A stretch of 64,000 nt of DNA, taken from Acidobacteriota bacterium. Lineage in GTDB: Bacteria > Acidobacteriota > Terriglobia > Versatilivoradales > Versatilivoraceae. A program made the translations under genes and the position numbers. Below are positions 1 to 64,000 of the stretch, one piece after another. Below the pieces are notes generated by a model that saw nothing but the letters and a program-made list of their open reading frames with translations, did not search any database and was not told where the DNA came from. How positions within the stretch are numbered: position 1 is the stretch's first letter; each line of letters begins with the position of its first letter. The stretch spans positions 27,732 through 91,731 of the forward strand of contig JBFMEW010000016.1 of the NCBI GenBank assembly GCA_040753175.1. The letters run 5' to 3'.

Positions 1-190
1 CTGGCCCACGAGCTACGTCGGGCGCGCTGAATTCGACCGAAGCCCTCGCTCTGAATTTCTTCCAAGACCGGCGGAAAGAGCGTGCCGCTCTCTGTCGTGG
101 ATTGGCCTGGACCGACACCGCTTGGTGTCGGGTGTTCGGCAAGGGAGCTGCCGGCTTGGCGGCGGCATCGTCTCCCATGAGGAGGCTGGC

Positions 191-2857
191 ATGGATAGCG
201 CCCGCTGGAGTCGAGTGCAAGAGTTGTTTCACCATGCGGTGGACCTCCCTCAGGACGAGCGACGGACCTTCCTCGAGTCCGCCTGCGGCGGTGACGATGA
301 GCTGATCGATCAAGTCCTGGCCATGCTGGAAGAGGACGCTCGTGGCGCTTCGCTTCTGGACCGAGATGTAGCCCAAGTCGCCTGTCAGATCCTCGACCCG
401 CCGAATCCCACGCACTTGCCCTTCGAGGAGTTCGGCCCCTACCGGGTCCGGGGACTCCTGGGTGAAGGTGGAATGGGCGTGGTTTATCTGGCTGAGCGCG
501 AAGACTTGGGCAGCCTGGTAGCCATCAAGATTCTGCGTGACGCCTGGCTCTCACCTTCCCGCCGGGAGCGCTTTGCCAGCGAACAACGAACCCTGGCCCA
601 GCTCAACCATCCCTCCATCGCGAGGTTGTACGACGCGGACAGCCTGGCCGACGGCACCCCCTGGTTTGTCATGGAGTACGTCGAAGGGGTTTCCCTGACG
701 GAATACTGCCGCCAGCGCCGAAGCGCCATCGAAGAACGACTGCAGCTGCTTCGCTCGGTGTGCGAAGCGGTTCAATATGCGCATCGGCATGCCGTCATTC
801 ATCGGGACCTCAAGCCCTCCAACATTCTGGTCAAGGCTGACGGCGGCGTGCGGCTGCTGGACTTCGGAATTGCCAAACAGATGGAAAGCCTGGATGCGGC
901 GGTCGACCAGACGCGAACCGGCCTGCGACTGATGACTCCGGCCTATGCGGCTCCCGAGCAGATTCGTGGCGAACGAGTCGGGATTCATACTGACGTTTAT
1001 GCCCTGGGTGTCGTTCTATACGAATTGTTGACCGGGCGGCTTCCTTTCGACCTGTCAAGCCGGACCCCTTCCGAGGCTGAAGCAATCATCGTGGAACAGA
1101 ACCCGGAGAAACCGTCGGCCGTGGCGCAAGGGGATTCCAGCCCCACCGCCCTGGTCGCGAGCAAGACGGCCTGGGCGGATCTGGACGTTCTGTGCCTGAC
1201 CGCCATGCACAAGGACGTCCAGCGCCGCTACCGGTCGGTGGAAGCCTTGGTTCGGGATATCGATCACTACCTGAATGGGGAACCGCTGGAGGCCCGGCCT
1301 GACACGTTGAACTACAGGCTGGGCAAGTTTGTTCGGCGCAACCGGCGGACGGTCGTGGCGGCTGCCACGGTTCTGGCGGTGGTCATCTCATTGGTGGCCT
1401 TCTACACGATTCGACTTCGAAACGCTCGGAACGAAGCAGTCGCCGAAGCCGCCCGCACCCAGCGGATCCAGCGGTTCATGCTGAACCTGTTCCAGGGAGG
1501 CGACGAGAATGTCGGCCCAGCCGAGAACCTGCGTGTGATCACGCTCATCGATCGGGGGGTGCAGGAGGCTCGCAGCCTGGATGCCGAGCCCGTGATCCAG
1601 GCCGAACTTTACCAGACACTTGGCGACATCTACCAGAAGTTGGGGAAACTGGACCAGGCCGATTCGTTGCTTCGATCCGCTCTCGAAAGGCGCAAGGCCC
1701 TCTTTGGAGAGGCCCATGCGGAAGTCGGAAATAGCCTGGTGGCCCTGGGATTGTTGCGCACCGATCAGGCTCAGCTCGAAGAAGGTGAGCGGCTGGTGCG
1801 AGAGGGGCTCGAAATGGCCCGCCGCACGCTAACTCCTCATCACCCGGTTGTGGCCAAGGCCACAACCTCGCTGGGACAAGTGCTGGAAATCCGGGGCAAG
1901 TATGACGAGGCCATCCAGGTGCTTAAGGAGGCTACCAGACTCCACGAGGCTGCGGGCGAAAGGAATCCCGACCTGGTTGTGGCTTTAAGCGAGTTAGCCA
2001 ACACCCATTTTTACGCCGGTCACTACGACGAAGCCGAGGCGCTGAACCTTCGGACGCTGGCTATCAACCGCAACCTTTACGGCGAACGCCATCCCTATAT
2101 CGCCGACGACCTCATCAACCTCGGGGCCATCCAGTTCGAGCGCGGCCACTTCGGCGAAGCCGAACAGTTTTACCGGCAGGGGCTTGACATCATCCGTTCC
2201 TGGTACGGCAAGGATCATCACCGAACGGCCTCGGCCTTGACCATGCTGGGCCGGTCTCTCGTTTCCCAAGGAAAGCTGGAGGAGGCCGGCGGCCTGATGT
2301 GGGAAGCCCTGCGCATTCACGAGAGCGTGTTTGGTGAAGTCCATCCACGAGTCGCCTCGGCACTCAATGAATTGGGACGACTGGCTCAGCAGCAGAAGAA
2401 ACTCGATGAGGCGGAGGCCCGCTTCCGCCGCATGGCCGATATTTATCGGACGGTTTACAACGATAAGCACTACTACATCGGAGTGGCGCTCTCCAACCTG
2501 GCAGGAGTCTATGTTGAGCGCAAGGAATACGGCCAGGCGGAGCAACTTTACCGGGACGTGCTGCAACGGTACGGCGAAACACTTCCCCCCGGTCATCAAC
2601 TAGTCGGTATTGCCCGGGTCCGCTTGGGTCGCGTGTTACTCCGCCAACAACGCTATCCGGATGCCGAAACTGAGATTCTCGCCGGCTACCGGATTTTGAA
2701 CCAGCAAAGCAGCCCTCCAACCCGCTGGTTGCAGTTTGCCCAGGAGGACCTGGTGAAGCTTTACGAGGCGCTGCAGCAGCCCGATAACGCCGCCAAGTAT
2801 CGGTCCGAGCTGGAAAAGACCTCCAAACAGGCGTCCGTCACCGGACCCGGAAAGTAA
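191..2857 (+). CDS. Ser/Thr protein kinase with one transmembrane segment and C-terminal TPR repeats
   Basis: ATG at 191 is preceded by GAGGAGG; the ORF-track start at 122 is probably too early. Hanks kinase motifs are present: GEGGMGVVYLA, VAIK, HRDLKPSNIL, DFG and APE. A TM helix reads VVAAATVLAVVISLVAFYTI. About 430 aa of TPR-like repeats follow. Confidence 0.92.
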   Translation: MDSARWSRVQELFHHAVDLPQDERRTFLESACGGDDELIDQVLAMLEEDARGASLLDRDVAQVACQILDPPNPTHLPFEEFGPYRVRGLLGEGGMGVVYLAEREDLGSLVAIKILRDAWLSPSRRERFASEQRTLAQLNHPSIARLYDADSLADGTPWFVMEYVEGVSLTEYCRQRRSAIEERLQLLRSVCEAVQYAHRHAVIHRDLKPSNILVKADGGVRLLDFGIAKQMESLDAAVDQTRTGLRLMTPAYAAPEQIRGERVGIHTDVYALGVVLYELLTGRLPFDLSSRTPSEAEAIIVEQNPEKPSAVAQGDSSPTALVASKTAWADLDVLCLTAMHKDVQRRYRSVEALVRDIDHYLNGEPLEARPDTLNYRLGKFVRRNRRTVVAAATVLAVVISLVAFYTIRLRNARNEAVAEAARTQRIQRFMLNLFQGGDENVGPAENLRVITLIDRGVQEARSLDAEPVIQAELYQTLGDIYQKLGKLDQADSLLRSALERRKALFGEAHAEVGNSLVALGLLRTDQAQLEEGERLVREGLEMARRTLTPHHPVVAKATTSLGQVLEIRGKYDEAIQVLKEATRLHEAAGERNPDLVVALSELANTHFYAGHYDEAEALNLRTLAINRNLYGERHPYIADDLINLGAIQFERGHFGEAEQFYRQGLDIIRSWYGKDHHRTASALTMLGRSLVSQGKLEEAGGLMWEALRIHESVFGEVHPRVASALNELGRLAQQQKKLDEAEARFRRMADIYRTVYNDKHYYIGVALSNLAGVYVERKEYGQAEQLYRDVLQRYGETLPPGHQLVGIARVRLGRVLLRQQRYPDAETEILAGYRILNQQSSPPTRWLQFAQEDLVKLYEALQQPDNAAKYRSELEKTSKQASVTGPGK

Positions 2858-2976
2858 ATCTTCCCTTCGCGGCACCGTGACCCGGTCGGCGTCCTGAATT
2901 CCCCTGTCTTTCCCGCCGGCTTGCGGCGGAAGGAACCCGGCAGATCCTCTTTCAGCAATGAGCCTCTTCCTTGAGG

Positions 2977-4245
2977 TCAAGGCGCTTTCGAAGGGCTTCG
3001 TTTAAGGCGTGGTTTGTGGATTCGTCTCAGCTCGGCGGCCAAGTGCCGGATTTCAGTGAGGTCTTTCTGTAATTCGCTCCAGCCATACCAAAGCGCATAG
3101 TCGGGGTTGGCATGAAAAGTTCCCTGAAAGGTTCGCATGCGGTGTTCGAAATGCATGACGAACAGGCGTGTCTCGATCGGAGTGGGAGCGTCATGGAACG
3201 TTAGCAAGTCGGGAAAGGGATAAGCGTAGCTCTGAGGTTTTTTCAAAATCCCGTCGCGGTACAGTCCGGCAACGATCAGGATCGCTTCGGCCATGGCCCG
3301 GTCAGCCTGTTGGATGATTTCATCCCCCTTGGCCAGTTCCTCTCGCGCAAAATTCCCGGAGTGGCACTGATTGCAGGTTTGCAGCATCTTGTCTCGCTCC
3401 GCCTGCCATTCCTCCTGGGTCAGACGGATGACCTTGTTTTGCTTCATCACTTCGAGGCGCGGCGTCGGTTTGCCCTCCGGATCCAACACACCCAGGGCTT
3501 TGAGAATGGTGGTGCGATCCTCAGCCCACTGCTTGTCTTCGGGCATGGGCAGGCGCACGGCCAGAAATCCCCAAGCCGAATGAACGGCGTGATTGCCGTC
3601 TTGCATATGGCAGGTTTGGCAGGTCGGAGCTGAGACGCTGTCGGGCAGCACCTTGCTTTGTCTCAGCAGGGCCCGAACACCATGTTTCGAGGCGGAGTAC
3701 ATCTCCCACTGTGGATGGTCGAAGCCCATGTGGCAGGTTTGACAGGCCTGGGGCTGGCGCGCCTCCTCTTTGGAAAACAGGTGGCGGGTGTGGCAGGCGT
3801 CGCAGGAAGCCATTCCGAATCCCCGTCCTTGTTTGTTCAGCTCCCGAATGTCCTCTTCGGTCTTCAAACCGATCTTATGGCAGCCGCCGCAACCCTTCAT
3901 GCCTTCAGTCAGGGCCATCGGCTGCCAGTGAAAGGTCGGCATCGCTTTCATCGAGGCCCAGCCCAAGGCGTGCTTGCCGGCGCTGAACTGCTCGACCTGA
4001 GTGGGATGGCAGGCGGCACAAGTGTTCGGGGTTGGAATGAGGGCTTTAGCCGCATCGTGCTCGTTCATGTGATCGGTGCCGTGACACACGGCGCATTCCA
4101 CACCGTTCTGACTGTGCTTGCTCAGTTGCCAGTCAGTCACGATGTTGGGCGTTTTGATCTTGTGGCAGTTGACACAGGCGGGATCGGATGGCATCCGGGT
4201 GGGAACCAGCAGGGCCATCGCTACCGTTATTTGGATCCGATTCAT
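2977..4245 (-). CDS. Octaheme c-type cytochrome, hydroxylamine oxidoreductase (HAO)-family-like
   Basis: ATG is preceded by GGAGG. There are eight CxxCH motifs: CVNCH, CAVCH, CAACH, CGGCH, CDACH, CQTCH twice, and CNQCH. The N-terminal CVNCH..W..SKH..CAVCHG and the C-terminal FHANPDYALWYGW tail recall HAO/epsilon-Hao proteins. The family call is from memory and was not searched. Confidence 0.8.
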   Translation of the reverse strand: MNRIQITVAMALLVPTRMPSDPACVNCHKIKTPNIVTDWQLSKHSQNGVECAVCHGTDHMNEHDAAKALIPTPNTCAACHPTQVEQFSAGKHALGWASMKAMPTFHWQPMALTEGMKGCGGCHKIGLKTEEDIRELNKQGRGFGMASCDACHTRHLFSKEEARQPQACQTCHMGFDHPQWEMYSASKHGVRALLRQSKVLPDSVSAPTCQTCHMQDGNHAVHSAWGFLAVRLPMPEDKQWAEDRTTILKALGVLDPEGKPTPRLEVMKQNKVIRLTQEEWQAERDKMLQTCNQCHSGNFAREELAKGDEIIQQADRAMAEAILIVAGLYRDGILKKPQSYAYPFPDLLTFHDAPTPIETRLFVMHFEHRMRTFQGTFHANPDYALWYGWSELQKDLTEIRHLAAELRRIHKPRLKRSPSKAP

Positions 4246-4376
4246 AGGACCTCCACAAGCGGTCTGCCGCTCCGGTTACGGGCGGATCGAGTCTTGGAGT
4301 TCTGTCGTGATAAACGGGATGATACACAGTCCCAAGGCGGCAGGGAAGAAAGACCGGCTAAACAGCGAAGCCTTCA

Positions 4377-5780
4377 CTACTGCGCCAGCCGGCGAAGGAT
4401 GGCGTGACTGGCCACGGGTCCCAAGGCCAGGCTTCCGAAGGCGTCCTGCACATAGGTGGGACGGCGCATTCCAATCAGGACGCAAGACATTCCCTTGAGC
4501 CGAAGGAGGACATTGACCGCCATCTGGCTGAGAGTCGAATCGGTCTTCGGATAACCGGCCTGGAGGAGGCTTTGTCGAACTTGGTCCGAGACGACCTGTT
4601 GTTTTGATCGAAGGAAGCGCTCCACCTCTTCGAACGTCGAGCTCAGAGTTCGGAAGAACTGGTCCAAGGCTTGTTTTCTGACGTCCGGCGCTGCGATGCT
4701 CCCTTGGACCTGAGCGATCCAGCTCTGCAGGGGCGGCAAGATGTAACGTTGGAAGACCGCATCCCAGTGATCCGGTGACGGGACCTGGGGCACGATGTGT
4801 TGAAGGTGCTCCGCCAGTCCTGTGTTACCGTGCATGAGCGTACCGTCGCAGTGGACGGCCAGTGCCTTCTCGGCGGTTTCCAGTGGGCTGAGGAGCTTGA
4901 CCAGTTCCTCGATTCCGGGCGGTTCAGCCCCCGCCACCGTGAAGTCGGCGAGGCGGATGAGCTGGTTCCGGTGAAAAGAATTGAGAGGACGATTGGCCAG
5001 AACCCCTAAGCCGTGCTGCTCACAGAATTCGAGGCAGGTCAAACCTTCATTATTGACGTGGAGGGCGCCTCCAGGCTCAAACAGGTTCACCGGCAATTGG
5101 ACCACTGCGAAGTGGTGGTTTGAGGAGACACTGAGGGCCTGCTCCAGGCAGCGGCTGACACTGGTCATCGTGGGATCTGAGAGGGGCATCCCGAAGTGGT
5201 TGGAGCTGATTCCATACCAGCGAATGCGCCCGGCGCTGACCTGGCTTTCCAAGAAAGAAAAGGCTCCAGCGATGCGCCGGTAGAATTCGTCATGGTCCGC
5301 GGGAGTGACCTTTCCTTGGTGACTCCGATGGCTGAGAAAATACTCGGGGTTGTGCAGAAGAAAGACGTCGAGGCACTCGATCCCCAGGCGCTGCGACGAG
5401 CGTGTGATCTGGGTTTCCAGAAAGTCCGGATGAATGCAGTGCCAGAGTCCCTCGCCGTAGTGAACCACTTCCGGAAAGGACCTCGACTGGGCCAACGTCA
5501 TGTTTTGACCTTGGATGTACCCCGCCTTGGTCACCATGATGACGTCTTTGGGCGAGATGTCCTTGATTGTGGTTCCCACCAGGGTCTCGGACGATCCGTC
5601 GGTGTAGTTGGAGCTGGTATCGATGAGGTTCCCACCCTTCTCGAGGTAGAGTCGCAGAGCGGCCTCATGGTCGGCGATCCCCTCGGCGATGCGATAGCAG
5701 CCAAAACCCAGCGGGTGGCAGGAGAGACCTGTGCGGCCGAGAGGCCGCCGAGATTCTTGGGGAGATGGGTTTACCGTCAT
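4377..5780 (-). CDS. Aldo/keto reductase with about 140-aa C-terminal extension
   Basis: AKR-like N-terminus (GRTGLSCHPLGFGCYRI, NLIDTSSNYTDGSSETLVG, LLHNPEYF). The ORF-track start at 5816 is TTG. The first ATG is at 5780 (MTVNPS). Confidence 0.8.
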   Translation of the reverse strand: MTVNPSPQESRRPLGRTGLSCHPLGFGCYRIAEGIADHEAALRLYLEKGGNLIDTSSNYTDGSSETLVGTTIKDISPKDVIMVTKAGYIQGQNMTLAQSRSFPEVVHYGEGLWHCIHPDFLETQITRSSQRLGIECLDVFLLHNPEYFLSHRSHQGKVTPADHDEFYRRIAGAFSFLESQVSAGRIRWYGISSNHFGMPLSDPTMTSVSRCLEQALSVSSNHHFAVVQLPVNLFEPGGALHVNNEGLTCLEFCEQHGLGVLANRPLNSFHRNQLIRLADFTVAGAEPPGIEELVKLLSPLETAEKALAVHCDGTLMHGNTGLAEHLQHIVPQVPSPDHWDAVFQRYILPPLQSWIAQVQGSIAAPDVRKQALDQFFRTLSSTFEEVERFLRSKQQVVSDQVRQSLLQAGYPKTDSTLSQMAVNVLLRLKGMSCVLIGMRRPTYVQDAFGSLALGPVASHAILRRLAQ

Positions 5781-5894
5781 CGAAACACCCAATAGGACCC
5801 TTTCAAGCCGCCGCAAGCAAGCGATGAGCCGGTTGGGAAACCGCGAACGACCGGACGATAGGCCGGCAACCCGCGTTAGTCGGCCCGAGTGTTG

Positions 5895-7307
5895 CTAGAG
5901 GTTCACGCCCAAGCCAAAGGCCTCGCCCGCGGCGTCCATTGTGGCCTCGGACAGCGTGGGATGCGCATGAACCGTGTTGAGGATTTCTTCGTAAGTGGCT
6001 TCCAGGGTCTTGGCCAGCGCCAGCTCGGCAATCATCTCCGTGGCTTCACTGCCCAGGATATGGGCTCCGAGCAGCTCGCCATACTTGGCCTCGAAGATCA
6101 GTTTCACCAAACCCTCTGTTTCTCCCGTGGCTCGCGCCTTGCCGCTGGCCAGGAAAGGAAACCGGCCGATCTTGATCTCATAGCCCTTGTCGCGCGCTTT
6201 CTCTTCCGTCAGTCCAACGCTGGCTACCTGGGGCTGGCAATAAGTGCAACCAGGAATCTTGTCGTAGTCAATCCGTCGCCCGTCCTTCACGCCTGCCATG
6301 GCTTCAACGGCCACAATCGCTTCGGTGGAAGCCACGTGCGCCAGCCAGGGCGGACCGATCACGTCACCGATGGCCGAGACATTCTCTGCGCTGGTTCGAA
6401 ATTGATTGTCGACCTGGATAAATGACTTCTCGATCTTGACGCCGACCTTCTCCAGGCCCAGGTCTTCCGTGTTGCCCCGAACGCCGATGGCCATCAGCGC
6501 GATGTCCGCCGTCAGGCTGCTCTTCTCGTCCTTGGCATTGACCATGGTGGCTTCGATTCCCCCGCCGGTAGCACCCAGAGACTCCACCTTGGTCTCTGTG
6601 TGGACCTGAATGCCCCGCTTCTTGAAAGATTTCAACAACAGGTTTGAGATCTCGCGATCTTCGATGGGAAGGATGGTCGGCATCATTTCCACCAGGGTCA
6701 CTTCCGTGCCGAAGGCGTGGTAGAAGTACGCAAACTCCACTCCAATGGCGCCGGCGCCGATGATGAGCATTTTCTTGGGCACCTGTTTCTGGATCATGGC
6801 TTCGGTACTGCCGATGATCCGTTGGCCGTCGAATTCCACTCCCGGCAAGGTTCTGGGTCGGGCGCCGGTGGCCACCAGGACACGTGTCGTCGAGAGGGTC
6901 TCCTTGACCTGGCCCTTCTCGTCCAGAATCTCAACACGCTGCTTGCCTGCCAGACGCGCTTTTCCAAAGAACGTAGAGATGTTGTTCTTCTTCATGAGGA
7001 AGCCCACGTTCTTCGAGATCCGGTCGGCGACCGAGCGACTGCGGTCAATCACTTTGGAAAAATCGAAACGAAGGTTGTCGTGGGAGATGCCCCACTCTTC
7101 GCTGTGCTGAAAGAGCTGGTAAATTTCGGCGTTCTTGAGCAAAGCCTTGGTTGGAATGCAACCCCAGTTCAGGCAGATGCCCCCCAGCTTGTCTCTCTCC
7201 ACAATGGCTGTCTTCATGCCGAGCTGGGCGCCCCGGACGGCGGCAACGTAGCCTCCGGGTCCGGAACCGATCACGACGAGATCATAGGTGTTGGGATTCT
7301 TGTTCAC
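5895..7307 (-). CDS. lpdA: Dihydrolipoyl dehydrogenase (E3), copy 1
   Basis: FAD motif GSGPGGY, redox disulfide CLNWGCIPTK, NAD motif IIGAGAIGVEFA, and C-terminal HAHPTLSE. GTG start is preceded by GGAG. Confidence 0.92.
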   Translation of the reverse strand: MNKNPNTYDLVVIGSGPGGYVAAVRGAQLGMKTAIVERDKLGGICLNWGCIPTKALLKNAEIYQLFQHSEEWGISHDNLRFDFSKVIDRSRSVADRISKNVGFLMKKNNISTFFGKARLAGKQRVEILDEKGQVKETLSTTRVLVATGARPRTLPGVEFDGQRIIGSTEAMIQKQVPKKMLIIGAGAIGVEFAYFYHAFGTEVTLVEMMPTILPIEDREISNLLLKSFKKRGIQVHTETKVESLGATGGGIEATMVNAKDEKSSLTADIALMAIGVRGNTEDLGLEKVGVKIEKSFIQVDNQFRTSAENVSAIGDVIGPPWLAHVASTEAIVAVEAMAGVKDGRRIDYDKIPGCTYCQPQVASVGLTEEKARDKGYEIKIGRFPFLASGKARATGETEGLVKLIFEAKYGELLGAHILGSEATEMIAELALAKTLEATYEEILNTVHAHPTLSEATMDAAGEAFGLGVNL

Positions 7308-7415
7308 GGGATCTCCAGGATGAGTGCCGGGCCCAAGGTCCAGCCCGATCGAGACCAGTTGAAAGTAGAATGAATACCACCGGACCGCCGACTCGAGAGC
7401 GGGGTGCCGGCCGGG

Positions 7416-8798
7416 TCAGATGTGAATGGCCTCGCCGAAGGCTGCAGCCGTAGCTTCATGCACGGCTTCGCTCAGGGTTGGATGGGCGTGAATGGTTGCT
7501 TCGATTTCTTCATAAGTGGCTTCCAGGGTCATGGCCACGCCCAATTCGGCGATCAATTCGGTGGCCTCAGCGCCGATGATGTGAGCGCCGAGGATCTCTC
7601 CCAGCGGCTGGCCGATCACGAGCTTCACAAAGCCATCGGCTTCGCCTACCGCCAAGGCCTTGCCACTGGCCCGGAAGGGGAAGCGCCCCACGCGGAATTG
7701 CTTGCCCTGTTCGCGTGCGGCCTGTTCCGTCAGACCGATACTGGCCACCTGAGGTTGACAGTAGGTACAGCCGGGGAAAATGGTCACGCGTTTGGGAGTG
7801 CGATCGGTGTAGAGTCCTTCCACGGCCTGGATCGCTTCGTAGCTGGCTACGTGAGCCAACCAGGGAGGGCCGATCACGTCTCCTGCGGCGTAAATTCCTC
7901 GCACCGAGGTTTCGTAGCGCTCGTTGACCTTGATGAATCCTCGTTCCAAGGTAAAGCTCAGCCCGGGAGGCAAGAGCGCCTCTACGCCGATTGCCACCAG
8001 CGCCACATCGGCTTTGATGGTTTCAGTTTGGGCACCGCTCAGCTTCAGCTCCACACCTTTGGAAGAGGTCTTGCCGCTCTCGAATTTGGTGCCGAGCAGC
8101 ATCTTGATGCCCTGCCGCTGGAACGAACGCTCCAGCGCCTGCGAGATCTCCTGATCTTCCACCGGGAGGATATGGGGCATCATCTCGACGAGTGTCACCT
8201 TGGTCCCAAAGGCGTTGTAGAAGTAGGCGAACTCGACCCCAATGGCACCTGCTCCAATGATGACCATCGAAGCGGGTTGCTTCGGCAGGCTCATCGCCTC
8301 GCGACTGCTGAGGACGGTGGTGCCGTTGAAGGGTAGTCCAGGCAAGGGCCGCGGGCGAACGCCGGTGGAGACGAGAATGTTCTTGCCGCGCAGCGTGCGC
8401 CCCTCGCCTTCCTTGGGCCGGACGGAAACGCTGTCGGGCGCTGAAATCGTTCCTTCCCCCACCACGTAGTCCACTTTGTTTTTGCGGAACAGCGACTCGA
8501 TCCCACCGGCGAGCTGATCGGCGACTTTTTGGCTGCGTCCGATGATTTTCTGCCAGTCATAGCTGAGGTCGCCGTTGATTTTGAATCCAAAGTCACCGGC
8601 TCGGTGCTGGATGAGCTGATAAAGCTCGGCGTTGCGCAAGAGAGACTTGGTGGGAATGCAGCCCCAGTTAAGGCAGATGCCACCTGCTCTTTCCTTTTCG
8701 ATGCAGGCGACCTTCTTGCCCAACTGGGCGGCTCGAATGGCCGCCACATAACCGGCTGGACCGCCGCCTACCACCAGCAGATCGTACCTATCGCTCAT
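7416..8798 (-). CDS. lpdA: Dihydrolipoyl dehydrogenase (E3), copy 2 (tandem paralog)
   Basis: It carries the same motif set as copy 1: GGGPAGY, CLNWGCIPTK, IIGAGAIGVEFA, HAHPTLSE. ATG at 8798 (MSDRYDLLVV) is preceded by AAGGAAG. Confidence 0.92.
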   Translation of the reverse strand: MSDRYDLLVVGGGPAGYVAAIRAAQLGKKVACIEKERAGGICLNWGCIPTKSLLRNAELYQLIQHRAGDFGFKINGDLSYDWQKIIGRSQKVADQLAGGIESLFRKNKVDYVVGEGTISAPDSVSVRPKEGEGRTLRGKNILVSTGVRPRPLPGLPFNGTTVLSSREAMSLPKQPASMVIIGAGAIGVEFAYFYNAFGTKVTLVEMMPHILPVEDQEISQALERSFQRQGIKMLLGTKFESGKTSSKGVELKLSGAQTETIKADVALVAIGVEALLPPGLSFTLERGFIKVNERYETSVRGIYAAGDVIGPPWLAHVASYEAIQAVEGLYTDRTPKRVTIFPGCTYCQPQVASIGLTEQAAREQGKQFRVGRFPFRASGKALAVGEADGFVKLVIGQPLGEILGAHIIGAEATELIAELGVAMTLEATYEEIEATIHAHPTLSEAVHEATAAAFGEAIHI

Positions 8799-8858
8799 AA
8801 AAGCTTCCTTTGAAGGGAGAATTCGGGTCATCGACCGGAGCAGCCGCTCCAGCGGATC

Positions 8859-10157
8859 TCAGATCAGCATGAGGGCTGGATTCTCGATCAATTGGCGAAG
8901 CTCCTGCAAGAAGCGAGCTCCGACCGCACCGTCCACCACACGGTGGTCGCAAGACAGCGTCACGCTCATACGCTGACCCACCACGATTCGGTCCTGTGCG
9001 TCGACGACCGGCTTCTTCGTGACACTGCCAACAGCCAGAATGGCGGCCTGGGGCGGGTTGATGATGGCCTGGAAGAAATCGATTCCTAAGGGTCCCAGAT
9101 TGGAAATGGTAAAAGTCCCTCCCTGGTATTCTTCGGGCTTGAGCTTTCGCGCCCGGGCGCGACTCGCCAAATCACGCGCCTCTGAACTGATCTGCCTCAG
9201 GGACTTCATTTCGGCGTTGCGAATGACCGGAGTGATGAGCCCTTCCTCCAGACTGACCGCGAATCCCAGGTGGATCGGCAGGTACTTGACGATTCCATCT
9301 GCCGAAAACGAGGAGTTGACTTGGGGTACCCTTCGCAGGGCTTCCACGCAGGCTTTCAGGATGAAGTCGTTCACGCTCAGCTTGTCGGCCCCGGCAGCTT
9401 CCAGGGAGGCGTTGGCCTGGGCGCGAAGCGCCATGAGGGGGCCGGCATCGTACTCGGCCGTCAGGTAGAAATGCGGAACCTGACTCTTGCTTTCGACCAT
9501 CCGCTGAGCAATCACCCGACGCATGGGGGTCAAAGCAATCGTCTCGAATTCCGCCTCGGGAGTCGGCGCGGGAGCGGTCGCGGCCGGCGGGCTCACCGCC
9601 GCCGAGGGTTGCGATTCAGCTGCCGACAGGACATCTTCCTGAATAATCCGTCCCCCCGGACCGGATCCTTCCACTGCGGCCAGATCGATGCCCAGCTTGG
9701 CGGCCAGCTTGCGTGCAAGTGGGGAGGCCTTGATTCGGCCGTCCGTCTTGACCGGCTCGGGCGGGTGAGGCAAGGCTTGAGAGTATCCTTCCTCACGACC
9801 CGCCAGCTCACGCGCTCTCCGGACTTCGGAGGCCTTGGGTTTGGGAAGTACCACCGGCTCTTGAGCGATCCGCCGCTTGGGCAGAGCCTCCACCTTTTCC
9901 ACCGGGGTGGCAGGCGACTCCCCCTCTTCGCCGATCAGGGCGATCGGTTCCCCGACGGCAACCTTGTCGCCCTCTTTGACGTAGATGGCCTTCATCACGC
10001 CCTCGTCGAAGGCCTCGAACTCCATGGTCGCTTTGTCGGTTTCAATTTCGGCAACCACGTCACCCATGCTGACGACGTCACCTTCCTTCTTGAGCCAGCG
10101 CACGATGACGCCTTCGGTCATGGTGTCGCTGAGTTTCGGCATGATGATTTGAGCCAT
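8859..10157 (-). CDS. pdhC: Dihydrolipoamide acetyltransferase (E2) of a 2-oxoacid (pyruvate-type) dehydrogenase complex
   Basis: Lipoyl domain ([23 protein letters not shown]), E3-binding domain ([24 protein letters not shown]) and catalytic DHRVVDG motif. Confidence 0.9.
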
Positions 10158-10183
10158 GGTCGGAGGATTCCTGGAAGAGTGTA

Positions 10184-11167
10184 TTAGAGGTAACAGACCT
10201 GGTAGACGGCGTTGACGATCTTCTCTGTGCTGGGGAGGACGGCGGCTTCCAGTCGTTCGTTATAGGGCATGGGCACTTCCTCCTGGGCCACCCTCACGAT
10301 CGGCGCATCCAGCTCGTCAAAGATGTCTCGCTGGATCTGGAATGCCAGTTCCGCTCCGATCCCGCAGAACGGTTTGTTTTGTTCGGCGATGACGCAGCGG
10401 TGGGTCTTCGAAACAGACTGCATGATCAGTTCCCGGTCCAGCGGCTTGATGGACCTCAGATCCAACACTTCGGCGTGGACACCCTGTTCGGCCAACGTCT
10501 CAGCGGCCGCCAGCGCCATGCGGACGGTCTGAGCGTAACAGATGATGGTGACATCGCGGCCCTCGCGCTTGATCTCTCCCTGGCCCAAAGGGATCAGCAA
10601 GTCGACTTCACGCTCCTCCACGGGGCCGGTGGCGTTGTAAAGCAATTCCGACTCGAGCACCAGCACCGGGTTGTCGTCGCGAACGGCGGTCTTGAGCAGG
10701 CCTTTGGCATCGCGGGGAGTGGAGGGAACGGCCACCTTGAGACCCGGAACGTTGGCATAAAACGGTTCGGTCGCGTGGGAATGAGTTGCGCCCAGCTGGT
10801 GGGCCGGACCGTTGGGACCCCGGAACACGATCGGCACGTTCAGTTGGCCTCCCGACATGGTCAGCATGTTGGGGGCGTTGTTTACCACCTGGTCAAAAGC
10901 CACCAGGGAAAAGCTGAAGGTCATGAACTCCACGATCGGCCTCAGCCCCACCATGGCCGCGCCGACTCCGAGCCCGGCGAAGCCCGCTTCACTGATGGGT
11001 GTGTCCAAGACGCGCTTGGGTCCGAACTTCTCCAATAACCCCTGGCTGACCTTGTAGGCGCCGTTGTACTCGGCCACTTCCTCCCCGATCAAAAAAACAT
11101 TCGGGTCGCGGACCATCTCCTCTTCCATGGCCTCGTTCAACGCCTGCCTGTAGGTAATTTCTCTCAC
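10184..11167 (-). CDS. pdhB: Pyruvate dehydrogenase E1 component, beta subunit
   Basis: Transketolase-like pyrimidine-binding and C-terminal domains ([18 protein letters not shown]). GTG at 11167 is preceded by AGGAG and lies just after the pdhA stop. The ORF-track start at 11236 would overlap pdhA. Confidence 0.9.
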
Positions 11168-11177
11168 CGGATGGCTC

Positions 11178-12173
11178 CTAAACAAATGTGAACTTGTGCA
11201 GATCTTCGAGCGGCGGGTCGGGGCTTTGCTCAGCAAACCGGAGGGATTCGGCGGAAAGTCGTTTCGCCTCCTTGTCGAGCTCCTGGAATTTGCCTTCGTC
11301 GAGTTTGCCTTCGGAAACCAGGACCGACTTGAACCCCGCTATTGGGTCGTCTTCTTTCTGCTTATCCAACTCGTCCTTGCTGCGGTAGGTAGCGGGGTCA
11401 GACATGGAGTGGCCGCGATAGCGATAGGTGCGAGCTTCGATAAAGAAGGGATTCGGCTTCTTTCTCATGGCGTCGAGCGCCGTTTGAACCACCTGCCGGA
11501 CGTGGCGGACATCCATCCCGTTGGCAATCATTGAAGGCATGTCGTAGGCCTTGGCGCGATTTGTGATTTCGCGAACAGAGGTGGAACGCGCCACATGGGT
11601 GCCCATTCCGAACATGTTGTTCTCGACGACAAAAATGAGGGGTAACTTCCACAGGGCGGCCAGGTTCATGGCTTCATGAACCGCTCCCTGATTCAGAGCG
11701 CCGTCACCGAAATAGCACAGAGTGCAGCGGTCCTCTCCGCGATACTTGCTGGCGAAAGCCAGCCCGGTGGCCAAGGGCAAGTGTCCGCCCACGATAGCGT
11801 GACCGCCATACATGTGATTTTGCCGGTCAAAGTAGTGCATCGAACCACCCAAGCCCTTCGAGCAGCCGGTGACCTTGCCAAAAAGCTCAGCCATGCAGGC
11901 GTTTAGACTCGTGCCGCGGGCGATGGCGTGGGCGTGGTCCCGATAGGCCGTGATGACGTAATCGTCATCCCGCGCCGCTGCAAAGGACCCCACCACAACC
12001 GCCTCCTGGCCGATGTACAGGTGGCAGAAGCCCCCTATCTTCTGTTGGGTATAGGCCTGAGAAGCGCGTTCCTCGAAGCGGCGGATCAAGAGCATCTTAT
12101 AGAGAAGCTCGACCTCACCTTCCACCTGTAGGGTCTTGGAGGTGTCCTTATCGATGGGAACTGTTGCTGGCAT
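11178..12173 (-). CDS. pdhA: Pyruvate dehydrogenase E1 component, alpha subunit
   Basis: ThDP-binding region SKGLGGSMHYF .. YFGDGALNQG .. VVENNMFGMGT, typical of heterotetrameric E1 alpha. It is the first gene of the operon. Confidence 0.9.
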   Translation of the reverse strand: MPATVPIDKDTSKTLQVEGEVELLYKMLLIRRFEERASQAYTQQKIGGFCHLYIGQEAVVVGSFAAARDDDYVITAYRDHAHAIARGTSLNACMAELFGKVTGCSKGLGGSMHYFDRQNHMYGGHAIVGGHLPLATGLAFASKYRGEDRCTLCYFGDGALNQGAVHEAMNLAALWKLPLIFVVENNMFGMGTHVARSTSVREITNRAKAYDMPSMIANGMDVRHVRQVVQTALDAMRKKPNPFFIEARTYRYRGHSMSDPATYRSKDELDKQKEDDPIAGFKSVLVSEGKLDEGKFQELDKEAKRLSAESLRFAEQSPDPPLEDLHKFTFV

Positions 12174-12582
12174 TTTTGCTCATTCCTGGTTTTAGTCTGT
12201 GACTATGGCCGAATCGTGGACCCGTTGTTCGTCAATCTATTGGCTGCCGAGCCCATGCGGTCCCGACGGGCTCGCCCGACCTGCCGACAGCTTACCCCGT
12301 TCATCGCCAACTTCCAGCAGGGACCCAAAATGAACGCAGGATCGTCGGGCTCGAACGCCCCAACCGTCGGGGGGAGAAAAACGGCCGGTCTTGAGTGTCC
12401 GTCTTCAGGGCTGAAGGAAGTTTCTACTCCGTCGTGGGCCCCGTCAGTCCAGTTTTCAGAAAATACACGGAGCACCCTTTTTTTTCAACCCAATTCTCCG
12501 AAGCGATCCGCCTGCAGACCGTTTCTTGTCAACAGGGTATCGTCCTGAACACCCGATCTCATCAGCTCCAAAAACTCGTCCC

Positions 12583-13680
12583 TCACTGCAGCAAGGTGCG
12601 GGCTGACAGAGTCTTGGGCGTGCTGAAGAACTCTTCAATCACGGTTCGGGCGGAAGACAGGTCGCAGCAGCGATTCACGCGCGTGGAGAGATAGTGGCCG
12701 AACAGCAGCCACTTGTGTCCCCATGCCAGGAAAAGACGAAGTCGTGGCATCTGCTCCGCCGGGTGGAAGTGCTGTTCCAGGAGATCACAAAAGCGGGTCA
12801 GGGCCCGGTGGTACTCTCGACCTTCTTCCTGCGATGTCCTGGGGGCCTGTTGCCCCTGCCGACCTTCCGGGGCCGGCCAACCGAGGGCCTCTCCAATCTG
12901 CCAGAAAATCCAGGGCCGGGCGGTCACGCTGCGCCCCACCATCACTCCATCGCAGCCGGTATCTGCCCACATCTTCAATATGTCGCCGGCTTCCTGGACG
13001 TCGCCGTTTCCAACCACCGGAAGGCTTACCCTCTCCCGAACCCGCCGGATGTACTCCCAGTTGGCTTTGCCCCGGCGATGCTGCGATTGAATCCTGGGAT
13101 GAAGCGTGACCCAATCTGCCCCGGCACTCTCCAGCATGGCGACGAAGTCGAGCAGATACTCCGGATCGTCTTTGAGCCCGGTCCGCAGCTTGACCGACAG
13201 GGGTAAACCCGTCAGCCGTCGAGTCGTCGTCACCACCTGTTCAGCGTAACGGATGTCTCCCATCAGTCCAACTCCCCAATTGTGTTTCAACACCTTGCTC
13301 ACCGGGCAGCCCATGTTGATATCCACCCCGGCCGGTCTCAGAGCGGCCAGCTTCTCCAGGGATTTCAAGATGGGATCTTCCTCGTTACCCAGCAGTTGCG
13401 GGACTAAATCGTCCTCACCGGGTGCCACCCGCGTCAGCGGTGTTTTCAGCACTTCTTCGTGCGGCAGCAGGCGGGTCGACAGCATCTCGGTGAATAACAC
13501 GGTGCTGCAGCCCTGGGGCAGGTAGTCGCGTACCAGCTGGCGCAAAGCCACGTGCGAGAGGCCGGCCATGGGGGCCAGCAGGATTGGAAAATCGATGCGG
13601 CGTCCGTTGGCCAACGCCACGGACTGCAGGCGACTTGTATGGGTAGGGAGAGGTTCGGTGCTGGGGAGCGGATGGATCAA
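12583..13680 (-). CDS. tRNA-dihydrouridine synthase (Dus/NifR3 family)
   Basis: The LLAPMAGLSHVALR motif and a TIM-barrel FMN-enzyme pattern. The ORF-track start is TTG, overlapping the TPR gene stop as TTGA. An internal GTG at 13620 (VALANGRRIDFPILLAPMAG) is an alternative start. Confidence 0.8.
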   Translation of the reverse strand: MIHPLPSTEPLPTHTSRLQSVALANGRRIDFPILLAPMAGLSHVALRQLVRDYLPQGCSTVLFTEMLSTRLLPHEEVLKTPLTRVAPGEDDLVPQLLGNEEDPILKSLEKLAALRPAGVDINMGCPVSKVLKHNWGVGLMGDIRYAEQVVTTTRRLTGLPLSVKLRTGLKDDPEYLLDFVAMLESAGADWVTLHPRIQSQHRRGKANWEYIRRVRERVSLPVVGNGDVQEAGDILKMWADTGCDGVMVGRSVTARPWIFWQIGEALGWPAPEGRQGQQAPRTSQEEGREYHRALTRFCDLLEQHFHPAEQMPRLRLFLAWGHKWLLFGHYLSTRVNRCCDLSSARTVIEEFFSTPKTLSARTLLQ

Positions 13681-14186
13681 TGGATTATCAGGTCCATGCT
13701 AGCGATAGCCTTTAAGGCGATGGGGTTCTCCGGATCAATGTCCAGTGCTTGAACGTACTGTTCCAAGGCTTTCATCTGTTCGCCCTTGGCCATGAAAATG
13801 TGCCCAAGATTGAGGTAAGGGAAATGCCGGGGTTCGTAACGTTTGGCCTTCTTGGCCCTTTCGAGCCACGGCACCGCCTCGTCCAGCTGACCCAGCTGCA
13901 TCAGGTAAACGCCGATGTCGTTGTAAGGGTTGCCGAACTCCGGGTCCAGCTGGATAGCCCGCTCGCAGTCTCGGATGGCCATCTCCAGCATCCCTAGGAA
14001 CGAAACGGCCCAGCCACGATAAGTGTATCCCTCGGCAGTGGGAAAGGCCGCCAAACTCAGGTTGAAACTGTCGATGGCTGACTGGACTTGCCCGTCGCTC
14101 AAAAACTCCACCCCTGTCTCCCAGAGCTGACGTGCCCTGGTTCTCCCCTCAGATTCCGGATTTTTCAGATCGTCGATTGTGGCCAT
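13677..14186 (-). CDS. TPR repeat protein
   Basis: 169-aa ORF with 3-4 TPR-like units (AIRDCERAIQLDPEFGNPYNDIGVYLMQLGQLDEA ..). It sits upstream of dus and overlaps it. Confidence 0.75.
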   Translation of the reverse strand: MATIDDLKNPESEGRTRARQLWETGVEFLSDGQVQSAIDSFNLSLAAFPTAEGYTYRGWAVSFLGMLEMAIRDCERAIQLDPEFGNPYNDIGVYLMQLGQLDEAVPWLERAKKAKRYEPRHFPYLNLGHIFMAKGEQMKALEQYVQALDIDPENPIALKAIASMDLIIH

Positions 14187-14379
14187 CTTTCATCCAATCC
14201 TGATCGGCCTCAGCCCTCTTTCCACACAGAAATCATCTTAGCATAAGGTCGGCCTTCGACCATGCCATGGGACTTCAGAGGGCTGCCTCACAAGCTCGAA
14301 AGCCGTTGACACCCTCTGCACCGGCTGGTCATAATCCGAGTCGGTTGCTGAACTGGGAAGCCGCCGAGGTGCAAGTCGA

Positions 14380-15471
14380 ATGAGCGCAACGCTGGACACG
14401 GGTTTACAGGCAAAGGTCAAGTCGGCACGGGAAGCTTTGGACGCCTGGGTCCGTGAAATCGTACAGTGGCACTTTGATCCCAATACCGGTTGTCCTTTCT
14501 GGCTTGAACATGCCAGCCGGCTGGATTGGGATCCCCGAAAGGAGGTCCGCGGCTACGCCGATCTCTCAAAATTCGGCGAGTTCCAGGACGAGTGGCTGCG
14601 GGGAGGGCCCGTTCGCCGTTGGGTCCCTAAAGCCTATGCCGACAAGCCGGTATACGTTTTCGAGACCGGTGGCAGCACCGGGGTTCCGAAGTCACGGATC
14701 AGCGTGGATGACTTTCGCATCGACTACGAAACCTTCAGCGCTACGCTCCCAGACGAGGCCTTCCCACCCCGCTCCGACTGGCTGTCCATCGGTCCCACTG
14801 GCCCGCGCCGTCTCCGGCTGGCTGTGGAGCACCTGGCTCAATATCGAGGCGGCATTTGCTTTATGGTCGATCTGGATCCGCGCTGGGTGATCAAGCTCAT
14901 CAAGATGGGGCAGACGAAGATTGTCGAGCTCTACAAGCAGCACATCATCGATCAGGCCTTGACGCTGCTGCGGGCCCACGACAGCATCCGCTGCCTGTTC
15001 ACCACTCCCAAGTTGCTTGAAGCGCTGTGCGAAAAGGTTTCGCTGAAGAAGCTGGGCATTAAAGGAGTTTTTTGCGGCGGTACTGAAATGACGTCGCAGT
15101 TTCACCGCTTTGCGGTGGAGGAGTTGTTGGACGGGGTGTATTTCGCTCCGACCTACGGCAACACCCTCATGGGATTGGCCGTGCACAAGCCGCCGGAGCC
15201 CGAGGATAACTATGCCATCATCTACTACCCGCCCCTGCCCAGAGCCATGATCGAGGTGGTCGATCCCAACAACCCCGAGCGAGTGGTAGGGTACGGCGAA
15301 ACCGGACGAGTTCGACTCACAACCCTGACCCGGGAGTTCTTTGTGCCTCGCTTTCTGGAGAGAGACGAGGCCGAGCGCGAGCCTCCCTGTGCGCTTTATC
15401 CCTGGGATGGGGTTCGCAACGTGCGTCCGTTCACCGGTTTCAGCTCCACCGTGGTTGAAGGGGTCTATTGA
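14380..15471 (+). CDS. Adenylate-forming enzyme (ANL superfamily; PaaK/F390-synthetase/LuxE-like)
   Basis: P-loop-like VFETGGSTGVPKS at the position of the ANL [ST][ST]G[ST][ST]G.PK motif. The 363-aa size is close to acyl-protein synthetases. GAGGTG lies 8 nt before the ATG. Confidence 0.6.
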   Translation: MSATLDTGLQAKVKSAREALDAWVREIVQWHFDPNTGCPFWLEHASRLDWDPRKEVRGYADLSKFGEFQDEWLRGGPVRRWVPKAYADKPVYVFETGGSTGVPKSRISVDDFRIDYETFSATLPDEAFPPRSDWLSIGPTGPRRLRLAVEHLAQYRGGICFMVDLDPRWVIKLIKMGQTKIVELYKQHIIDQALTLLRAHDSIRCLFTTPKLLEALCEKVSLKKLGIKGVFCGGTEMTSQFHRFAVEELLDGVYFAPTYGNTLMGLAVHKPPEPEDNYAIIYYPPLPRAMIEVVDPNNPERVVGYGETGRVRLTTLTREFFVPRFLERDEAEREPPCALYPWDGVRNVRPFTGFSSTVVEGVY

Positions 15472-15518
15472 AGAGCGGAGATTTCGGGCCCCTCTGTCGT
15501 CAATGAGGTGAACCATTC

Positions 15519-16940
15519 ATGCTTCACATTCCCATCTTGCGCAAAGGAAGCCCGTATCGAAGCCTTGATGTTCAGCGTGTCTCTCACTATCGGACGCGCG
15601 AGCCATTTGTCGAGATCAGCCAGGCCAACACGGGCCTCATCCGGCGGGATCTCCTGGATCAGAAGACACCCCGCCAAAAGCTGTCCCAGTTCAGTAGTGC
15701 CGACCTGGTCGAAATTTGCCGAAAGGCTGCCGGTCACTTTCTCCAGGACGCTCTGCCGCTTGGCGAAAGCGTTCAGTCGCCGGACGACTACGTCCGCCAA
15801 CTGTCTGCCACCACCGGCTTACCTCATGCCTTGGTCCGGCGAAACATGGAAAAGATCCGCAGCGTGCTGGCCCAGATGGGACAGATTCTGAGCGGCTTGA
15901 CCCGCCGGCTCGATTTGCAGATTCTCGATCGAGGAGTCGGCGAATCGGGCGGGCAGGTGTTGAGTTTCTTCCCGCGCACGGACTCGCTGGGTGTGGTCCT
16001 TCCCAGCAACTCGCCGGGCGTGCACTCCTTGTGGATTCCGGCTATCCCTTTAAAGATCCCGCTCGTGCTGAAGCCGGGAAGCGCCGAACCGTGGACCCCC
16101 TTTCGGATTGCCCAGGCCTTAATCCGCGTCGGATGCCCGCCTGAGGCTTTCAGCTATTACCCGGCCGATCACAGTGGCGGGGGAGAAATCCTCAGGACTT
16201 GCGGCCGTGGAATGGTCTTCGGCGACGTGGCATCCACCGCTATCTGGCAAGGGGATTCCCGCGTTGAAATCCATGGACCCGGCTTCAGCAAGCTGGTTCT
16301 GGGAGCCGATTGTGCCGGGAAGTGGGAGCAGTATCTGGATGTGATGGTGGCCTCCATTGTGGAGAATGGCGGACGCTCGTGCGTCAACGCTTCCGGCGTC
16401 TGGGTCCCCTCTCACGGAAAAGAAATCGCGGAGGCTTTAGCCCACCGGTTGACTCAGATTCTGCCGCGCAGCGAGGACGACGAGCTGGCCCGGCTGGCTC
16501 CTTTTGCTGATTCCCGAGTGGCGGAGCGGATTTCCCGGATCATTGACGCGGGGTTGACGGAAGCAGGTGCCTGCGACGTCACCGCGGCTGTCCGGGGCGG
16601 GCCCAGGCTGATGGAATGGGACGGGTGTAGCTATCTCCTCCCAACGATCGTCCGTTGCGATTCTCCCGAGCACCCTCTGGCTAACCGCGAATTTCTCTTT
16701 CCGTTTGCCAGCGTGGTGGAAGTTCCCGAATCGGCCATGCCCGAGTGTTTAGGTCCGAGTCTGGTGGTGACCGCAATGACCGAAAATCCGGAATTCATCG
16801 ACAGGCTTATGGCCTCGCCCCTTGTGGACCGCCTTAACCTCGGCCCGATTCCCACGAACCAGGTGGTCTGGGATCAGCCGCATGAGGGCAATCTCTTCGA
16901 ACACCTGTATTCTCGTCGGGCCTTTCAACGGGCGGTCTGA
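15519..16940 (+). CDS. Aldehyde dehydrogenase superfamily protein, LuxC-like acyl reductase candidate
   Basis: LPSNSPGVHSLWIPAI..VLKPGSAEPWT and ENGGRSCVNASG (Cys288) fit the ALDH/LuxC nucleotide-binding and catalytic-Cys regions. The protein is 473 aa. GAGGTG precedes the ATG. Confidence 0.6.
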   Translation: MLHIPILRKGSPYRSLDVQRVSHYRTREPFVEISQANTGLIRRDLLDQKTPRQKLSQFSSADLVEICRKAAGHFLQDALPLGESVQSPDDYVRQLSATTGLPHALVRRNMEKIRSVLAQMGQILSGLTRRLDLQILDRGVGESGGQVLSFFPRTDSLGVVLPSNSPGVHSLWIPAIPLKIPLVLKPGSAEPWTPFRIAQALIRVGCPPEAFSYYPADHSGGGEILRTCGRGMVFGDVASTAIWQGDSRVEIHGPGFSKLVLGADCAGKWEQYLDVMVASIVENGGRSCVNASGVWVPSHGKEIAEALAHRLTQILPRSEDDELARLAPFADSRVAERISRIIDAGLTEAGACDVTAAVRGGPRLMEWDGCSYLLPTIVRCDSPEHPLANREFLFPFASVVEVPESAMPECLGPSLVVTAMTENPEFIDRLMASPLVDRLNLGPIPTNQVVWDQPHEGNLFEHLYSRRAFQRAV

Positions 16941-16991
16941 GTTCTGCTCAGCCAATTTCAAAGCGGCAGTCGTCCATCGCCACGATCCCCT

Positions 16992-18311
16992 ATGCGTATC
17001 CTGCAGATCACTGCCGGCGCGGCCAGCATGTATTGTGGCAGTTGCATTCGGGACAACGCCCTGGCCGCTGCGCTGATGGCCAAAGGACACGATGTCCTGC
17101 TGGTGCCGCTCTATACCCCGACGCTGACAGACGAAAACAATGTCAGCGGCCCGCGCGTCTTCTTTGGCGGCATCAGCATCTTCCTCCAGCAGAAGCTCTC
17201 CCTTTTCCGATACACCCCCCCCATGCTGGATCGCTTGTGGGATTCCCGCTGGGCCTTGCACCTGGCCTCGAATCATTCAATCCCTACCAATCCCCGCTTT
17301 CTCGGGGAGCTGACCGTATCGATGTTGAAGGGCCAGTCCGGTTACCAGCGCAAGGAACTGGATAAGCTGCTCGACTGGTTGCAGAATCAGCCCCGAATGG
17401 AGGTCGTCACGCTCCCATACACGCTTCTGATTGGTCTGGCTAAACCCATTCGCGAAGCGTTGGGCTGTCCCGTGTGCTGCACCCTGCAGGGAGAGGACCT
17501 GTTTCTGGAGGGATTGCCGGAGCCTTATCGCTCCCAGGCGCTGGACTTGATTCGATCGCAGCTTCGATATGTCGATCGGTTCTTTCCAGTCAGCCACTAT
17601 TACGCGGAGTTCATGAAGCGCTACTTGGGCATTTCCTCGGAAAAGATGGAAGTCGTTCCACTGGGAATCAATTTGGAAGGTTATCCCCCGACGCCCAGAG
17701 AAAAGCCGGGCGTTTTTACCATTGGCTATTTTGCCAGGGTGGGCCCGGAAAAAGGCCTGCACCAGCTGTGCGAGGCCTATCGACTTTTCAGAGGGATGGC
17801 GGGGATTGAGGCTGCCCGACTGGAGGTGGCCGGGTATCTGGCCCCGGAGCATAAAGGCTACTTGCAGCGCCTCACCAGCCAGATGAGCGACTGGGGCTTG
17901 TCTGACGAGTTTCACTACCGGGGCGTGCTGGACCGGGAAGCCAAGATCCGCTTCCTGCAGGGCCTGAGCGTATTGTCGGTTCCCAGCCCCTATGTCGAGC
18001 CCAAAGGCAATTACCTGCTGGAGTCGATGGCTTGCGGTGTCCCCGTGGTTCAGCCGCAACATGGTGCCTTTCCTGAAATCATCGAGAAGACTGAGGGAGG
18101 CTGGCTCTACGAACCCGGCGACACCCGAGCGCTCGCCGAGAAACTTTTCAGACTGGCGACAGATGCTGCTGCGCTCGATCGACTCACTCTTGCCGGTTTC
18201 AGGACGGTTCGTGATCGGTACGATGTGGTTCACATGGCGGATCGTGCCGGCGCCGTGCTTCAGGCAGTGATAAGAGACGCTGAGCCGGGAGGGACAAGCG
18301 CTTCGAGGTAG
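16992..18311 (+). CDS. Glycosyltransferase, GT4 (GT-B fold) family
   Basis: C-terminal GT1/GT4 signature (SVPSPYVEPKGNYLLESMACGVPVVQPQHGAFPEII). The N-terminus reads MRILQITAG..CGSC. Confidence 0.8.
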   Translation: MRILQITAGAASMYCGSCIRDNALAAALMAKGHDVLLVPLYTPTLTDENNVSGPRVFFGGISIFLQQKLSLFRYTPPMLDRLWDSRWALHLASNHSIPTNPRFLGELTVSMLKGQSGYQRKELDKLLDWLQNQPRMEVVTLPYTLLIGLAKPIREALGCPVCCTLQGEDLFLEGLPEPYRSQALDLIRSQLRYVDRFFPVSHYYAEFMKRYLGISSEKMEVVPLGINLEGYPPTPREKPGVFTIGYFARVGPEKGLHQLCEAYRLFRGMAGIEAARLEVAGYLAPEHKGYLQRLTSQMSDWGLSDEFHYRGVLDREAKIRFLQGLSVLSVPSPYVEPKGNYLLESMACGVPVVQPQHGAFPEIIEKTEGGWLYEPGDTRALAEKLFRLATDAAALDRLTLAGFRTVRDRYDVVHMADRAGAVLQAVIRDAEPGGTSASR

Positions 18312-18408
18312 GGCATGGGGATCGGCTCAGCTGCCTGCCGAGCTTGCATGACGGCCGTTTGCGGTCACACTCCGTCAACCGTTCACCACGGCCGGGGAGG
18401 GAAACACC

Positions 18409-19074
18409 GTGCTTGAAGTTTCCAATCTTTCCAAGAGCTACCCCACACCGCGAGGGCCGCTGTCGGTTCTGGAGAACGTTGGACTGTCCCTGGTTCGTGG
18501 GGACGCAGTCGCCATTATGGGGCCGTCGGGCAGCGGCAAAAGCACGCTGCTTTATGTCCTTGGTGCTCTCGAGCCACCCACTTCGGGCAGCGTCAAGCTG
18601 GACGGGACCAACCCCTTCGAATTGGAGGAGCGCCGGCTCTCGGCCTTTCGCAATCGCCGCATCGGTTTTGTCTTTCAGGATCATTGCCTGTTGCCCCAGT
18701 GCTCGGTGGTGGAGAACGTTCTGGCCCCGACGCTGGTGGGAGAAGCGGACGGCGATTTCAAGCGGCGGGCGGAGCGGCTTCTCGGTCAGGTGGGTCTGGC
18801 AGACCGGCTGGACCATCGACCGGGTGAACTATCCGGCGGAGAAAAGCAAAGGGTGGCTTTGGCGCGCGCTCTGATTCGCAAGCCGCTGCTGGTGCTTTGC
18901 GACGAGCCGACCGGTAACCTCGACCACGAATCGGCACAAGCCGTGGCCTCACTTCTGCTGGAACTGCACCGGGAGCAGCAGACGATTCTGGTGGTGGTGA
19001 CCCACAGCCCCGACCTGGCCGCAAGATTTCCCATACGTTTCGAGATGGCCTCGCGTCACCTGGAGCGTCGCTGA
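18409..19074 (+). CDS. ABC transporter ATP-binding protein (LolD/MacB/FtsE-type)
   Basis: Walker A GPSGSGKST, signature LSGGEKQRVALARAL and Walker B LLVLCDEPTGNLD. GTG start is preceded by GGGAGGG. No permease gene is adjacent. Confidence 0.9.
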   Translation: MLEVSNLSKSYPTPRGPLSVLENVGLSLVRGDAVAIMGPSGSGKSTLLYVLGALEPPTSGSVKLDGTNPFELEERRLSAFRNRRIGFVFQDHCLLPQCSVVENVLAPTLVGEADGDFKRRAERLLGQVGLADRLDHRPGELSGGEKQRVALARALIRKPLLVLCDEPTGNLDHESAQAVASLLLELHREQQTILVVVTHSPDLAARFPIRFEMASRHLERR

Positions 19075-19367
19075 GAGGGCACACGCAGCCTTGTCGTAAC
19101 TCAATACACCGACAAGCAGGGATGCCGGTCCCCCCAATGGCATTTCCGGGCTGAATGTACTTCCAGCCCATGTCTCCTCGTCCTGGCCGGTTCCACGTCG
19201 TGCTGTGACGGTTTGGGTCTTCGCTGCAATTCCTGCCTTGGCCTGTGCGGTCCGTTGCTGCAAGGAACCACGCTACCCCAAGAAAGCCCCGATACGATCA
19301 ACCAGGTGGACATCCGCCGCCGATGTATCATTAGCCAACCGAAGGCGAGGAAGTGCGATGAGAACTG

Positions 19368-20465
19368 CTATCGAGCGAACCCGGTCGTCGAGAACCAGTG
19401 CCGGGTTCGGTTACAGATCGAACAAACCGACAACATGACCGGCACCTCGATTAAAACGCCAACGACCGTTGCCAGGGCTGCTCCCGAGCCTGGCCCGAAT
19501 AGGGAAATGGCGGTGGCCACCGCCAGCTCAAAGAAGTTGCTGGCCCCGATCAGCGCGCCCGGCGCCGCCACCGCATAGGGCACTTTGAACCAATGCATCA
19601 GAAAGTAGGTGAGCGACGAGTTGAAATAAACCTGGATCAGGATGGGAATTGCTATGAACAGGACATGAACCGACTTACTGGTGAGGTTATCCGCTTGGAA
19701 CCCGAAGATCAGGACCAAAGTTGCCAGCAAAGCCAGCATGCTGGCAGGTGCAAACCGGGGCAACAGCACCTCCTCAAACCATGTGGCCCCGCGCTTTCGA
19801 ATGAACCAAGATCTTAAGGCGATGCCGATCGCCAGGGGAATAACGATGAAGACAATCACCGAGTAGAGCAGTACCTGAAAGGGCACTTCCAGTGAGGAGG
19901 CGCCGCTCACCAGGAACCGGACGATGGGCGCAAAGAGGAAGAGCATGATCAAGTCATTGAGGGACACCTGCACCAAAGTATAGGCAGGGTCGCCGTGCGT
20001 GAGATAGCTCCAGACAAAGACCATCGCGGTACAAGGCGCGGCGGCCAGGATGATGCATCCGGCAATGTATTGGTCGGCATCCGAAGTGGGGATCCAGGTA
20101 GAAGATACCCAACGGAAGAAAATCCAGGCAATGAGCGCCATGGAAAACGGTTTCACCAGCCAGTTTACAAAGAGCGTCACCAACAGCCCGCGCGGACGCT
20201 GGCCTACATTTCGAATCGTGGCAAAGTCGACCTTCATCATCATAGGAATGATCATCAACCAAATCAGGACAGCGATGGGACCGTTGATCTGGCTTCCTTT
20301 GCCGAACTCCAGGCGTCTGAGGCCGTCCACAGCCCCAGGCAACATTTTGCCGATCAGGACACCCACCACCATGCAGGCTCCGACCCAGAGGCTAAGGTAG
20401 CGTTCAAATGGGTTTAAGCGCCTGGTCGATTCCTCAGCTTCGAGCAAACCAGATTTCAGATTCAT
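19368..20465 (-). CDS. acr3: Arsenite efflux permease, ACR3 family
   Basis: N-terminus LNPFERYLSLWVGACMVVGVLIG and about 10 TM helices typical of ACR3. Its ATG overlaps the arsA stop as ATGA. Confidence 0.88.
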   Translation of the reverse strand: MNLKSGLLEAEESTRRLNPFERYLSLWVGACMVVGVLIGKMLPGAVDGLRRLEFGKGSQINGPIAVLIWLMIIPMMMKVDFATIRNVGQRPRGLLVTLFVNWLVKPFSMALIAWIFFRWVSSTWIPTSDADQYIAGCIILAAAPCTAMVFVWSYLTHGDPAYTLVQVSLNDLIMLFLFAPIVRFLVSGASSLEVPFQVLLYSVIVFIVIPLAIGIALRSWFIRKRGATWFEEVLLPRFAPASMLALLATLVLIFGFQADNLTSKSVHVLFIAIPILIQVYFNSSLTYFLMHWFKVPYAVAAPGALIGASNFFELAVATAISLFGPGSGAALATVVGVLIEVPVMLSVCSICNRTRHWFSTTGFAR

Positions 20466-22249
20466 TTCAGCTCCACTGAGTGTTTTACGAGTTCCCGCAA
20501 GCGTACCGGCCCCTTCGGCACTTGCGCCTTCCAGGAAATCAAAGCCACGTGCTGTGCCAGCTGCTGGTGTACTTCCGACAGGTAAGGCAGCTCCCGGAGG
20601 CCGCGCTCGACCAGGACCGGGTCGTGAAAGCGGCTTCCAGAGAAGCTCTGGTTTACGACCCAGGCAAAGGGCTCAATGCCGGCTCGGCGCAGGTCATCCT
20701 GCAAGCGGGCAGCCTCATGAACCGCGGTGGCTTCCGGCAATGTCACCATCAGGACTCGTGTGAATTCCGGGTCGCGCAGTCTTGGCAGCAGCCGTCGCAC
20801 AGCCTCAGGTCCGCTGCCCAGCGTGCGCGACACTTCACGGTGGTAAGCTTCCGCTGCGTCCAGCAGAAGAAGAGTGTGCCCGGTAGGGGCGGTATCGAGG
20901 ACCACAAAACCATTTTCCCCCTCCGCCACCGTGCTGGCAAAAGCCCGAAACACGGCAATCTCTTCAGTGCAGGGAGAACGCAGGTCCTCCTCAAGCAGCG
21001 CGCGGCCCTGGGCGTCGAGGCCGGCCCCCGCGCCGGCGAGGACTTCTTCTGAGTACGTCCGCACTTCGGCTATTGGATCGATGCGGCTGACCCGCAAGCT
21101 TGGAATCTCACCATCCAGGGCAGCGGTGAGGTGGGCGGCCGGATCGGTCGTGCTGAGGTGAACCCGGTGTCCACGATAAGCCAGTTCGGCAGCTATGGCC
21201 GCGGCCACGGTAGTTTTTCCCACACCGCCCTTGCCCATCGTCATGACCACACCTCGTCCAGCGCTCTCGATCTTGTCAACCAATGCGGACAAAGAAGAGC
21301 CGAAACCGCCGTGGCGTTGCTCCCCGAGGGCGCTGCCGGCAGGCACTGCCGGCCGGCTTGGGTCAAAGACGTGCCGGAGAGCGGGCACGCCAATTGGGGC
21401 AAACGCCAACAAGGGCACTTCGATGCGTGGCAGTGCCGCCAACTCCTCTGGCATTGCCGCCAGGGCCTGCCTCCCTCTGGCCTCCAGCGCCGTCGCGGCC
21501 TGGTCTCCAGGAGTGCTTGCAACGAAGACTCCGTTCACCACCAGTACCTGGCGGGCAATCCCCATTGCTCGAAGCTCACGGCGCGTGCGTTCGGCCTCCG
21601 TCAAGGCCGATGGCTCGGGTCGAGCCACCAAAATCAGCGTTGTTGTTGAGGGGTCGGTTAGAGCATTGAGGCTGGCCTCGTACAGCGATCTCTGGTTCTG
21701 AAGGCCGGACAAGGGGCCCAGGCACGAAGTTCCAGTGATGCTCGACGCCATAAACCCCGTCCACGCAGCCGGCAGTTTCAACAGTCGCAGCGTGTGACCC
21801 GTGGGCGCGGTATCGAACAACACATGATCGTAGCCATCTGTGGCTGCGGGGTCCGCCAGCAAACGGGTGAACTGATCAAAGGCCGCAATCTCCACGGTAC
21901 AAGCGCCTGACAGTTGCTCTTCCATGCTGACAATGGCATCCTCGGGCAGGACTCCCCGAAACGGGCCGACCAGGTTCTCACGATAGTTTTGCGCTGCCTC
22001 GTCGGGATCGATATTGAGCGCAAACAGTCCCGAGGCGCCGCCAACGGCGGTGGGTGTGGAGCCCAGATGCGTTCCGAGCACCTCATCCAGATTGGAGGCG
22101 GGATCGGTGCTCACCAGTAAAACGCGCTTGCCTCTGTCCGCAAGCGCCAGCGCCGTGGCACACGCCAGAGAGGTTTTTCCCACACCGCCTTTGCCCGTAA
22201 AAAAGAGAACACGTGTGGCTTCATTGACGATGTCGGCGGTGCGGCTCAT
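20462..22249 (-). CDS. arsA: Arsenite-transporting ATPase ArsA (two-domain)
   Basis: Two P-loops (GKGGVGKTS, GKGGVGKTT) and two DTAPTGHTL signal-transduction motifs. ATG at 22249 overlaps the arsD stop as ATGA. The ORF-track GTG at 22258 is less likely. Confidence 0.93.
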   Translation of the reverse strand: MSRTADIVNEATRVLFFTGKGGVGKTSLACATALALADRGKRVLLVSTDPASNLDEVLGTHLGSTPTAVGGASGLFALNIDPDEAAQNYRENLVGPFRGVLPEDAIVSMEEQLSGACTVEIAAFDQFTRLLADPAATDGYDHVLFDTAPTGHTLRLLKLPAAWTGFMASSITGTSCLGPLSGLQNQRSLYEASLNALTDPSTTTLILVARPEPSALTEAERTRRELRAMGIARQVLVVNGVFVASTPGDQAATALEARGRQALAAMPEELAALPRIEVPLLAFAPIGVPALRHVFDPSRPAVPAGSALGEQRHGGFGSSLSALVDKIESAGRGVVMTMGKGGVGKTTVAAAIAAELAYRGHRVHLSTTDPAAHLTAALDGEIPSLRVSRIDPIAEVRTYSEEVLAGAGAGLDAQGRALLEEDLRSPCTEEIAVFRAFASTVAEGENGFVVLDTAPTGHTLLLLDAAEAYHREVSRTLGSGPEAVRRLLPRLRDPEFTRVLMVTLPEATAVHEAARLQDDLRRAGIEPFAWVVNQSFSGSRFHDPVLVERGLRELPYLSEVHQQLAQHVALISWKAQVPKGPVRLRELVKHSVELK

Positions 22250-22851
22250 TCGCAGCACTCCTTCTCAGCCGCGCAGTCGTTTCCCTGCAGGATCAAAAGG
22301 CTTGCGGCCTCTTGTTCCTTGCTTTGAAGGTAACGGTCGGCCAGTTCCAGGATGGAGCGTGCCGGTGTCTCCTTGACGTTTCGTGCTGTCTTCACCGCAC
22401 GCGCAATGTCTTCGAGTGATATGCCCAACTGGCGTGCCTTGTCGAAGTGATAGCGGAAACAGGGCTCGCAGTGCGAAGCGATAGCTGCACCTATGGCCAC
22501 CAATTCGGTGACCGTTTCAGTGTAGAGAGTGGGTGGCTCGCTGCCAGGGAGGCCGGTCAGCTGAGACAGCTCCTCGCGCGTGGGGTATCTCGTTCGAACT
22601 CGCGGCTGGCCGTCGACAAGGATCAACGGGAGCACGGAAACCCCTTCTTCCGCCAGAGCCGATTTGACCACTGGGTTGGCCGCAAAAGCGTGGGGCTGCT
22701 GAGAAAGGTTATACCTTTCGACCTTGATCCCGCAATCGACGAGCCACTGCAAATCGGCAGCAAAGCGGGACAGTACCGGATCTACGGCTGGACCGCATAC
22801 CCCGCTGGAACAGCACATAGGGGGATCAAAGACCTCCACTTTCTTTGTCAT
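22246..22851 (-). CDS. arsD: ArsD metallochaperone fused to an AhpD/carboxymuconolactone-decarboxylase-like CxxC domain
   Basis: The N-terminal roughly 105 aa read VEVFDPPMCCSSGVCGP..DLQWL..ERYNLSQQP, which resembles E. coli ArsD including the Cys12/13/18 equivalents. The C-terminal ELVAIGAAIASHCEPCFRYHFDKARQLGISLEDI matches the AhpD-like core. The tail ends CAAEKECCE. ATG at 22851 lies 9 nt after GGAAGG. Confidence 0.8.
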   Translation of the reverse strand: MTKKVEVFDPPMCCSSGVCGPAVDPVLSRFAADLQWLVDCGIKVERYNLSQQPHAFAANPVVKSALAEEGVSVLPLILVDGQPRVRTRYPTREELSQLTGLPGSEPPTLYTETVTELVAIGAAIASHCEPCFRYHFDKARQLGISLEDIARAVKTARNVKETPARSILELADRYLQSKEQEAASLLILQGNDCAAEKECCE

Positions 22852-22992
22852 CGGATTCATCCTTCCGGTTTTGACGGACAAGCGACAAGCCTCTAAGATT
22901 CGAACGTCCGGCTACCGACCAGACGGTCGGGTGCGGAAAAACAGCGCGTTCATCCCGGGAGTGAGGCGATCGAATGGAGCGCTATTGAGTTT

Positions 22993-23250
22993 TTAAGGGA
23001 ATACCGCGAAGTTGCGAACGGCCAGCTCCATCGTGATCTTACCCTGCGACAGCTTGAAACAACTTTCGAACTCCGGGCAGCCGGTGCACTCGTCCCACTG
23101 CCTTAAATCCATCCCAACTTCGCGCCGAGTGACGGCCATTCCAGGCCGTTCCAGCCGCAGGCTGAAGACTTTGCCCTTGTGGGTGACGTTTGACTCGCCG
23201 CTTTCAATTGATGGGAAGAGCTTGCCGTAACATTCCTGATGCTTTTCCAT
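22993..23250 (-). CDS. Small Cys-rich hypothetical protein, first gene of the ars operon
   Basis: 85-aa ORF beginning MEKHQECYGKLFP, preceded by AAGGGGGG. It has four Cys, at C7 and in DECTGCPEFESC. It sits between the AT-rich promoter-like region and arsD. I recognise no family. Confidence 0.55.
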   Translation of the reverse strand: MEKHQECYGKLFPSIESGESNVTHKGKVFSLRLERPGMAVTRREVGMDLRQWDECTGCPEFESCFKLSQGKITMELAVRNFAVFP

Positions 23251-23279
23251 GAGCGATCCCCCCTTTTTGGGTCTTCCAT

Positions 23280-23340
23280 CGACGTTGGGCCATGCTACGT
23301 CATATCTTAATATGGATATAGGCATATACATTTCCATTCC
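23280..23340 (-). promoter_or_regulatory. AT-rich promoter/operator candidate for the small ORF-arsD-arsA-acr3 unit
   Basis: An AT-rich island in a GC-rich genome, 50-90 nt upstream of the start at 23250. It holds an imperfect dyad ATATC-N8-GATAT (23302-23319) and repeated CATAT units. Confidence 0.4.
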
Positions 23341-23583
23341 GGTCGACCGTGGGGGCATGGGTTTATCGTCCTGGGAGCTTCGGTCAGGCGGGTCATATCG
23401 CCCGCCAGTGGGCAAAATTCACCGACCTTGGTCGAGCGCCATGCTTGGCTTTCGCCGCCTGAGAGCCTCGGGTTGAATCAGTGGTGATCCGTCTTAGTGA
23501 GAGACCGTACCAGGTTTTCCCAGGGATGAAGGATCTGTTGCGGGGGTGCCTGCAAGATCGTACCGCTCCCCGGTTAGAACAAG

Positions 23584-23988
23584 TCACTCGGCGGAAGAGG
23601 AGGACAGGGTTGCGGAATGACTGGCTTTTGGAAAAGCGCGTGACTGAACGATCTGACAGTCGCCGTCTTTGACGGCTTCTCGCAGTGTCATCAGGTCTCG
23701 GCCAAAAGTCTTCTCCTTGCGAAAGACGTCTTTGAGAAACTGGACCAAAATTTGATTGATTGGTGATTCTTGGGCAAGGAGCCTGTAAAAGATGCGATAG
23801 CCATCCCGGCGATCTGAGACCAGCCCGGCAGTCTTGAGGTAGGACAAATGTCGGGACACCAGTGGCTGGGACATGTCAAGAACGTGCTGGATGTCGCAAA
23901 CACACAACTCGCCATAGAACAACAGATTAAGAATCCGCAACCGTGTTGGATCACTCAGGGATCTGAGTTTCTTGACCAGGTCTTTCAT
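23584..23988 (-). CDS. arsR: ArsR/SmtB family metalloregulator
   Basis: LSDPTRLRILNLL helix, ELCVCDI metalloid-binding motif and SQPLVSRHLSYLKTAGLV recognition helix. ATG at 23988 lies 8 nt after GGGAGG. The longer ORF-track start at 24018 has no SD. Confidence 0.88.
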   Translation of the reverse strand: MKDLVKKLRSLSDPTRLRILNLLFYGELCVCDIQHVLDMSQPLVSRHLSYLKTAGLVSDRRDGYRIFYRLLAQESPINQILVQFLKDVFRKEKTFGRDLMTLREAVKDGDCQIVQSRAFPKASHSATLSSSSAE

Positions 23989-24181
23989 TCCGCGGGCCTC
24001 CCGTACCTCGTCAGCCATTCATGGTCGTATTATACATGGGCCCTCCCCGAGTCGGTCATCGTTCATCTGCTCATTACCGGACTCGGGTCTTCGTACCGGC
24101 CCGGCAGCCAGCAAGGGTGGGGGCGACCGGGCGTAAAAGGGGAGCCACTTTGGCTGTTGACGCACATCGAGTGAAATAGTA

Positions 24182-24191
24182 TATTCGAATA
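24182..24191. promoter_or_regulatory. Perfect 10-bp palindrome TATTCGAATA in an AT-rich stretch
   Basis: Read directly from the sequence. It lies between arsR (minus strand) and ORF 24230 (plus strand) and could be an operator for either. No functional evidence. Confidence 0.25.
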
Positions 24192-24229
24192 GACACATAA
24201 ACAAATGACCTTCAGGCGGCCGATCGGCG

Positions 24230-24631
24230 ATGAGACCATTCTTCTATTCAACTTCGGATTGGACCCACCAAGAAAGCCTGATCGTGCTGGTTGTGATGGT
24301 CATAGGATGCGCGGGCTGCGATACTTCATACGTCCGACCCTGCCGGACCGATTTGAGGCCGGAGGCAGCTAGACTGATTTCAGACAGGTATGGAGCGCAC
24401 GTGATCCCCCGGCTTTCTCAGTTTGGACCGATGGGACCGCTACGGTCGCGGTTTGGAGGGTTCGTACCTTCCTATTGTGAACTCGATGTCAACGGAGATA
24501 ACTACGGCGACTTCGTATCGCTTGCCTTCGTTTCAGGGGAAGTCTTAGCTGTTATCGACCTGCGCAGTTCAGAAGGCGGCTTCAAATTGGAGGAAATTTG
24601 TAGAGGATTTCCCGTGAGCAGAAAAAAATGA
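24230..24631 (+). CDS. Hypothetical protein, possible lipoprotein
   Basis: 133-aa ORF in a lower-GC stretch (about 48% on one counted line). It has a lipobox-like LVVMVIGCAGC, no SD and no recognisable domain. Confidence 0.3.
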   Translation: MRPFFYSTSDWTHQESLIVLVVMVIGCAGCDTSYVRPCRTDLRPEAARLISDRYGAHVIPRLSQFGPMGPLRSRFGGFVPSYCELDVNGDNYGDFVSLAFVSGEVLAVIDLRSSEGGFKLEEICRGFPVSRKK

Positions 24632-24984
24632 AGCATATCTTTTGACCGCCCTTGCAGGCAGGCACTACAAATGGGATGCCACACCTATCGACCTGCCTGG
24701 GACGGGTTTTTATCTTGGGACGCTACAGCCTGAATTCTTGTTCTATTGGAACGGCACGGGCCTAAAGCGGCTGATCAGCCGGGATTGATGTTGCGCCAGC
24801 TACCTGCGTTTTGGGTGTCACGGTTCTGGTCGAGATTGGGGCTGACCTAATTAGGTGATCGAGCTCCAACGGAGGCTGTGTTAGCGGATCCGGCAACGGC
24901 GTGGGAAGCCAGTCGTCTCCACCGCAAGGATCAGAGACGAAACCAAAGGTAACAACGCACCTTTCTTCGGGAGGCCCGGGTGAT

Positions 24985-25407
24985 ATGAACAAACCAGATC
25001 GTGAACCCAGACGACTCCTCTTTGTCTGTGTTGAGAACTCGAACCGCAGCCAAATGGCTGAAGCCTTCGCAAGAATCCACGGAGGGCCGGAAGTCGAAGC
25101 CTACAGCGCCGGTTCTCGGCCCTCAGGACAAGTTAATCCCAAAGCTGTGGAGGCCATGCGCGAGCTCGACTATGATCTGTCGTGCCATCGGTCGAAGTCG
25201 CTCAAGGAAATTCCAAACGTCGAATACGATTTCGCCATCACCATGGGCTGCGGTGACGAGTGCCCCTACGTTCGGGCCAAGACCCGCCTGGAGTGGAACA
25301 TTCCCGATCCCAAAGGGATGCTGCCCGGGCAGTTTAATCGGATCCGGGATTTAATCGAATCCAGGGTGGTCGAACTGTTGGCAACGCTGGAATCCGTGAA
25401 GCGATGA
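24985..25407 (+). CDS. arsC: Arsenate reductase, LMW-PTP (thioredoxin-coupled type) family
   Basis: CX5R P-loop in LLFVCVENSNRSQMAE and a downstream Cys pair in ITMGCGDECPY. ATG at 24985 is preceded by GGGAGG. Confidence 0.88.
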   Translation: MNKPDREPRRLLFVCVENSNRSQMAEAFARIHGGPEVEAYSAGSRPSGQVNPKAVEAMRELDYDLSCHRSKSLKEIPNVEYDFAITMGCGDECPYVRAKTRLEWNIPDPKGMLPGQFNRIRDLIESRVVELLATLESVKR

Positions 25408-25585
25408 TGGAAGAGAGATGTTTCCCCTGGGTTGCAACCACATCGCAGCGCGCCTAACGCTGCTCGCGATCAGTTCGATTGCGAGGCACTCCTGTGAGCG
25501 GCTTATGGGGGCACACCCTTAGTTGGAAAGGGAACTGCCTGAAGGGAGCCTTGAATCAGGAAGCGCCGGGACGAATCCGGAGGAC

Positions 25586-26698
25586 TCACTTGGTCGTGAT
25601 CCTGGTTCCAGGGCGGACTTCGTCGGTGGCGCGTTGAAGAATCTTGTCGCCCGGCTTGAGTTCGGAGAAGACCTCCACCAGGCTACCGTCGCTTGAGCCC
25701 CGTCGTACCGCCACCCACTCGGCTGTCCCGTTCGTGACGCGAATCACGAAAGTCTGCTCGGTGGTGGCTTTGATGGCCGATGCCGGCACCAAGAGACTGT
25801 TGCGTCTCGATCCCTTGGGCCAGACGACCTCGGCATACATGCCGGGAGCGAGGCGGGTTCCCGGATTCGCGACGTCCAGCTCAACCGGCATGGTTCGTGT
25901 CTTGGGATCGAGAGAAAGGGCGGGCCGCGCGACCACTCCGGAAAATTGCTCGCCGGGATAAGCCGAAACGGTGAAGGCGAGTTTCACTCCCCGGCGGATC
26001 TCACCTGCCAGAGACTCCGGCACAGCCACCACCAGCCGCAAACGACCGATCTGCTCCAGCCGGAACAGCGGCAAGGCCCCTTTGCTGGCAGGCCCGACCA
26101 GGCTGCCCTCATGGACCAGACGTTCGGTCACCACACCGTCGAAATCCGCCGTGATCTTCAAATACCCCATCATCTTTTCCGCAGCCGCCAGGTTTGCGCG
26201 AGCGGCTTCGACACTCTTGTCCAGGGAAACCACCCGAGCACGCTCCGCCTCCAAGGCTTTTTCGGCCTGCACCAGCTCATTGCCGGCCACGGCGCCCGGC
26301 GTTTGGGCCGCTTCTCCGAGCCGTTCGAAGGTGGCCTCCAAAGCGGCCCGTTTGGCCTCGGCCTCCGCCCGCTGGGCCTCGGCTACCGCCACCCGGGCAT
26401 GAGCTTCGGCAATCTGCGCCTGCATCTCCGGTGCCGTAAGGGTTGCCAGCATTTCTCCCTTGCGGGTTCTCGATCCGCGGTCCACCCGCACGGATTCCAC
26501 AAATCCGGAGACTCGGGCGAAGGTCTCAACTGTCCGGTAAGCCCGAAGTTCACCCGGCAACACGGTGGATCCTCCTAGAGGCCTTGAGATCACTTCGACA
26601 AGCTTGGCGGAAATCGTGGCCGCATCCTCGGCGCCAACTCCCAACGGCCAGAGTATAAGAAGGCTGAAGACCGGCAGCGTCCTCTTCCAGGTTTTCAT
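25586..26698 (-). CDS. RND efflux periplasmic adaptor (membrane fusion protein)
   Basis: Signal peptide MKTWKRTLPVFSLLILWPLGVGA, a long Ala/Glu-rich coiled-coil hairpin, and a beta-barrel C-terminus. ATG at 26698 is preceded by AAGGAG, just after the RND pump stop. Confidence 0.88.
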   Translation of the reverse strand: MKTWKRTLPVFSLLILWPLGVGAEDAATISAKLVEVISRPLGGSTVLPGELRAYRTVETFARVSGFVESVRVDRGSRTRKGEMLATLTAPEMQAQIAEAHARVAVAEAQRAEAEAKRAALEATFERLGEAAQTPGAVAGNELVQAEKALEAERARVVSLDKSVEAARANLAAAEKMMGYLKITADFDGVVTERLVHEGSLVGPASKGALPLFRLEQIGRLRLVVAVPESLAGEIRRGVKLAFTVSAYPGEQFSGVVARPALSLDPKTRTMPVELDVANPGTRLAPGMYAEVVWPKGSRRNSLLVPASAIKATTEQTFVIRVTNGTAEWVAVRRGSSDGSLVEVFSELKPGDKILQRATDEVRPGTRITTK

Positions 26699-26708
26699 GG
26701 TTGACTCC

Positions 26709-29700
26709 TTAGGCTGGGTTTGGCGAGGAAGACGAAAGGTCATAGTGCGGACTGGCTGGATCGTCAGGATCGATGGAAGGCGAGGTCGTTCCCGCACGAC
26801 CTTCCAGGGAGGCAAAGGCCGAGGGAATCACGAGCAAAGTCGTCACGGTAGCAGCCGCCAACCCGCCCATCACAGCGATTCCCAGCGGGGCCGTTTGCTC
26901 CGTCCCGAAGGCCAACGGCAACATGCCCGCAATCATCACGGCGCTGGTCATCAGGACGGGACGCAGGCGCGTGGTTGCAGCCTGGATGGCGGCCTCTTCC
27001 GCCGACCGGCCCCGGCGCCGGGCTTGATCCGCAAAGGTACACAGCAGGATCGTGTTGGCTACGGAGATGCCCACCGCCATCATGGATCCCATGAAGGATT
27101 GCAGGTTCAACGTCGTTCCAGTCAGGAACAACGACAGAGTGACTCCGGATAGAACAGCCGGCACGGCCAGCAGTACGGTAACCGCCACACGAATTGACTG
27201 AAAATAGGCGGCTAACAGAAGGAAGACGGCGATGATCGAGAGCAGCAGGCCCAGGATCAGGTTCTGGACCATCAGTTTCAAAGGAGCGATCTGACCGCGG
27301 ACGGCGACGGTGAGCCCCCGAGGCGGCTCCGGTAGTCGGGCCAGGACAGAAGAAATCTGGTTGGACACTCGGTTGAGGTCGGTGCCCTGAATATTCGCAT
27401 TCACGGTCACCATGCGCTGCATGTTGTGGCGATGATATTCTCCCGAAATCGATCCATAGCTCAAATGGGCCACATCCCCCAGCAAAATGGGTCCCGGGTC
27501 GCCGCTCTTGATCGGAAGGCGCTGAAGATCTTCCATCGAAGAAACGCGAGACTGAGGCAACTCCACCTGAACCTGGTAGGCAATCCCCGACCGGGGGTCC
27601 GCCCAGAACACCGGCGTGGTGAATCGGCTGGACCAGGTGGCGGGAGCCAGGGCTCGACCGATTTCAGAAACCGTAAGCCCCAACTGGGCCGAGCGTTCCC
27701 GGTCCACCTGGATGTTGACGCTCGGGTAATCCAGCAGCTCACCGAACTGCACGTCCCGTAACGAGGGGATCTGCCTCAACTGCGCGGCAATCGTCTCCGC
27801 ATACTCCCGGTTGGTAGCCAGATTCGGACTGGTCACCGCGATCTCCACGGGCGTGGGCGCGCCGAAGCTCATAACCTGGCTGACCAGATCCGCGGCCTCA
27901 AAAGACAGGCTGGCGCCCGGGGCAATCTCCGATATGCGCTGCCGTAAACGGTCCTGCAATTGGACCGTTGAAACACCGGCATCCCGTTTCACGGCCACCT
28001 GGACCACCGCTTCATGCGGTCCACTGGTCCATAGGAAGATCAGGTTCACCGGATAGGAGGAGGGCTGCACGCCGATGAAGGCGAGGGAACTCTGAATGTT
28101 TGACGGGCCAACCTGGCGGCCGATTTCGGCCAGTACATCCTGTGTGATTCTTTCGGTGCGCTCGACTCGCGTGCCGGTGGGAGCCCGCAGGCGCATTTGG
28201 ACCAGGCCGGTGTCAACCTGCGGGAAGATGTCGGTGCCCAGCATTCTGCCCAGCCCAACCACCACCCCAGCGGCCAGCAGCAGGTAGCCTCCACAAACGG
28301 CCCAGCGCCTCCGCACCAAACGATGAGACAGTGCTTCGAAACGGTTCCGAAAGCGCTCGAACCCGGAACCCGCCTTCGCTCGCTTCGAATGTTCCCGGCT
28401 CAACCAGGTCTCCAGGATGGGCACCAGGCTGCCGGCCAGAAAGTAGGAGGCGATCATCGCGAACGCCACCGCCAGGCCCATTGGAACGAACAGGGCGCGG
28501 GCCACTCCCTCCATGAAGAAAGAGGGAACGAATACGGAAACGACCGATAGCATGGCCAGCAACCTCGGAATCACCACCTCGCGACTGGCGTCCAGCACGG
28601 CTCGAGCCACGGGTTTGCCAAGCCCGAAGTGCGTGTGAATGTTCTCGACTGCGACCACGGATTCGTCCACCAGAATGCCGATGGCCAAAGTCAAGCCACC
28701 CAGAGTCATGAGATTCAGGGACTGACCGGCCGCCCACAACGCTACCACGGCGGAGAGCAACGCCACGGGAATAGTGGTCACCACCACCAGCGCGGTACGC
28801 AGACTGCGCAACATGATCAGAATCATCAGGCCCGTGAGCAGAGCGCTCATCAAACCCTCGAAGAGCAGGGCTCGCAGTGAGTTGGTCACGTAGAAGGACT
28901 GGTCCAGTTCGAATGAGACCTTGATGTCGTCCGGAATTGCGGCTTGAAAGGAGGGCAGCGCTTGCTTGATGCGTCTCACCACGTCGAGGGTAGAAGCATC
29001 CGCCCGTTTGGTGGCGGCAATGTAAACCGCCCGGCGGCCGTTCACCAGCGCATAGCTGGTGAGGATGTCGGCTCCATCCTCGGCGTAACCGACATCGCGC
29101 AGGAAAACAGTGGGTCCCGCTCCCTGTCGGAGGGGTACGCTGTTGAGTTCGGTGGCTTCAGCCACCGTGGAATTGAGGGGAGCGATCCGGTTCAAGTCGC
29201 CAATGCGGACATTGCCGGAGGGAGACAGCGTGTTGGTCCTGGCGATAGCCTGGACAATCTCGTCCGGCGACATCTGGTAGGCCCTCAGGCGCTCCGGATC
29301 CACTCGAACCACCAGGCTGCGAGCCGTGCCGCCGAAGGGAGGTGGAGCCGAAACTCCCGGCAGTCTCGAAAACATCGGCCGTACGCGAAAAAGGGCCAGG
29401 TCCGAAATCTCATCCACTCCCCGCGTCTCGCTTGAAAACACCAGGTAGCCGACGGGAACGCTGCCCGAGTCGAACCGCGCAACGAACGGCGGAACGGTTC
29501 CGGGAGGCATGAATGACCGCGCACGGTTGACCTGTGCCACCGTCTCGGCCATGGCCTGAGACATGTTGGTGCCCTCATGAAATCGCAGCTTCATGATGGC
29601 CGCGCCCTGGATGGAACGGGATTCCACGTAGTCGATGCCGCTGACGTACAGGAAATGGTACTCGTAGTAATTGACCAGGTAGCCTTCCATCTGGACGGGA

Positions 29701-29864
29701 TCCATGCCGCCGTACGGCTGGGCCACGTAGATCACCGGCGTGCCAAGCTCCGGAAAGATGTCGGCTTTCATGCGCTGCAGGGCCAGGATGGAACACGAGG
29801 CCACGCCGATGATAGCCATCAGAATCGTGATGGGACGGCGCATGGCCGTATGGATCAGCCACAT
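26709..29864 (-). CDS. RND efflux permease (AcrB/CzcA superfamily)
   Basis: 1051 aa. The N-terminus MRRPITILMAIIGV, 12 predicted TM helices and two large periplasmic loops are typical of RND pumps. Confidence 0.92.
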   Translation of the reverse strand: MWLIHTAMRRPITILMAIIGVASCSILALQRMKADIFPELGTPVIYVAQPYGGMDPVQMEGYLVNYYEYHFLYVSGIDYVESRSIQGAAIMKLRFHEGTNMSQAMAETVAQVNRARSFMPPGTVPPFVARFDSGSVPVGYLVFSSETRGVDEISDLALFRVRPMFSRLPGVSAPPPFGGTARSLVVRVDPERLRAYQMSPDEIVQAIARTNTLSPSGNVRIGDLNRIAPLNSTVAEATELNSVPLRQGAGPTVFLRDVGYAEDGADILTSYALVNGRRAVYIAATKRADASTLDVVRRIKQALPSFQAAIPDDIKVSFELDQSFYVTNSLRALLFEGLMSALLTGLMILIMLRSLRTALVVVTTIPVALLSAVVALWAAGQSLNLMTLGGLTLAIGILVDESVVAVENIHTHFGLGKPVARAVLDASREVVIPRLLAMLSVVSVFVPSFFMEGVARALFVPMGLAVAFAMIASYFLAGSLVPILETWLSREHSKRAKAGSGFERFRNRFEALSHRLVRRRWAVCGGYLLLAAGVVVGLGRMLGTDIFPQVDTGLVQMRLRAPTGTRVERTERITQDVLAEIGRQVGPSNIQSSLAFIGVQPSSYPVNLIFLWTSGPHEAVVQVAVKRDAGVSTVQLQDRLRQRISEIAPGASLSFEAADLVSQVMSFGAPTPVEIAVTSPNLATNREYAETIAAQLRQIPSLRDVQFGELLDYPSVNIQVDRERSAQLGLTVSEIGRALAPATWSSRFTTPVFWADPRSGIAYQVQVELPQSRVSSMEDLQRLPIKSGDPGPILLGDVAHLSYGSISGEYHRHNMQRMVTVNANIQGTDLNRVSNQISSVLARLPEPPRGLTVAVRGQIAPLKLMVQNLILGLLLSIIAVFLLLAAYFQSIRVAVTVLLAVPAVLSGVTLSLFLTGTTLNLQSFMGSMMAVGISVANTILLCTFADQARRRGRSAEEAAIQAATTRLRPVLMTSAVMIAGMLPLAFGTEQTAPLGIAVMGGLAAATVTTLLVIPSAFASLEGRAGTTSPSIDPDDPASPHYDLSSSSPNPA

Positions 29865-29882
29865 GGGAGCACTCTTCTCTTT

Positions 29883-31262
29883 CTATGGCGTGGCCAGTTG
29901 GAGGAAGGGAGCCAAATCGCCTTCGGCCGCCTGCTGGGCGAGCAAAGCTCTCCACACGTTGAGACGAGACAAACCGTTGTCGATCTCCGCCTGGGCCAGA
30001 ACGCGCTGGGTGTCGGCCACTTCAACCAGCGTGGCCAGTCCCGCCTTGTATCGGGCTTGCGCCTGTGCTTCGGCCGCACGAGCTGCTGCCAGCTGCGCCG
30101 GCGCCAGCTCCGCCAGTTGTCTTGCGGCTTCAAGCGCGGCCTGCGTTTGTGTGCGCTTCGTTTCAAGCTGAGTCATCAGCAGACGGTAACGGGCTTCTTC
30201 GGTACGAATGCGAGCCGATTCCTCCGCTTGCTGGGCCCGAATGGGAGCGTAATCGAGAAGGGGAAACCGCACGGTCAGCCCTAGTCCCCAGTTATAGAAC
30301 GTTGGGGCCAATCCGTTGGCGCCCCCCAGCGACGTGGCGTCCGGACGCACGCCGGTACCGCGCGCGTAAGTGGTTGCCTGAATCGAGAAGCGTGGCGTCC
30401 AAGCCTGCTCCAGAGTCCTGGCGCGTGCCTTGCTTTCCGCCACGATCGCGCCCTGCTCCCGAGCCAAAGGGTTCTGTTCCAGAGCGGTATGGCCGCCTGG
30501 AAAAGCGTCCTGGTTCGGCAGTTCCAGGAATCGGCCTTCGACGGCTGTGATCGAATCGGGCGGACTCCCAACCAATCCCGCCAGCAAGGCTTTGGCTTCA
30601 GCCACAGCCTGGCGGCTGCGGATCAACTGACCTTGCGCCACGGCCAGTTCGGCTTGAGCTGCCGTCGCGTCTGCTCCGGGGCGCAGTTGCGCCTCCACCA
30701 GGGAATCCACCACCTTCAGCAAAATGCGACTTCGTTCCACGCTGGCTGTGGCCGCCTTGACCGTTTCCTGAGCGGCCAGCACGGTTAAGTAAGAGTCTGC
30801 CGCTGCAGTCGCCGCCTCAAATTGCGTTCGGGCTACCGAGAGGTCCGCCCGGCGCCGGCCGCTCTCAGCCAGCTCGACCCGTGAGCGCCGCTGGCCGAAG
30901 TCGAACGGTTCCCAATCCACCAGAAGGCCCACCGCGCTGCCGAAGACGCTGGCTGTGCTGTTCTCGAACACGGGAGGGCCGCTGATCGGCGAGATCACAG
31001 ACTGCTGCAGCAACATGCCGTAAATGTTGTTTCGGGTCGCCCGGTTGGCCTGGGCCAAGGCATCGAAACGGGGCAGAAAACTCGTCCGCGCCAGGCGGAT
31101 TCGCGCCGCCGCTTCCTCCACCTGGGCGAGTGAAACCTGAACGGTGGGATACTGTCGTTGGGCTTGGTCAACCGCCTCTCTGAGACTCAGGGCTCTTTGG
31201 CCCCACCCCGAGGTCGCCATCAGCACACATACCGGCCACAACATCACCACGCATTTGCTCAT
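29883..31262 (-). CDS. TolC-family outer membrane efflux protein
   Basis: Signal peptide MSKCVVMLWPVCVLMATSGWG after TGGAGAA, and a duplicated alpha-helical/beta-barrel repeat pattern. The ORF-track start at 31505 would overlap padR. Confidence 0.85.
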   Translation of the reverse strand: MSKCVVMLWPVCVLMATSGWGQRALSLREAVDQAQRQYPTVQVSLAQVEEAAARIRLARTSFLPRFDALAQANRATRNNIYGMLLQQSVISPISGPPVFENSTASVFGSAVGLLVDWEPFDFGQRRSRVELAESGRRRADLSVARTQFEAATAAADSYLTVLAAQETVKAATASVERSRILLKVVDSLVEAQLRPGADATAAQAELAVAQGQLIRSRQAVAEAKALLAGLVGSPPDSITAVEGRFLELPNQDAFPGGHTALEQNPLAREQGAIVAESKARARTLEQAWTPRFSIQATTYARGTGVRPDATSLGGANGLAPTFYNWGLGLTVRFPLLDYAPIRAQQAEESARIRTEEARYRLLMTQLETKRTQTQAALEAARQLAELAPAQLAAARAAEAQAQARYKAGLATLVEVADTQRVLAQAEIDNGLSRLNVWRALLAQQAAEGDLAPFLQLATP

Positions 31263-31386
31263 AAGTTCTCCATTGATCCGGAACGGGATGGCATCCTGGC
31301 CGGGAACTCTAAAAGCACAGATCAGTCCGCTCTTCTCCACTTCAGGGTTCTCAGCGCACGACTCCGGGGAAAATAGTTCTTCCTGG

Positions 31387-31728
31387 TCATGGCAGCACCT
31401 CTCGCGACAGTTCGGAGACCTTCTTCTTTGCGGCCAGCAAAACACGCCTGCCCGAGGGAGTAATTCGGTAATACTTGCGGACTTTGCCGGCCACGGTTTC
31501 CTCAAAGCTCTTCAGGAGTTTCTCTTGTTCCAAACCATGCAGGATGGGGTAGAGCGTTCCCGGGCTCAAGGAATAACCATGTCGCGCCAGTTCTTCGCTC
31601 AGCCAGATTCCATAGACAGGCTCACCCGAGGCGTGGTGCAGGATGTGTACTTTCACAAAGCCCAGAAACAGGTGTTTGAGAACGTCGGCCATGGCTGTAC
31701 TCGAATTCCGATAACGAGCGCCGATCAT
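31387..31728 (-). CDS. PadR family transcriptional regulator
   Basis: Winged-helix segment VYGIWLSEELARHGYSLSPGTLYPILHGLEQEKLL..KYYRITPSG. ATG at 31728 is preceded by AAGGAA. ATG at 31692 is an alternative. Confidence 0.85.
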   Translation of the reverse strand: MIGARYRNSSTAMADVLKHLFLGFVKVHILHHASGEPVYGIWLSEELARHGYSLSPGTLYPILHGLEQEKLLKSFEETVAGKVRKYYRITPSGRRVLLAAKKKVSELSREVLP

Positions 31729-31917
31729 AGGGTTCCTTTTCCCCCGAGTCAAGAGGCTGCTTTCAGATGCCCAGGTGAGGGCGAAGGGCGAACCAGGCGG
31801 CACAACCGGCGGCACTCGCCTTCTGTTACAATCAGCTTGGCTTGTCGGTTTTCATTTCTCGTGCGATGAAGGGACGAGTACAGACTCTGTTCAGGGAACC
31901 AGGGGAGGGGACTGATT

Positions 31918-32331
31918 ATGCCAAAGGTAAGCCGTGTTTTGGAGACCTGCCTGTACGTCGACGACGTGGAGCGGTCAGCCGGCTTTTATGAACGCCTTTT
32001 CGGCTTCAAAGCGCTGGATCGAGACGCGCGATTCTGCTCCCTCAGCGTGAACGATGAAGCCGTGTTGTTGTTGTTCAGGAAGGGGGCGACCACCCGGGAA
32101 ATTGCCACGGAGGGCGGGGTGATCCCGCCGCATGATGGGAACGGGTCACTGCATCTGGCGTTTTCCATTGCAGCCGAAGAATATGAGCCTTGGAAGAGGC
32201 AACTGGAAAACAGGGCTATACCTATCGAGAGCGAAGTGCACTGGACCCGAGGAGGAAAGAGCCTGTATTTTCGGGACCCCGACGACCATCTGATCGAGCT
32301 GGTGACGCCGGGATGCTGGAGCATTTACTGA
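31918..32331 (+). CDS. VOC (glyoxalase/bleomycin resistance/dioxygenase) family protein
   Basis: Pattern of LETCLYVDDVERSAGFYERLFGF .. HLAF .. SLYFRDPDDHLIEL. SD is GGGGAGGGG. Confidence 0.8.
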   Translation: MPKVSRVLETCLYVDDVERSAGFYERLFGFKALDRDARFCSLSVNDEAVLLLFRKGATTREIATEGGVIPPHDGNGSLHLAFSIAAEEYEPWKRQLENRAIPIESEVHWTRGGKSLYFRDPDDHLIELVTPGCWSIY

Positions 32332-32387
32332 TCCCGAAAACCTAGCCCGCCAAAACCGTTTCACGCGTCAGTCTCCATTTCTCACTC

Positions 32388-35300
32388 ATGAAATTCCATC
32401 GTCTGGTTCTAAGAAGTCTCACCTACTATTGGCGGTCGAACCTGACCGTTGTGATAGGGGTGGCCACGGCAGTTGCCGTGCTTTTGGGTGCGGTGCTGGT
32501 TGGGGACTCGGTTCGCGCCAGCCTGCGGGACCTGGTGCTCCAGCGCCTGGGCCGTGTGGACTCCATTCTGGTGGCAGAATCGTTCTTTCGCGACGAGTTG
32601 GCTGCGGCTCTCCAGTCTGATCCAGGCTTTCAATCCTCCTTTCGGGCTGCCGCCTCGATGATTGTCACTGAGGGCCTGGTGCTCCATCAGACCAGCGGCC
32701 GCCGTTCCGGTGGTGTGGCCGTCTATGGGGTGGATGACCGATTTTGGAATTTTCAGGGAATGCGTTCCTCATCGTCCGGTGGGTTTCCCAGCCCGACGGG
32801 CCGGGAAGTGCTGTGCAGTCCCGATCTGGCTCGGGAATTGGGCAGCCAAAGCGGCGATACACTGTTGCTGCGAGTCCCGAAACCATCCGACGTTCCGGCT
32901 GAAACGCTGCATGGACGTCGCGACGATGTGGGCGAGACGCTTCGCTTGAAGTTGCGCCAGGTGCTCCCGGCCGCTTGGCTGGGGGAATTCTCTCTACGTG
33001 CCGATCAGGGGCCGGTCAGGACTCTTTTTGTGTCACTTCCTCTTCTTCAGGAGATGCTGGCCACTGGGGGCCGCGTCAACACGATTGTGATTTCGGAAGC
33101 CGACAGCCGCGGTCGCGGTCAGCCGATCCGAGCGCTGCTGAGGAAGCATGCATCGTTAGCCGACCTGGGACTGAAAGTGAGAAGGCTGCCAAGTCAGGGG
33201 TGTCTGTCGGTCGAGGGGCAAGGAACGCTCATCGCAGACTCAGTTGCCGAGAAGGTGCTTCGGGTTTCGCAAGGGTTACAGGCTCGGGCCTTGCGCGTCT
33301 TCACCTATCTGGCGAACTCGATTCGTGCGCGAGATCGGGAGATCCCCTACTCATTGGTGACCGGGATCGAGGACCAAACCTTTGGCCGGCTGGCGAAATT
33401 GCAGGCAGAGTCGGCCAGGAGCGGTCAGGCTCCGAGCGGTTCCCAGGGGCCAATGCCTGGAGTGAATGCCCCGGCGCCGATTCTGCTGAATACCTGGGCG
33501 GCCCGGAATCTCCAGGCCGTGCCGGGAGATGAAATCGAACTGGAGTACTACGTCTGGACTGAGGGCCGCCTCGAGACCCGTACCAACCGATTTCGGTTTC
33601 ATGGTTTGGTTCCTGTGGAAGGTCGCGGACTGGACAGAGATCTCGCGCCCGAGTATCCGGGCATCACCGAGTCAGAGAACCTGAGCCATTGGGACCCGCC
33701 CTTTCCCATGGACCTGGGAAAGATTCGCCGTGAGGACGAAGACTACTGGCGCAACTATCGAACCACGCCGAAGGCTTTTGTTCCCCTCTCGGACGCCCAG
33801 CGCCTGTGGCAGTCACGTTTCGGATCGCTCAGTTCAATTCGGGTTTTCCCTCCGGACGGCCCACCGGCAGCACTGGACCGCAGCCGCGGTGCCCCAATCG
33901 AAACGCTGCAGGTCTCCTTTGAGGCAGGGCTGCGGGCCGAACTTGACCCCCTGGAGGATGGCTTCGTTTGGATCCCCGTGAAAGCGGACGGACTGCGCGC
34001 CTCGGCCGGCGCCACCGACTTCGGCCAGTACTTCTTTTACTTCAGCTTCTTTCTCCTGCTTTCCGCGATGCTCCTGGCGGGGCTGTTCTTTCGGCTGGGC
34101 GTGGAGCAGCGAGCTCGCGAGATCGGGACGCTGCAAGCCCTCGGGATTTCCGCCTCCCTGATTCGGAAATTATTTCTGGCTGAGGGAACTGTTCTGGCCC
34201 TGCTGGGCAGCGTGCTCGGCGGGCTGGCAGCCTGGCTCTACGGGAAAGGCATCCTTCTTGGCCTGCGGACCTGGTGGGTGGATGCCGTTGGAACGAAGCT
34301 GTTGTCGCTGCATGTTTCGCCCGGCTTGGTTGCGACCTGGTTGCCGGCCGGAATGTTTCTTGCCTGGTTTGGAATTGCCGTGACGTTGCGTGGCTTAGGC
34401 CGACGGACAACACGCAGCCTGCTGCTGACTGGAGCGCTGGAAGGTGGCGCGGAGACGAACTTTACACCTGATCGAAACCTTCAACCACCTCCGCGTCCGG
34501 CGTCGCGCCGGTTTCATTCCCCAAAGCTTCGGCTGGGCCTTGGCCTGGTTCTGGGGCTGAGCGGACTGCTGTTGATTGTGACTTCCAGTCTGGGTTGGCT
34601 GAACCAGACCGGTGGATTTTTTGGAGCAGGCATGTCGCTCCTCATTGCCCTCCTGCTCTTTCAGTCGGCCGCTTTGCGCCGGAGCCGGCAGCCGGCAGTG
34701 GAAGGTTCGGGGCTGGCTGCGCTTCTGCGGCTGGGGCTCCGCAACACCACGTCGCGTCCTGGTCGGAGTGTCCTGTGCATCACCTTGATTGCCTTCGCCT
34801 CCTTCATCATCGTGGCGGTGGAGGCCTTTCGTAAGGATCCGGCCTCCCAGTACCTCGACCGGAATTCGGGTACCGGAGGCTATCCATTGCAGGCCGAGTC
34901 GCTCTTGCCGTTGCTGTTCGATCCCAACACAGCCGAGGGGCAGGAGGCCTTGAACCTGCGGTCGTCTCAAGACTACGGTTTGCAGGGGGTTCGCTTCCTG
35001 TCCTTCCGGCTTCGTCCGGGGGATGACGCCAGTTGCCTCAATCTCTATCGACCTCAGAACCCGAGAGTGCTGGGAGTGCCCGACGAGCTGATTCAGGCCG
35101 GGCGCTTCGCATTTCAAAGTTCGCTGGCCAAAACGCCCGAGCAAAAGAAGAACCCTTGGCTGTTGCTGGACTCTAAGTCTTCTGACGGGGTTGTTCCCGC
35201 CATTGCCGATGCCAACTCGCTCGCCTACGTGTTGCATAAAGGCTTGGGTGACGACATTGAACTCCTGGCGGACGACGGTCGTCGTGTTCGTTTCCGCATC

Positions 35301-35906
35301 GTGGCGGCCTTGTCCGACAGTCTGTTCCAGAGCGAGATTCTGATTTCGGAAAGTGATTTTCTTCAAACGTTCCCCGAGCGAACCGGCCATCGGTTCTTCC
35401 TCATCGATGCCCCCCAAGGAGCAACCCCCAACGTGGTTGCCTACCTCGAGGAGCAACTGTCCGACTTCGGGTTCGATATCTCGTCCACCACGGAGCGCCT
35501 GGCTCGCTTTCATCGGGTGGAGAATACTTACCTCTCGACCTTCCAGGCTCTGGGTACTCTCGGCCTGGTGCTTGGAACGGTCGGACTGGCGGCTGTGTTG
35601 TTACGCAACGTTCTGGAGCGGCGGAGGGAACTGGCGTTGCTCCGGGCCGTGGGCTACACCTCCAACGATTTCGCGCTGCTGATCGGCGCCGAGAACTTGA
35701 TTCTCCTGGTCAGCGGTCTGGTGGTGGGGACGATCTCAGCGCTGCTGGCCATTATTCCGGTTTTAATGGAACGAGGCGGGCGGGCCCCGATTTCAGCGAT
35801 AGTGATGCTCCTTTTGACGGTGCTCTTGACGGGAGTGCTGGCCTCCTGGCTGGCTACCGCCACGGCGCTCAGGTCGCCCTTGTTGCAGGCGCTGAGAGCG
35901 GAGTAG
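32388..35906 (+). CDS. Giant ABC-type permease with two FtsX (MacB/LolC-like) domains
   Basis: 1172 aa. The N-terminal TM helix (NLTVVIGVATAVAVLLGAVLV) is followed by about 500 aa of extracytoplasmic region. FtsX-type 3-TM bundles lie near residues 545-690 and 1040-1170. No adjacent ATPase gene. Confidence 0.85.
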   Translation: MKFHRLVLRSLTYYWRSNLTVVIGVATAVAVLLGAVLVGDSVRASLRDLVLQRLGRVDSILVAESFFRDELAAALQSDPGFQSSFRAAASMIVTEGLVLHQTSGRRSGGVAVYGVDDRFWNFQGMRSSSSGGFPSPTGREVLCSPDLARELGSQSGDTLLLRVPKPSDVPAETLHGRRDDVGETLRLKLRQVLPAAWLGEFSLRADQGPVRTLFVSLPLLQEMLATGGRVNTIVISEADSRGRGQPIRALLRKHASLADLGLKVRRLPSQGCLSVEGQGTLIADSVAEKVLRVSQGLQARALRVFTYLANSIRARDREIPYSLVTGIEDQTFGRLAKLQAESARSGQAPSGSQGPMPGVNAPAPILLNTWAARNLQAVPGDEIELEYYVWTEGRLETRTNRFRFHGLVPVEGRGLDRDLAPEYPGITESENLSHWDPPFPMDLGKIRREDEDYWRNYRTTPKAFVPLSDAQRLWQSRFGSLSSIRVFPPDGPPAALDRSRGAPIETLQVSFEAGLRAELDPLEDGFVWIPVKADGLRASAGATDFGQYFFYFSFFLLLSAMLLAGLFFRLGVEQRAREIGTLQALGISASLIRKLFLAEGTVLALLGSVLGGLAAWLYGKGILLGLRTWWVDAVGTKLLSLHVSPGLVATWLPAGMFLAWFGIAVTLRGLGRRTTRSLLLTGALEGGAETNFTPDRNLQPPPRPASRRFHSPKLRLGLGLVLGLSGLLLIVTSSLGWLNQTGGFFGAGMSLLIALLLFQSAALRRSRQPAVEGSGLAALLRLGLRNTTSRPGRSVLCITLIAFASFIIVAVEAFRKDPASQYLDRNSGTGGYPLQAESLLPLLFDPNTAEGQEALNLRSSQDYGLQGVRFLSFRLRPGDDASCLNLYRPQNPRVLGVPDELIQAGRFAFQSSLAKTPEQKKNPWLLLDSKSSDGVVPAIADANSLAYVLHKGLGDDIELLADDGRRVRFRIVAALSDSLFQSEILISESDFLQTFPERTGHRFFLIDAPQGATPNVVAYLEEQLSDFGFDISSTTERLARFHRVENTYLSTFQALGTLGLVLGTVGLAAVLLRNVLERRRELALLRAVGYTSNDFALLIGAENLILLVSGLVVGTISALLAIIPVLMERGGRAPISAIVMLLLTVLLTGVLASWLATATALRSPLLQALRAE

Positions 35907-36004
35907 TGGATTTGCATGGAAGACCCTGCGGTGAGCCCGGCCGCATTCAGCAGGTCGGGAAAGTGGGCGCTTGTCGCTTCGTGATGGTCAGGGAGAGAAA
36001 AAGT

Positions 36005-37246
36005 ATGAGTCGAATTCATCTGTTCAAAACCACCTTCTTATGCGTCATTGGAGCCGGGTTGGCAGGATTGGTCGCTGCGGCGGAATGGCCGCAGTGGCGC
36101 GGACCGCACCGCGATGGAGCGGTGTCCTCTTTCGCAGCCCCCAAAGTCTGGCCCGAGAATCCCAAGCAAGTCTGGAGAACCACGGTGGGCGAAGGACATT
36201 CCTCTCCTCTGGTCTCCGGTGACCGCGTGTACCTTCACACGCGGCAAGGCGAGAATGAAACGGTGATGTGCCTGGAGCTGAAGACCGGCAAGCTTCTGTG
36301 GCAGGACCGGTATCCCGCCGAGTACACCATGAACCCGGCGGCGCGCAGTCACGGCAAGGGACCGAAATCCACACCGATTTTGAATCAGGGCCGTCTCTAC
36401 ACGCTGGGCATTTCCGGTATCCTCTCTTGCTACGAAGCCGCCACCGGCAGGCGCTTCTGGCAGAAGTCCTTCGGACAACGGTTCAAAGACACCTCGCCGC
36501 TTTACGGAACGGCCATGTCCCCTCTCATTGACCAGGGGGTGCTGGTGGTTCACGTGGGCGGGCACGATCAAGGCGCCTTACTCGCGCTGGACGCCGCCAG
36601 CGGTCAGGAAAAATGGTCCTGGAGCGGAGACGGACCCGGCTATGCCTCGCCTGTCGTGTTGGAGGTGGAGGGCACCCGGCAGATCGTCACTCAGACCCAG
36701 CAGAACATCGTTGGACTGTCCGCCACGGACGGACGTTTGCTGTGGAAAATTCCGTTCACGACGGAGTATGTCCAGAACATCGTGACGCCTCTGGTCTACC
36801 GGCAGTGGGTGATCGTTTCGGGCTTGGGTAAAGGCGTGAAAGCGCTTCGCATCGTGCGACAGGAAAACGGCTGGTACGCGCAGGAAGTGTGGAGTAACCC
36901 GGATGTCTCGATGTACATGAACTCGCCGGTGCTCAAAGAGCAGCTGTTGTTCGGGCTCTCCCACCGCAACAAGGGCCAGTTCTTCTGCCTGGACGCCAAT
37001 ACAGGAAAGGTGTTGTGGACCAGCCCCGGACGGCAGGGTGACAATGCGGCCATGCTTCGCGCCGGGGACTGGCTCATCTCGCTGACCAACGAAGCCCAGC
37101 TGATTGTGGGCAAAGCAGGTCCTGACAAGTTTCAAGTCTGGAAGCAGTACTCCATCGCCGACAGCCCTACCTGGGCTCATCCGGTACTGGTCGGAAGCCA
37201 GGTGCTGATCAAAGACTTGTCCACGCTAACGCTGTGGAGCTTCTGA
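36005..37246 (+). CDS. PQQ-like (BamB-type) beta-propeller repeat protein, secreted
   Basis: Signal peptide MSRIHLFKTTFLCVIGAGLAGLVAAAEW, the WPQWRGPHRDG motif and repeated propeller blades. ATG at 36005 is preceded by GGGAGAG. Confidence 0.85.
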   Translation: MSRIHLFKTTFLCVIGAGLAGLVAAAEWPQWRGPHRDGAVSSFAAPKVWPENPKQVWRTTVGEGHSSPLVSGDRVYLHTRQGENETVMCLELKTGKLLWQDRYPAEYTMNPAARSHGKGPKSTPILNQGRLYTLGISGILSCYEAATGRRFWQKSFGQRFKDTSPLYGTAMSPLIDQGVLVVHVGGHDQGALLALDAASGQEKWSWSGDGPGYASPVVLEVEGTRQIVTQTQQNIVGLSATDGRLLWKIPFTTEYVQNIVTPLVYRQWVIVSGLGKGVKALRIVRQENGWYAQEVWSNPDVSMYMNSPVLKEQLLFGLSHRNKGQFFCLDANTGKVLWTSPGRQGDNAAMLRAGDWLISLTNEAQLIVGKAGPDKFQVWKQYSIADSPTWAHPVLVGSQVLIKDLSTLTLWSF

Positions 37247-37268
37247 TCCATGGCCGGGAGAGTGGCCT

Positions 37269-37658
37269 CTAGCCGCGGCTGACCCGGCTCATCAAGCCCA
37301 GCAGATTGTTTTCGGAATCGCGGAAGAAGGCCATCCAGAGGTCGTAGCGCTCCATCCGCGCGATCTGATGGGGCGCCCGCTCGAAAACTACGCCTCGCCC
37401 CGACATCACCGCATACGCGCGATGGATGTCGTCCACGGCGAAGTAGATGATGGAGCTGGGATGGTCGAACTCGGGCTGCTCGGGCTTGGACAGCAGGAGG
37501 TTGATGCCCTCGCAGTCGAAGAAAGCCATGTTGGGAACGGTAAAGAGATGCTTCATCCCCAAGCGGTCACGGTAAAAGGCTACCGAGCGCTCCAGATCCT
37601 GCACGGTTACGGCGATCTGACCGATTCGGGACAATCCCCAGGCTGCCCCTTCCGGCAT
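37269..37658 (-). CDS. VOC (glyoxalase) family protein
   Basis: IGQIAVTVQDLERSVAFYRDRLGM .. AFFRDSENNLLGL. SD is GGGAGG. Confidence 0.8.
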   Translation of the reverse strand: MPEGAAWGLSRIGQIAVTVQDLERSVAFYRDRLGMKHLFTVPNMAFFDCEGINLLLSKPEQPEFDHPSSIIYFAVDDIHRAYAVMSGRGVVFERAPHQIARMERYDLWMAFFRDSENNLLGLMSRVSRG

Positions 37659-37747
37659 GGTGCCTCCCGTTCAGAGCGGGCGAGTAGGAGTAGAGAAGAG
37701 CTTCTTTCCTGGCTTGAAAGAGGCGGTGATGGTTGGAGGCCACGACT

Positions 37748-38767
37748 CTAGCGTTCCTGCCAGGATTCCAGCGCCAGGCGCGCTGCTCCGCGGGCTCCCG
37801 CCATGTCGCCGTCGGCCGCGATTTCGATGGACACCCCCTGTTGCTCGTCCCGCAGGGGAAAATGCTCGCGGATGACGCCCAGGAACCACTCCTGAAATTC
37901 CGGCTTGGTTTGCATGATGCCGCCGCCCACGAAAACTGCGTCCAGATCGAGAAACTGCATGGCGATGTCGAACAGCATGCCCAGGGCGATCGCCTGTTTC
38001 TTGAAGATCTGCAGTGCCATCTCGTCTCCGGCCTCGCCAAAGGACCTGACGCGCTTGGCCCTTTCTCCGTTGCTGTCCACGATCTGCCACAGCGGATGAT
38101 CGGGGTATTTCTCCAGGTAATAAGGCAGCAGGCTGTTTCGGATGCCCGTCAAAGAGGCCCAGGATTCTGCGTCTCCCCCGCGCCCGCAGTTGCATTGAGG
38201 GATAGGCTGGTCCGGCTCGAGCAATCCCCTGGTCGGCAGCGGAACATGACCGATCTCGGCGGCAAATCCAGCGGCTCCCACCACCATGTGGCCGTTGACG
38301 ACAATGCCCCCGCCCAGACCGGTTCCCACGGCGGCGGTCAGCGACGAAAACTTGGGATCGCGTCCGAACTTGACGCGGTGACAGTGCAGAGCCGCGGCGT
38401 TTCCATCGTTGGCGTAGACCGTGGGGAGCCCGATGGCTTGCTGGAAGGCCTCCCGAATCGGAAACTTCGCCCAGGCCCGGTGCCCGAAGTTCGTGGAACC
38501 TTGGGCGGAAATCACTCCGTCGGCGCTGGCCGGACCCGGCGTGTCCAGTCCGACGGCTTTGACGTGACTCATGCTGACGCCGCACGTTTCAGCCGCCTGA
38601 TGCAGTGCCAGTTGCATCTGTTTCAATGTTGCCGGAGGACCTTGCTCGACCAGCGCCGGAATCTCCATCATTTCAGTGATGCGAAATTGCCCGCTCTCGT
38701 CCAGGATCGTAATGTTGATCTTGGTGCCCCCCAGGTCCACGCCGGCAAACAGGTTTATGTTAGACAT
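37748..38767 (-). CDS. ROK family sugar kinase
   Basis: ATP-binding GVDLGGTKINI, DNDGNAAAL-like ANDGNAAAL, and a CNCGRGGDAE variant of the ROK zinc motif. Confidence 0.85.
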   Translation of the reverse strand: MSNINLFAGVDLGGTKINITILDESGQFRITEMMEIPALVEQGPPATLKQMQLALHQAAETCGVSMSHVKAVGLDTPGPASADGVISAQGSTNFGHRAWAKFPIREAFQQAIGLPTVYANDGNAAALHCHRVKFGRDPKFSSLTAAVGTGLGGGIVVNGHMVVGAAGFAAEIGHVPLPTRGLLEPDQPIPQCNCGRGGDAESWASLTGIRNSLLPYYLEKYPDHPLWQIVDSNGERAKRVRSFGEAGDEMALQIFKKQAIALGMLFDIAMQFLDLDAVFVGGGIMQTKPEFQEWFLGVIREHFPLRDEQQGVSIEIAADGDMAGARGAARLALESWQER

Positions 38768-38954
38768 GGATGTCCCCCGTCAGGAGTTGATCGCACACTT
38801 CGATCCCGCAAGCGACAGGCGCACCCCGCACGCCGGCTGCACAACAGTGGGGAGTCCCTACGAAAAATAACGCTATTTTGTGGCTCCCAGAAACGTCGAG
38901 GCGCGCCGTCCGGCCTGGCGGTCAGGACCGAACCAGCCGCGGCCGCTTTGACCT

Positions 38955-39149
38955 TCAGAAGCCTTCGTCTTCTTCGGCAAAGAGGTGGTCACGCACGGCC
39001 AGCATCTTGACCATGACCACTGCAACCAGTACCAGGAGGGAGCTGATGACGATCTCCCTTGGAAAGAGGTGGCGAGCAAAGTAGGCGCCGGCAAACCCGA
39101 TCAAACCTACCATGAAGAAAACACCGAGCGTAAAAAGATGCCTGATCAT
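38955..39149 (-). CDS. Small two-TM membrane protein (hypothetical)
   Basis: 64-aa ORF MIRHLFTLGVFFMVGLIGFAGAYF..SSLLVLVAVVMVKML lying between fdhD and ROK on the same strand. The SD is weak. Confidence 0.35.
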   Translation of the reverse strand: MIRHLFTLGVFFMVGLIGFAGAYFARHLFPREIVISSLLVLVAVVMVKMLAVRDHLFAEEDEGF

Positions 39150-39297
39150 ACTTCGTCTTAACGGTTCCCTTCTGCGGTTTCTTGAGCCCTTTATCCGGCC
39201 GGCTCCCAGCCGCCCAAGTTCTATATGTATCACGATCTATTTGCCTCATACCACCCGGAATTTGCCTGCCGGGGTAAGTCGGCTCTCACGGCAACGA

Positions 39298-40140
39298 TCA
39301 TCCAAACCGGATGCGTTCCGGAAACGAGTAAATGTTCATGCGAGATTCGCGAAGAAAGCCGACTAAGGTCTGGCCGCTTTCTTGGGCGAACTGTACTGCC
39401 AGACTGGAAGGCGCGGAAACCGCCGCCACGATGGGAACGCGGCCGGCCAGAGCTTTTTGCATGATCTCGAACGAGGAGCGGCCGCTGACCATCAGGATGT
39501 GGTGCTCGAACGGAGAGTATCCTTCCAGCAACCCCCAGCCGAGGACCTTATCCACGGCGTTGTGGCGCCCGACATCTTCCCGCAAGACCAGCAGATTGCC
39601 CGCAGCGTCAAAAATGGCCGCCGCGTGCAGCCCACCGGTTCGGTCGAAATTCGACTGCGCACGCCGCAGGCGATCGGGCAACTGGAGAAGCATTCCGCCT
39701 TCAATCTGAAACTCAATGTGAAGGGGAGGGAAGTGCTGATGAACGGATTGGATGGTGGCCTTCCCGCAGACACCGCAGCTGGAGGAGGCAAAGACGTGGC
39801 GGGTGAGTCGATCGAAGTCGGGAGCTGCTTCCGGGGCCAATTGGATATCGATCCAGTTGCAGCGGGCCACTCTTCCATCCGACCGGGTTTCCACGACATC
39901 CTGCCGCCGGAAAATCATCCCTTCACTCAACAGAAAGCCCAGCGCCAGTTCGCGGTCCCGGCCGGGGGTGCGCATGGTGACGCTCACCGGCCGGCCGTTG
40001 ACCCTCACTTCGAGCGGTTCCTCTCTGGCCAGATCGTCTCGATCGGGTTCGGGCGCGCTCCCTTCTCGCCACCGCAGCACTTCACGCTGCTGAATGTCGG
40101 TGGCGATCGGACGTCCGGCTTTTGGTCGCGGCATGGGCAT
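39298..40140 (-). CDS. fdhD: Formate dehydrogenase accessory sulfurtransferase FdhD
   Basis: Catalytic loop SSCGVCGKATI and conserved GGLHAAA and DVGRHNAVDK motifs. The ATG at 40140 gives a typical 280-aa size. The ORF-track start at 40293 is probably too long. Confidence 0.85.
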   Translation of the reverse strand: MPMPRPKAGRPIATDIQQREVLRWREGSAPEPDRDDLAREEPLEVRVNGRPVSVTMRTPGRDRELALGFLLSEGMIFRRQDVVETRSDGRVARCNWIDIQLAPEAAPDFDRLTRHVFASSSCGVCGKATIQSVHQHFPPLHIEFQIEGGMLLQLPDRLRRAQSNFDRTGGLHAAAIFDAAGNLLVLREDVGRHNAVDKVLGWGLLEGYSPFEHHILMVSGRSSFEIMQKALAGRVPIVAAVSAPSSLAVQFAQESGQTLVGFLRESRMNIYSFPERIRFG

Positions 40141-40595
40141 GGAGAAGACCCCTCTGACTCGGAGAACGGTGGGCCACCCGCTCTTCCCAGTCGCTGAGTG
40201 CACCGAAAATTGCCATTTTAACATGGTCCGGAGCCAGGGCCTCCGCCGAGCAACGTCCAAGCCGCGCCTCAGTGACTCCACTGAGACGCGCAACCCTCTA
40301 TCCGAAATACGATTTCGGGCCTTTCGGGGGATGGCGGCTTACCTTGAAGAATTCGGAAGCTGTTGTCGCAAAAATGTGCTACAACCTTGCCGTTTCGTCG
40401 CATCGGTTGTGACGCCCGCATTTCAGACCCATACCATTCCATCACTCAGCAGGGCGGAGAGGCCTGTCGGCCACCTCCGGTCAACTGTCGGGAAGCGGCA
40501 ATTTCTGGTGTGACGAGGCGACTAAAGGTCGAGAGAAACCAAGCCAAGAAGCAGCGGCATCGCATCCTAAAACTCATGCAAAAAGGGAGGCAACA

Positions 40596-41222
40596 GTGAA
40601 GAGCTACCTGGTGGAGTTCATTGGCACGTTCTTTCTGGTACTGGTCATTGGACTGGTGGTGATCGATCCGGGGGCGGGAAACCTGGCCCCGGTGGCCATC
40701 GGCTCCATCCTCACGGTGTTGGTCTATGCGGGCGGCCCCATCTCGGGAGCGCACTACAATCCGGCCGTGACACTGGCAGTGTGGCTGCGAGGCAAGTGTG
40801 ACCGAAAGGATGTTCCGCCCTACATCATGGTCCAGTGCATCGGCGCTATCCTGGCCGGTTTCGCCGTGCGACTGCTGAAGGCGGGCTCCCCGGTCAATCC
40901 AATGAATCCTGTGGTCGGCCACGCCCTGTTGGCGGAGGTGCTGTTCACGTTCGCGTTGGCCTTCGTCATCTTGAACGTGGCGACGTCGAAAAAGAGCAGC
41001 GGCAACTCTTACTTCGGACTGGCCATCGGCTTTACGGTGCTGGCAGGAGCTTATGCGGTGGGACCTATTTCAGGTGCTGTCTTCAATCCAGCCGTGGCCC
41101 TGGGCATCACGACCATGGGGCTGAGCGCCATTCCGAATCTCTGGATCTACCTGGTGGCCGATTTCATCGGGGGCGCGGCAGCCACCACCGTTTACAAGCT
41201 GGCCAACCCGGACGAGTTCTGA
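40596..41222 (+). CDS. MIP-family channel (aquaporin/glycerol facilitator-like)
   Basis: Two NPA boxes (HYNPAVTLA, FNPAVALG) and six hydrophobic segments. GTG start is preceded by AAGGGAGG. Confidence 0.88.
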   Translation: MKSYLVEFIGTFFLVLVIGLVVIDPGAGNLAPVAIGSILTVLVYAGGPISGAHYNPAVTLAVWLRGKCDRKDVPPYIMVQCIGAILAGFAVRLLKAGSPVNPMNPVVGHALLAEVLFTFALAFVILNVATSKKSSGNSYFGLAIGFTVLAGAYAVGPISGAVFNPAVALGITTMGLSAIPNLWIYLVADFIGGAAATTVYKLANPDEF

Positions 41223-41283
41223 CGCTTTCGGAGTTCCTTCCATCGACTTAGGGTCTGCCAAGGCCTGAGGAAATGCGATTTGG

Positions 41284-41369
41284 CCTTCTCCCCGCCCGGC
41301 GGGGAGAAGGCTTGGGAAACTGGAATTCTGCCCTCGCCCCGCGCCAGCGGGGAGAGGGCTTGGGAAACT
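41284..41369. repeat. Two tandem REP-like hairpin units (about 47-bp period)
   Basis: Unit 1 spans 41284-41321 (CCTTCTCCCCGCCCGGCGGGGAGAAGGCTTGGGAAACT). Unit 2 spans 41331-41369 (CCCTCGCCCCGCGCCAGCGGGGAGAGGGCTTGGGAAACT). Each can fold as a GC-rich hairpin. A related hairpin recurs at 63914-63938. Confidence 0.7.
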
Positions 41370-41387
41370 CGAGTTCCATCCTCGCAT

Positions 41388-41470
41388 TCCCAATTTGCAG
41401 AACCTGACTTACACAACTAAAGGGCGTCTGGCCCCTTCCCCAATTTGCAGAAGCTTACCGACACAACTAA
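41388..41470. repeat. Two direct repeats (about 50-bp period) CCCAATTTGCAGAA-N8-ACACAACTAA
   Basis: Copies at 41388-41420 and 41438-41470 were read directly. They lie in the convergent intergenic region between the aquaporin and DASS genes. Confidence 0.7.
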
Positions 41471-41548
41471 GCATCGCAGCGAGCACCGACGCAACTCAAC
41501 GTGCCGATACCCTTTCACGGGTCGCCTGATTGGCTATTCCCTTCCTTC

Positions 41549-42997
41549 CTACCACCAGCCCAAAACCTTCCACCAGGCGCAGCCGACCAGGGTCCAGATC
41601 AAGATGTTGGGGATTGAGACGAGAAAGCCAAGGCGCCACCAGGTTCCCTGGCTCACATATCCGGCACCAAAGTAAATGGGAGCGGGCGTGGTGCCGTAGT
41701 GGGTCAATGAAGCCTGGAGGTTGGAAAGATAGGCGAGGGACAGAACGGCCAGGTAACGGGGCGCTCCCGCGGCCAGAATCACCACCAGAAACGGCAGGTA
41801 CATCGCGGTGGCGTGAGCGGTAATGCTGGCGAATCCGTAGTGGGCATAGAAGTAAACCAGGAGCAGAATGGCCAGCGCCAGCCACCAGTGCCAACCTTGC
41901 GTCCAGGCCGCGGCCACCTCGGCAAACCAGCGGGTCACTCCCGAATCTCCCAGGAGTTTGGCCATCTGCACCAATCCTCCGTACCAGATGAAGACATCCC
42001 AGGCCGACCGCTCCGCCAGGATGTCGCCCCAGTCCAGAACGCCGGTTAACAGCAACACGCAGATGCCGACCAGGGCGACGACGGAATAGTCAAGGGAGTG
42101 CCAGGCCGTTGTGAGCCACAACGACGTGACCAGTCCAAACACCGCCAGCATCAGCTTTTCTCCCCTGGACATAGGGCCCAGCCGGTCGAGCTCTTTCCGA
42201 GCAAACTCGGCAGCCGCAGGCGTCCGGCGAATCTCCGGAGGGAAGAGGCGGTAGATGAGAAGGGGAACGGCCAACAGCGACAGGAGGCCCGGCACAACTG
42301 CGCCCAGTGCCCAGGAAGTGTAAGTCAACTCGATGCCCGTCACGCGCTCGGCGAAGCTGGCGATCAACACGTTCGAAGCCTGACCCGTCAGAAACATCGC
42401 GCAAAGAATCACATCGCCCTGGTAAACCAGGGTCATCAGAAAGGCGCCCAGCCGGTTGGCTGTGGGGCCGGGGCGCGAATCGTAGGCTTCGGCCAGGCTC
42501 CGGACAATCGGGAACAGGATTCCGCCGGACCGTGCCGCGTTGGAAGGAATGATCATGGCCAGCACGCCGTCGGTCGCCACCAGCGCGTAGACCAAGCCCA
42601 ACGAGGTGTGACCGATGGAATGGATGAAGAGCAGGGCGATGCGGCGTCCCAGACCGGTCTTAATCATGCCTCGCGACATGAAGAAGGCGGCAAGGACCAG
42701 CCAGACTAACGGATCGCCAAAACCAGCCAGCGCCTGATCAGGGGAAGCCGTGCCCGTCAGGGCGATGACTGCGATGCTTAACAGGACCAGGGCGCCTCCA
42801 GGCAAAGGCTGAACAATCAAGCCGGCGATGGTTGCCGCAAAGATGGCCAGAAGTCGCCAGGATTCGGCTGGAATCGCTGACGGAGGAGGGATCGCAACCA
42901 CCGCCAGCCCCACCCCCACCACGGCTCCCCATCGAAGAGCATGCCTCAGACGCCCGGTAAAAGCGGAACTGCCGGTCGGTTTTTTGGAGTGTTCCAT
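41549..42997 (-). CDS. DASS/SLC13-family anion (di/tricarboxylate or sulfate) symporter
   Basis: About 480 aa and highly hydrophobic, with TGLGRRIALLFI and PSNAARSGGILFPI motifs typical of DASS permeases. The first ATG is at 42997. The ORF-track start at 43063 is TTG. Confidence 0.8.
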   Translation of the reverse strand: MEHSKKPTGSSAFTGRLRHALRWGAVVGVGLAVVAIPPPSAIPAESWRLLAIFAATIAGLIVQPLPGGALVLLSIAVIALTGTASPDQALAGFGDPLVWLVLAAFFMSRGMIKTGLGRRIALLFIHSIGHTSLGLVYALVATDGVLAMIIPSNAARSGGILFPIVRSLAEAYDSRPGPTANRLGAFLMTLVYQGDVILCAMFLTGQASNVLIASFAERVTGIELTYTSWALGAVVPGLLSLLAVPLLIYRLFPPEIRRTPAAAEFARKELDRLGPMSRGEKLMLAVFGLVTSLWLTTAWHSLDYSVVALVGICVLLLTGVLDWGDILAERSAWDVFIWYGGLVQMAKLLGDSGVTRWFAEVAAAWTQGWHWWLALAILLLVYFYAHYGFASITAHATAMYLPFLVVILAAGAPRYLAVLSLAYLSNLQASLTHYGTTPAPIYFGAGYVSQGTWWRLGFLVSIPNILIWTLVGCAWWKVLGWW

Positions 42998-43280
42998 CAG
43001 GATGGGTATCGGCAGAGGGAGAAGCTCCCCAGGGTTCAGATCGTGAAAGCCGGTATAGTACAATCATCGAAGACAGAAGAACACCGCGCAATTCTCAGCG
43101 CCTGCCAACCCGGCCTGCTTGGTTCGCCGGATTCAGGCACTGGCCCTTCCAGAAAGCGGATCGAACCCATCACGATCCGAAGTTTGGTTGCCGCGAATTC
43201 TTTTGGAATGCTAAGGTGGGTTTTGCAGCGCCAGGCCAAGGGCCAGTGTTACCGCTAGTCTTGAGAGGAGTGATACCAGC

Positions 43281-44369
43281 GTGTCAATGATTCGATCGAT
43301 CCTTTACATTCGTGGGTGCTTCGGGGTGGTGTTTTTCCTTTGTCTTGCCACGCCGCTCTCCGCCGCACCCAGGGCCAAGAACGTCGTGCTCTTTCTCGCC
43401 GACGGCGGCGGGCTGCCCACGGTCAATGCCGCCTCGATCCTGGGTTACGGAAAGCCCCGGGCTCTCTACATTCAGAACATGCCTTACATCGGTTTGGCGG
43501 AAACATCGTCGGCCTCCAGCTGGGTCTCCGATTCCGCGGCGTCCATGACGGCCATCATGACGGGAGAGAAGACGCATAACGGAGTGATCTCGCAATCCGC
43601 TGAGGCCGAACGGGGCGTCAAGGACGGCCGGGTGCTCAAGACGCTCCTCGAGTATGCCGAGGAGCGAGGGCTCTCAACGGGAGTGATTTCGAATAGCAGC
43701 CTGGCCGATGCGACACCCGCCGCCTGCTACGCCCATGCCAACGACCGCAACAAACACGGCGAGATCTTCCTGCAAGTCCTCAAGCCCCGGTTCGGCAACG
43801 GCATCGACGTGATGATTGGTCTCGGCCGAAAAAGCGTTCTGGAAAAGACGGCGGCTCTCGGAGTCAACCTGTCCGTCGAACTTCCCAAAAAGGGCCTGTC
43901 TCTTGTGGACAGCCTGACGGCTGTGGCCAATCTGCCTGGGCGGACTCAACGCTTTGTGGCTCTCTCGGACGAGGAATTCGAAATTCCCCGAGCGGTGGAA
44001 CTGGCCCTTCAGATTCTTTCCCGCAATTCGAAGGGGTTCTTTCTCATGGTGGAGTCCAATACACACAGCGAGAGCCCCAAGCAGGACCTCGATCGGATGG
44101 TGGCGTTTGACCGGGCCGTTCGACAAACGGCGGAGAGACTTCGCAGAGACACCCTGATCCTGGTGACGGCAGACCATTCTCACGACTTGCGTCTGACCAA
44201 GGGGAAAAAGGGAGAGGATATCTTGCCCCTCATCAGGGTCAGCGGAGGGACTCACACCGCTGAAGAGGTGCTGGTTTCCGCAGAGGGGCCGGGCGCCGAG
44301 CGGGTGAAGGGCATTCTTCCAAACACGGAACTGTTTCACATCATGATGGGCGCCTTCGGCTGGAAATAG
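43281..44369 (+). CDS. Alkaline phosphatase family protein (secreted)
   Basis: Signal peptide, nucleophile region SASSWVSDSAASMTAIMTGEKT (the canonical PhoA motif is D-S-A), GVISNSSLADATPAACYAH, and metal ligands in LILVTADHSHD. GTG start lies 10 nt after GAGAGGAG. Confidence 0.85.
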   Translation: MSMIRSILYIRGCFGVVFFLCLATPLSAAPRAKNVVLFLADGGGLPTVNAASILGYGKPRALYIQNMPYIGLAETSSASSWVSDSAASMTAIMTGEKTHNGVISQSAEAERGVKDGRVLKTLLEYAEERGLSTGVISNSSLADATPAACYAHANDRNKHGEIFLQVLKPRFGNGIDVMIGLGRKSVLEKTAALGVNLSVELPKKGLSLVDSLTAVANLPGRTQRFVALSDEEFEIPRAVELALQILSRNSKGFFLMVESNTHSESPKQDLDRMVAFDRAVRQTAERLRRDTLILVTADHSHDLRLTKGKKGEDILPLIRVSGGTHTAEEVLVSAEGPGAERVKGILPNTELFHIMMGAFGWK

Positions 44370-44395
44370 GAGGTTTGGAAGCCCCCGACCTCTCG

Positions 44396-45400
44396 CTACA
44401 CCTCAACGGGATGTCCTTCTTGCAGAGCACGTGTGGCCGCCAGGGCGACCTTGAGGTTGGCCAGACCATCCGAGCACCGGATAGGAGGCTCTTTCCCTTC
44501 CACCAGATTGTCGACGAAGTTCTGCAGCTGGCTGACGTAGGCCTGTCCGAAGCGTTCCATGAAATAGGGAACCGTGTCGTGAGAGACTTCTCCCTTGGTC
44601 AGCACCAGGAGCGGGGTCTCGCGAATATAGCCCACCTGCAGGCTGCCCTTGGTGCCCAGGATTTCCGTGCGGATGTCGTAGCCGAAAACGCCGCTGCGGC
44701 TGTTGTCAATCACTCCCAAGGCCCCGTTGCGAAAGCTCAAGGTGGTGATGGCGTTGTCGACATCGCCGATTTCGTCCATCTCCGGGTAAGCCAGATTTCT
44801 GCCGACGGCGTAAACGCTTCTCACCTCGCCCATGTACCAGCGGGCCAGGTCGATGTCATGAATGGCGCAATCGACGATCAGTCCTCCGCTGTGGCGAGGA
44901 TCGAGATACTCGAGACTGGGACGGAAGGGATCGCGTGAGCAGGACTTGAAGACAATCGGATGGCCGATGATGCCCTCATCGATTTTTTTGCGGGCAGCCA
45001 TATAGCCCTTGTCGAAGCGCCGCATGAATCCCATCTGAAAAAAAACGCCCTTTTGAGCAACGCGCTGCTCCATTTCCTCGGCTTCCTGCAGGGAGAGTGA
45101 CAAAGGTTTTTCGCAGAAGATCGCTTTGCCTTGGTTCGCGGCCTCCATCACCACGTTGCGGTGAGTGCTGGTTGGACTGACGATCACCACGGCCTGCACG
45201 TGCTTATCGGCGAGCAGGTCCTGATGATGCTGGTACCATTTTGGAACTTGATGAGCGGTCGCGAAGGATTGAGCGACCGATTCCTGGATGTCGGCAACGG
45301 CCACCAGTTCAGCCTGATGGATTTGCCTCAGGAAATACCCGGCATAGAGCTTTCCCAGACGGCCCAGCCCAACAATCCCGACCTTTATTCTCTGGTTCAT
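44396..45400 (-). CDS. Gfo/Idh/MocA family oxidoreductase (inositol/sugar dehydrogenase-like)
   Basis: N-terminal Rossmann motif IKVGIVGLGRLGKLYA and an EKPL motif (FCEKPLSLS). Confidence 0.85.
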   Translation of the reverse strand: MNQRIKVGIVGLGRLGKLYAGYFLRQIHQAELVAVADIQESVAQSFATAHQVPKWYQHHQDLLADKHVQAVVIVSPTSTHRNVVMEAANQGKAIFCEKPLSLSLQEAEEMEQRVAQKGVFFQMGFMRRFDKGYMAARKKIDEGIIGHPIVFKSCSRDPFRPSLEYLDPRHSGGLIVDCAIHDIDLARWYMGEVRSVYAVGRNLAYPEMDEIGDVDNAITTLSFRNGALGVIDNSRSGVFGYDIRTEILGTKGSLQVGYIRETPLLVLTKGEVSHDTVPYFMERFGQAYVSQLQNFVDNLVEGKEPPIRCSDGLANLKVALAATRALQEGHPVEV

Positions 45401-45478
45401 GGCCCCTCCTTCCTGCGGGGAAAAGGGTTGTGAAGAACGGTACTCTCCAGGTTCCGTCCGCCGAAATCAGGTTGACCG

Positions 45479-46480
45479 TCACGGGGAGGTGGTTTGGGCT
45501 TTGACGGACTGGCTGTCCGGTGTGACCAGGTGGATCTCAACCGGGATGTCCTCCGGCACGCTTTCCCCCTTCGTGAGGCGGACGGCGGTCTCAACCGCCA
45601 GTTGCCCCATCTTCTCGGGGGACTGCGCCACGGTGGCCGCCATCAGGCCCTGGCGAACGGCGTCTCTGGCTTCCGAAAAGGCGTCGAACCCCACCACCGT
45701 GATGCTCTTCGTTCTGCGGGCTGCGGCGATCGCTTCGACTGCTCCGAGAGCCATCAGGTCGCTGCAAGCAAACAGAGCCTCGACTTCAGGGTGGGCTTGA
45801 AGGATGTTTTGGAACACATTGTAACCTTGGTCTCGCTCCCAATTGGCCGTCTGGGACGCCACGATGCGCATGCCGGGATGACCGCGCAGCGCGTCGTGAA
45901 AGCCCTTCAAACGGGAATCCCCCGTCTCATGGCCGGGGATCCCCTCCAAGACGGCCACATTGGCTTTGCCGCCGGTCTTGGCCATCAGGAACTCTCCGGC
46001 CAGTTTCCCTCCTTGGTAGTTGTCCGACCCGATGAAGCAGGCGACCCGTCCTCCCGCGGCCTGCAGTGTTTCTTCGTGGACCCGGGTATCAAGGATCAAT
46101 ACGGGAATTCCGGCTTGATTGGCCTTGACGATGGCCGGCACGACTTCGCGAGATCCGCTTGGAGTCAGGCACAGGGCCGAGACGCGGCTTTGAATCAGGT
46201 TCTCGATAATCTGCATCTGCTTCTCAACGTCGAGTTCGCGTTCCGCGGCTTGCACGGTTAACGCGACACCGAGTCGCTGGGCGGCTTCTTGAGCCCCCTT
46301 CTGCATGTCCAGGAAGAAAGGGTTGTTGAGCGTCTTCACAACCAGCGCAACGGTGGGCTGTGCCTCGGACGGCGGGGGAACCTGTCGGCAGGCGGCCAAA
46401 ATCAGCAAAAGGCAGAGGCCCAGGCCGGATCCGATCCGTGTCGAGCGATTCCTTCGAATGCGGCGCTGAGCAACGTTCAT
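45479..46480 (-). CDS. Sugar ABC transporter substrate-binding protein (ribose/monosaccharide, PBP type I)
   Basis: Lipoprotein-like signal (LLILAACRQ), and VALVVKTLNNPFFLDMQKGA typical of RbsB-like binding proteins. SD is GGAGG. Confidence 0.85.
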   Translation of the reverse strand: MNVAQRRIRRNRSTRIGSGLGLCLLLILAACRQVPPPSEAQPTVALVVKTLNNPFFLDMQKGAQEAAQRLGVALTVQAAERELDVEKQMQIIENLIQSRVSALCLTPSGSREVVPAIVKANQAGIPVLILDTRVHEETLQAAGGRVACFIGSDNYQGGKLAGEFLMAKTGGKANVAVLEGIPGHETGDSRLKGFHDALRGHPGMRIVASQTANWERDQGYNVFQNILQAHPEVEALFACSDLMALGAVEAIAAARRTKSITVVGFDAFSEARDAVRQGLMAATVAQSPEKMGQLAVETAVRLTKGESVPEDIPVEIHLVTPDSQSVKAQTTSP

Positions 46481-46588
46481 GTGGTCGACACCTCCGAATC
46501 TAGAGTGTCCATTGGAAGTGGAAGGAGCTTCCCTTGGATTTGAACGCCCTACGCCTGTACCTATTCTCGCCGTCCGGCCTCGGCCGGT

Positions 46589-47536
46589 CTAGCGGTTCCG
46601 CGTCTTGAGCGTCATATCCAAGAGGACAGCCAGGATGATGACCGAACCGATGACCAGCTGCTGCACAAAAGACGAAATCCCCAAAAGGTTCAGCCCGTTT
46701 CGCAGCACCCCCATGATCAAAGCTCCGACCAGGGTGCCGAATACGGTCCCCTCTCCTCCCATGAGGCTTGTGCCGCCGATCACGGCGGCCGCGATGGCGT
46801 CCAGTTCATACATCATGCCCGCGATCGGCTGGGCGGAGTTCAAACGCGCCGTCAGCAGGATGGCCGCCAGTCCACTCAGCATTCCGCACAGGCCGTAGAC
46901 CAGCGTTTTGTAACGCTTGACGGGCACACCCGACAGAATGGCCGCCTCCTCGCTGCCGCCGATGGCGTAGAGATAGCGCCCGAAGCGCGTCTTGGCCAGC
47001 ACAACGTGCGCCAGGACATAGACCGCCAGCATCACGATGACGGGCAGGGGCAGATGATAGAAACTGGAGGTGGCCACCGCCCGAAACGATTCGTCGAAGC
47101 CGGAAATGGGTCGGCCCTCGGTGAAGACCAGGGCCGCCCCTCGGGCCACGCTCATCATTCCCAAGGTCGAAATAAACGGCGGAAGATGACCTCGTGTAAT
47201 GAGGACGCCGTTCAGCCCACCGCACGAGAAGCCGGTGGCCATCGCGATCAGCGCCGCCAAGGGCGCCGGCACCCCGGCTTTCAGGGCGCTGGCCATCACC
47301 ACACCGGCAAAGGCCAGAACCGATCCCACCGAGAGGTCGATTCCGGCCGTGATGATTACCGGGGTCATGCCCACGGCGATCGTGGCCACGATGGCCGTTT
47401 GCTCGGCAATGTTCAGAAGGTTTGAAACCGTCAGGAAGTAAGGCGTGGCCGCACCCAATGCCGCTGAAAGGACAAACAATCCGATCAGCGTGCCCAACTG
47501 TCTGGCGTGCCCGGAAAGAAAGTGTTTCAGATTCAT
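46589..47536 (-). CDS. Sugar ABC transporter permease (RbsC/AraH-like, BPD_transp_2)
   Basis: About 315 aa with roughly 10 TM helices, GIDLSVGSV and a GGTSLMGGEG-type C-terminal motif. The first ATG is at 47536. The ORF-track start at 47557 is TTG. Confidence 0.85.
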   Translation of the reverse strand: MNLKHFLSGHARQLGTLIGLFVLSAALGAATPYFLTVSNLLNIAEQTAIVATIAVGMTPVIITAGIDLSVGSVLAFAGVVMASALKAGVPAPLAALIAMATGFSCGGLNGVLITRGHLPPFISTLGMMSVARGAALVFTEGRPISGFDESFRAVATSSFYHLPLPVIVMLAVYVLAHVVLAKTRFGRYLYAIGGSEEAAILSGVPVKRYKTLVYGLCGMLSGLAAILLTARLNSAQPIAGMMYELDAIAAAVIGGTSLMGGEGTVFGTLVGALIMGVLRNGLNLLGISSFVQQLVIGSVIILAVLLDMTLKTRNR

Positions 47537-47696
47537 CAGGCAACGGATTCCTGCCAATCAATCTGCGCGCAGGCGCCGACGGCATCGGAGCGGGAAGGGC
47601 AGCGCCGACCTTCACCCAATGCAGCATGCCGGTCTCCAGATCACAGGGCGCTCTAAAGACCCGATCAAACCTGACTTGGGCCCTGACCGGCGGCGC

Positions 47697-48146
47697 TTAG
47701 GACGAAGGCTTGAAATACAAAACCAGCCCGGCGCCCAGCGCTGCCATGAGGAATCCCAGGTAGAGCAACGGATTGGGCGCTTCCTTGGGCGGATGACTCC
47801 ACATCGAGACCAGCACGTTGATGACCGGGGCGCCTCCGAAGACCAGTGGCATCACGTAGGTCGGCAGGCCACCGGTGCGAAACGACCAGATGATACACAC
47901 GGCGCCGATGGCACCCAACGCCCCGGCCAATGTCGCCAGGGAAGACCCCGTCAAGTTAAATCCCTTGAGCTGTCCCTGGTAGGATAGGGCGATGGCGGGA
48001 ACCAAGACGCCGATCAGAAAGTAGGCAAACCCCACGCACAGGAGCGCGCGCAAAGGGCTTGCCAGCTGGACCTGTCCCTTATGCAGAACGGGACCGTACA
48101 TGCCCCACGAGAGCACGGCACCAACAACGAAGACTAGCCAGGTCAT
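47697..48146 (-). CDS. Small integral membrane protein (4-5 TM, DMT/EamA-like half-size)
   Basis: 149-aa hydrophobic ORF MTWLVFVVGAVLSWGMYGP.. preceded by AAGGAGAA. No motif recognised. Confidence 0.55.
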   Translation of the reverse strand: MTWLVFVVGAVLSWGMYGPVLHKGQVQLASPLRALLCVGFAYFLIGVLVPAIALSYQGQLKGFNLTGSSLATLAGALGAIGAVCIIWSFRTGGLPTYVMPLVFGGAPVINVLVSMWSHPPKEAPNPLLYLGFLMAALGAGLVLYFKPSS

Positions 48147-48213
48147 GAGAAGCGTTCTCCTTTGACAAGATCTCGGAAATTCAAAACCGTTTGCCCGCCG
48201 GCCTCCCACGAAG

Positions 48214-49734
48214 TCAGCGAGATATTTCAGGCGTGCCAAAGCAGTAAAGCATGCCGTGGGTTCGAACATAGAGGCAGCCTTCGGCGATGGCCGGCGTGGC
48301 ATTACAGCTATCCCCCAGGTCATTCACTGCCAGTACTTCCCAGTCCGAACCGGGGCGGATTACAGAGGCCTTGCCCTCGTGACTGATGGTGTAGAGCTTG
48401 CCGTCGGCCGCCACCGGCGATGCGAAATAGTCTCCCAAGGCCCCCGTCAGTCGGGCCTGCTTGAGGACGGTTCCGGTGGAGGCGTCCAGCGCCGTCAGGA
48501 TCCCTCCCTCCTTCATCAGGTACAGGATATTGTCGTAAAGCAGTGGTGAGGGCACATTGGGCAGGGACTTCTGATAGCGCCAGAGAAAGCTCTTCTCGGT
48601 CATGTCGCCTTGGCCTCCCAGGCGAAAGGCCAGCACGGCGTTCCGGGCGCTCCGCCGGGCCCGATAGAACCGCCAGTCACGCTCGCCCAGCCCGCCGTCG
48701 CGGTCTAAGTCCATCGACTGCCAGTCGCGCGTGATTTTCTCGTCGGAAATTTCTTCCTTCGACAGGCGGCCGTCCTGGTTGCGATCCCACTTGGCCAGCA
48801 CCTCCTGGAATGCGGAAACCTCCTCCTGTTGGCCTTCATCCGCTCCGCCGGCCCAGCCATGCACATAGATGGTGTGGTCGTTCATCACCGGCGTGGATTT
48901 CATTTGCCAGGTCAGGCCTCGCAGCCACCACACTTCCCGGCCTGTCTCCACGGAATAAGCCGTGAGCTGCAGAGAGCCCGAAACGAGGACTTGCAGGCCG
49001 CCTTCTCTGGGCTGGTACAAGATGGGAGTCGCAAAGCCACGAGTATACTCCGGGCGCTCCACCCGCCACTTCACCTCACCGGTGTCCTGATCGACGGCAA
49101 TGAAAAAAGAACCACTCTCCTGATCGCAAATCATCAGGACTTTGTCGTTTGCCAGGACCGGGGAGGCTCCCAGGCCAAAAGGGTTGTTGAAGGGACCAAG
49201 CGGAAGCCGCCAGCGCTCTTCGCCATCCGAGGTGAACGAGATCAGCCCGAAGTCGGTGAAGAAGGCGTACACATTCTTTCCGTCCGTCACCGGCGTCGGT
49301 GAGGCCGGGCTGTTGGCCTTGTGTAACTCCTCACTGCGGTTCTTGGGAACTTCCTTCCGCCACAATGTCTTCCCGCTGGAGCGATCCAGGCATAACACCC
49401 ACAGCTTAGTGGGCTCGTAGGCCGTCAAGAAGATCCGATTTCCTGCCAGAGCAGGTGAAGAATGCCCCGGCGGTAGGGCCGTCTTCCAGACTACGTTCTT
49501 ATCAGGTCCAAACTCCACCGGCAGAGACTTGGACTGAGCCACTCCGGAGCCGTTGGGACCCCGAAATTGTCCCCAGTCGGCAGCGGAAACAGCGGCTCCC
49601 ATGACACCGCTTAGCAGGGTGACGAGAAATGCCCATCTGGCGAAAAGGGATGGCGCTCGATGACCGCCCAAGCGGGGCTGCCCGGTTTGGGAGATCTGGT
49701 CGAAGAACGATCGGCCACGCCCGTCTGGTGTCAT
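48214..49734 (-). CDS. PQQ-like beta-propeller protein with an inserted EF-hand pair
   Basis: ATG at 49734 is preceded by AGGAGAGG. A signal peptide and the WGQFRGPNGSG motif are present. Two canonical Ca-binding loops, DRNQDGRLSKEE and DLDRDGGLGERD, are encoded at about 48670-48800. Confidence 0.82.
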   Translation of the reverse strand: MTPDGRGRSFFDQISQTGQPRLGGHRAPSLFARWAFLVTLLSGVMGAAVSAADWGQFRGPNGSGVAQSKSLPVEFGPDKNVVWKTALPPGHSSPALAGNRIFLTAYEPTKLWVLCLDRSSGKTLWRKEVPKNRSEELHKANSPASPTPVTDGKNVYAFFTDFGLISFTSDGEERWRLPLGPFNNPFGLGASPVLANDKVLMICDQESGSFFIAVDQDTGEVKWRVERPEYTRGFATPILYQPREGGLQVLVSGSLQLTAYSVETGREVWWLRGLTWQMKSTPVMNDHTIYVHGWAGGADEGQQEEVSAFQEVLAKWDRNQDGRLSKEEISDEKITRDWQSMDLDRDGGLGERDWRFYRARRSARNAVLAFRLGGQGDMTEKSFLWRYQKSLPNVPSPLLYDNILYLMKEGGILTALDASTGTVLKQARLTGALGDYFASPVAADGKLYTISHEGKASVIRPGSDWEVLAVNDLGDSCNATPAIAEGCLYVRTHGMLYCFGTPEISR

Positions 49735-50004
49735 TGCTCTGCCTCTCCTGAGTGTTGGAATTTGAATTGGGTTCCCGGCTCCGTGGCGGCAATTCTGCGG
49801 CCAGCGGTCAGGTGGAGTCGCCAATCCATGGTGTCGCATGATGGTATCCGATTTAGGGCTGGCGTCAATCATTCTTCGCGTGGCACCTGCGCTGCCATCG
49901 AGTCAGAAGATGATCCCAGTCTTTGCGCCAGCAACTTGGTGATGATGAATGGACGCGGTGACCGCGGTGCCTCTCTCGACAAGGAGCCGGCGAAGGCGTT
50001 GGTG

Positions 50005-53000
50005 CTAGAAAACGATTCTCAGCCCGAATTGAATCTGGCGGGCCGAGGTGGTGGTGGCGCGAATTCGACCCAAGGAAGCCAAGGGCTGCTCGTTGTCGGT
50101 CTGACCCGTGAAGGCAATGAGCGAAGGCGGCGCGAAGTTGGAGCGGTTGAACAAGTTGAAAATTTCGGTGCGGAACTGAATACGCGTGTCCTCTCCCAAG
50201 CGAGCCCACTCGAAGTTCTTCACGACCGAAAAGTCGAAGGTTCGCAGGTCGGGTCCGACAAAGGTTCCCCGGCCCAGCGTTCCGAGTGTTCCGGCAGCCT
50301 GAAGCTGGAATGCGGACGGATCGAAGTACTGATCCGGCCCGCCCAGGACAGCGCTCTCATGGGTCCGGCCTGCGGCCAGGCCGGCCCGATCGGAACCGAT
50401 CCCGGGGCCGAGCGAAGGGGCCCACAGCGAGCGAGAGCGGTTTCGCTGGACAAAGACCGTGAGCGGACTGCCGCTGCGCACCGTTCCGATTCCCGACAGC
50501 TGCCAGCCTCCCAGCCAGCGCCGCGCGGCGCCCAGCGAATCGCGCCCGAAGGGCAACTCCCAGGTGAAATTGGCGACCCAATTGTGTTTGGCATGGAAAT
50601 CCGAAAGGCCGCGATTGTAGAAGAAGCCCGGGAACTCCGGAAAGGCCGAGGTTGTACCGTTGGTGGCGTCCGAGAAAAAAGTGGAGGCCTGTGTGTTGTC
50701 GATGTTGCGGGAAAAGGTGTAGGACGATTGAAAACTGACGCCCTGCGACCAGCGCTTTCGCAGCTCGAGGATCATGGCGTTGTACCAGGAATCGCCGTCG
50801 CTCCGTTTCAACTCGATGGTGGTAAAGGCCGGGTTGGGCCGCTGCAGGTTGGGTGCAAAAAACAGCCTTCCATCGGCCAGTCGCTCCGGCACGGGCACGT
50901 TGACATCTCCACTGCGCAGAAGGTGGATGCCGCGGGACCCTGCGTAGCCGACAGTCAGAAGTGTGTCGTACCAGAATTCACGCTGGAGGTTGAGGTTCCA
51001 GACATGCACGTTTGGATTCTTCAGGTTCCATTCCACCGGCCGGATCGAGTTCCCTTGTCCGCGCTCGAAAGGCGGCAACGGAAAGGAAGGGTTCCGGATG
51101 ATGATGCGTGGCGTGGCGGGAGGATTGGTCACGGTCACAATCAGGTTCTGCTGGTTGTTGGTGTTAAAGAACAGCCCGTATCCGCCGCGCAGCGCGGTCC
51201 GTCCGTCACCGGCGGCGTCCCAAGCGAAGCCGAAGCGGGGTGAAATGTTGCGATAGGTCGGATTCCGATAAAGGGGACCGACGGTCGGCTCGCTGTCAGT
51301 GAGGCGGATCAACGACGAATCCCGACCATAAAGATCCACCGGCATCGTCGAGAACTCGTAGCGCAATCCCAGGTTAAGCTGGAATCGCGGGTGAACGCGG
51401 ATGCTGTCCTGGAGATAAAAGCCGGTCAACGTGAAGCGCCAGTAGCGGTCGAGCGCCCCGTCGGGTCTCAATCCGATGAACAACTGAGGCCGGTTCAGAA
51501 GGAAGTCGCGTAGTCCCGCGAAGTTGTAAATGCCCAGCGAGAAAGTGGGATTGAACATGTTGTCCTGATAGCGCTCCGCCAGGCCACCGAACTTGAGGAG
51601 GTGACGTCCACGGGTGTAGGTGAGCCCGTCTTCCACGCCAAACACATTTTGAGTCAGCTTGACATTGACGGAAGTTTGCGGACCGAAGCGCGGCAGCCCG
51701 CCGATGTCGATAGCCCCTACCAATTGTTGCCCCGGCACGAAAGGCTGAAGGGGAGAGGACAGCTCAGCCTGAACGTCCTGACCGATGCGCGTCCGACTGA
51801 AGTTGAGGCGCAGATCGTTGAGAAGGCGAGGAGAGAAGATCCGGCGATACTCCGCCGTGAAGAACTGGTTGCGGGAAAGGAACTCCCGAGGGAACTGGGG
51901 GAAGTCGGTCGGAAGCTTCTGCTGGGCGTCGTCAATGGTGTAGCGACCGAAGAATTGGTGGCCGGGACCGAAGTTGTGATCCACCCGACCCTGCAAAAAG
52001 TCTTCATCCAATCGCTGGCTGAACAGGAAATTGTGGCGTGCCAGGCCACTGCGAGCCAGCTGCAGGTCAGGAACCGGATCGTTGGGACTGGGATAAGCCT
52101 CCAGGTAGGAGCGCACCGCGGGATGCACGCCTACTTCGTCGATCACGGTCGGGTCGGTGGGGTTGGGAAGCAGGCCCCGACGTGCGTTTGCATCCGGAAC
52201 CAGCGTGGAGATGGTCTTCCCGAGTCCCTCGCGCAGAGCCTCGTACCCCACAAAGAAGAAGGTTCGCTCGCGCCGGAAAGGCCCACCCAGAGTGCCGCCG
52301 AATTGGTTCCGCCGAAACTCGGGCTTGCGGGCCTGATCGAAAAAGTTGCGGGCATCCAGGTTGTCGTTGCGATGGAATTGATAGAGGCTGCCGTGCAGCT
52401 CGTTGGTTCCGGACTTGGTTAATGCGTTGATCTGACCGCCCGAGTTACGGCCGAATTCGGCGCTGTAGGCGTTCACCTCCACCCGGAATTCGCGCACGGT
52501 TTCCATGCCCAGAGCCGTGCTGGCTGCGCTTCCGGCCGGGCCGTTGGTAAAGTCGTTCTGGGGCGTGCCGTCCAGGAGATAAACGTTCGAGCGGGGATCC
52601 TGTCCGTTGATGCTGACGCCGAGCCCATGCGCGACAACCGATCCGCCGTCGCGATGCGGAAAAGGAATCACGCCGGGCTGCAGCAAGGCCAAATCCGAAT
52701 AATTACGACCGTTGAGCGGCAAATCGCGAATAAGACCTTCACTGACCATGTAGCTCAGCTCGGAGGTCTGCGTGTTGACGACGGGAACCTCCCCAACCAC
52801 ATTGAGCACCAGGTCCACGCCGCCGACCTCGAGTCGCAGATCCAAGGCAGCCACGGCTCCAACCTCAAGGCGTACTCCCTGCCGCACGAGCGGTCGGAAT
52901 CCCGGATGGGTGACTCGGATTTCATACAGACCCACCGGGAGCGAAGAAAAAATAAAGCGCCCTTCCACGCTGGTGACGTTCGAGCGTGACAAACCGGTTT

Positions 53001-53205
53001 CACTGTGAACGGCCGTAACGCTTGCTTCGGAGACCAATCCGCCGCTTTGGTCCTGAACGGTGCCGGCGATGGTGGCGCTGGTTTGGGCCGAGGAAGGAAT
53101 GACTGAAACGGGCAAAAAAAACATCAGCCCAGCGGCTGCCGCCCGCAAGGAGAAGGTTTGAAGCCTGGGGGAAAGAGTCATGATAGAAACCTGTTCTTTC
53201 GGCAT
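50005..53205 (-). CDS. TonB-dependent receptor with N-terminal carboxypeptidase-regulatory-like domain
   Basis: A signal peptide is followed by [31 protein letters not shown] (CarboxypepD_reg), then a plug and a very long beta-barrel ending [10 protein letters not shown]. An alternative ATG is at 53181. Confidence 0.88.
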
Positions 53206-53404
53206 TCTGCAGGATTCCCGAATGCCCTGGCATCCTCCCTCCCCGCGTCCAGTCTAGCAACCGGGCGCCGCCAGTTGCAACTTGCTATTCGCTGTGCAAT
53301 AGTACGCTGGCTTTCATTGGCAGGCTCTCGAGAACAACCGGCACTGGCGTGCTGCCGCCGGTGTTCGGGCATTTCACAGCACCGATCTCGCACGAGGAAT
53401 CCGG

Positions 53405-54748
53405 ATGAGTTCGTCAACACTCGACACTGGCAAGATCCGCCTGACGCGCGTTCAGTGGCTTATTTGTGTGATCGCGTCGATTGGCTTCGCCTTCGATATT
53501 TATGAACTGCTCATGTTGCCGCTGATTGTGCGGCCCGCCCTTCTGGAGTTGATCAATGCCCGTCCGGGTTCCGCGGAATTCAACAGTTGGGTGGGGATGC
53601 TTTTTTACGTTCCGGCCCTGGCGGGCGGCATTTTCGGACTGCTGGGCGGATATCTGACCGATCGCCTGGGACGCCGCCGAGTGCTGGTGTGGAGCATCCT
53701 GCTTTATGCTTTTTCGGCCTGCGCCGCCGGTTACACCACTTCCATCCAGTGGCTGCTGGTTTTGCGGTGCACCACCTTTATCGGTGTGTGCGTGGAGTTC
53801 GTGGCGGCCGTTGCCTGGCTGGCCGAACTCTTCCCTCATCCCAAGCAGCGCGAGGCGGTACTGGGTTACACTCAAGCCTTCTCTTCTTTGGGTGGCCTGA
53901 TGGTGACCGGCGCCTATTACGTGGCCGTCACCTACGCGGACTGGCTACCGGCTATTCACGGCGGCCACCAGGCCTGGCGCTATACGTTGATCTCGGGTGT
54001 GATTCCAGCCATCCCTCTCATCCTGATTCGGCCGTTTCTGCCGGAATCGCCCACCTGGCAGCAAAAGAAAGAGGCCGGAACGCTCAAGCGGCCGAGTTTC
54101 GCCGAGTTGTTCCGCCCCGAGTTCCGCCGCACCACGCTGGTGACAGCCCTCATGTTTGCGTGCAGTTATGGAGCCGCCTTCGGCGCCATCCAGCACACTC
54201 CTCGCATCGTTCCGGGTTTGCCGGAAGTTCGAGACCTGCCTCGGCCGGCGCAGGAACAGATCGTCAGCACCGTACAGTTGTATCAGGAGCTGGGAGGACT
54301 GGCCGGTCGCTTTCTCCTGGCCTTTTTGGCCGTGCGGATGCTTCAAAGACGGAAGCTGCTGCGAGTGTTTCAGGTTCCAGGCTTGCTGTTCATGCCCCTG
54401 GTTTTCCTCTATCCGGCCAACGACAATCTGGAGTTGTTGAAGTGGGGGATTCTGGCTGCGGGCCTGGTCACCGTGGCGCAGTTCAGCTTCTGGGGGAATT
54501 ACCTGCCCCGAGTCTATCCGACCCACCTGCGCGGCACGGGCGAGAGCTTTGCAGCCAATATCGGCGGGCGGATGATCGGCACCTCGGCGGCTTTGCTCAC
54601 CACCCAACTGGCCAACGTGATGCCGGGAACCGCACCTTCCATGAAGCTGGCCTATGCCGCCGCCGCGGTGGCCTTTGCCGTGTACCTGGTGGGATTTGTC
54701 GCCAGTTTCTGGCTACCGGAACCTGAGAAGGCGGAGCTGCCGGAGTAA
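53405..54748 (+). CDS. MFS transporter
   Basis: 12 hydrophobic segments and the MFS loop motif GGYLTDRLGRRRVL. SD is GAGGAA. Confidence 0.88.
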   Translation: MSSSTLDTGKIRLTRVQWLICVIASIGFAFDIYELLMLPLIVRPALLELINARPGSAEFNSWVGMLFYVPALAGGIFGLLGGYLTDRLGRRRVLVWSILLYAFSACAAGYTTSIQWLLVLRCTTFIGVCVEFVAAVAWLAELFPHPKQREAVLGYTQAFSSLGGLMVTGAYYVAVTYADWLPAIHGGHQAWRYTLISGVIPAIPLILIRPFLPESPTWQQKKEAGTLKRPSFAELFRPEFRRTTLVTALMFACSYGAAFGAIQHTPRIVPGLPEVRDLPRPAQEQIVSTVQLYQELGGLAGRFLLAFLAVRMLQRRKLLRVFQVPGLLFMPLVFLYPANDNLELLKWGILAAGLVTVAQFSFWGNYLPRVYPTHLRGTGESFAANIGGRMIGTSAALLTTQLANVMPGTAPSMKLAYAAAAVAFAVYLVGFVASFWLPEPEKAELPE

Positions 54749-54768
54749 TCTTCAGCGTATAACGATAT

Positions 54769-56310
54769 ATGGTAGCTCCCATAGTATTCCTTAGTTCAAC
54801 AATTCGCGATCTAAGGTACTTGCGGTCCCATCTCGAGCGATTCATCAAGGGTTTGGGTTTCAACCCGGTTCTGTCTGAAAGAGGCGACGTCCCGTACATC
54901 AACGGCTTATCGGCCGAAGAGTCCTGTCTAGATCAAATTGAGCGGGACGCCGACATTTTCTTATTGATTATTGGGGCGCGATATGGGTCCCGGTCTGATC
55001 TTTCCCACGAAGGGCTTCCCAATCAGTATGTCAGCGTAACGAGACAGGAGTTCAGGCAGGCAGTCGCGAAGGGCATCCCGATCTATGCCCTCTTTGACAA
55101 GGAGATTGCATACTCCGCGCGCCGGAGAGGATCGATCAACGCCCCCGCTGAGACCGAGGAACAGCTGATCTTCGACTTCATCCAGGAAGTTGAGAAGACA
55201 AAATGCTTCCGATTCGAGTTTAACGATCCAACTGAAATCGAGGACTGGCTCAAGAAACAATGGGCGGGTCACTATCGTTCTCTCATGCTCGATCACCGAG
55301 CAGGGCGGCCTCGTGCTAGCCTTTCCCCGGGCTCAGAACCCATAACTTACTGGCTGTCATCCAAGATTCCAATGGTGATTCACTGTGGTTTAACAGAGCT
55401 ACTCGGCGAAGTGACGCTGACAAAGAGGAGCTTTCCAGCAAACCATAATCAAAAAACATCCGCTGCCACCATCGACGTTTTGTTTGCGGATGTTGCTGTC
55501 GCGAATCCGTTCGAGGGTTGGCAGGAACTTGACTTCCTAACCGGAACAATACCAGCTACGAACTCCTTATCTGATTCAGTTCAGCTGCATTTCAAGGGGG
55601 GATTCCTGCGCACTGAGTTTGCCCACAGGCTCAGAGGGCGTGTCATAAACACTAGGGATGGAGGTGTGGTTACGATTGAAATACCGGCTGGAATCACGCT
55701 TGAGGACGGCAGTCAGATTTCAGTGAAGAACGTGTTGGCCAGAACTACAGGGAAGGCAGTTGGAGCCCAAATAACCGCCACTGTTCAATGTCAGCCACCT
55801 GAGAGCAGCTTGTTTGTCAACGGAACTACGTGCTCAGTTGCATTGTGTGGTTTGTATCTTCAACTCGCGACGCAGCCAGCTCAGATAAACTCGAACGAAC
55901 AGGTTGCTCATCCGGTGCTGTATTTGGAAGAAGCGCTGGTCAATGAGTCGAATTTGGAACCGAGGAAGGGTGTTAGAGTGCACTTCGTGCTATCGGACCT
56001 TGCTGAACACGTCAGCATCGTATGGCCTGAAATAGGAGTCGAAACTCGCTATGGCAACAGTCAATTACAGAAGATCTCAGCGTCGAATAACGATGCAGTC
56101 TATGAGTTCATGTGGAACAAGAACGATCAGACAGCTGACCAAATCCGACTTTTTCGGCTCGACTTGGAGGCTCGCTTGAACGTCCCGATCCGAGGAGGAA
56201 CATGCACAGTTCAGTGCCAGCTTTATCCGCCTGGAATATCCCCGCTGATTCCGCGGTTTGAGCATCCGTTGCTACCTGACCCGGGATGTTACCTACTGAG
56301 ATTTCTGTAG
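54769..56310 (+). CDS. DUF4062-like N-terminal domain protein with uncharacterised, internally duplicated C-terminal region
   Basis: 513-aa ORF in a lower-GC stretch. Residues 1-115 carry IVFLSSTIRDL, DADIFLLIIGARYGS, YVSVTRQEF and GIPIYALF, in the motif order I recall for Pfam DUF4062. Residues about 200-490 are beta-rich with no recognisable motif. ATG lies 20 nt after the MFS stop with no SD. Confidence 0.7.
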   Translation: MVAPIVFLSSTIRDLRYLRSHLERFIKGLGFNPVLSERGDVPYINGLSAEESCLDQIERDADIFLLIIGARYGSRSDLSHEGLPNQYVSVTRQEFRQAVAKGIPIYALFDKEIAYSARRRGSINAPAETEEQLIFDFIQEVEKTKCFRFEFNDPTEIEDWLKKQWAGHYRSLMLDHRAGRPRASLSPGSEPITYWLSSKIPMVIHCGLTELLGEVTLTKRSFPANHNQKTSAATIDVLFADVAVANPFEGWQELDFLTGTIPATNSLSDSVQLHFKGGFLRTEFAHRLRGRVINTRDGGVVTIEIPAGITLEDGSQISVKNVLARTTGKAVGAQITATVQCQPPESSLFVNGTTCSVALCGLYLQLATQPAQINSNEQVAHPVLYLEEALVNESNLEPRKGVRVHFVLSDLAEHVSIVWPEIGVETRYGNSQLQKISASNNDAVYEFMWNKNDQTADQIRLFRLDLEARLNVPIRGGTCTVQCQLYPPGISPLIPRFEHPLLPDPGCYLLRFL

Positions 56311-56314
56311 TTGA

Positions 56315-56342
56315 AGGCGTTTGACGCCTGGCTGGTTTTTTC
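56315..56342 (+). terminator. Weak rho-independent terminator candidate
   Basis: Hairpin AGGCG-TTTGA-CGCCT (56315-56329) is followed after 6 nt by a T6 run (56336-56341), just after the stop of ORF 54769-56310. The stem is short. Confidence 0.3.
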
Positions 56343-56410
56343 TTCGACTATGTCTTAAGAGCCAAGTCTGCTTAGACACAGTTATGAGATTCAACAAGGT
56401 GAAGATCGGC

Positions 56411-56599
56411 ATGAAGCGGGTTTCGACGGGGTATGCCGTGTACGAGGAGTGGTACCGGGATGGACAGCTCGTTTCAAGCACAGAATTGGGAATGATCTTC
56501 CGCAATGCCTTCGAGGCTCGCCGCGGTATGGAAGAGCTGGCCCGCGTCGTCCGGCGGAGGGAACCAGATGTGGCTGTCGAGTTTGACCGTGCAGCCTGA
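56411..56599 (+). CDS. Small hypothetical protein downstream of the DUF4062-like gene
   Basis: 62-aa ORF MKRVSTGYAVYEEWYRDGQLV..EELARVVRRREPDV with AGGTGA 9 nt upstream. A longer version starts at 56384 and the ORF-track version at 56321. No family recognised. Confidence 0.3.
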   Translation: MKRVSTGYAVYEEWYRDGQLVSSTELGMIFRNAFEARRGMEELARVVRRREPDVAVEFDRAA

Positions 56600-56713
56600 A
56601 CTGACCCAACCCCAGTGACTCGGGAATCACGTGAGGAACACCGTGCAGTGTGGTTCTTGCAGAGCCCTTCCAATCCAGTTTCCCGATTTCCAGATCTCCG
56701 CTTCGGTGTGACC

Positions 56714-57904
56714 CTATCCCCTCCGGGCGGACAGCACTTCCTTCAAACGTTGAACGATGCGTTCCGGGTCGCCCTCCTGGAGCGTCTCCGGAAAAATAAC
56801 GAGCCGTCCGCTTGCCGCCAGGCTCTCGTACACCGCAATGATGGGGTCTCCCTCCTGGAGGGCGTTGATCACGTCCCAGGCCGTCAGGCCTGTTTTGAGG
56901 GAGTCGACCTGGATCTGTGCTTCGGGGACCGGCCGGCCGCCGTGGCTTGGAAAGACATGAGTGGTCTCGATTCCGCTGATTCTCTCCAGACCCGAGACGA
57001 TCGCCTGGATCCGATCTTTCCACAGCTGCAGCTCCGCCTGCAGGTCCCGCTTCTGGTACAGCTGAAGGGCGGTGATGAGTCCTGCAATCTCTTCCTTGGC
57101 GGCTTTGAACCCGCGGCCCAACCCGTGGTGCGGGGGGCCTTTCAGCACTCCTTCAGCAATGAGGTGGCGAAAGGGCCAGGTTTCCGGAAATACATCCATG
57201 TCCTGCTGCTGCAGGATGGCTGAAAGAATCAAGGGCTTCTTTCCGCACAGAATGCCGGTTGATTGAGGCCCCTGGATATGCTTGCCTCCGCTGAAGGCCA
57301 CCAGGTCAGCTCCCTCGGCAAGGTACTTCCTGAGGTTCTCCCGAGGTGGCAGGTCGGCGGCAGCGTCAACGATGACCGGCACACCTTTCCGGTGAGCGAT
57401 CTCAGTCACTGTGGTCAACGGCAAACCCTGGTTCCCAAAGCCCGCTAGAAAGAACACAGCGGCGGTTCGATCGCTGAGAGCGTCTTCCAATTCGTAGGGA
57501 AAGGTAACGTAGTTGTAGCCGACCTCCGCGATCTCCGCGCCTGCCACACGGAGCGCACGATCGTAGTCGTTGCGGTGCAGTCGCTGGATGACAATCTGGT
57601 TTCGCAGCCCGGCGGTGTCCGGCAAAGCATTCATCCGTGACGTGTTCAGTCCGGCCAGGCAGGCCGCCGCCGCCAGCGTCAGGGCGGCAGCGGCGCCTGA
57701 GGTGACCATTCCGGCTTCGGCGCCGGTGGCCGAAGCGATAACTCCGCTGGCTGCCTCCTGCAAGTCCTCGATTCTGACAAAAGACCGCGAGGCTTCCTGC
57801 ATGACGGCCAAGACCTCGGGAGCCATGAGACATCCGCCCACCTTGGTGCTGTAGCTGCGTCCGTTGATGACCGTGCGGACGCCCAGACGTCGATAAATAC
57901 TCAT
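56714..57904 (-). CDS. SelA-like PLP-dependent enzyme (DgaE / L-seryl-tRNA(Sec) selenium transferase-related)
   Basis: N-terminus VINGRSYSTKVGGCLMAPEVLAVM and the PLP-lysine region VAFSGGKHIQGPQSTGIL. Its ATG overlaps the PHP stop as ATGA. Confidence 0.75.
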   Translation of the reverse strand: MSIYRRLGVRTVINGRSYSTKVGGCLMAPEVLAVMQEASRSFVRIEDLQEAASGVIASATGAEAGMVTSGAAAALTLAAAACLAGLNTSRMNALPDTAGLRNQIVIQRLHRNDYDRALRVAGAEIAEVGYNYVTFPYELEDALSDRTAAVFFLAGFGNQGLPLTTVTEIAHRKGVPVIVDAAADLPPRENLRKYLAEGADLVAFSGGKHIQGPQSTGILCGKKPLILSAILQQQDMDVFPETWPFRHLIAEGVLKGPPHHGLGRGFKAAKEEIAGLITALQLYQKRDLQAELQLWKDRIQAIVSGLERISGIETTHVFPSHGGRPVPEAQIQVDSLKTGLTAWDVINALQEGDPIIAVYESLAASGRLVIFPETLQEGDPERIVQRLKEVLSARRG

Positions 57905-58851
57905 GAGTTCTCCTCCCGCGGTTTGGTGTTCGGCTCAAAAGCCAGGGCCCGAGCGGGATTGGCGACGGTCATTTTTGCAATCTTCTCTTCGGCCACGCCC
58001 AGGCTTCGCAGCAAAGGCAAGAATTGTCTCTGGAGGTGATCGTAGCCTTTGCCGCCGTAACTGTGCAGGTGCTGCTTGGTACAGATATCCAACGAGAGAA
58101 GAATTTGATCCTCAAAGCCGTCTTGGATCAATTCCAGCACATTCCGCCCCCGCACTTCGTCGGGTGGATAACCATCGCCCTCGTACCCGATGTTGTCGAT
58201 TCCCAGGAAGACCCCCTGCTCCGCGATGTGTTTGAAGTGGTGGGCGCCAAAGCGGTCGCCGAGATGACTGATCACGATTCGGCTCGAAGGGACTCCTTCC
58301 TCGCGCAGCAACGCGATTTGTTCCAGAGCCAGCTCCCCAAAATGGGTGGTGTGGGTCCAGATGGAAACCCCGGTCTGCCGTTGGGCCCGCGCCGATGCTC
58401 GAAACACCCGTTCCTGTGCGGGCGTGATGTGATAGCGCTCCGTGCCGATTTCGCCGATGACGCCGGCCTGGATGTCCGATCCTTCGGCACCGAGGGTGAT
58501 GTCTTCGATAATTTTGCGAGCCAGCGCATTGGTGTCGAGTTCATAGACGCAGGCCGGGTAGACTTCCTCTCGATACCAGGCGCTGCCCATGACGACGTGA
58601 ACTCCGGTGGCCTTTGAAATGCGACGCAGACCTTGGGGATTGCGTCCCAGTCCGATGCTGGAGACTTCCACCACCGTTCGTCCTCCAGCCTCCCGATATC
58701 TCGAAAGCTCCGTGGCGGCCAGGTTCTCGTCGTGCAGAATCCCGTCATAGCTTCGGACGATCGGCCATAGGTCGCACAAGAGATGTTCGTGCGACAAAAC
58801 AAACCCGGCTTCCTCCGGCGCTATCGGGCCGTTGACGGTCATGATGATCAT
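57901..58851 (-). CDS. Phosphotriesterase-homology protein (PHP/PTE, amidohydrolase superfamily)
   Basis: Metal-binding GFVLSHEHLLCDL at the N-terminus, a TIM-barrel pattern and about 316 aa. Its ATG overlaps the upstream gene's stop as ATGA. Confidence 0.85.
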   Translation of the reverse strand: MIIMTVNGPIAPEEAGFVLSHEHLLCDLWPIVRSYDGILHDENLAATELSRYREAGGRTVVEVSSIGLGRNPQGLRRISKATGVHVVMGSAWYREEVYPACVYELDTNALARKIIEDITLGAEGSDIQAGVIGEIGTERYHITPAQERVFRASARAQRQTGVSIWTHTTHFGELALEQIALLREEGVPSSRIVISHLGDRFGAHHFKHIAEQGVFLGIDNIGYEGDGYPPDEVRGRNVLELIQDGFEDQILLSLDICTKQHLHSYGGKGYDHLQRQFLPLLRSLGVAEEKIAKMTVANPARALAFEPNTKPREENS

Positions 58852-61328
58852 GATCTTGCTCTCCTGATCGGTGCTCGTTCCAACGCTGGTTTCCGTTTTT
58901 CGACCGAACTCTTCTCGGAGGGATTCAGCCGCGCACGAATCTTCTTGAGCGCGGCCAGCCAGCTCGGGATCTCGCCTCCCGAAGGGTCTATCACGTCGAT
59001 CTGGAAGGACCGATGAATGTAGGATTCGAGGGAACTGATTCCCGCCGAGAGGGCTGCCACAGTTCCGTCCCGGTTGTCGCCGGAAGCAAACCAGGAGTGC
59101 AACCCGGCCAGCAAGCGGCTGAACCGGACGCCCACCTCCAGGCAGCGCAGCTGATGTTCCAGGTCCGGCCGGCTCTCGGGCCTTAAATCGCTCTCACCCA
59201 GCGCCGCCTTCAGATGTTCAATGCCCTGCTCGGTAATGGCCGCCCACTTCATCCATCGCGACTCCAGATTGGAATGATAAGCCTCAGGGCTAAGGCCTTT
59301 CTCGCTCAGGAATTTCTTAAGCGTTGGTTCCTGAATATCGTTGGTCCAACCCGCCGAGTCGACTGCCAGATTGCGCCACAGCACGGACAGCGGATAAAGC
59401 TTCTGCCACATGCCGGGGGGAGTTTCGTTGTCGTTTGCGGCCAGGAAGTTCCTCTGCATTTCGGCCAGGTGCCGACCGGCACGAGGGCCATAGAGCCAAT
59501 CGCAAACCCGCTCCAGCGTCCCACCTGCCTCAAATAACGCTGCGGGACGAGCTTCGTTGGTTTGATAGCCGCGCCACAATCCGAGAGCTTCGTCGTAGGA
59601 ACGTGGCTCCTGAAAAAAGCCGTTCGAGCGCGTGTTCCAGCTGTACTCGGCGTTGATCAGCTGCAACGGTTCCTGATTGAAGCCGCTGCTACCGTTGTAA
59701 ATGCCTTCCGAGCCGAGGAAAGAGCGGTTCATCGCAGGTGAGGCCACTACGGGGTAATCACTGAGGTAGTAGTTGCCGCCCCCAGCGAAGAACAGGAAGA
59801 TCTTGAAGGGCAATCCTGCCTGAGACATGGTTTTATTGAAGTCCGACGTCCACTGGCGGTTCGAGCCTTTCAGCGGGAAGATTTCTCTGAAGCAGATCTC
59901 CACGTTGGGTGATTTGGGCAACTGCCTTCCAATGTTCTGCCAGAGCTCCAGGACATTCTCCCAATCCTCTTGCGATGTCGGGTCGGCGTCATAAACCGGA
60001 GAGACCAGGATGATGGTGCAATCGCGAGCGGCGTCATATCCGCTTTGAGGGTTCCTCACAGACTGGACGGTTTCGATGAGCGTCCGATATCCGGCGGCGA
60101 GACCTCCGGCTCCTCCCTGCACGGCCTTGAGATCGTCGCTGGGCCAGCGCTTCCGGCAGCGTTCGCATCGTTGCAGCCAGGACCGCTGACTGCCCTCGAA
60201 TCCGCCGAAGTCCTCGTGATGAATATAGAAACCGCCCGGCTCCGTTCGAGCCACATAGTTCTTGAGTTCAGCGGCTTTGAGATCATTCAATGGCTCGTTG
60301 GCCCGGCAACTGCCCAGCGTGCGGGTATCGATGGAGGGAGTCTTGGAGTAGGAGAATCCCATGCATTGATAAACTTTTCCGTTGGGATAGGACTCTCTGT
60401 TCGTGAAGACCTGCCCAAGGTAGGGTGCTGCTTCATAGAGTGGCCCCGATTGGTAGGCGATTCCATAGCTTGCGCCGTAGCCGCCGGTCACCAGCTTGAT
60501 ACCCCGATCTCGGGCGTAGCGGTTCAAGTCTTTCATCATGTCCGCAAAACCGGGGAAGAAATCCGTGCCCCATCCAAAGCCGTGCGCCAGGACCATATTG
60601 ATCTTGTAGCGCGTGCAGAGATCCAGCTTTCTCCTGAGGCGGGCCGTATAACCCTGAATCCCATCGCCCCAGTCGTAGGACCAGCGGTTGATCTCGACGT
60701 TTAACAACCAGTCGGCGGCCATCCGATACCGGAAGTCAGGAAAATCGCGAATATGAATCGCCGGGATTCGCAGAGTGTCCTGCGAAGTTGTCATGAGCTG
60801 TACCAGCGAGGCCGCCGCATGGAGAATCCCTTGTTCCTGCTGCCCGATGAGCAAGATGGTCCGGTCCGCGGGCTTGACAACGAGCACGTACTCCTGGCCG
60901 GTACGTTCGGGGCCGGATAGGAGACGGCGATCGTCTTCGACCAGATCAAAGTCGAGCCGCCTTTGAGCCGACTCGGAGAAGGACAGCATGACAATCTTGA
61001 GCGTGGGGGAGCCTGCCGATGGTTTGGGTCTTTCGGGCTGTAATCCGAGGTCTCTCATCCGCGAAGAAATCAGCTCCTTCGCAACCTCCACTGCCGGATG
61101 ACGCCGACGGGGTAGTAAGAATTCGATTTGAGGTTGCGTTTTATTGAGCAGCAGTTCTCCCTGATCCAGCCGGTAGAACTGTGGTGTCGGGAAGACTGGA
61201 GGCGGCTCGGCCGGCACGGCACGGCCTGGCATGACCGAGATGAGCATGACCCAAGCGATCGCCATCACCCGGCCCCTGTTTTTCAACCTCAGCCTCTCTT
61301 TCTCTGGGGACAGCAACACCTCAGTCAT
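58848..61328 (-). CDS. Large secreted hypothetical protein, possibly GH20/GH84-like TIM-barrel glycosidase
   Basis: 826-aa ORF with a signal-like MAIAWVMLISVMPGRAVPA. IRDFPDFRYRM resembles the I.D.P.F..RG boundary motif of GH20/GH84 catalytic domains. The family call is weak, but the coding call is strong given its length and operon coupling. Confidence 0.6.
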   Translation of the reverse strand: MTEVLLSPEKERLRLKNRGRVMAIAWVMLISVMPGRAVPAEPPPVFPTPQFYRLDQGELLLNKTQPQIEFLLPRRRHPAVEVAKELISSRMRDLGLQPERPKPSAGSPTLKIVMLSFSESAQRRLDFDLVEDDRRLLSGPERTGQEYVLVVKPADRTILLIGQQEQGILHAAASLVQLMTTSQDTLRIPAIHIRDFPDFRYRMAADWLLNVEINRWSYDWGDGIQGYTARLRRKLDLCTRYKINMVLAHGFGWGTDFFPGFADMMKDLNRYARDRGIKLVTGGYGASYGIAYQSGPLYEAAPYLGQVFTNRESYPNGKVYQCMGFSYSKTPSIDTRTLGSCRANEPLNDLKAAELKNYVARTEPGGFYIHHEDFGGFEGSQRSWLQRCERCRKRWPSDDLKAVQGGAGGLAAGYRTLIETVQSVRNPQSGYDAARDCTIILVSPVYDADPTSQEDWENVLELWQNIGRQLPKSPNVEICFREIFPLKGSNRQWTSDFNKTMSQAGLPFKIFLFFAGGGNYYLSDYPVVASPAMNRSFLGSEGIYNGSSGFNQEPLQLINAEYSWNTRSNGFFQEPRSYDEALGLWRGYQTNEARPAALFEAGGTLERVCDWLYGPRAGRHLAEMQRNFLAANDNETPPGMWQKLYPLSVLWRNLAVDSAGWTNDIQEPTLKKFLSEKGLSPEAYHSNLESRWMKWAAITEQGIEHLKAALGESDLRPESRPDLEHQLRCLEVGVRFSRLLAGLHSWFASGDNRDGTVAALSAGISSLESYIHRSFQIDVIDPSGGEIPSWLAALKKIRARLNPSEKSSVEKRKPALERAPIRRARS

Positions 61329-61355
61329 GATCTCCGCGGTCGTGCCTCGGGCAGT

Positions 61356-62330
61356 TCAGCCGGTTCCGGCCAAAGTGTAAGCCTGCTCGATCAACCGCTG
61401 ACTGACCAGCGATTCCTCGGGACGAGGATCAGGGCGGCGGCCCTGGGAAACGGCCGCCACAAACTCCTCGAGAGCTGCCCTCATGCCCACCAGAGCCCGC
61501 ACCGCGATGGAGGACCCTTTGGCGAAGCAATCTTGCTGGCGGAGCGACTGCGCGGCCTGCAGTTTCCAACCACCCCAGCAATCGACGCGCAGAGTTCCTC
61601 GTGTTCCATACAAGGTGATCTCGCCCTCGAGGTCTTGGCCTTCCCTTCTCCAATTCAAAAGGACTTGAACCGGCGTATCGTCTCCCGCGGTGAGTGAGAA
61701 AACCGCCGTATCCTCGACGTCGCCGAGAGCCTGGGAACACCCAAACCAGGCCGAACGCAGTGACAGCGGCTTGCCCACGATCCAGGCGACGTGATCGATG
61801 AGATGAATTCCGCTGGTCAGCCCGACTCCTCCCCCGGCTTGAGTTCGGGAGAGCATCCAGGCGGGCAGCGACCCGAAGAGCCCGATGCTTTCCACCACCG
61901 TGTCGGTGACGGCCAGGACCTGGCCGATGGCTCCGTTTTGAACCAGCCGCCGGGCCTCAATGATCGGAGGCATGAAGCGGTGCGTCATTTCGACCATGAG
62001 CACCTTGGAAGCCCGTTCAGCCAGTCGGCAGAGTCGCTCTCCAGCCGCCACGCTGACGGCCAGAGGCTTCTCGACCAGCACATGTTTGCCGGCATCTAGG
62101 GCGTCAGCGGCCACTTGCTCGTGCAGAAAGTGGGGCAGGCAAACCGTGACAGCCTGAATGGCCTCCTCCCGCAGCAAGTCATGATAATCTTCAAAGACCG
62201 GTAGTGACAGATCGGCCGTTCGCGCCGGGTCCGTTTCCGAAACAGCTGCCAGTTTTGCTCCGGGAAGGGTACTGAGGGCACGGGCATGCTGTTGACCCGT
62301 GTAACCATAGCCGATGATGCCCAGATTCAC
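61356..62330 (-). CDS. Gfo/Idh/MocA family oxidoreductase
   Basis: Rossmann N-terminus NLGIIGYGYTGQQHA and an EKPL motif (LVEKPLAVS). GTG start is preceded by GGGAGGG. Confidence 0.85.
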   Translation of the reverse strand: MNLGIIGYGYTGQQHARALSTLPGAKLAAVSETDPARTADLSLPVFEDYHDLLREEAIQAVTVCLPHFLHEQVAADALDAGKHVLVEKPLAVSVAAGERLCRLAERASKVLMVEMTHRFMPPIIEARRLVQNGAIGQVLAVTDTVVESIGLFGSLPAWMLSRTQAGGGVGLTSGIHLIDHVAWIVGKPLSLRSAWFGCSQALGDVEDTAVFSLTAGDDTPVQVLLNWRREGQDLEGEITLYGTRGTLRVDCWGGWKLQAAQSLRQQDCFAKGSSIAVRALVGMRAALEEFVAAVSQGRRPDPRPEESLVSQRLIEQAYTLAGTG

Positions 62331-62519
62331 GCACCCTCCCTATATTCGAACCGAGGTTACTGAGACCGAAGCCGTTCGCCCGTCTTCGAGCTGATTCGGT
62401 GGGATAGGGTCTTAGCAAACTCTGGGATTCCTTGTGTGTCAAGAAGAAATCGGCCAACGTCACCTTGGCCGGGAGTGTTCAGACGGAAAAATCGAAGGAC
62501 AAAGCCGAGGGAGAAACTC

Positions 62520-63347
62520 ATGCGGATCGGAGGATGCTCGTTTGCTTTTGGTCCCAAGCCGTTGGCTGAGGCTGCTCGCATCCTGAAGGGCTTTGGGTTT
62601 CAGACGGTGGATCTCGGCGCCTGCCTGGGCAACACGCAGGTCAATCCGTTTGAAGCTTCAGGCCATCCGCAGGAAACAGCGGACACCGTCAACCGCTGCC
62701 TGGATGACCTGGAATTGGAGCGGGGCGAGTGTTTCGTTTTGGATTTCGGCGAGCCCCTCAATCATCCGGATCCTGAAGTACGCCGCGAAACCCAAACGCG
62801 ATTCAAGCCTCTGGCTCGTTTCGCCCGCCTTGCCGGCTTTCGAAGTGTCATGCTGATCCCCGGCATCGTCCACCACTCACTCGGCAGGGAAAAATCCTAC
62901 GAGCTTGCGGCCACCGAACTGGGAGTCTTGTGTCGGATCGCCGAGGATGAAGGGGTCCTCTTGAACATCGAGCCCTGCGAGCCCTCGGTGATCCAGGATC
63001 CCGGCGACGTTGCGCGGATGTGCGAAGAGGTCGCGGGATTGGGGTTAACACTCGACTATTCGCACTTCATCGATCCCGGTTACCGCCAATCCGAGGTCGA
63101 AGTCCTGCATCGTTATGCCCGGCATTTCCATGCCCGCCAGGCTGCACCGGGCAAAAGAGTGGAGACGGTGGCACAAGGGACGATCGACTTCAAGCGGGTC
63201 GTTTCGCTGCTGGAGCAGGCGCGCTATGAAGGGATTGTTGCCGTCGAATATGTGGAATGCGAGACCACCCGGCAGTGTGGCGTGGACGTGTGGCAGGAAA
63301 CTCCGCTGATGCGTGCGGAGCTGGTCAGGTTGTCGTTCGAGTCGTAG
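62520..63347 (+). CDS. Sugar phosphate isomerase/epimerase (xylose isomerase-like TIM barrel)
   Basis: ATG at 62520 is preceded by GAGGGAG. The pattern GFQTVDLG .. LNIEP .. LDYSHF .. VAVEY is typical of AP_endonuc_2/TIM-barrel isomerases. Confidence 0.78.
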   Translation: MRIGGCSFAFGPKPLAEAARILKGFGFQTVDLGACLGNTQVNPFEASGHPQETADTVNRCLDDLELERGECFVLDFGEPLNHPDPEVRRETQTRFKPLARFARLAGFRSVMLIPGIVHHSLGREKSYELAATELGVLCRIAEDEGVLLNIEPCEPSVIQDPGDVARMCEEVAGLGLTLDYSHFIDPGYRQSEVEVLHRYARHFHARQAAPGKRVETVAQGTIDFKRVVSLLEQARYEGIVAVEYVECETTRQCGVDVWQETPLMRAELVRLSFES

Positions 63348-63526
63348 GCGTAACCGGAAGTGGTGATCCGGTTGGTTGAAGCGCTGTAGGAGAAAGAGGA
63401 AGCGGGTCCCGAACCCTTGGTCATGGTCTGGCTGGTGCGGTTCGCAAATCCGTCGTAACTGAAACTCAATCCCCAGGTCGGTCCTGCGGTGCCGGTCTCA
63501 TCAATCGTCGCGATGCGACTGGGCGA
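63348..63526 (-). pseudogene. Orphan YD/RHS-repeat fragment
   Basis: The minus-strand frame reads (stop)SPSRIATIDETGTAGPTWGLSFSYDGFANRTSQTMTKGSGPASSFSYSASTNRITTSGYAYDSNDNLT. It has two YD-type units (SYDGFANRT, YAYDSNDNLT), is bounded upstream by TAA at 63527-63529, has no start context, and runs into the isomerase gene. Confidence 0.45.
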
Positions 63527-63543
63527 TTATCCGAACCCTCTGT

Positions 63544-63880
63544 CCCGGCCTTGAAAGGCCGGGCTAGGTTCAAACGTCGCTACGCGACTCAACTCCGTGC
63601 CGCGTGAGCGGCACGGCGCGGTTAACAGGCCCATGCAATTGGGACTACGGTCTTCGTCCCAACCCGACTCAAACCGTGAGACTGGCACCGCCAGCACAGC
63701 GTCTGAAACCGCCAAGAAGGCAAAGGGAAACACGGCTGTTGCATGGCGGAGAAATTTCTGGCTCCTCTGAATCCAGCGACGGATAGGGATTTGCAGACGC
63801 TGTGCAGAAGGAGCCCTGCAGATACCACTCAATACCAGGCCTTTCACGTGCAAACACTGCTTTGCACGCAACTAACAAAA
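63544..63880. other. Hairpin-dense non-coding region (candidate structured RNA or element end)
   Basis: No credible ORF. Local hairpins: CCCGGCC-TTGAAA-GGCCGGG (63544-63563), GTCGC-TAC-GCGAC (63576-63588), and a 9-bp stem with GTGA loop (63595-63616). Longer-range pairs: a 12-nt pair at 63694-63705 / 63794-63805 enclosing a nested CCGCCA/TGGCGG pair (63709-63714 / 63744-63749). Also the palindrome AGAAATTTCT (63750-63759) and GTGCAAA/TTTGCAC (63848-63867). Confidence 0.4.
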
Positions 63881-63913
63881 GCTCGCGTGCAAAATTCAGG
63901 TCGAAACCCCAGC

Positions 63914-63960
63914 CTTCTCCCCGCCGGTCGGGGAGAAGGGGGACCGGCCGTGAGGCCGGT
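63914..63960. repeat. REP-like double hairpin, related to the 41284-41369 units
   Basis: CTTCTCCCCGCCGGTCGGGGAGAAG (63914-63938) is the same hairpin core as at 41285-41309. It is followed by ACCGGCC-GTGA-GGCCGGT (63943-63960). Confidence 0.6.
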
Positions 63961-64000
63961 GGATGAGGGGCCAGTCATCGACGGAGCACCCCTCACCCGG

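Follow-up and report, generated by a model that had tools for sequence, protein, structure and literature searches.

Our data support that the gene at positions 54769..56310 (plus strand) of the window, by which we mean the whole 64,000-nt stretch of acidobacterial DNA analysed here, is a horizontally acquired insert. We consider it probable that this gene encodes a single-protein abortive-infection defence, in which a DUF4062 NADase effector is joined to an Ig-like phage sensor. Its product, a complete 513-aa ORF with an ATG start and a stop codon, consists of a DUF4062/NIR-type effector domain followed by a tandem Ig-like module.

The stop codon of the upstream MFS gene occupies 54746-54748 and is directly followed by a 20-nt spacer (54749..54768, plus strand) that contains no AGGAGG-like Shine-Dalgarno sequence. 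A sigma-70-like promoter scan of positions 54500-56900 returned 0 sites. The ORF length, the spacer length, and the lack of a Shine-Dalgarno sequence all agree with the initial annotation, which had placed a 513-aa ORF 20 nt past the MFS stop without a Shine-Dalgarno sequence. In the public annotation (P0001), the gene at this locus is called from Met202 and comprises 312 aa only. Since this call omits the DUF4062 domain as well as the first conserved strand of the module (16-sequence alignment), the long 513-aa ORF is the correct one. Five nt past the stop codon, a hairpin resembling a terminator, AGGCGTTTGACGCCT, precedes a T-rich run (56315..56345, plus strand; a consensus match only). A small ORF of 71 aa, whose reality is uncertain, sits between the gene and the convergent operon downstream (56384..56599, plus strand). 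Its GC1/2/3 of 0.61/0.43/0.69 is host-like, and so it probably lies outside the acquired segment. This ORF has no Pfam or PHROG match and no tblastn match in any related locus; given its host-like composition and lack of homologs, we rejected it as an immunity or partner gene.

Together with its terminator, the gene falls within a low-GC segment of approximately 1.7 kb (54745..56440), where 100-nt windows have a GC content of approximately 0.44-0.56 compared to approximately 0.60-0.66 in the flanks. The left edge of this segment is sharp and coincides with the MFS stop, while the right edge is gradual (approximately 56,430-56,450). With 400-nt windows, GC is 0.49-0.54 across 54.6-56.4 kb and 0.58-0.63 on either side. 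Relative to the 37 other ORFs of at least 200 aa in the window, the gene is low in both GC (0.511 versus 0.602 ± 0.018) and GC3 (0.556 versus 0.716 ± 0.032). Both values are the window minimum (z = -5.0 each), making the gene the strongest compositional outlier among the 38 long ORFs. Thus, sliding-window and per-gene measures agree with the lower GC that had been estimated by hand. GC3 of the gene exceeds its GC2, the codon-position pattern typical for coding sequence.

The neighbours on the two sides are unrelated, as had been described: an MFS transporter lies upstream, and a convergent sugar-type operon encoding a SelA-like PLP enzyme, a PTE-family hydrolase, and a GH20b-like protein lies downstream. 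We found no tRNA gene at the locus, no convincing flanking direct or inverted repeats, no target-site repeat, no mobility genes among the neighbours, and no plasmid features, in line with the earlier report of neither a mobility gene nor a flanking direct repeat. PADLOC gave no match to the 513-aa protein and, with ten other large window proteins scanned, revealed no known defence gene nearby; of these ten, one located more than 50 kb off was matched through its generic Ser/Thr kinase domain, and another showed weak partial matches only (E-values of at least 7.8e-11). We counted the lack of a nearby defence gene, and of a mobility gene, tRNA gene, or target-site repeat, against a defence reading. 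The gene is missing from about 90 related loci (80 anchored on the MFS gene and approximately 12 on the SelA-like gene), and vertical inheritance beside the MFS gene, which would have spoken against acquisition, is therefore not borne out. Within these relatives, the MFS gene and the SelA-like gene each stand at the end of a separate conserved cluster, and the two blocks are not adjacent, so that no empty site is definable among them. With no before-and-after pair, we infer insertion from composition and absence. Altogether, the atypical composition, the sharp boundary, and the absence from 80 and approximately 12 related loci support the horizontal acquisition that the initial annotation had proposed.

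[quoted passage not shown] Its DUF4062 core (PF13271; residues 6-98; 54784..55062, plus strand) was recognised by Pfam with E = 4.9e-17 and a score of 62.3 bits (cut-off 24.7) over model positions 2-82 of 82, and the signature that had been read at the N-terminus is thus far above the gathering threshold. The core motifs are VFLSST..DL, D62-IFLLIIGARYGS, and S89-V-T-R-Q-E94-F. A profile search of the PDB matched the TIR/DUF4062 chain of KpSwz (10wc_A, E = 3.7e-6), and PHROG 15411 was also matched by this domain (E = 1.4e-8). The predicted catalytic glutamate is E94 (GAG codon, 55048..55050, plus strand), the same residue of VSVTRQEF that had been singled out for mutation. In the KpSwz(15-C, E97A) chain it aligns to the Ala at position 84, E97 in the native protein, and a Glu stands in this column in two viral-contig DUF4062 proteins as well (SITRQEY and SITQNEI). 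Furthermore, E94-F95 fits the S-x-T-x-x-E-[FY] motif and the 'E-Y' catalytic motif of Evangelion (10.64898/2026.06.25.731849). A five-sequence alignment shows that the invariants F7, S9-S10-T11, D14, R19, D62, G69, G73, S89, and T91 are kept. The Trp of the Evangelion Q/W/E motif (Eva01 W51-E52) is replaced by E50, with the adjacent acid retained; we counted this replacement against a defence reading.

The post-core region (residues ~99-177; 55063..55299, plus strand) is predicted to be helical with one strand in a low-confidence AF2 model and ends in an LKKQWAG motif (W165) that is common to other DUF4062 proteins. 'QWAG' also occurs in the DUF4062 protein L085 and, allowing a 1-nt indel, in the L104 homolog described below. 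W165 may be the equivalent of Eva01 W162 or KpSwz W176. The AF2 model of residues 1-190, built from a two-sequence alignment, reached a pLDDT of 54 and a pTM of 0.54, and its beta-alpha-beta-alpha order is compatible with a TIR-like alpha/beta (flavodoxin-like) fold; this low confidence was likewise counted against a defence reading. Foldseek returned nothing at E ≤ 0.001 for this model, although the PDB copy searched may predate the KpSwz entries. Word-indexed searches with the whole protein and the N-terminal part retrieved, apart from the protein of the window itself, a single DUF4062 protein of 197 aa, and the exact protein cluster has one member on one contig among about 15 billion proteins. 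The ORF downstream of another DUF4062 gene, P0002 (L084), proved unrelated to the module.

DUF4062, renamed NIR, is a TIR-like NADase effector found in the single-protein abortive-infection systems Swarozyc, Evangelion, Vulcan, and Avs (10.64898/2026.05.01.722283, 10.64898/2026.06.25.731849, 10.64898/2026.09.04.749371). According to these three 2026 preprints, NAD+ depletion and phage defence by DUF4062/NIR proteins need this Glu (KpSwz E97, PsAvs2 E108, Vulcan E98, Eva01 E87, in each case followed by an aromatic residue) together with the C-terminal auxiliary domain, and an NADase effector with a variable C-terminal sensor has been shown experimentally for other DUF4062 proteins. The initial annotation had called the gene undescribed; given these preprints, the kind of system is now described, and the term applies to the sensor module. 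It had also held that DUF4062 typically sits on STAND/NACHT NTPases. This architecture exists but is one among several, and the domain is attached to no NTPase here, as had been noted, with Pfam and NCBIfam showing no NTPase family.

Among the closest known systems is Swarozyc KpSwz, a portal-activated DUF4062 NADase (Osinski et al., 10.64898/2026.05.01.722283; PDB 10wc, 11cq, 11cv). KpSwz and the window protein are each one polypeptide chain with DUF4062 at the N-terminus; across about 96 aligned residues the two domains show 35% identity, and KpSwz E97 and window E94 share one alignment column. The match is limited to residues 6-114, with no sequence similarity past residue ~110. KpSwz sensing requires its C-terminal auxiliary domain (10.64898/2026.05.01.722283), a helical stalk with a winged-helix/HTH that binds the phage portal, whereas the window protein carries an all-beta Ig-like array of approximately 320 aa; the host of KpSwz is enterobacterial, while that of the window protein is acidobacterial with no defence island at the locus. 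Evangelion Eva01-Eva04 are single-gene systems of DUF4062 plus AUX (Ibarra-Chavez et al., 10.64898/2026.06.25.731849). In the broad sense the window protein belongs with them, being one ORF in which a DUF4062 core is followed by a region with no Pfam match, and it shares the 'E-[YF]' motif, an N-terminal aromatic residue (F7), and, by inferred equivalence of W165 and W162, a Trp near the core/AUX junction. In contrast, Eva01 is plasmid-borne with a short C-terminal tail and belongs to a lineage with the Q/W/E Trp, while the window gene is chromosomal-looking with no mobility genes and encodes a large beta-rich AUX and E50 at the Trp position. Vulcan, Vesta, and PsAvs2 are NIR-effector systems (Le Mouellic et al., 10.64898/2026.09.04.749371). 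The idea that NIR is a swappable effector applies to these systems and the window protein alike, and in both Vulcan and the window protein an N-terminal NIR/DUF4062 NADase is fused directly to a protein-binding sensor (both roles being predicted here). However, the Vulcan sensor consists of HEAT repeats, whereas the C-terminal model here has strands rather than alpha-helical repeats; Avs2 is STAND plus TPR, while the window protein has no NTPase by Pfam and NCBIfam and is, at 513 aa, too short for one; and Vesta has a small domain with a phosphatase partner, unlike the presumed sensor described here.

A Pro/Ser/Gly/Arg-rich linker, RAGRPRASLSPGSE (residues ~178-191; 55300..55341, plus strand), with a pLDDT below 50 in both models and no conservation in the 16-sequence alignment, separates the effector from the module (residues ~192-513; 55342..56307, plus strand). 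AF2 and Foldseek indicate that the module is all-beta, a tandem Ig-like beta-sandwich array. It contains sub-domains A (residues ~190-365) and B (~401-510), which stand separately in some homologous clusters. The AF2 model of the module, built from the 16-sequence alignment, has a mean pLDDT of 84.9 and a pTM of 0.77 and consists of strands only, bar one 4-residue helix. Foldseek searches of the PDB placed the integrin alpha-V and alpha-IIb ectodomains on top (E about 2e-6), with further matches to PrgB Ig-like domains, antigen I/II C-terminal domains, CNA adhesins, and pilins. The E-values of these matches (1e-6 to 1e-4) speak to fold class only, and the TM-scores of 0.2-0.4 stem from differing inter-domain angles. 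Thus, the fold class is confidently modelled as Ig-like, of the integrin-ectodomain/adhesin type. The module is unlike every published DUF4062 auxiliary domain, and the C-terminus is the new part of this protein.

We presume, by analogy, that the module is the sensor. In RorSlfn5 (pSlfn5, Schlafen), a C-terminal Ig-like domain binds the phage tail assembly chaperone and sets specificity, and this beta-sandwich is described as integrin-ectodomain-like (Nat Microbiol 2026, PMC13056530), the structural class that also heads the Foldseek matches of the window module. At the level of fold description, the RorSlfn5 domain and the window module would share one sensor fold class, and the window protein has the pSlfn5-type layout of an N-terminal immune-effector-family domain followed by a C-terminal Ig-like beta-sandwich. 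The two proteins differ in that the RorSlfn5 effector is a tRNA nuclease, while a NADase is predicted here, and in that the window module is larger, an array of two or three domains.

The initial annotation could assign the C-terminus to no family. This holds for curated families, since Pfam, NCBIfam, and PADLOC gave no match in the remaining ~400 residues outside DUF4062, but the module is not an orphan: an exhaustive HMMER search retrieved 34 homologous representative clusters (phmmer E = 1.6e-33 to 1e-4). Over its ~320 aa, the family shares the motifs GLTE[LV][LM]GE, IP.G, [FY].F, QLYP, and PRF..PL (16-sequence alignment). The window module has diverged furthest within the family: it retains 27 of the 46 near-invariant columns, compared to 75-98% in other members, and has a deletion of ~14 residues in the TEGF..AFVQ region. 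Such divergence is consistent with rapid sensor evolution and could equally signal relaxed constraint.

In P0004 and P0005, the ~320-aa module (E = 1.6e-33 and 4.4e-31) stands behind a CAP12/Pycsar-type TIR domain (PF10137, E about 1e-27), and the same combination occurs at the split locus L105/L106. In all of these the module is homologous to that of the window protein over its full length (29-32% identity, E down to 1e-33). These uncharacterised metagenomic PF10137 proteins also resemble the window protein in the order of effector, linker, and module, in size (482-488 aa), and in being encoded by a lone low-GC gene (P0004, a sister gene, is likewise a lone low-GC island amid housekeeping genes), while their effector comes from another Pfam family. 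A second DUF4062-plus-module gene, L104, is metagenomic, and its N-terminal region is 35% identical to that of the window protein. Reading frames are broken in L105/L106 certainly and in L104 possibly as an assembly artefact; we counted the frame breaks in these related effector-module genes against a defence reading. Since the module also follows a PF10137 TIR in P0004 and P0005, the effector-plus-sensor layout proposed in the initial annotation, which the three preprints established for other DUF4062 proteins, gains independent support from the effector swap. An hhalign comparison of the DUF4062 and PF10137 TIR profiles (shallow alignments) gave no signal, and so describing the swap as like-for-like rests on the literature.

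In about 20 other clusters, the module is the N-terminal domain of signal-peptide multi-Ig surface proteins that carry TIG, Big_7, He_PIG, FG-GAP, or DUF11 arrays, and one such cluster adjoins a type II secretion/pilus-like cluster. On the phage side, neither an origin nor a counterpart of the module was found in PHROGs, nor in IMG/VR when searched with a five-sequence alignment of secreted family members; a BFVD search with the module gave generic Ig-like matches only.

DUF4062/NIR has been known as an immune NADase, common to bacteria and human TEP1, only since 2026, and the known NIR sensors are few: winged-helix, short tails, HEAT, STAND-TPR, and a phosphatase partner. The modelled all-beta module would add a structurally distinct sensor to this catalogue. 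Because it is common to a second TIR-type effector, a small effector-swapping family is defined, one that current defence-finding tools miss, with no PADLOC match and a public gene call that lacks the effector domain. Furthermore, the homology of the sensor to the distal domain of secreted surface proteins offers a testable route to the origin of phage sensors, and the locus adds to what is known about defence in the Acidobacteriota, whose phage-host biology has hardly been studied by experiment.

We hypothesize that the DUF4062/NIR NADase, with E94 as its catalytic residue, would be held inactive in uninfected cells. The Ig-like module would bind a protein made by the phage, with structural or assembly proteins of the virion as the most plausible candidates, and this binding would activate the NADase, with oligomerisation as the route of activation. 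The activated enzyme would deplete NAD+, and the infected cell would be arrested ahead of phage release. NADase activity, phage sensing via the module, and oligomerisation-based activation are proposed here by analogy to KpSwz, Eva01, Vulcan, PsAvs2, and RorSlfn5. A bolder and rather improbable version is that the sensor is an integrated decoy, namely a copy captured from the exposed N-terminal domain of a secreted multi-Ig surface protein family whose members serve phages as receptors. The cytoplasmic module would then bait newly made phage receptor-binding proteins and so switch on the NADase, and exchangeable effectors (DUF4062 or PF10137 TIR) would be joined to one bait. If true, the integrated decoy domains known from plant NLRs would have a counterpart in bacteria.

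We also asked how well non-defence explanations account for the gene. It seems unlikely that the protein is a non-immune cytoplasmic NAD+ or nucleotide enzyme whose module binds a host ligand or carbohydrate, with a role in metabolism or signalling tied to the adjacent transporter and carbohydrate genes. Such a role would suit the position of both DUF4062-plus-module genes (window and L104), each of which immediately follows an MFS_1 gene in the same orientation, and co-transcription of the window gene is suggested by its distance of only 20 nt from the MFS stop and the lack of a promoter-like site of its own. Glycan binding is also common among Ig-like and adhesin-type sandwiches, and the locus has no defence island. 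However, none of the 80 orthologous MFS loci contains such a gene, the three relatives that pair a TIR with the module lack an adjacent MFS gene, so unusual a composition speaks against an integrated housekeeping role, and the bacterial DUF4062 proteins characterised so far (three 2026 preprints) are all immune effectors. The window and L104 MFS proteins share superfamily-level similarity only (29% over 103 aa). As they are not orthologous, the shared adjacency stays an unexplained coincidence, and we set aside a functional tie to the MFS gene.

That the gene is an orphan remnant, acquired but non-functional or decaying and with a frame left open by chance or recent arrival, has a small probability in our judgement. 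A 513-codon uninterrupted frame at 51% GC is unlikely to last without selection, the module has a confident AF2 fold (pLDDT 85), neither the catalytic Glu nor any invariant DUF4062 position has been lost, and GC3 exceeds GC2 as in coding sequence. These observations stand against the loss of 19 of the 46 near-invariant module residues together with the ~14-residue deletion, the loss of the Q/W/E Trp, the frame disruption of related genes, and an exact cluster with a single member on a single contig, all of which would fit decay. Least probable is an exported or contact-dependent NADase toxin directed against other cells, with the Ig-like module serving for adhesion or delivery. NADase toxins are an established class, about 20 module-bearing clusters are signal-peptide proteins, and one of these lies beside the type II secretion/pilus-like cluster; however, the window protein, P0004, and P0005 all lack a signal peptide, no secretion-system genes adjoin the gene, and no co-acquired immunity gene is evident, the 71-aa ORF being host-like with no homologs. 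Furthermore, the enzyme domain is N-terminal here, whereas polymorphic toxins carry the toxin C-terminally.

The initial annotation placed the start of a 513-aa ORF 20 nt past the stop of an MFS transporter gene, and this frame was recovered at 54769..56310 (+ strand, ATG start). Neither a Shine-Dalgarno-like sequence nor a sigma-70-like promoter was found ahead of it, and 5 nt past its stop codon comes a hairpin with a T-run behind it. The lower GC content noted earlier was borne out by calculation: GC is 0.511 against 0.602±0.018 for the 37 other ORFs of at least 200 aa, and GC3 is 0.556 against 0.716±0.032, both the lowest in the window (z about -5). In 100-nt windows GC drops abruptly at the MFS stop codon and is back up at about 56,440, which gives the low-GC segment a length of about 1.7 kb. 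The public call of this gene (P0001, 55372-56310) is only 312 aa long and starts at Met202. Because all of DUF4062 and the first conserved strand of the module lie ahead of that start, the 513-aa ORF is the correct frame. Since the public protein database holds only the Met202 product, defence screens that rely on annotation cannot see the DUF4062 effector, and the identity of the gene would escape automated annotation. Several relatives (P0010, P0011 and P0018) look truncated in the same way. Between this gene and the downstream convergent operon lies a 71-aa ORF (56384-56599, +) with GC3 of 0.69 and host-like codon-position GC, for which we found neither a family match nor a homologue in related loci.

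The N-terminal domain is indeed DUF4062 (Pfam PF13271, residues 6-98, E=4.9e-17, 62.3 bits against a cut-off of 24.7). This region is also matched by one PHROG of unknown function, while PADLOC v2 and NCBIfam gave no match for the protein. Its sole solved relative is the "KpSwz TIR/DUF4062" (10wc, 11cq, 11cv), matched at E=0.029 from a single sequence and at 3.7e-6 from a two-sequence profile. The deposited construct is KpSwz(15-C, E97A), in which the Ala of SFTEK-A-F at chain position 84 is native residue 97, and E94 of the window protein (SVTRQ-E-F) aligns with this residue. Two DUF4062 proteins from viral contigs also carry Glu in this column (SITRQEY, SITQNEI), in agreement with the "E-Y" catalytic motif of Evangelion (10.64898/2026.06.25.731849). 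All positions invariant in a five-sequence alignment are kept in the window protein (F7, S9, S10, T11, D14, R19, E37, D62, G69, G73, S89, T91 and A98). E50 takes the place of the Trp in the "Q/W/E" motif with the next acidic residue retained, and a "QWAG" helix motif common to other DUF4062 proteins occupies residues 164-167. For the N-terminal domain, AF2 with two sequences gave a poor model (pLDDT 54) whose Foldseek matches were noise.

The DUF4062 domain nearest to that of the window protein (P0002, 38% identity; locus L084, 3753-4346) carries Lys where the catalytic Glu would be (SITNIKY), lies near a PhdYeFM/PIN toxin-antitoxin pair, and its C-terminus looks frame-shifted. A viral contig (L085, 1-2378; IMG/VR UViG_2816332556_000001) carries at its end the gene of a 346-aa DUF4062 protein whose C-terminal region is helical; an adjacent integrase-like ORF is oriented convergently, and the gene is a phage- or prophage-borne example.

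The C-terminal region, which could initially be assigned to no family, does lack a Pfam or other curated family but is not an orphan, as an exhaustive HMMER search with residues 170-513 related it to 34 representative clusters. An alignment of 16 sequences spans the full module of approximately 320 aa, with motifs including GLTELLGE, IP.G, YEF, QLYP and PRF..PL, and AF2 run on this alignment predicted a confident all-beta module (mean pLDDT 84.9, pTM 0.77). Its two parts (about residues 190-365 and 401-510) are separable, each occurring without the other in some of the clusters. Foldseek matched the model to PDB structures of integrin alpha ectodomain thigh/calf domains, PrgB Ig-like domains, antigen I/II C-terminal domains, CNA-type adhesins and Gram-positive pilins (E 1e-6 to 1e-4, TM 0.2-0.4). 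By the model and these matches, the module is a tandem Ig-like beta-sandwich array without a close solved relative. BFVD and PHROGs returned nothing specific for it, and a scan of IMG/VR contigs with a five-sequence alignment of secreted members did not find it.

We found the module behind immune effectors in several proteins. In P0004 (482 aa) and P0005 (488 aa) the module comes after an N-terminal TIR domain of the CAP12/Pycsar type (PF10137, E about 1e-27), and P0033 is a fragment of the same kind. P0004, too, is set apart by its low GC (about 0.49 against 0.55-0.60), standing alone among housekeeping genes. In two independent short-read assemblies (L105, 1818-3274; L106, 1576-3032) a PF10137 TIR ORF (171 aa) adjoins a module ORF (293 aa) in a different reading frame, at 69% and 54% identity to P0004; this is a true pseudogene with a frameshift or else a version split over two genes. 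A second DUF4062-module gene, collinear with the window protein, occurs in ENA ERZ25039531 contig_40422 (L104, 5495-7105), its N-terminal region aligning over 187 aa at 35% identity (E=5e-26) and containing SITRREY as well as LQWAGLF, the latter motif being reconstructed. Since its frame breaks sit at GG(G) and AAAAA runs and the contig naming suggests a long-read assembly, they are likely assembly errors and the real gene is probably intact. Because the same presumed sensor partners both DUF4062 and the PF10137 TIR effector, these proteins define a small, previously unrecognised effector-swapping family.

The module also occurs outside effectors. In about 20 clusters the module sits directly behind a clear N-terminal signal peptide (...A.AQ), and these proteins continue with a domain of approximately 160 aa of no known family or with TIG, Big_7, He_PIG/ASH, FG-GAP, FIMAH or DUF11 arrays. 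One such protein (P0052, 535 aa; L082, 1-9608, NCBI GCA_974759965.1) is encoded between a pseudopilin/T2SSK/PilN/T2SSM/secretin cluster, which it directly follows, and the gene of a DUF1573 Ig-like protein, and may be cargo or a fibre-associated protein of this type II secretion/pilus-like machinery. In a distance tree, effector-fused modules lie at the base and secreted modules form one clade; the window module has the longest branch and keeps 27 of the 46 near-invariant columns. On the homology of the cytoplasmic and secreted modules, the former could be an integrated decoy, a captured surface-protein domain that phages use as a receptor, but this seems improbable.

We compared both flanks of the gene across related genomes. 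The MFS neighbour has orthologues of 66-78% identity in 80 MAG loci, the majority from Bryobacterales and other Acidobacteriota. By these orthologues and an Acido-Lenti-1 sRNA at 63.5 kb, the host is an acidobacterium and probably resembles Bryobacterales. Genes upstream of it, including a TonB-dependent receptor gene (50005-53205) and genes at 14-19, 32-37 and 48-50 kb, recur in these relatives in varied arrangements, while none of the 80 loci matches the window downstream of the MFS gene. The convergent operon (ORFs 62436-63347 and 61356-62330 with GH20b-like, PTE-family and SelA-like genes) keeps its gene order in about 10 metagenomic loci, with identities of 63-83%; its last gene is the SelA-like one, and none of these loci has a DUF4062 gene beyond it. 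Thus, the window gene lies where two blocks meet that are each conserved independently, and it is missing in all relatives sampled. This absence and the composition (z about -5) support the proposed horizontal acquisition as a recent one, no before/after pair occurring among the relatives. As noted initially, no mobility gene and no convincing flanking repeat lies by the gene, nor does a tRNA gene.

Systems of this kind were already described in 2026. DUF4062 is a TIR-like NADase effector whose catalytic Glu is needed for defence in the systems of all three preprints (10.64898/2026.05.01.722283, 10.64898/2026.06.25.731849, 10.64898/2026.09.04.749371), and the auxiliary domain is also needed in Swarozyc and Eva01 (10.64898/2026.05.01.722283, 10.64898/2026.06.25.731849). 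For other family members these preprints thus showed what was initially proposed here, an effector that processes NAD joined to a C-terminal sensor. In Swarozyc, phage portal activates KpSwz via a winged-helix auxiliary domain on helical stalks (10.64898/2026.05.01.722283). Eva01, a single gene carried on a plasmid, joins a DUF4062 core to a short auxiliary tail and causes NAD+ depletion; escaper phages have mutations in recombination genes (10.64898/2026.06.25.731849). The NIR study found the effector in Avs2, Vulcan (HEAT repeats) and Vesta (alkaline phosphatase partner), with enrichment near defence genes (20% vs 3.9% expected; 10.64898/2026.09.04.749371); no recognisable defence island surrounds our gene within the window. 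Since the defining auxiliary domains of Swarozyc, the Eva01 lineage, Vulcan and Avs are each absent from the window protein, it falls outside these groups, and Ig-like arrays are not among the published DUF4062 auxiliary domains. By this comparison the gene represents a new architecture, DUF4062/NIR with a tandem Ig-like module as the presumed sensor. A functional precedent for the fold class is the Schlafen defence protein RorSlfn5, whose Ig-like, integrin-ectodomain-like C-terminal domain binds the T5 tail assembly chaperone and sets specificity (PMC13056530).

The window protein has an intact DUF4062 catalytic motif, a flexible linker and a well-folded predicted Ig-like array, the module is reused with a second TIR-type effector, and there are signs of horizontal acquisition. 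We hypothesize that the protein would be autoinhibited in uninfected cells and that its Ig-like array would bind a phage protein, likely a late structural or assembly protein by analogy with the KpSwz portal, PsAvs2 terminase and RorSlfn5 tail assembly chaperone triggers. Binding to a multimeric target would bring the NADase domains together, and NAD+ hydrolysis would then arrest the infected cell. Judged by analogy with these systems, this explanation as a whole is somewhat favoured. A rival is a non-immune NAD-processing role tied to the adjacent transporter; a DUF4062-module gene directly downstream of an MFS gene on the same strand is seen twice (an MFS_1 gene in L104), but the two MFS proteins are not orthologous. 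The gene might instead be a decaying orphan, or its product an exported NADase toxin. The finding comes at an apt time and can be tested; it carries a very new field into Acidobacteriota and extends what is known without being surprising.

Elsewhere in the window, a 911-aa protein (122-2857, +), encoded more than 50 kb from the DUF4062 gene, has many PADLOC matches to PD-T4-6, mad6 and MkoA (E down to 3.5e-72, residues about 105-390), which look like a generic Ser/Thr kinase domain. ORFs at 20462-25407 read like an arsenic-resistance cluster, judged by eye from translations, and include an ArsD-like ORF (MTKKVEVFDPPMCCSSGVCG...), an ArsR-type HTH ORF and a low-molecular-weight phosphatase/ArsC-like ORF. 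An Acido-Lenti-1 sRNA at 63544-63589 (+; Rfam RF01687, 43.6 bits, gathering score 37) fits Acidobacteriota.
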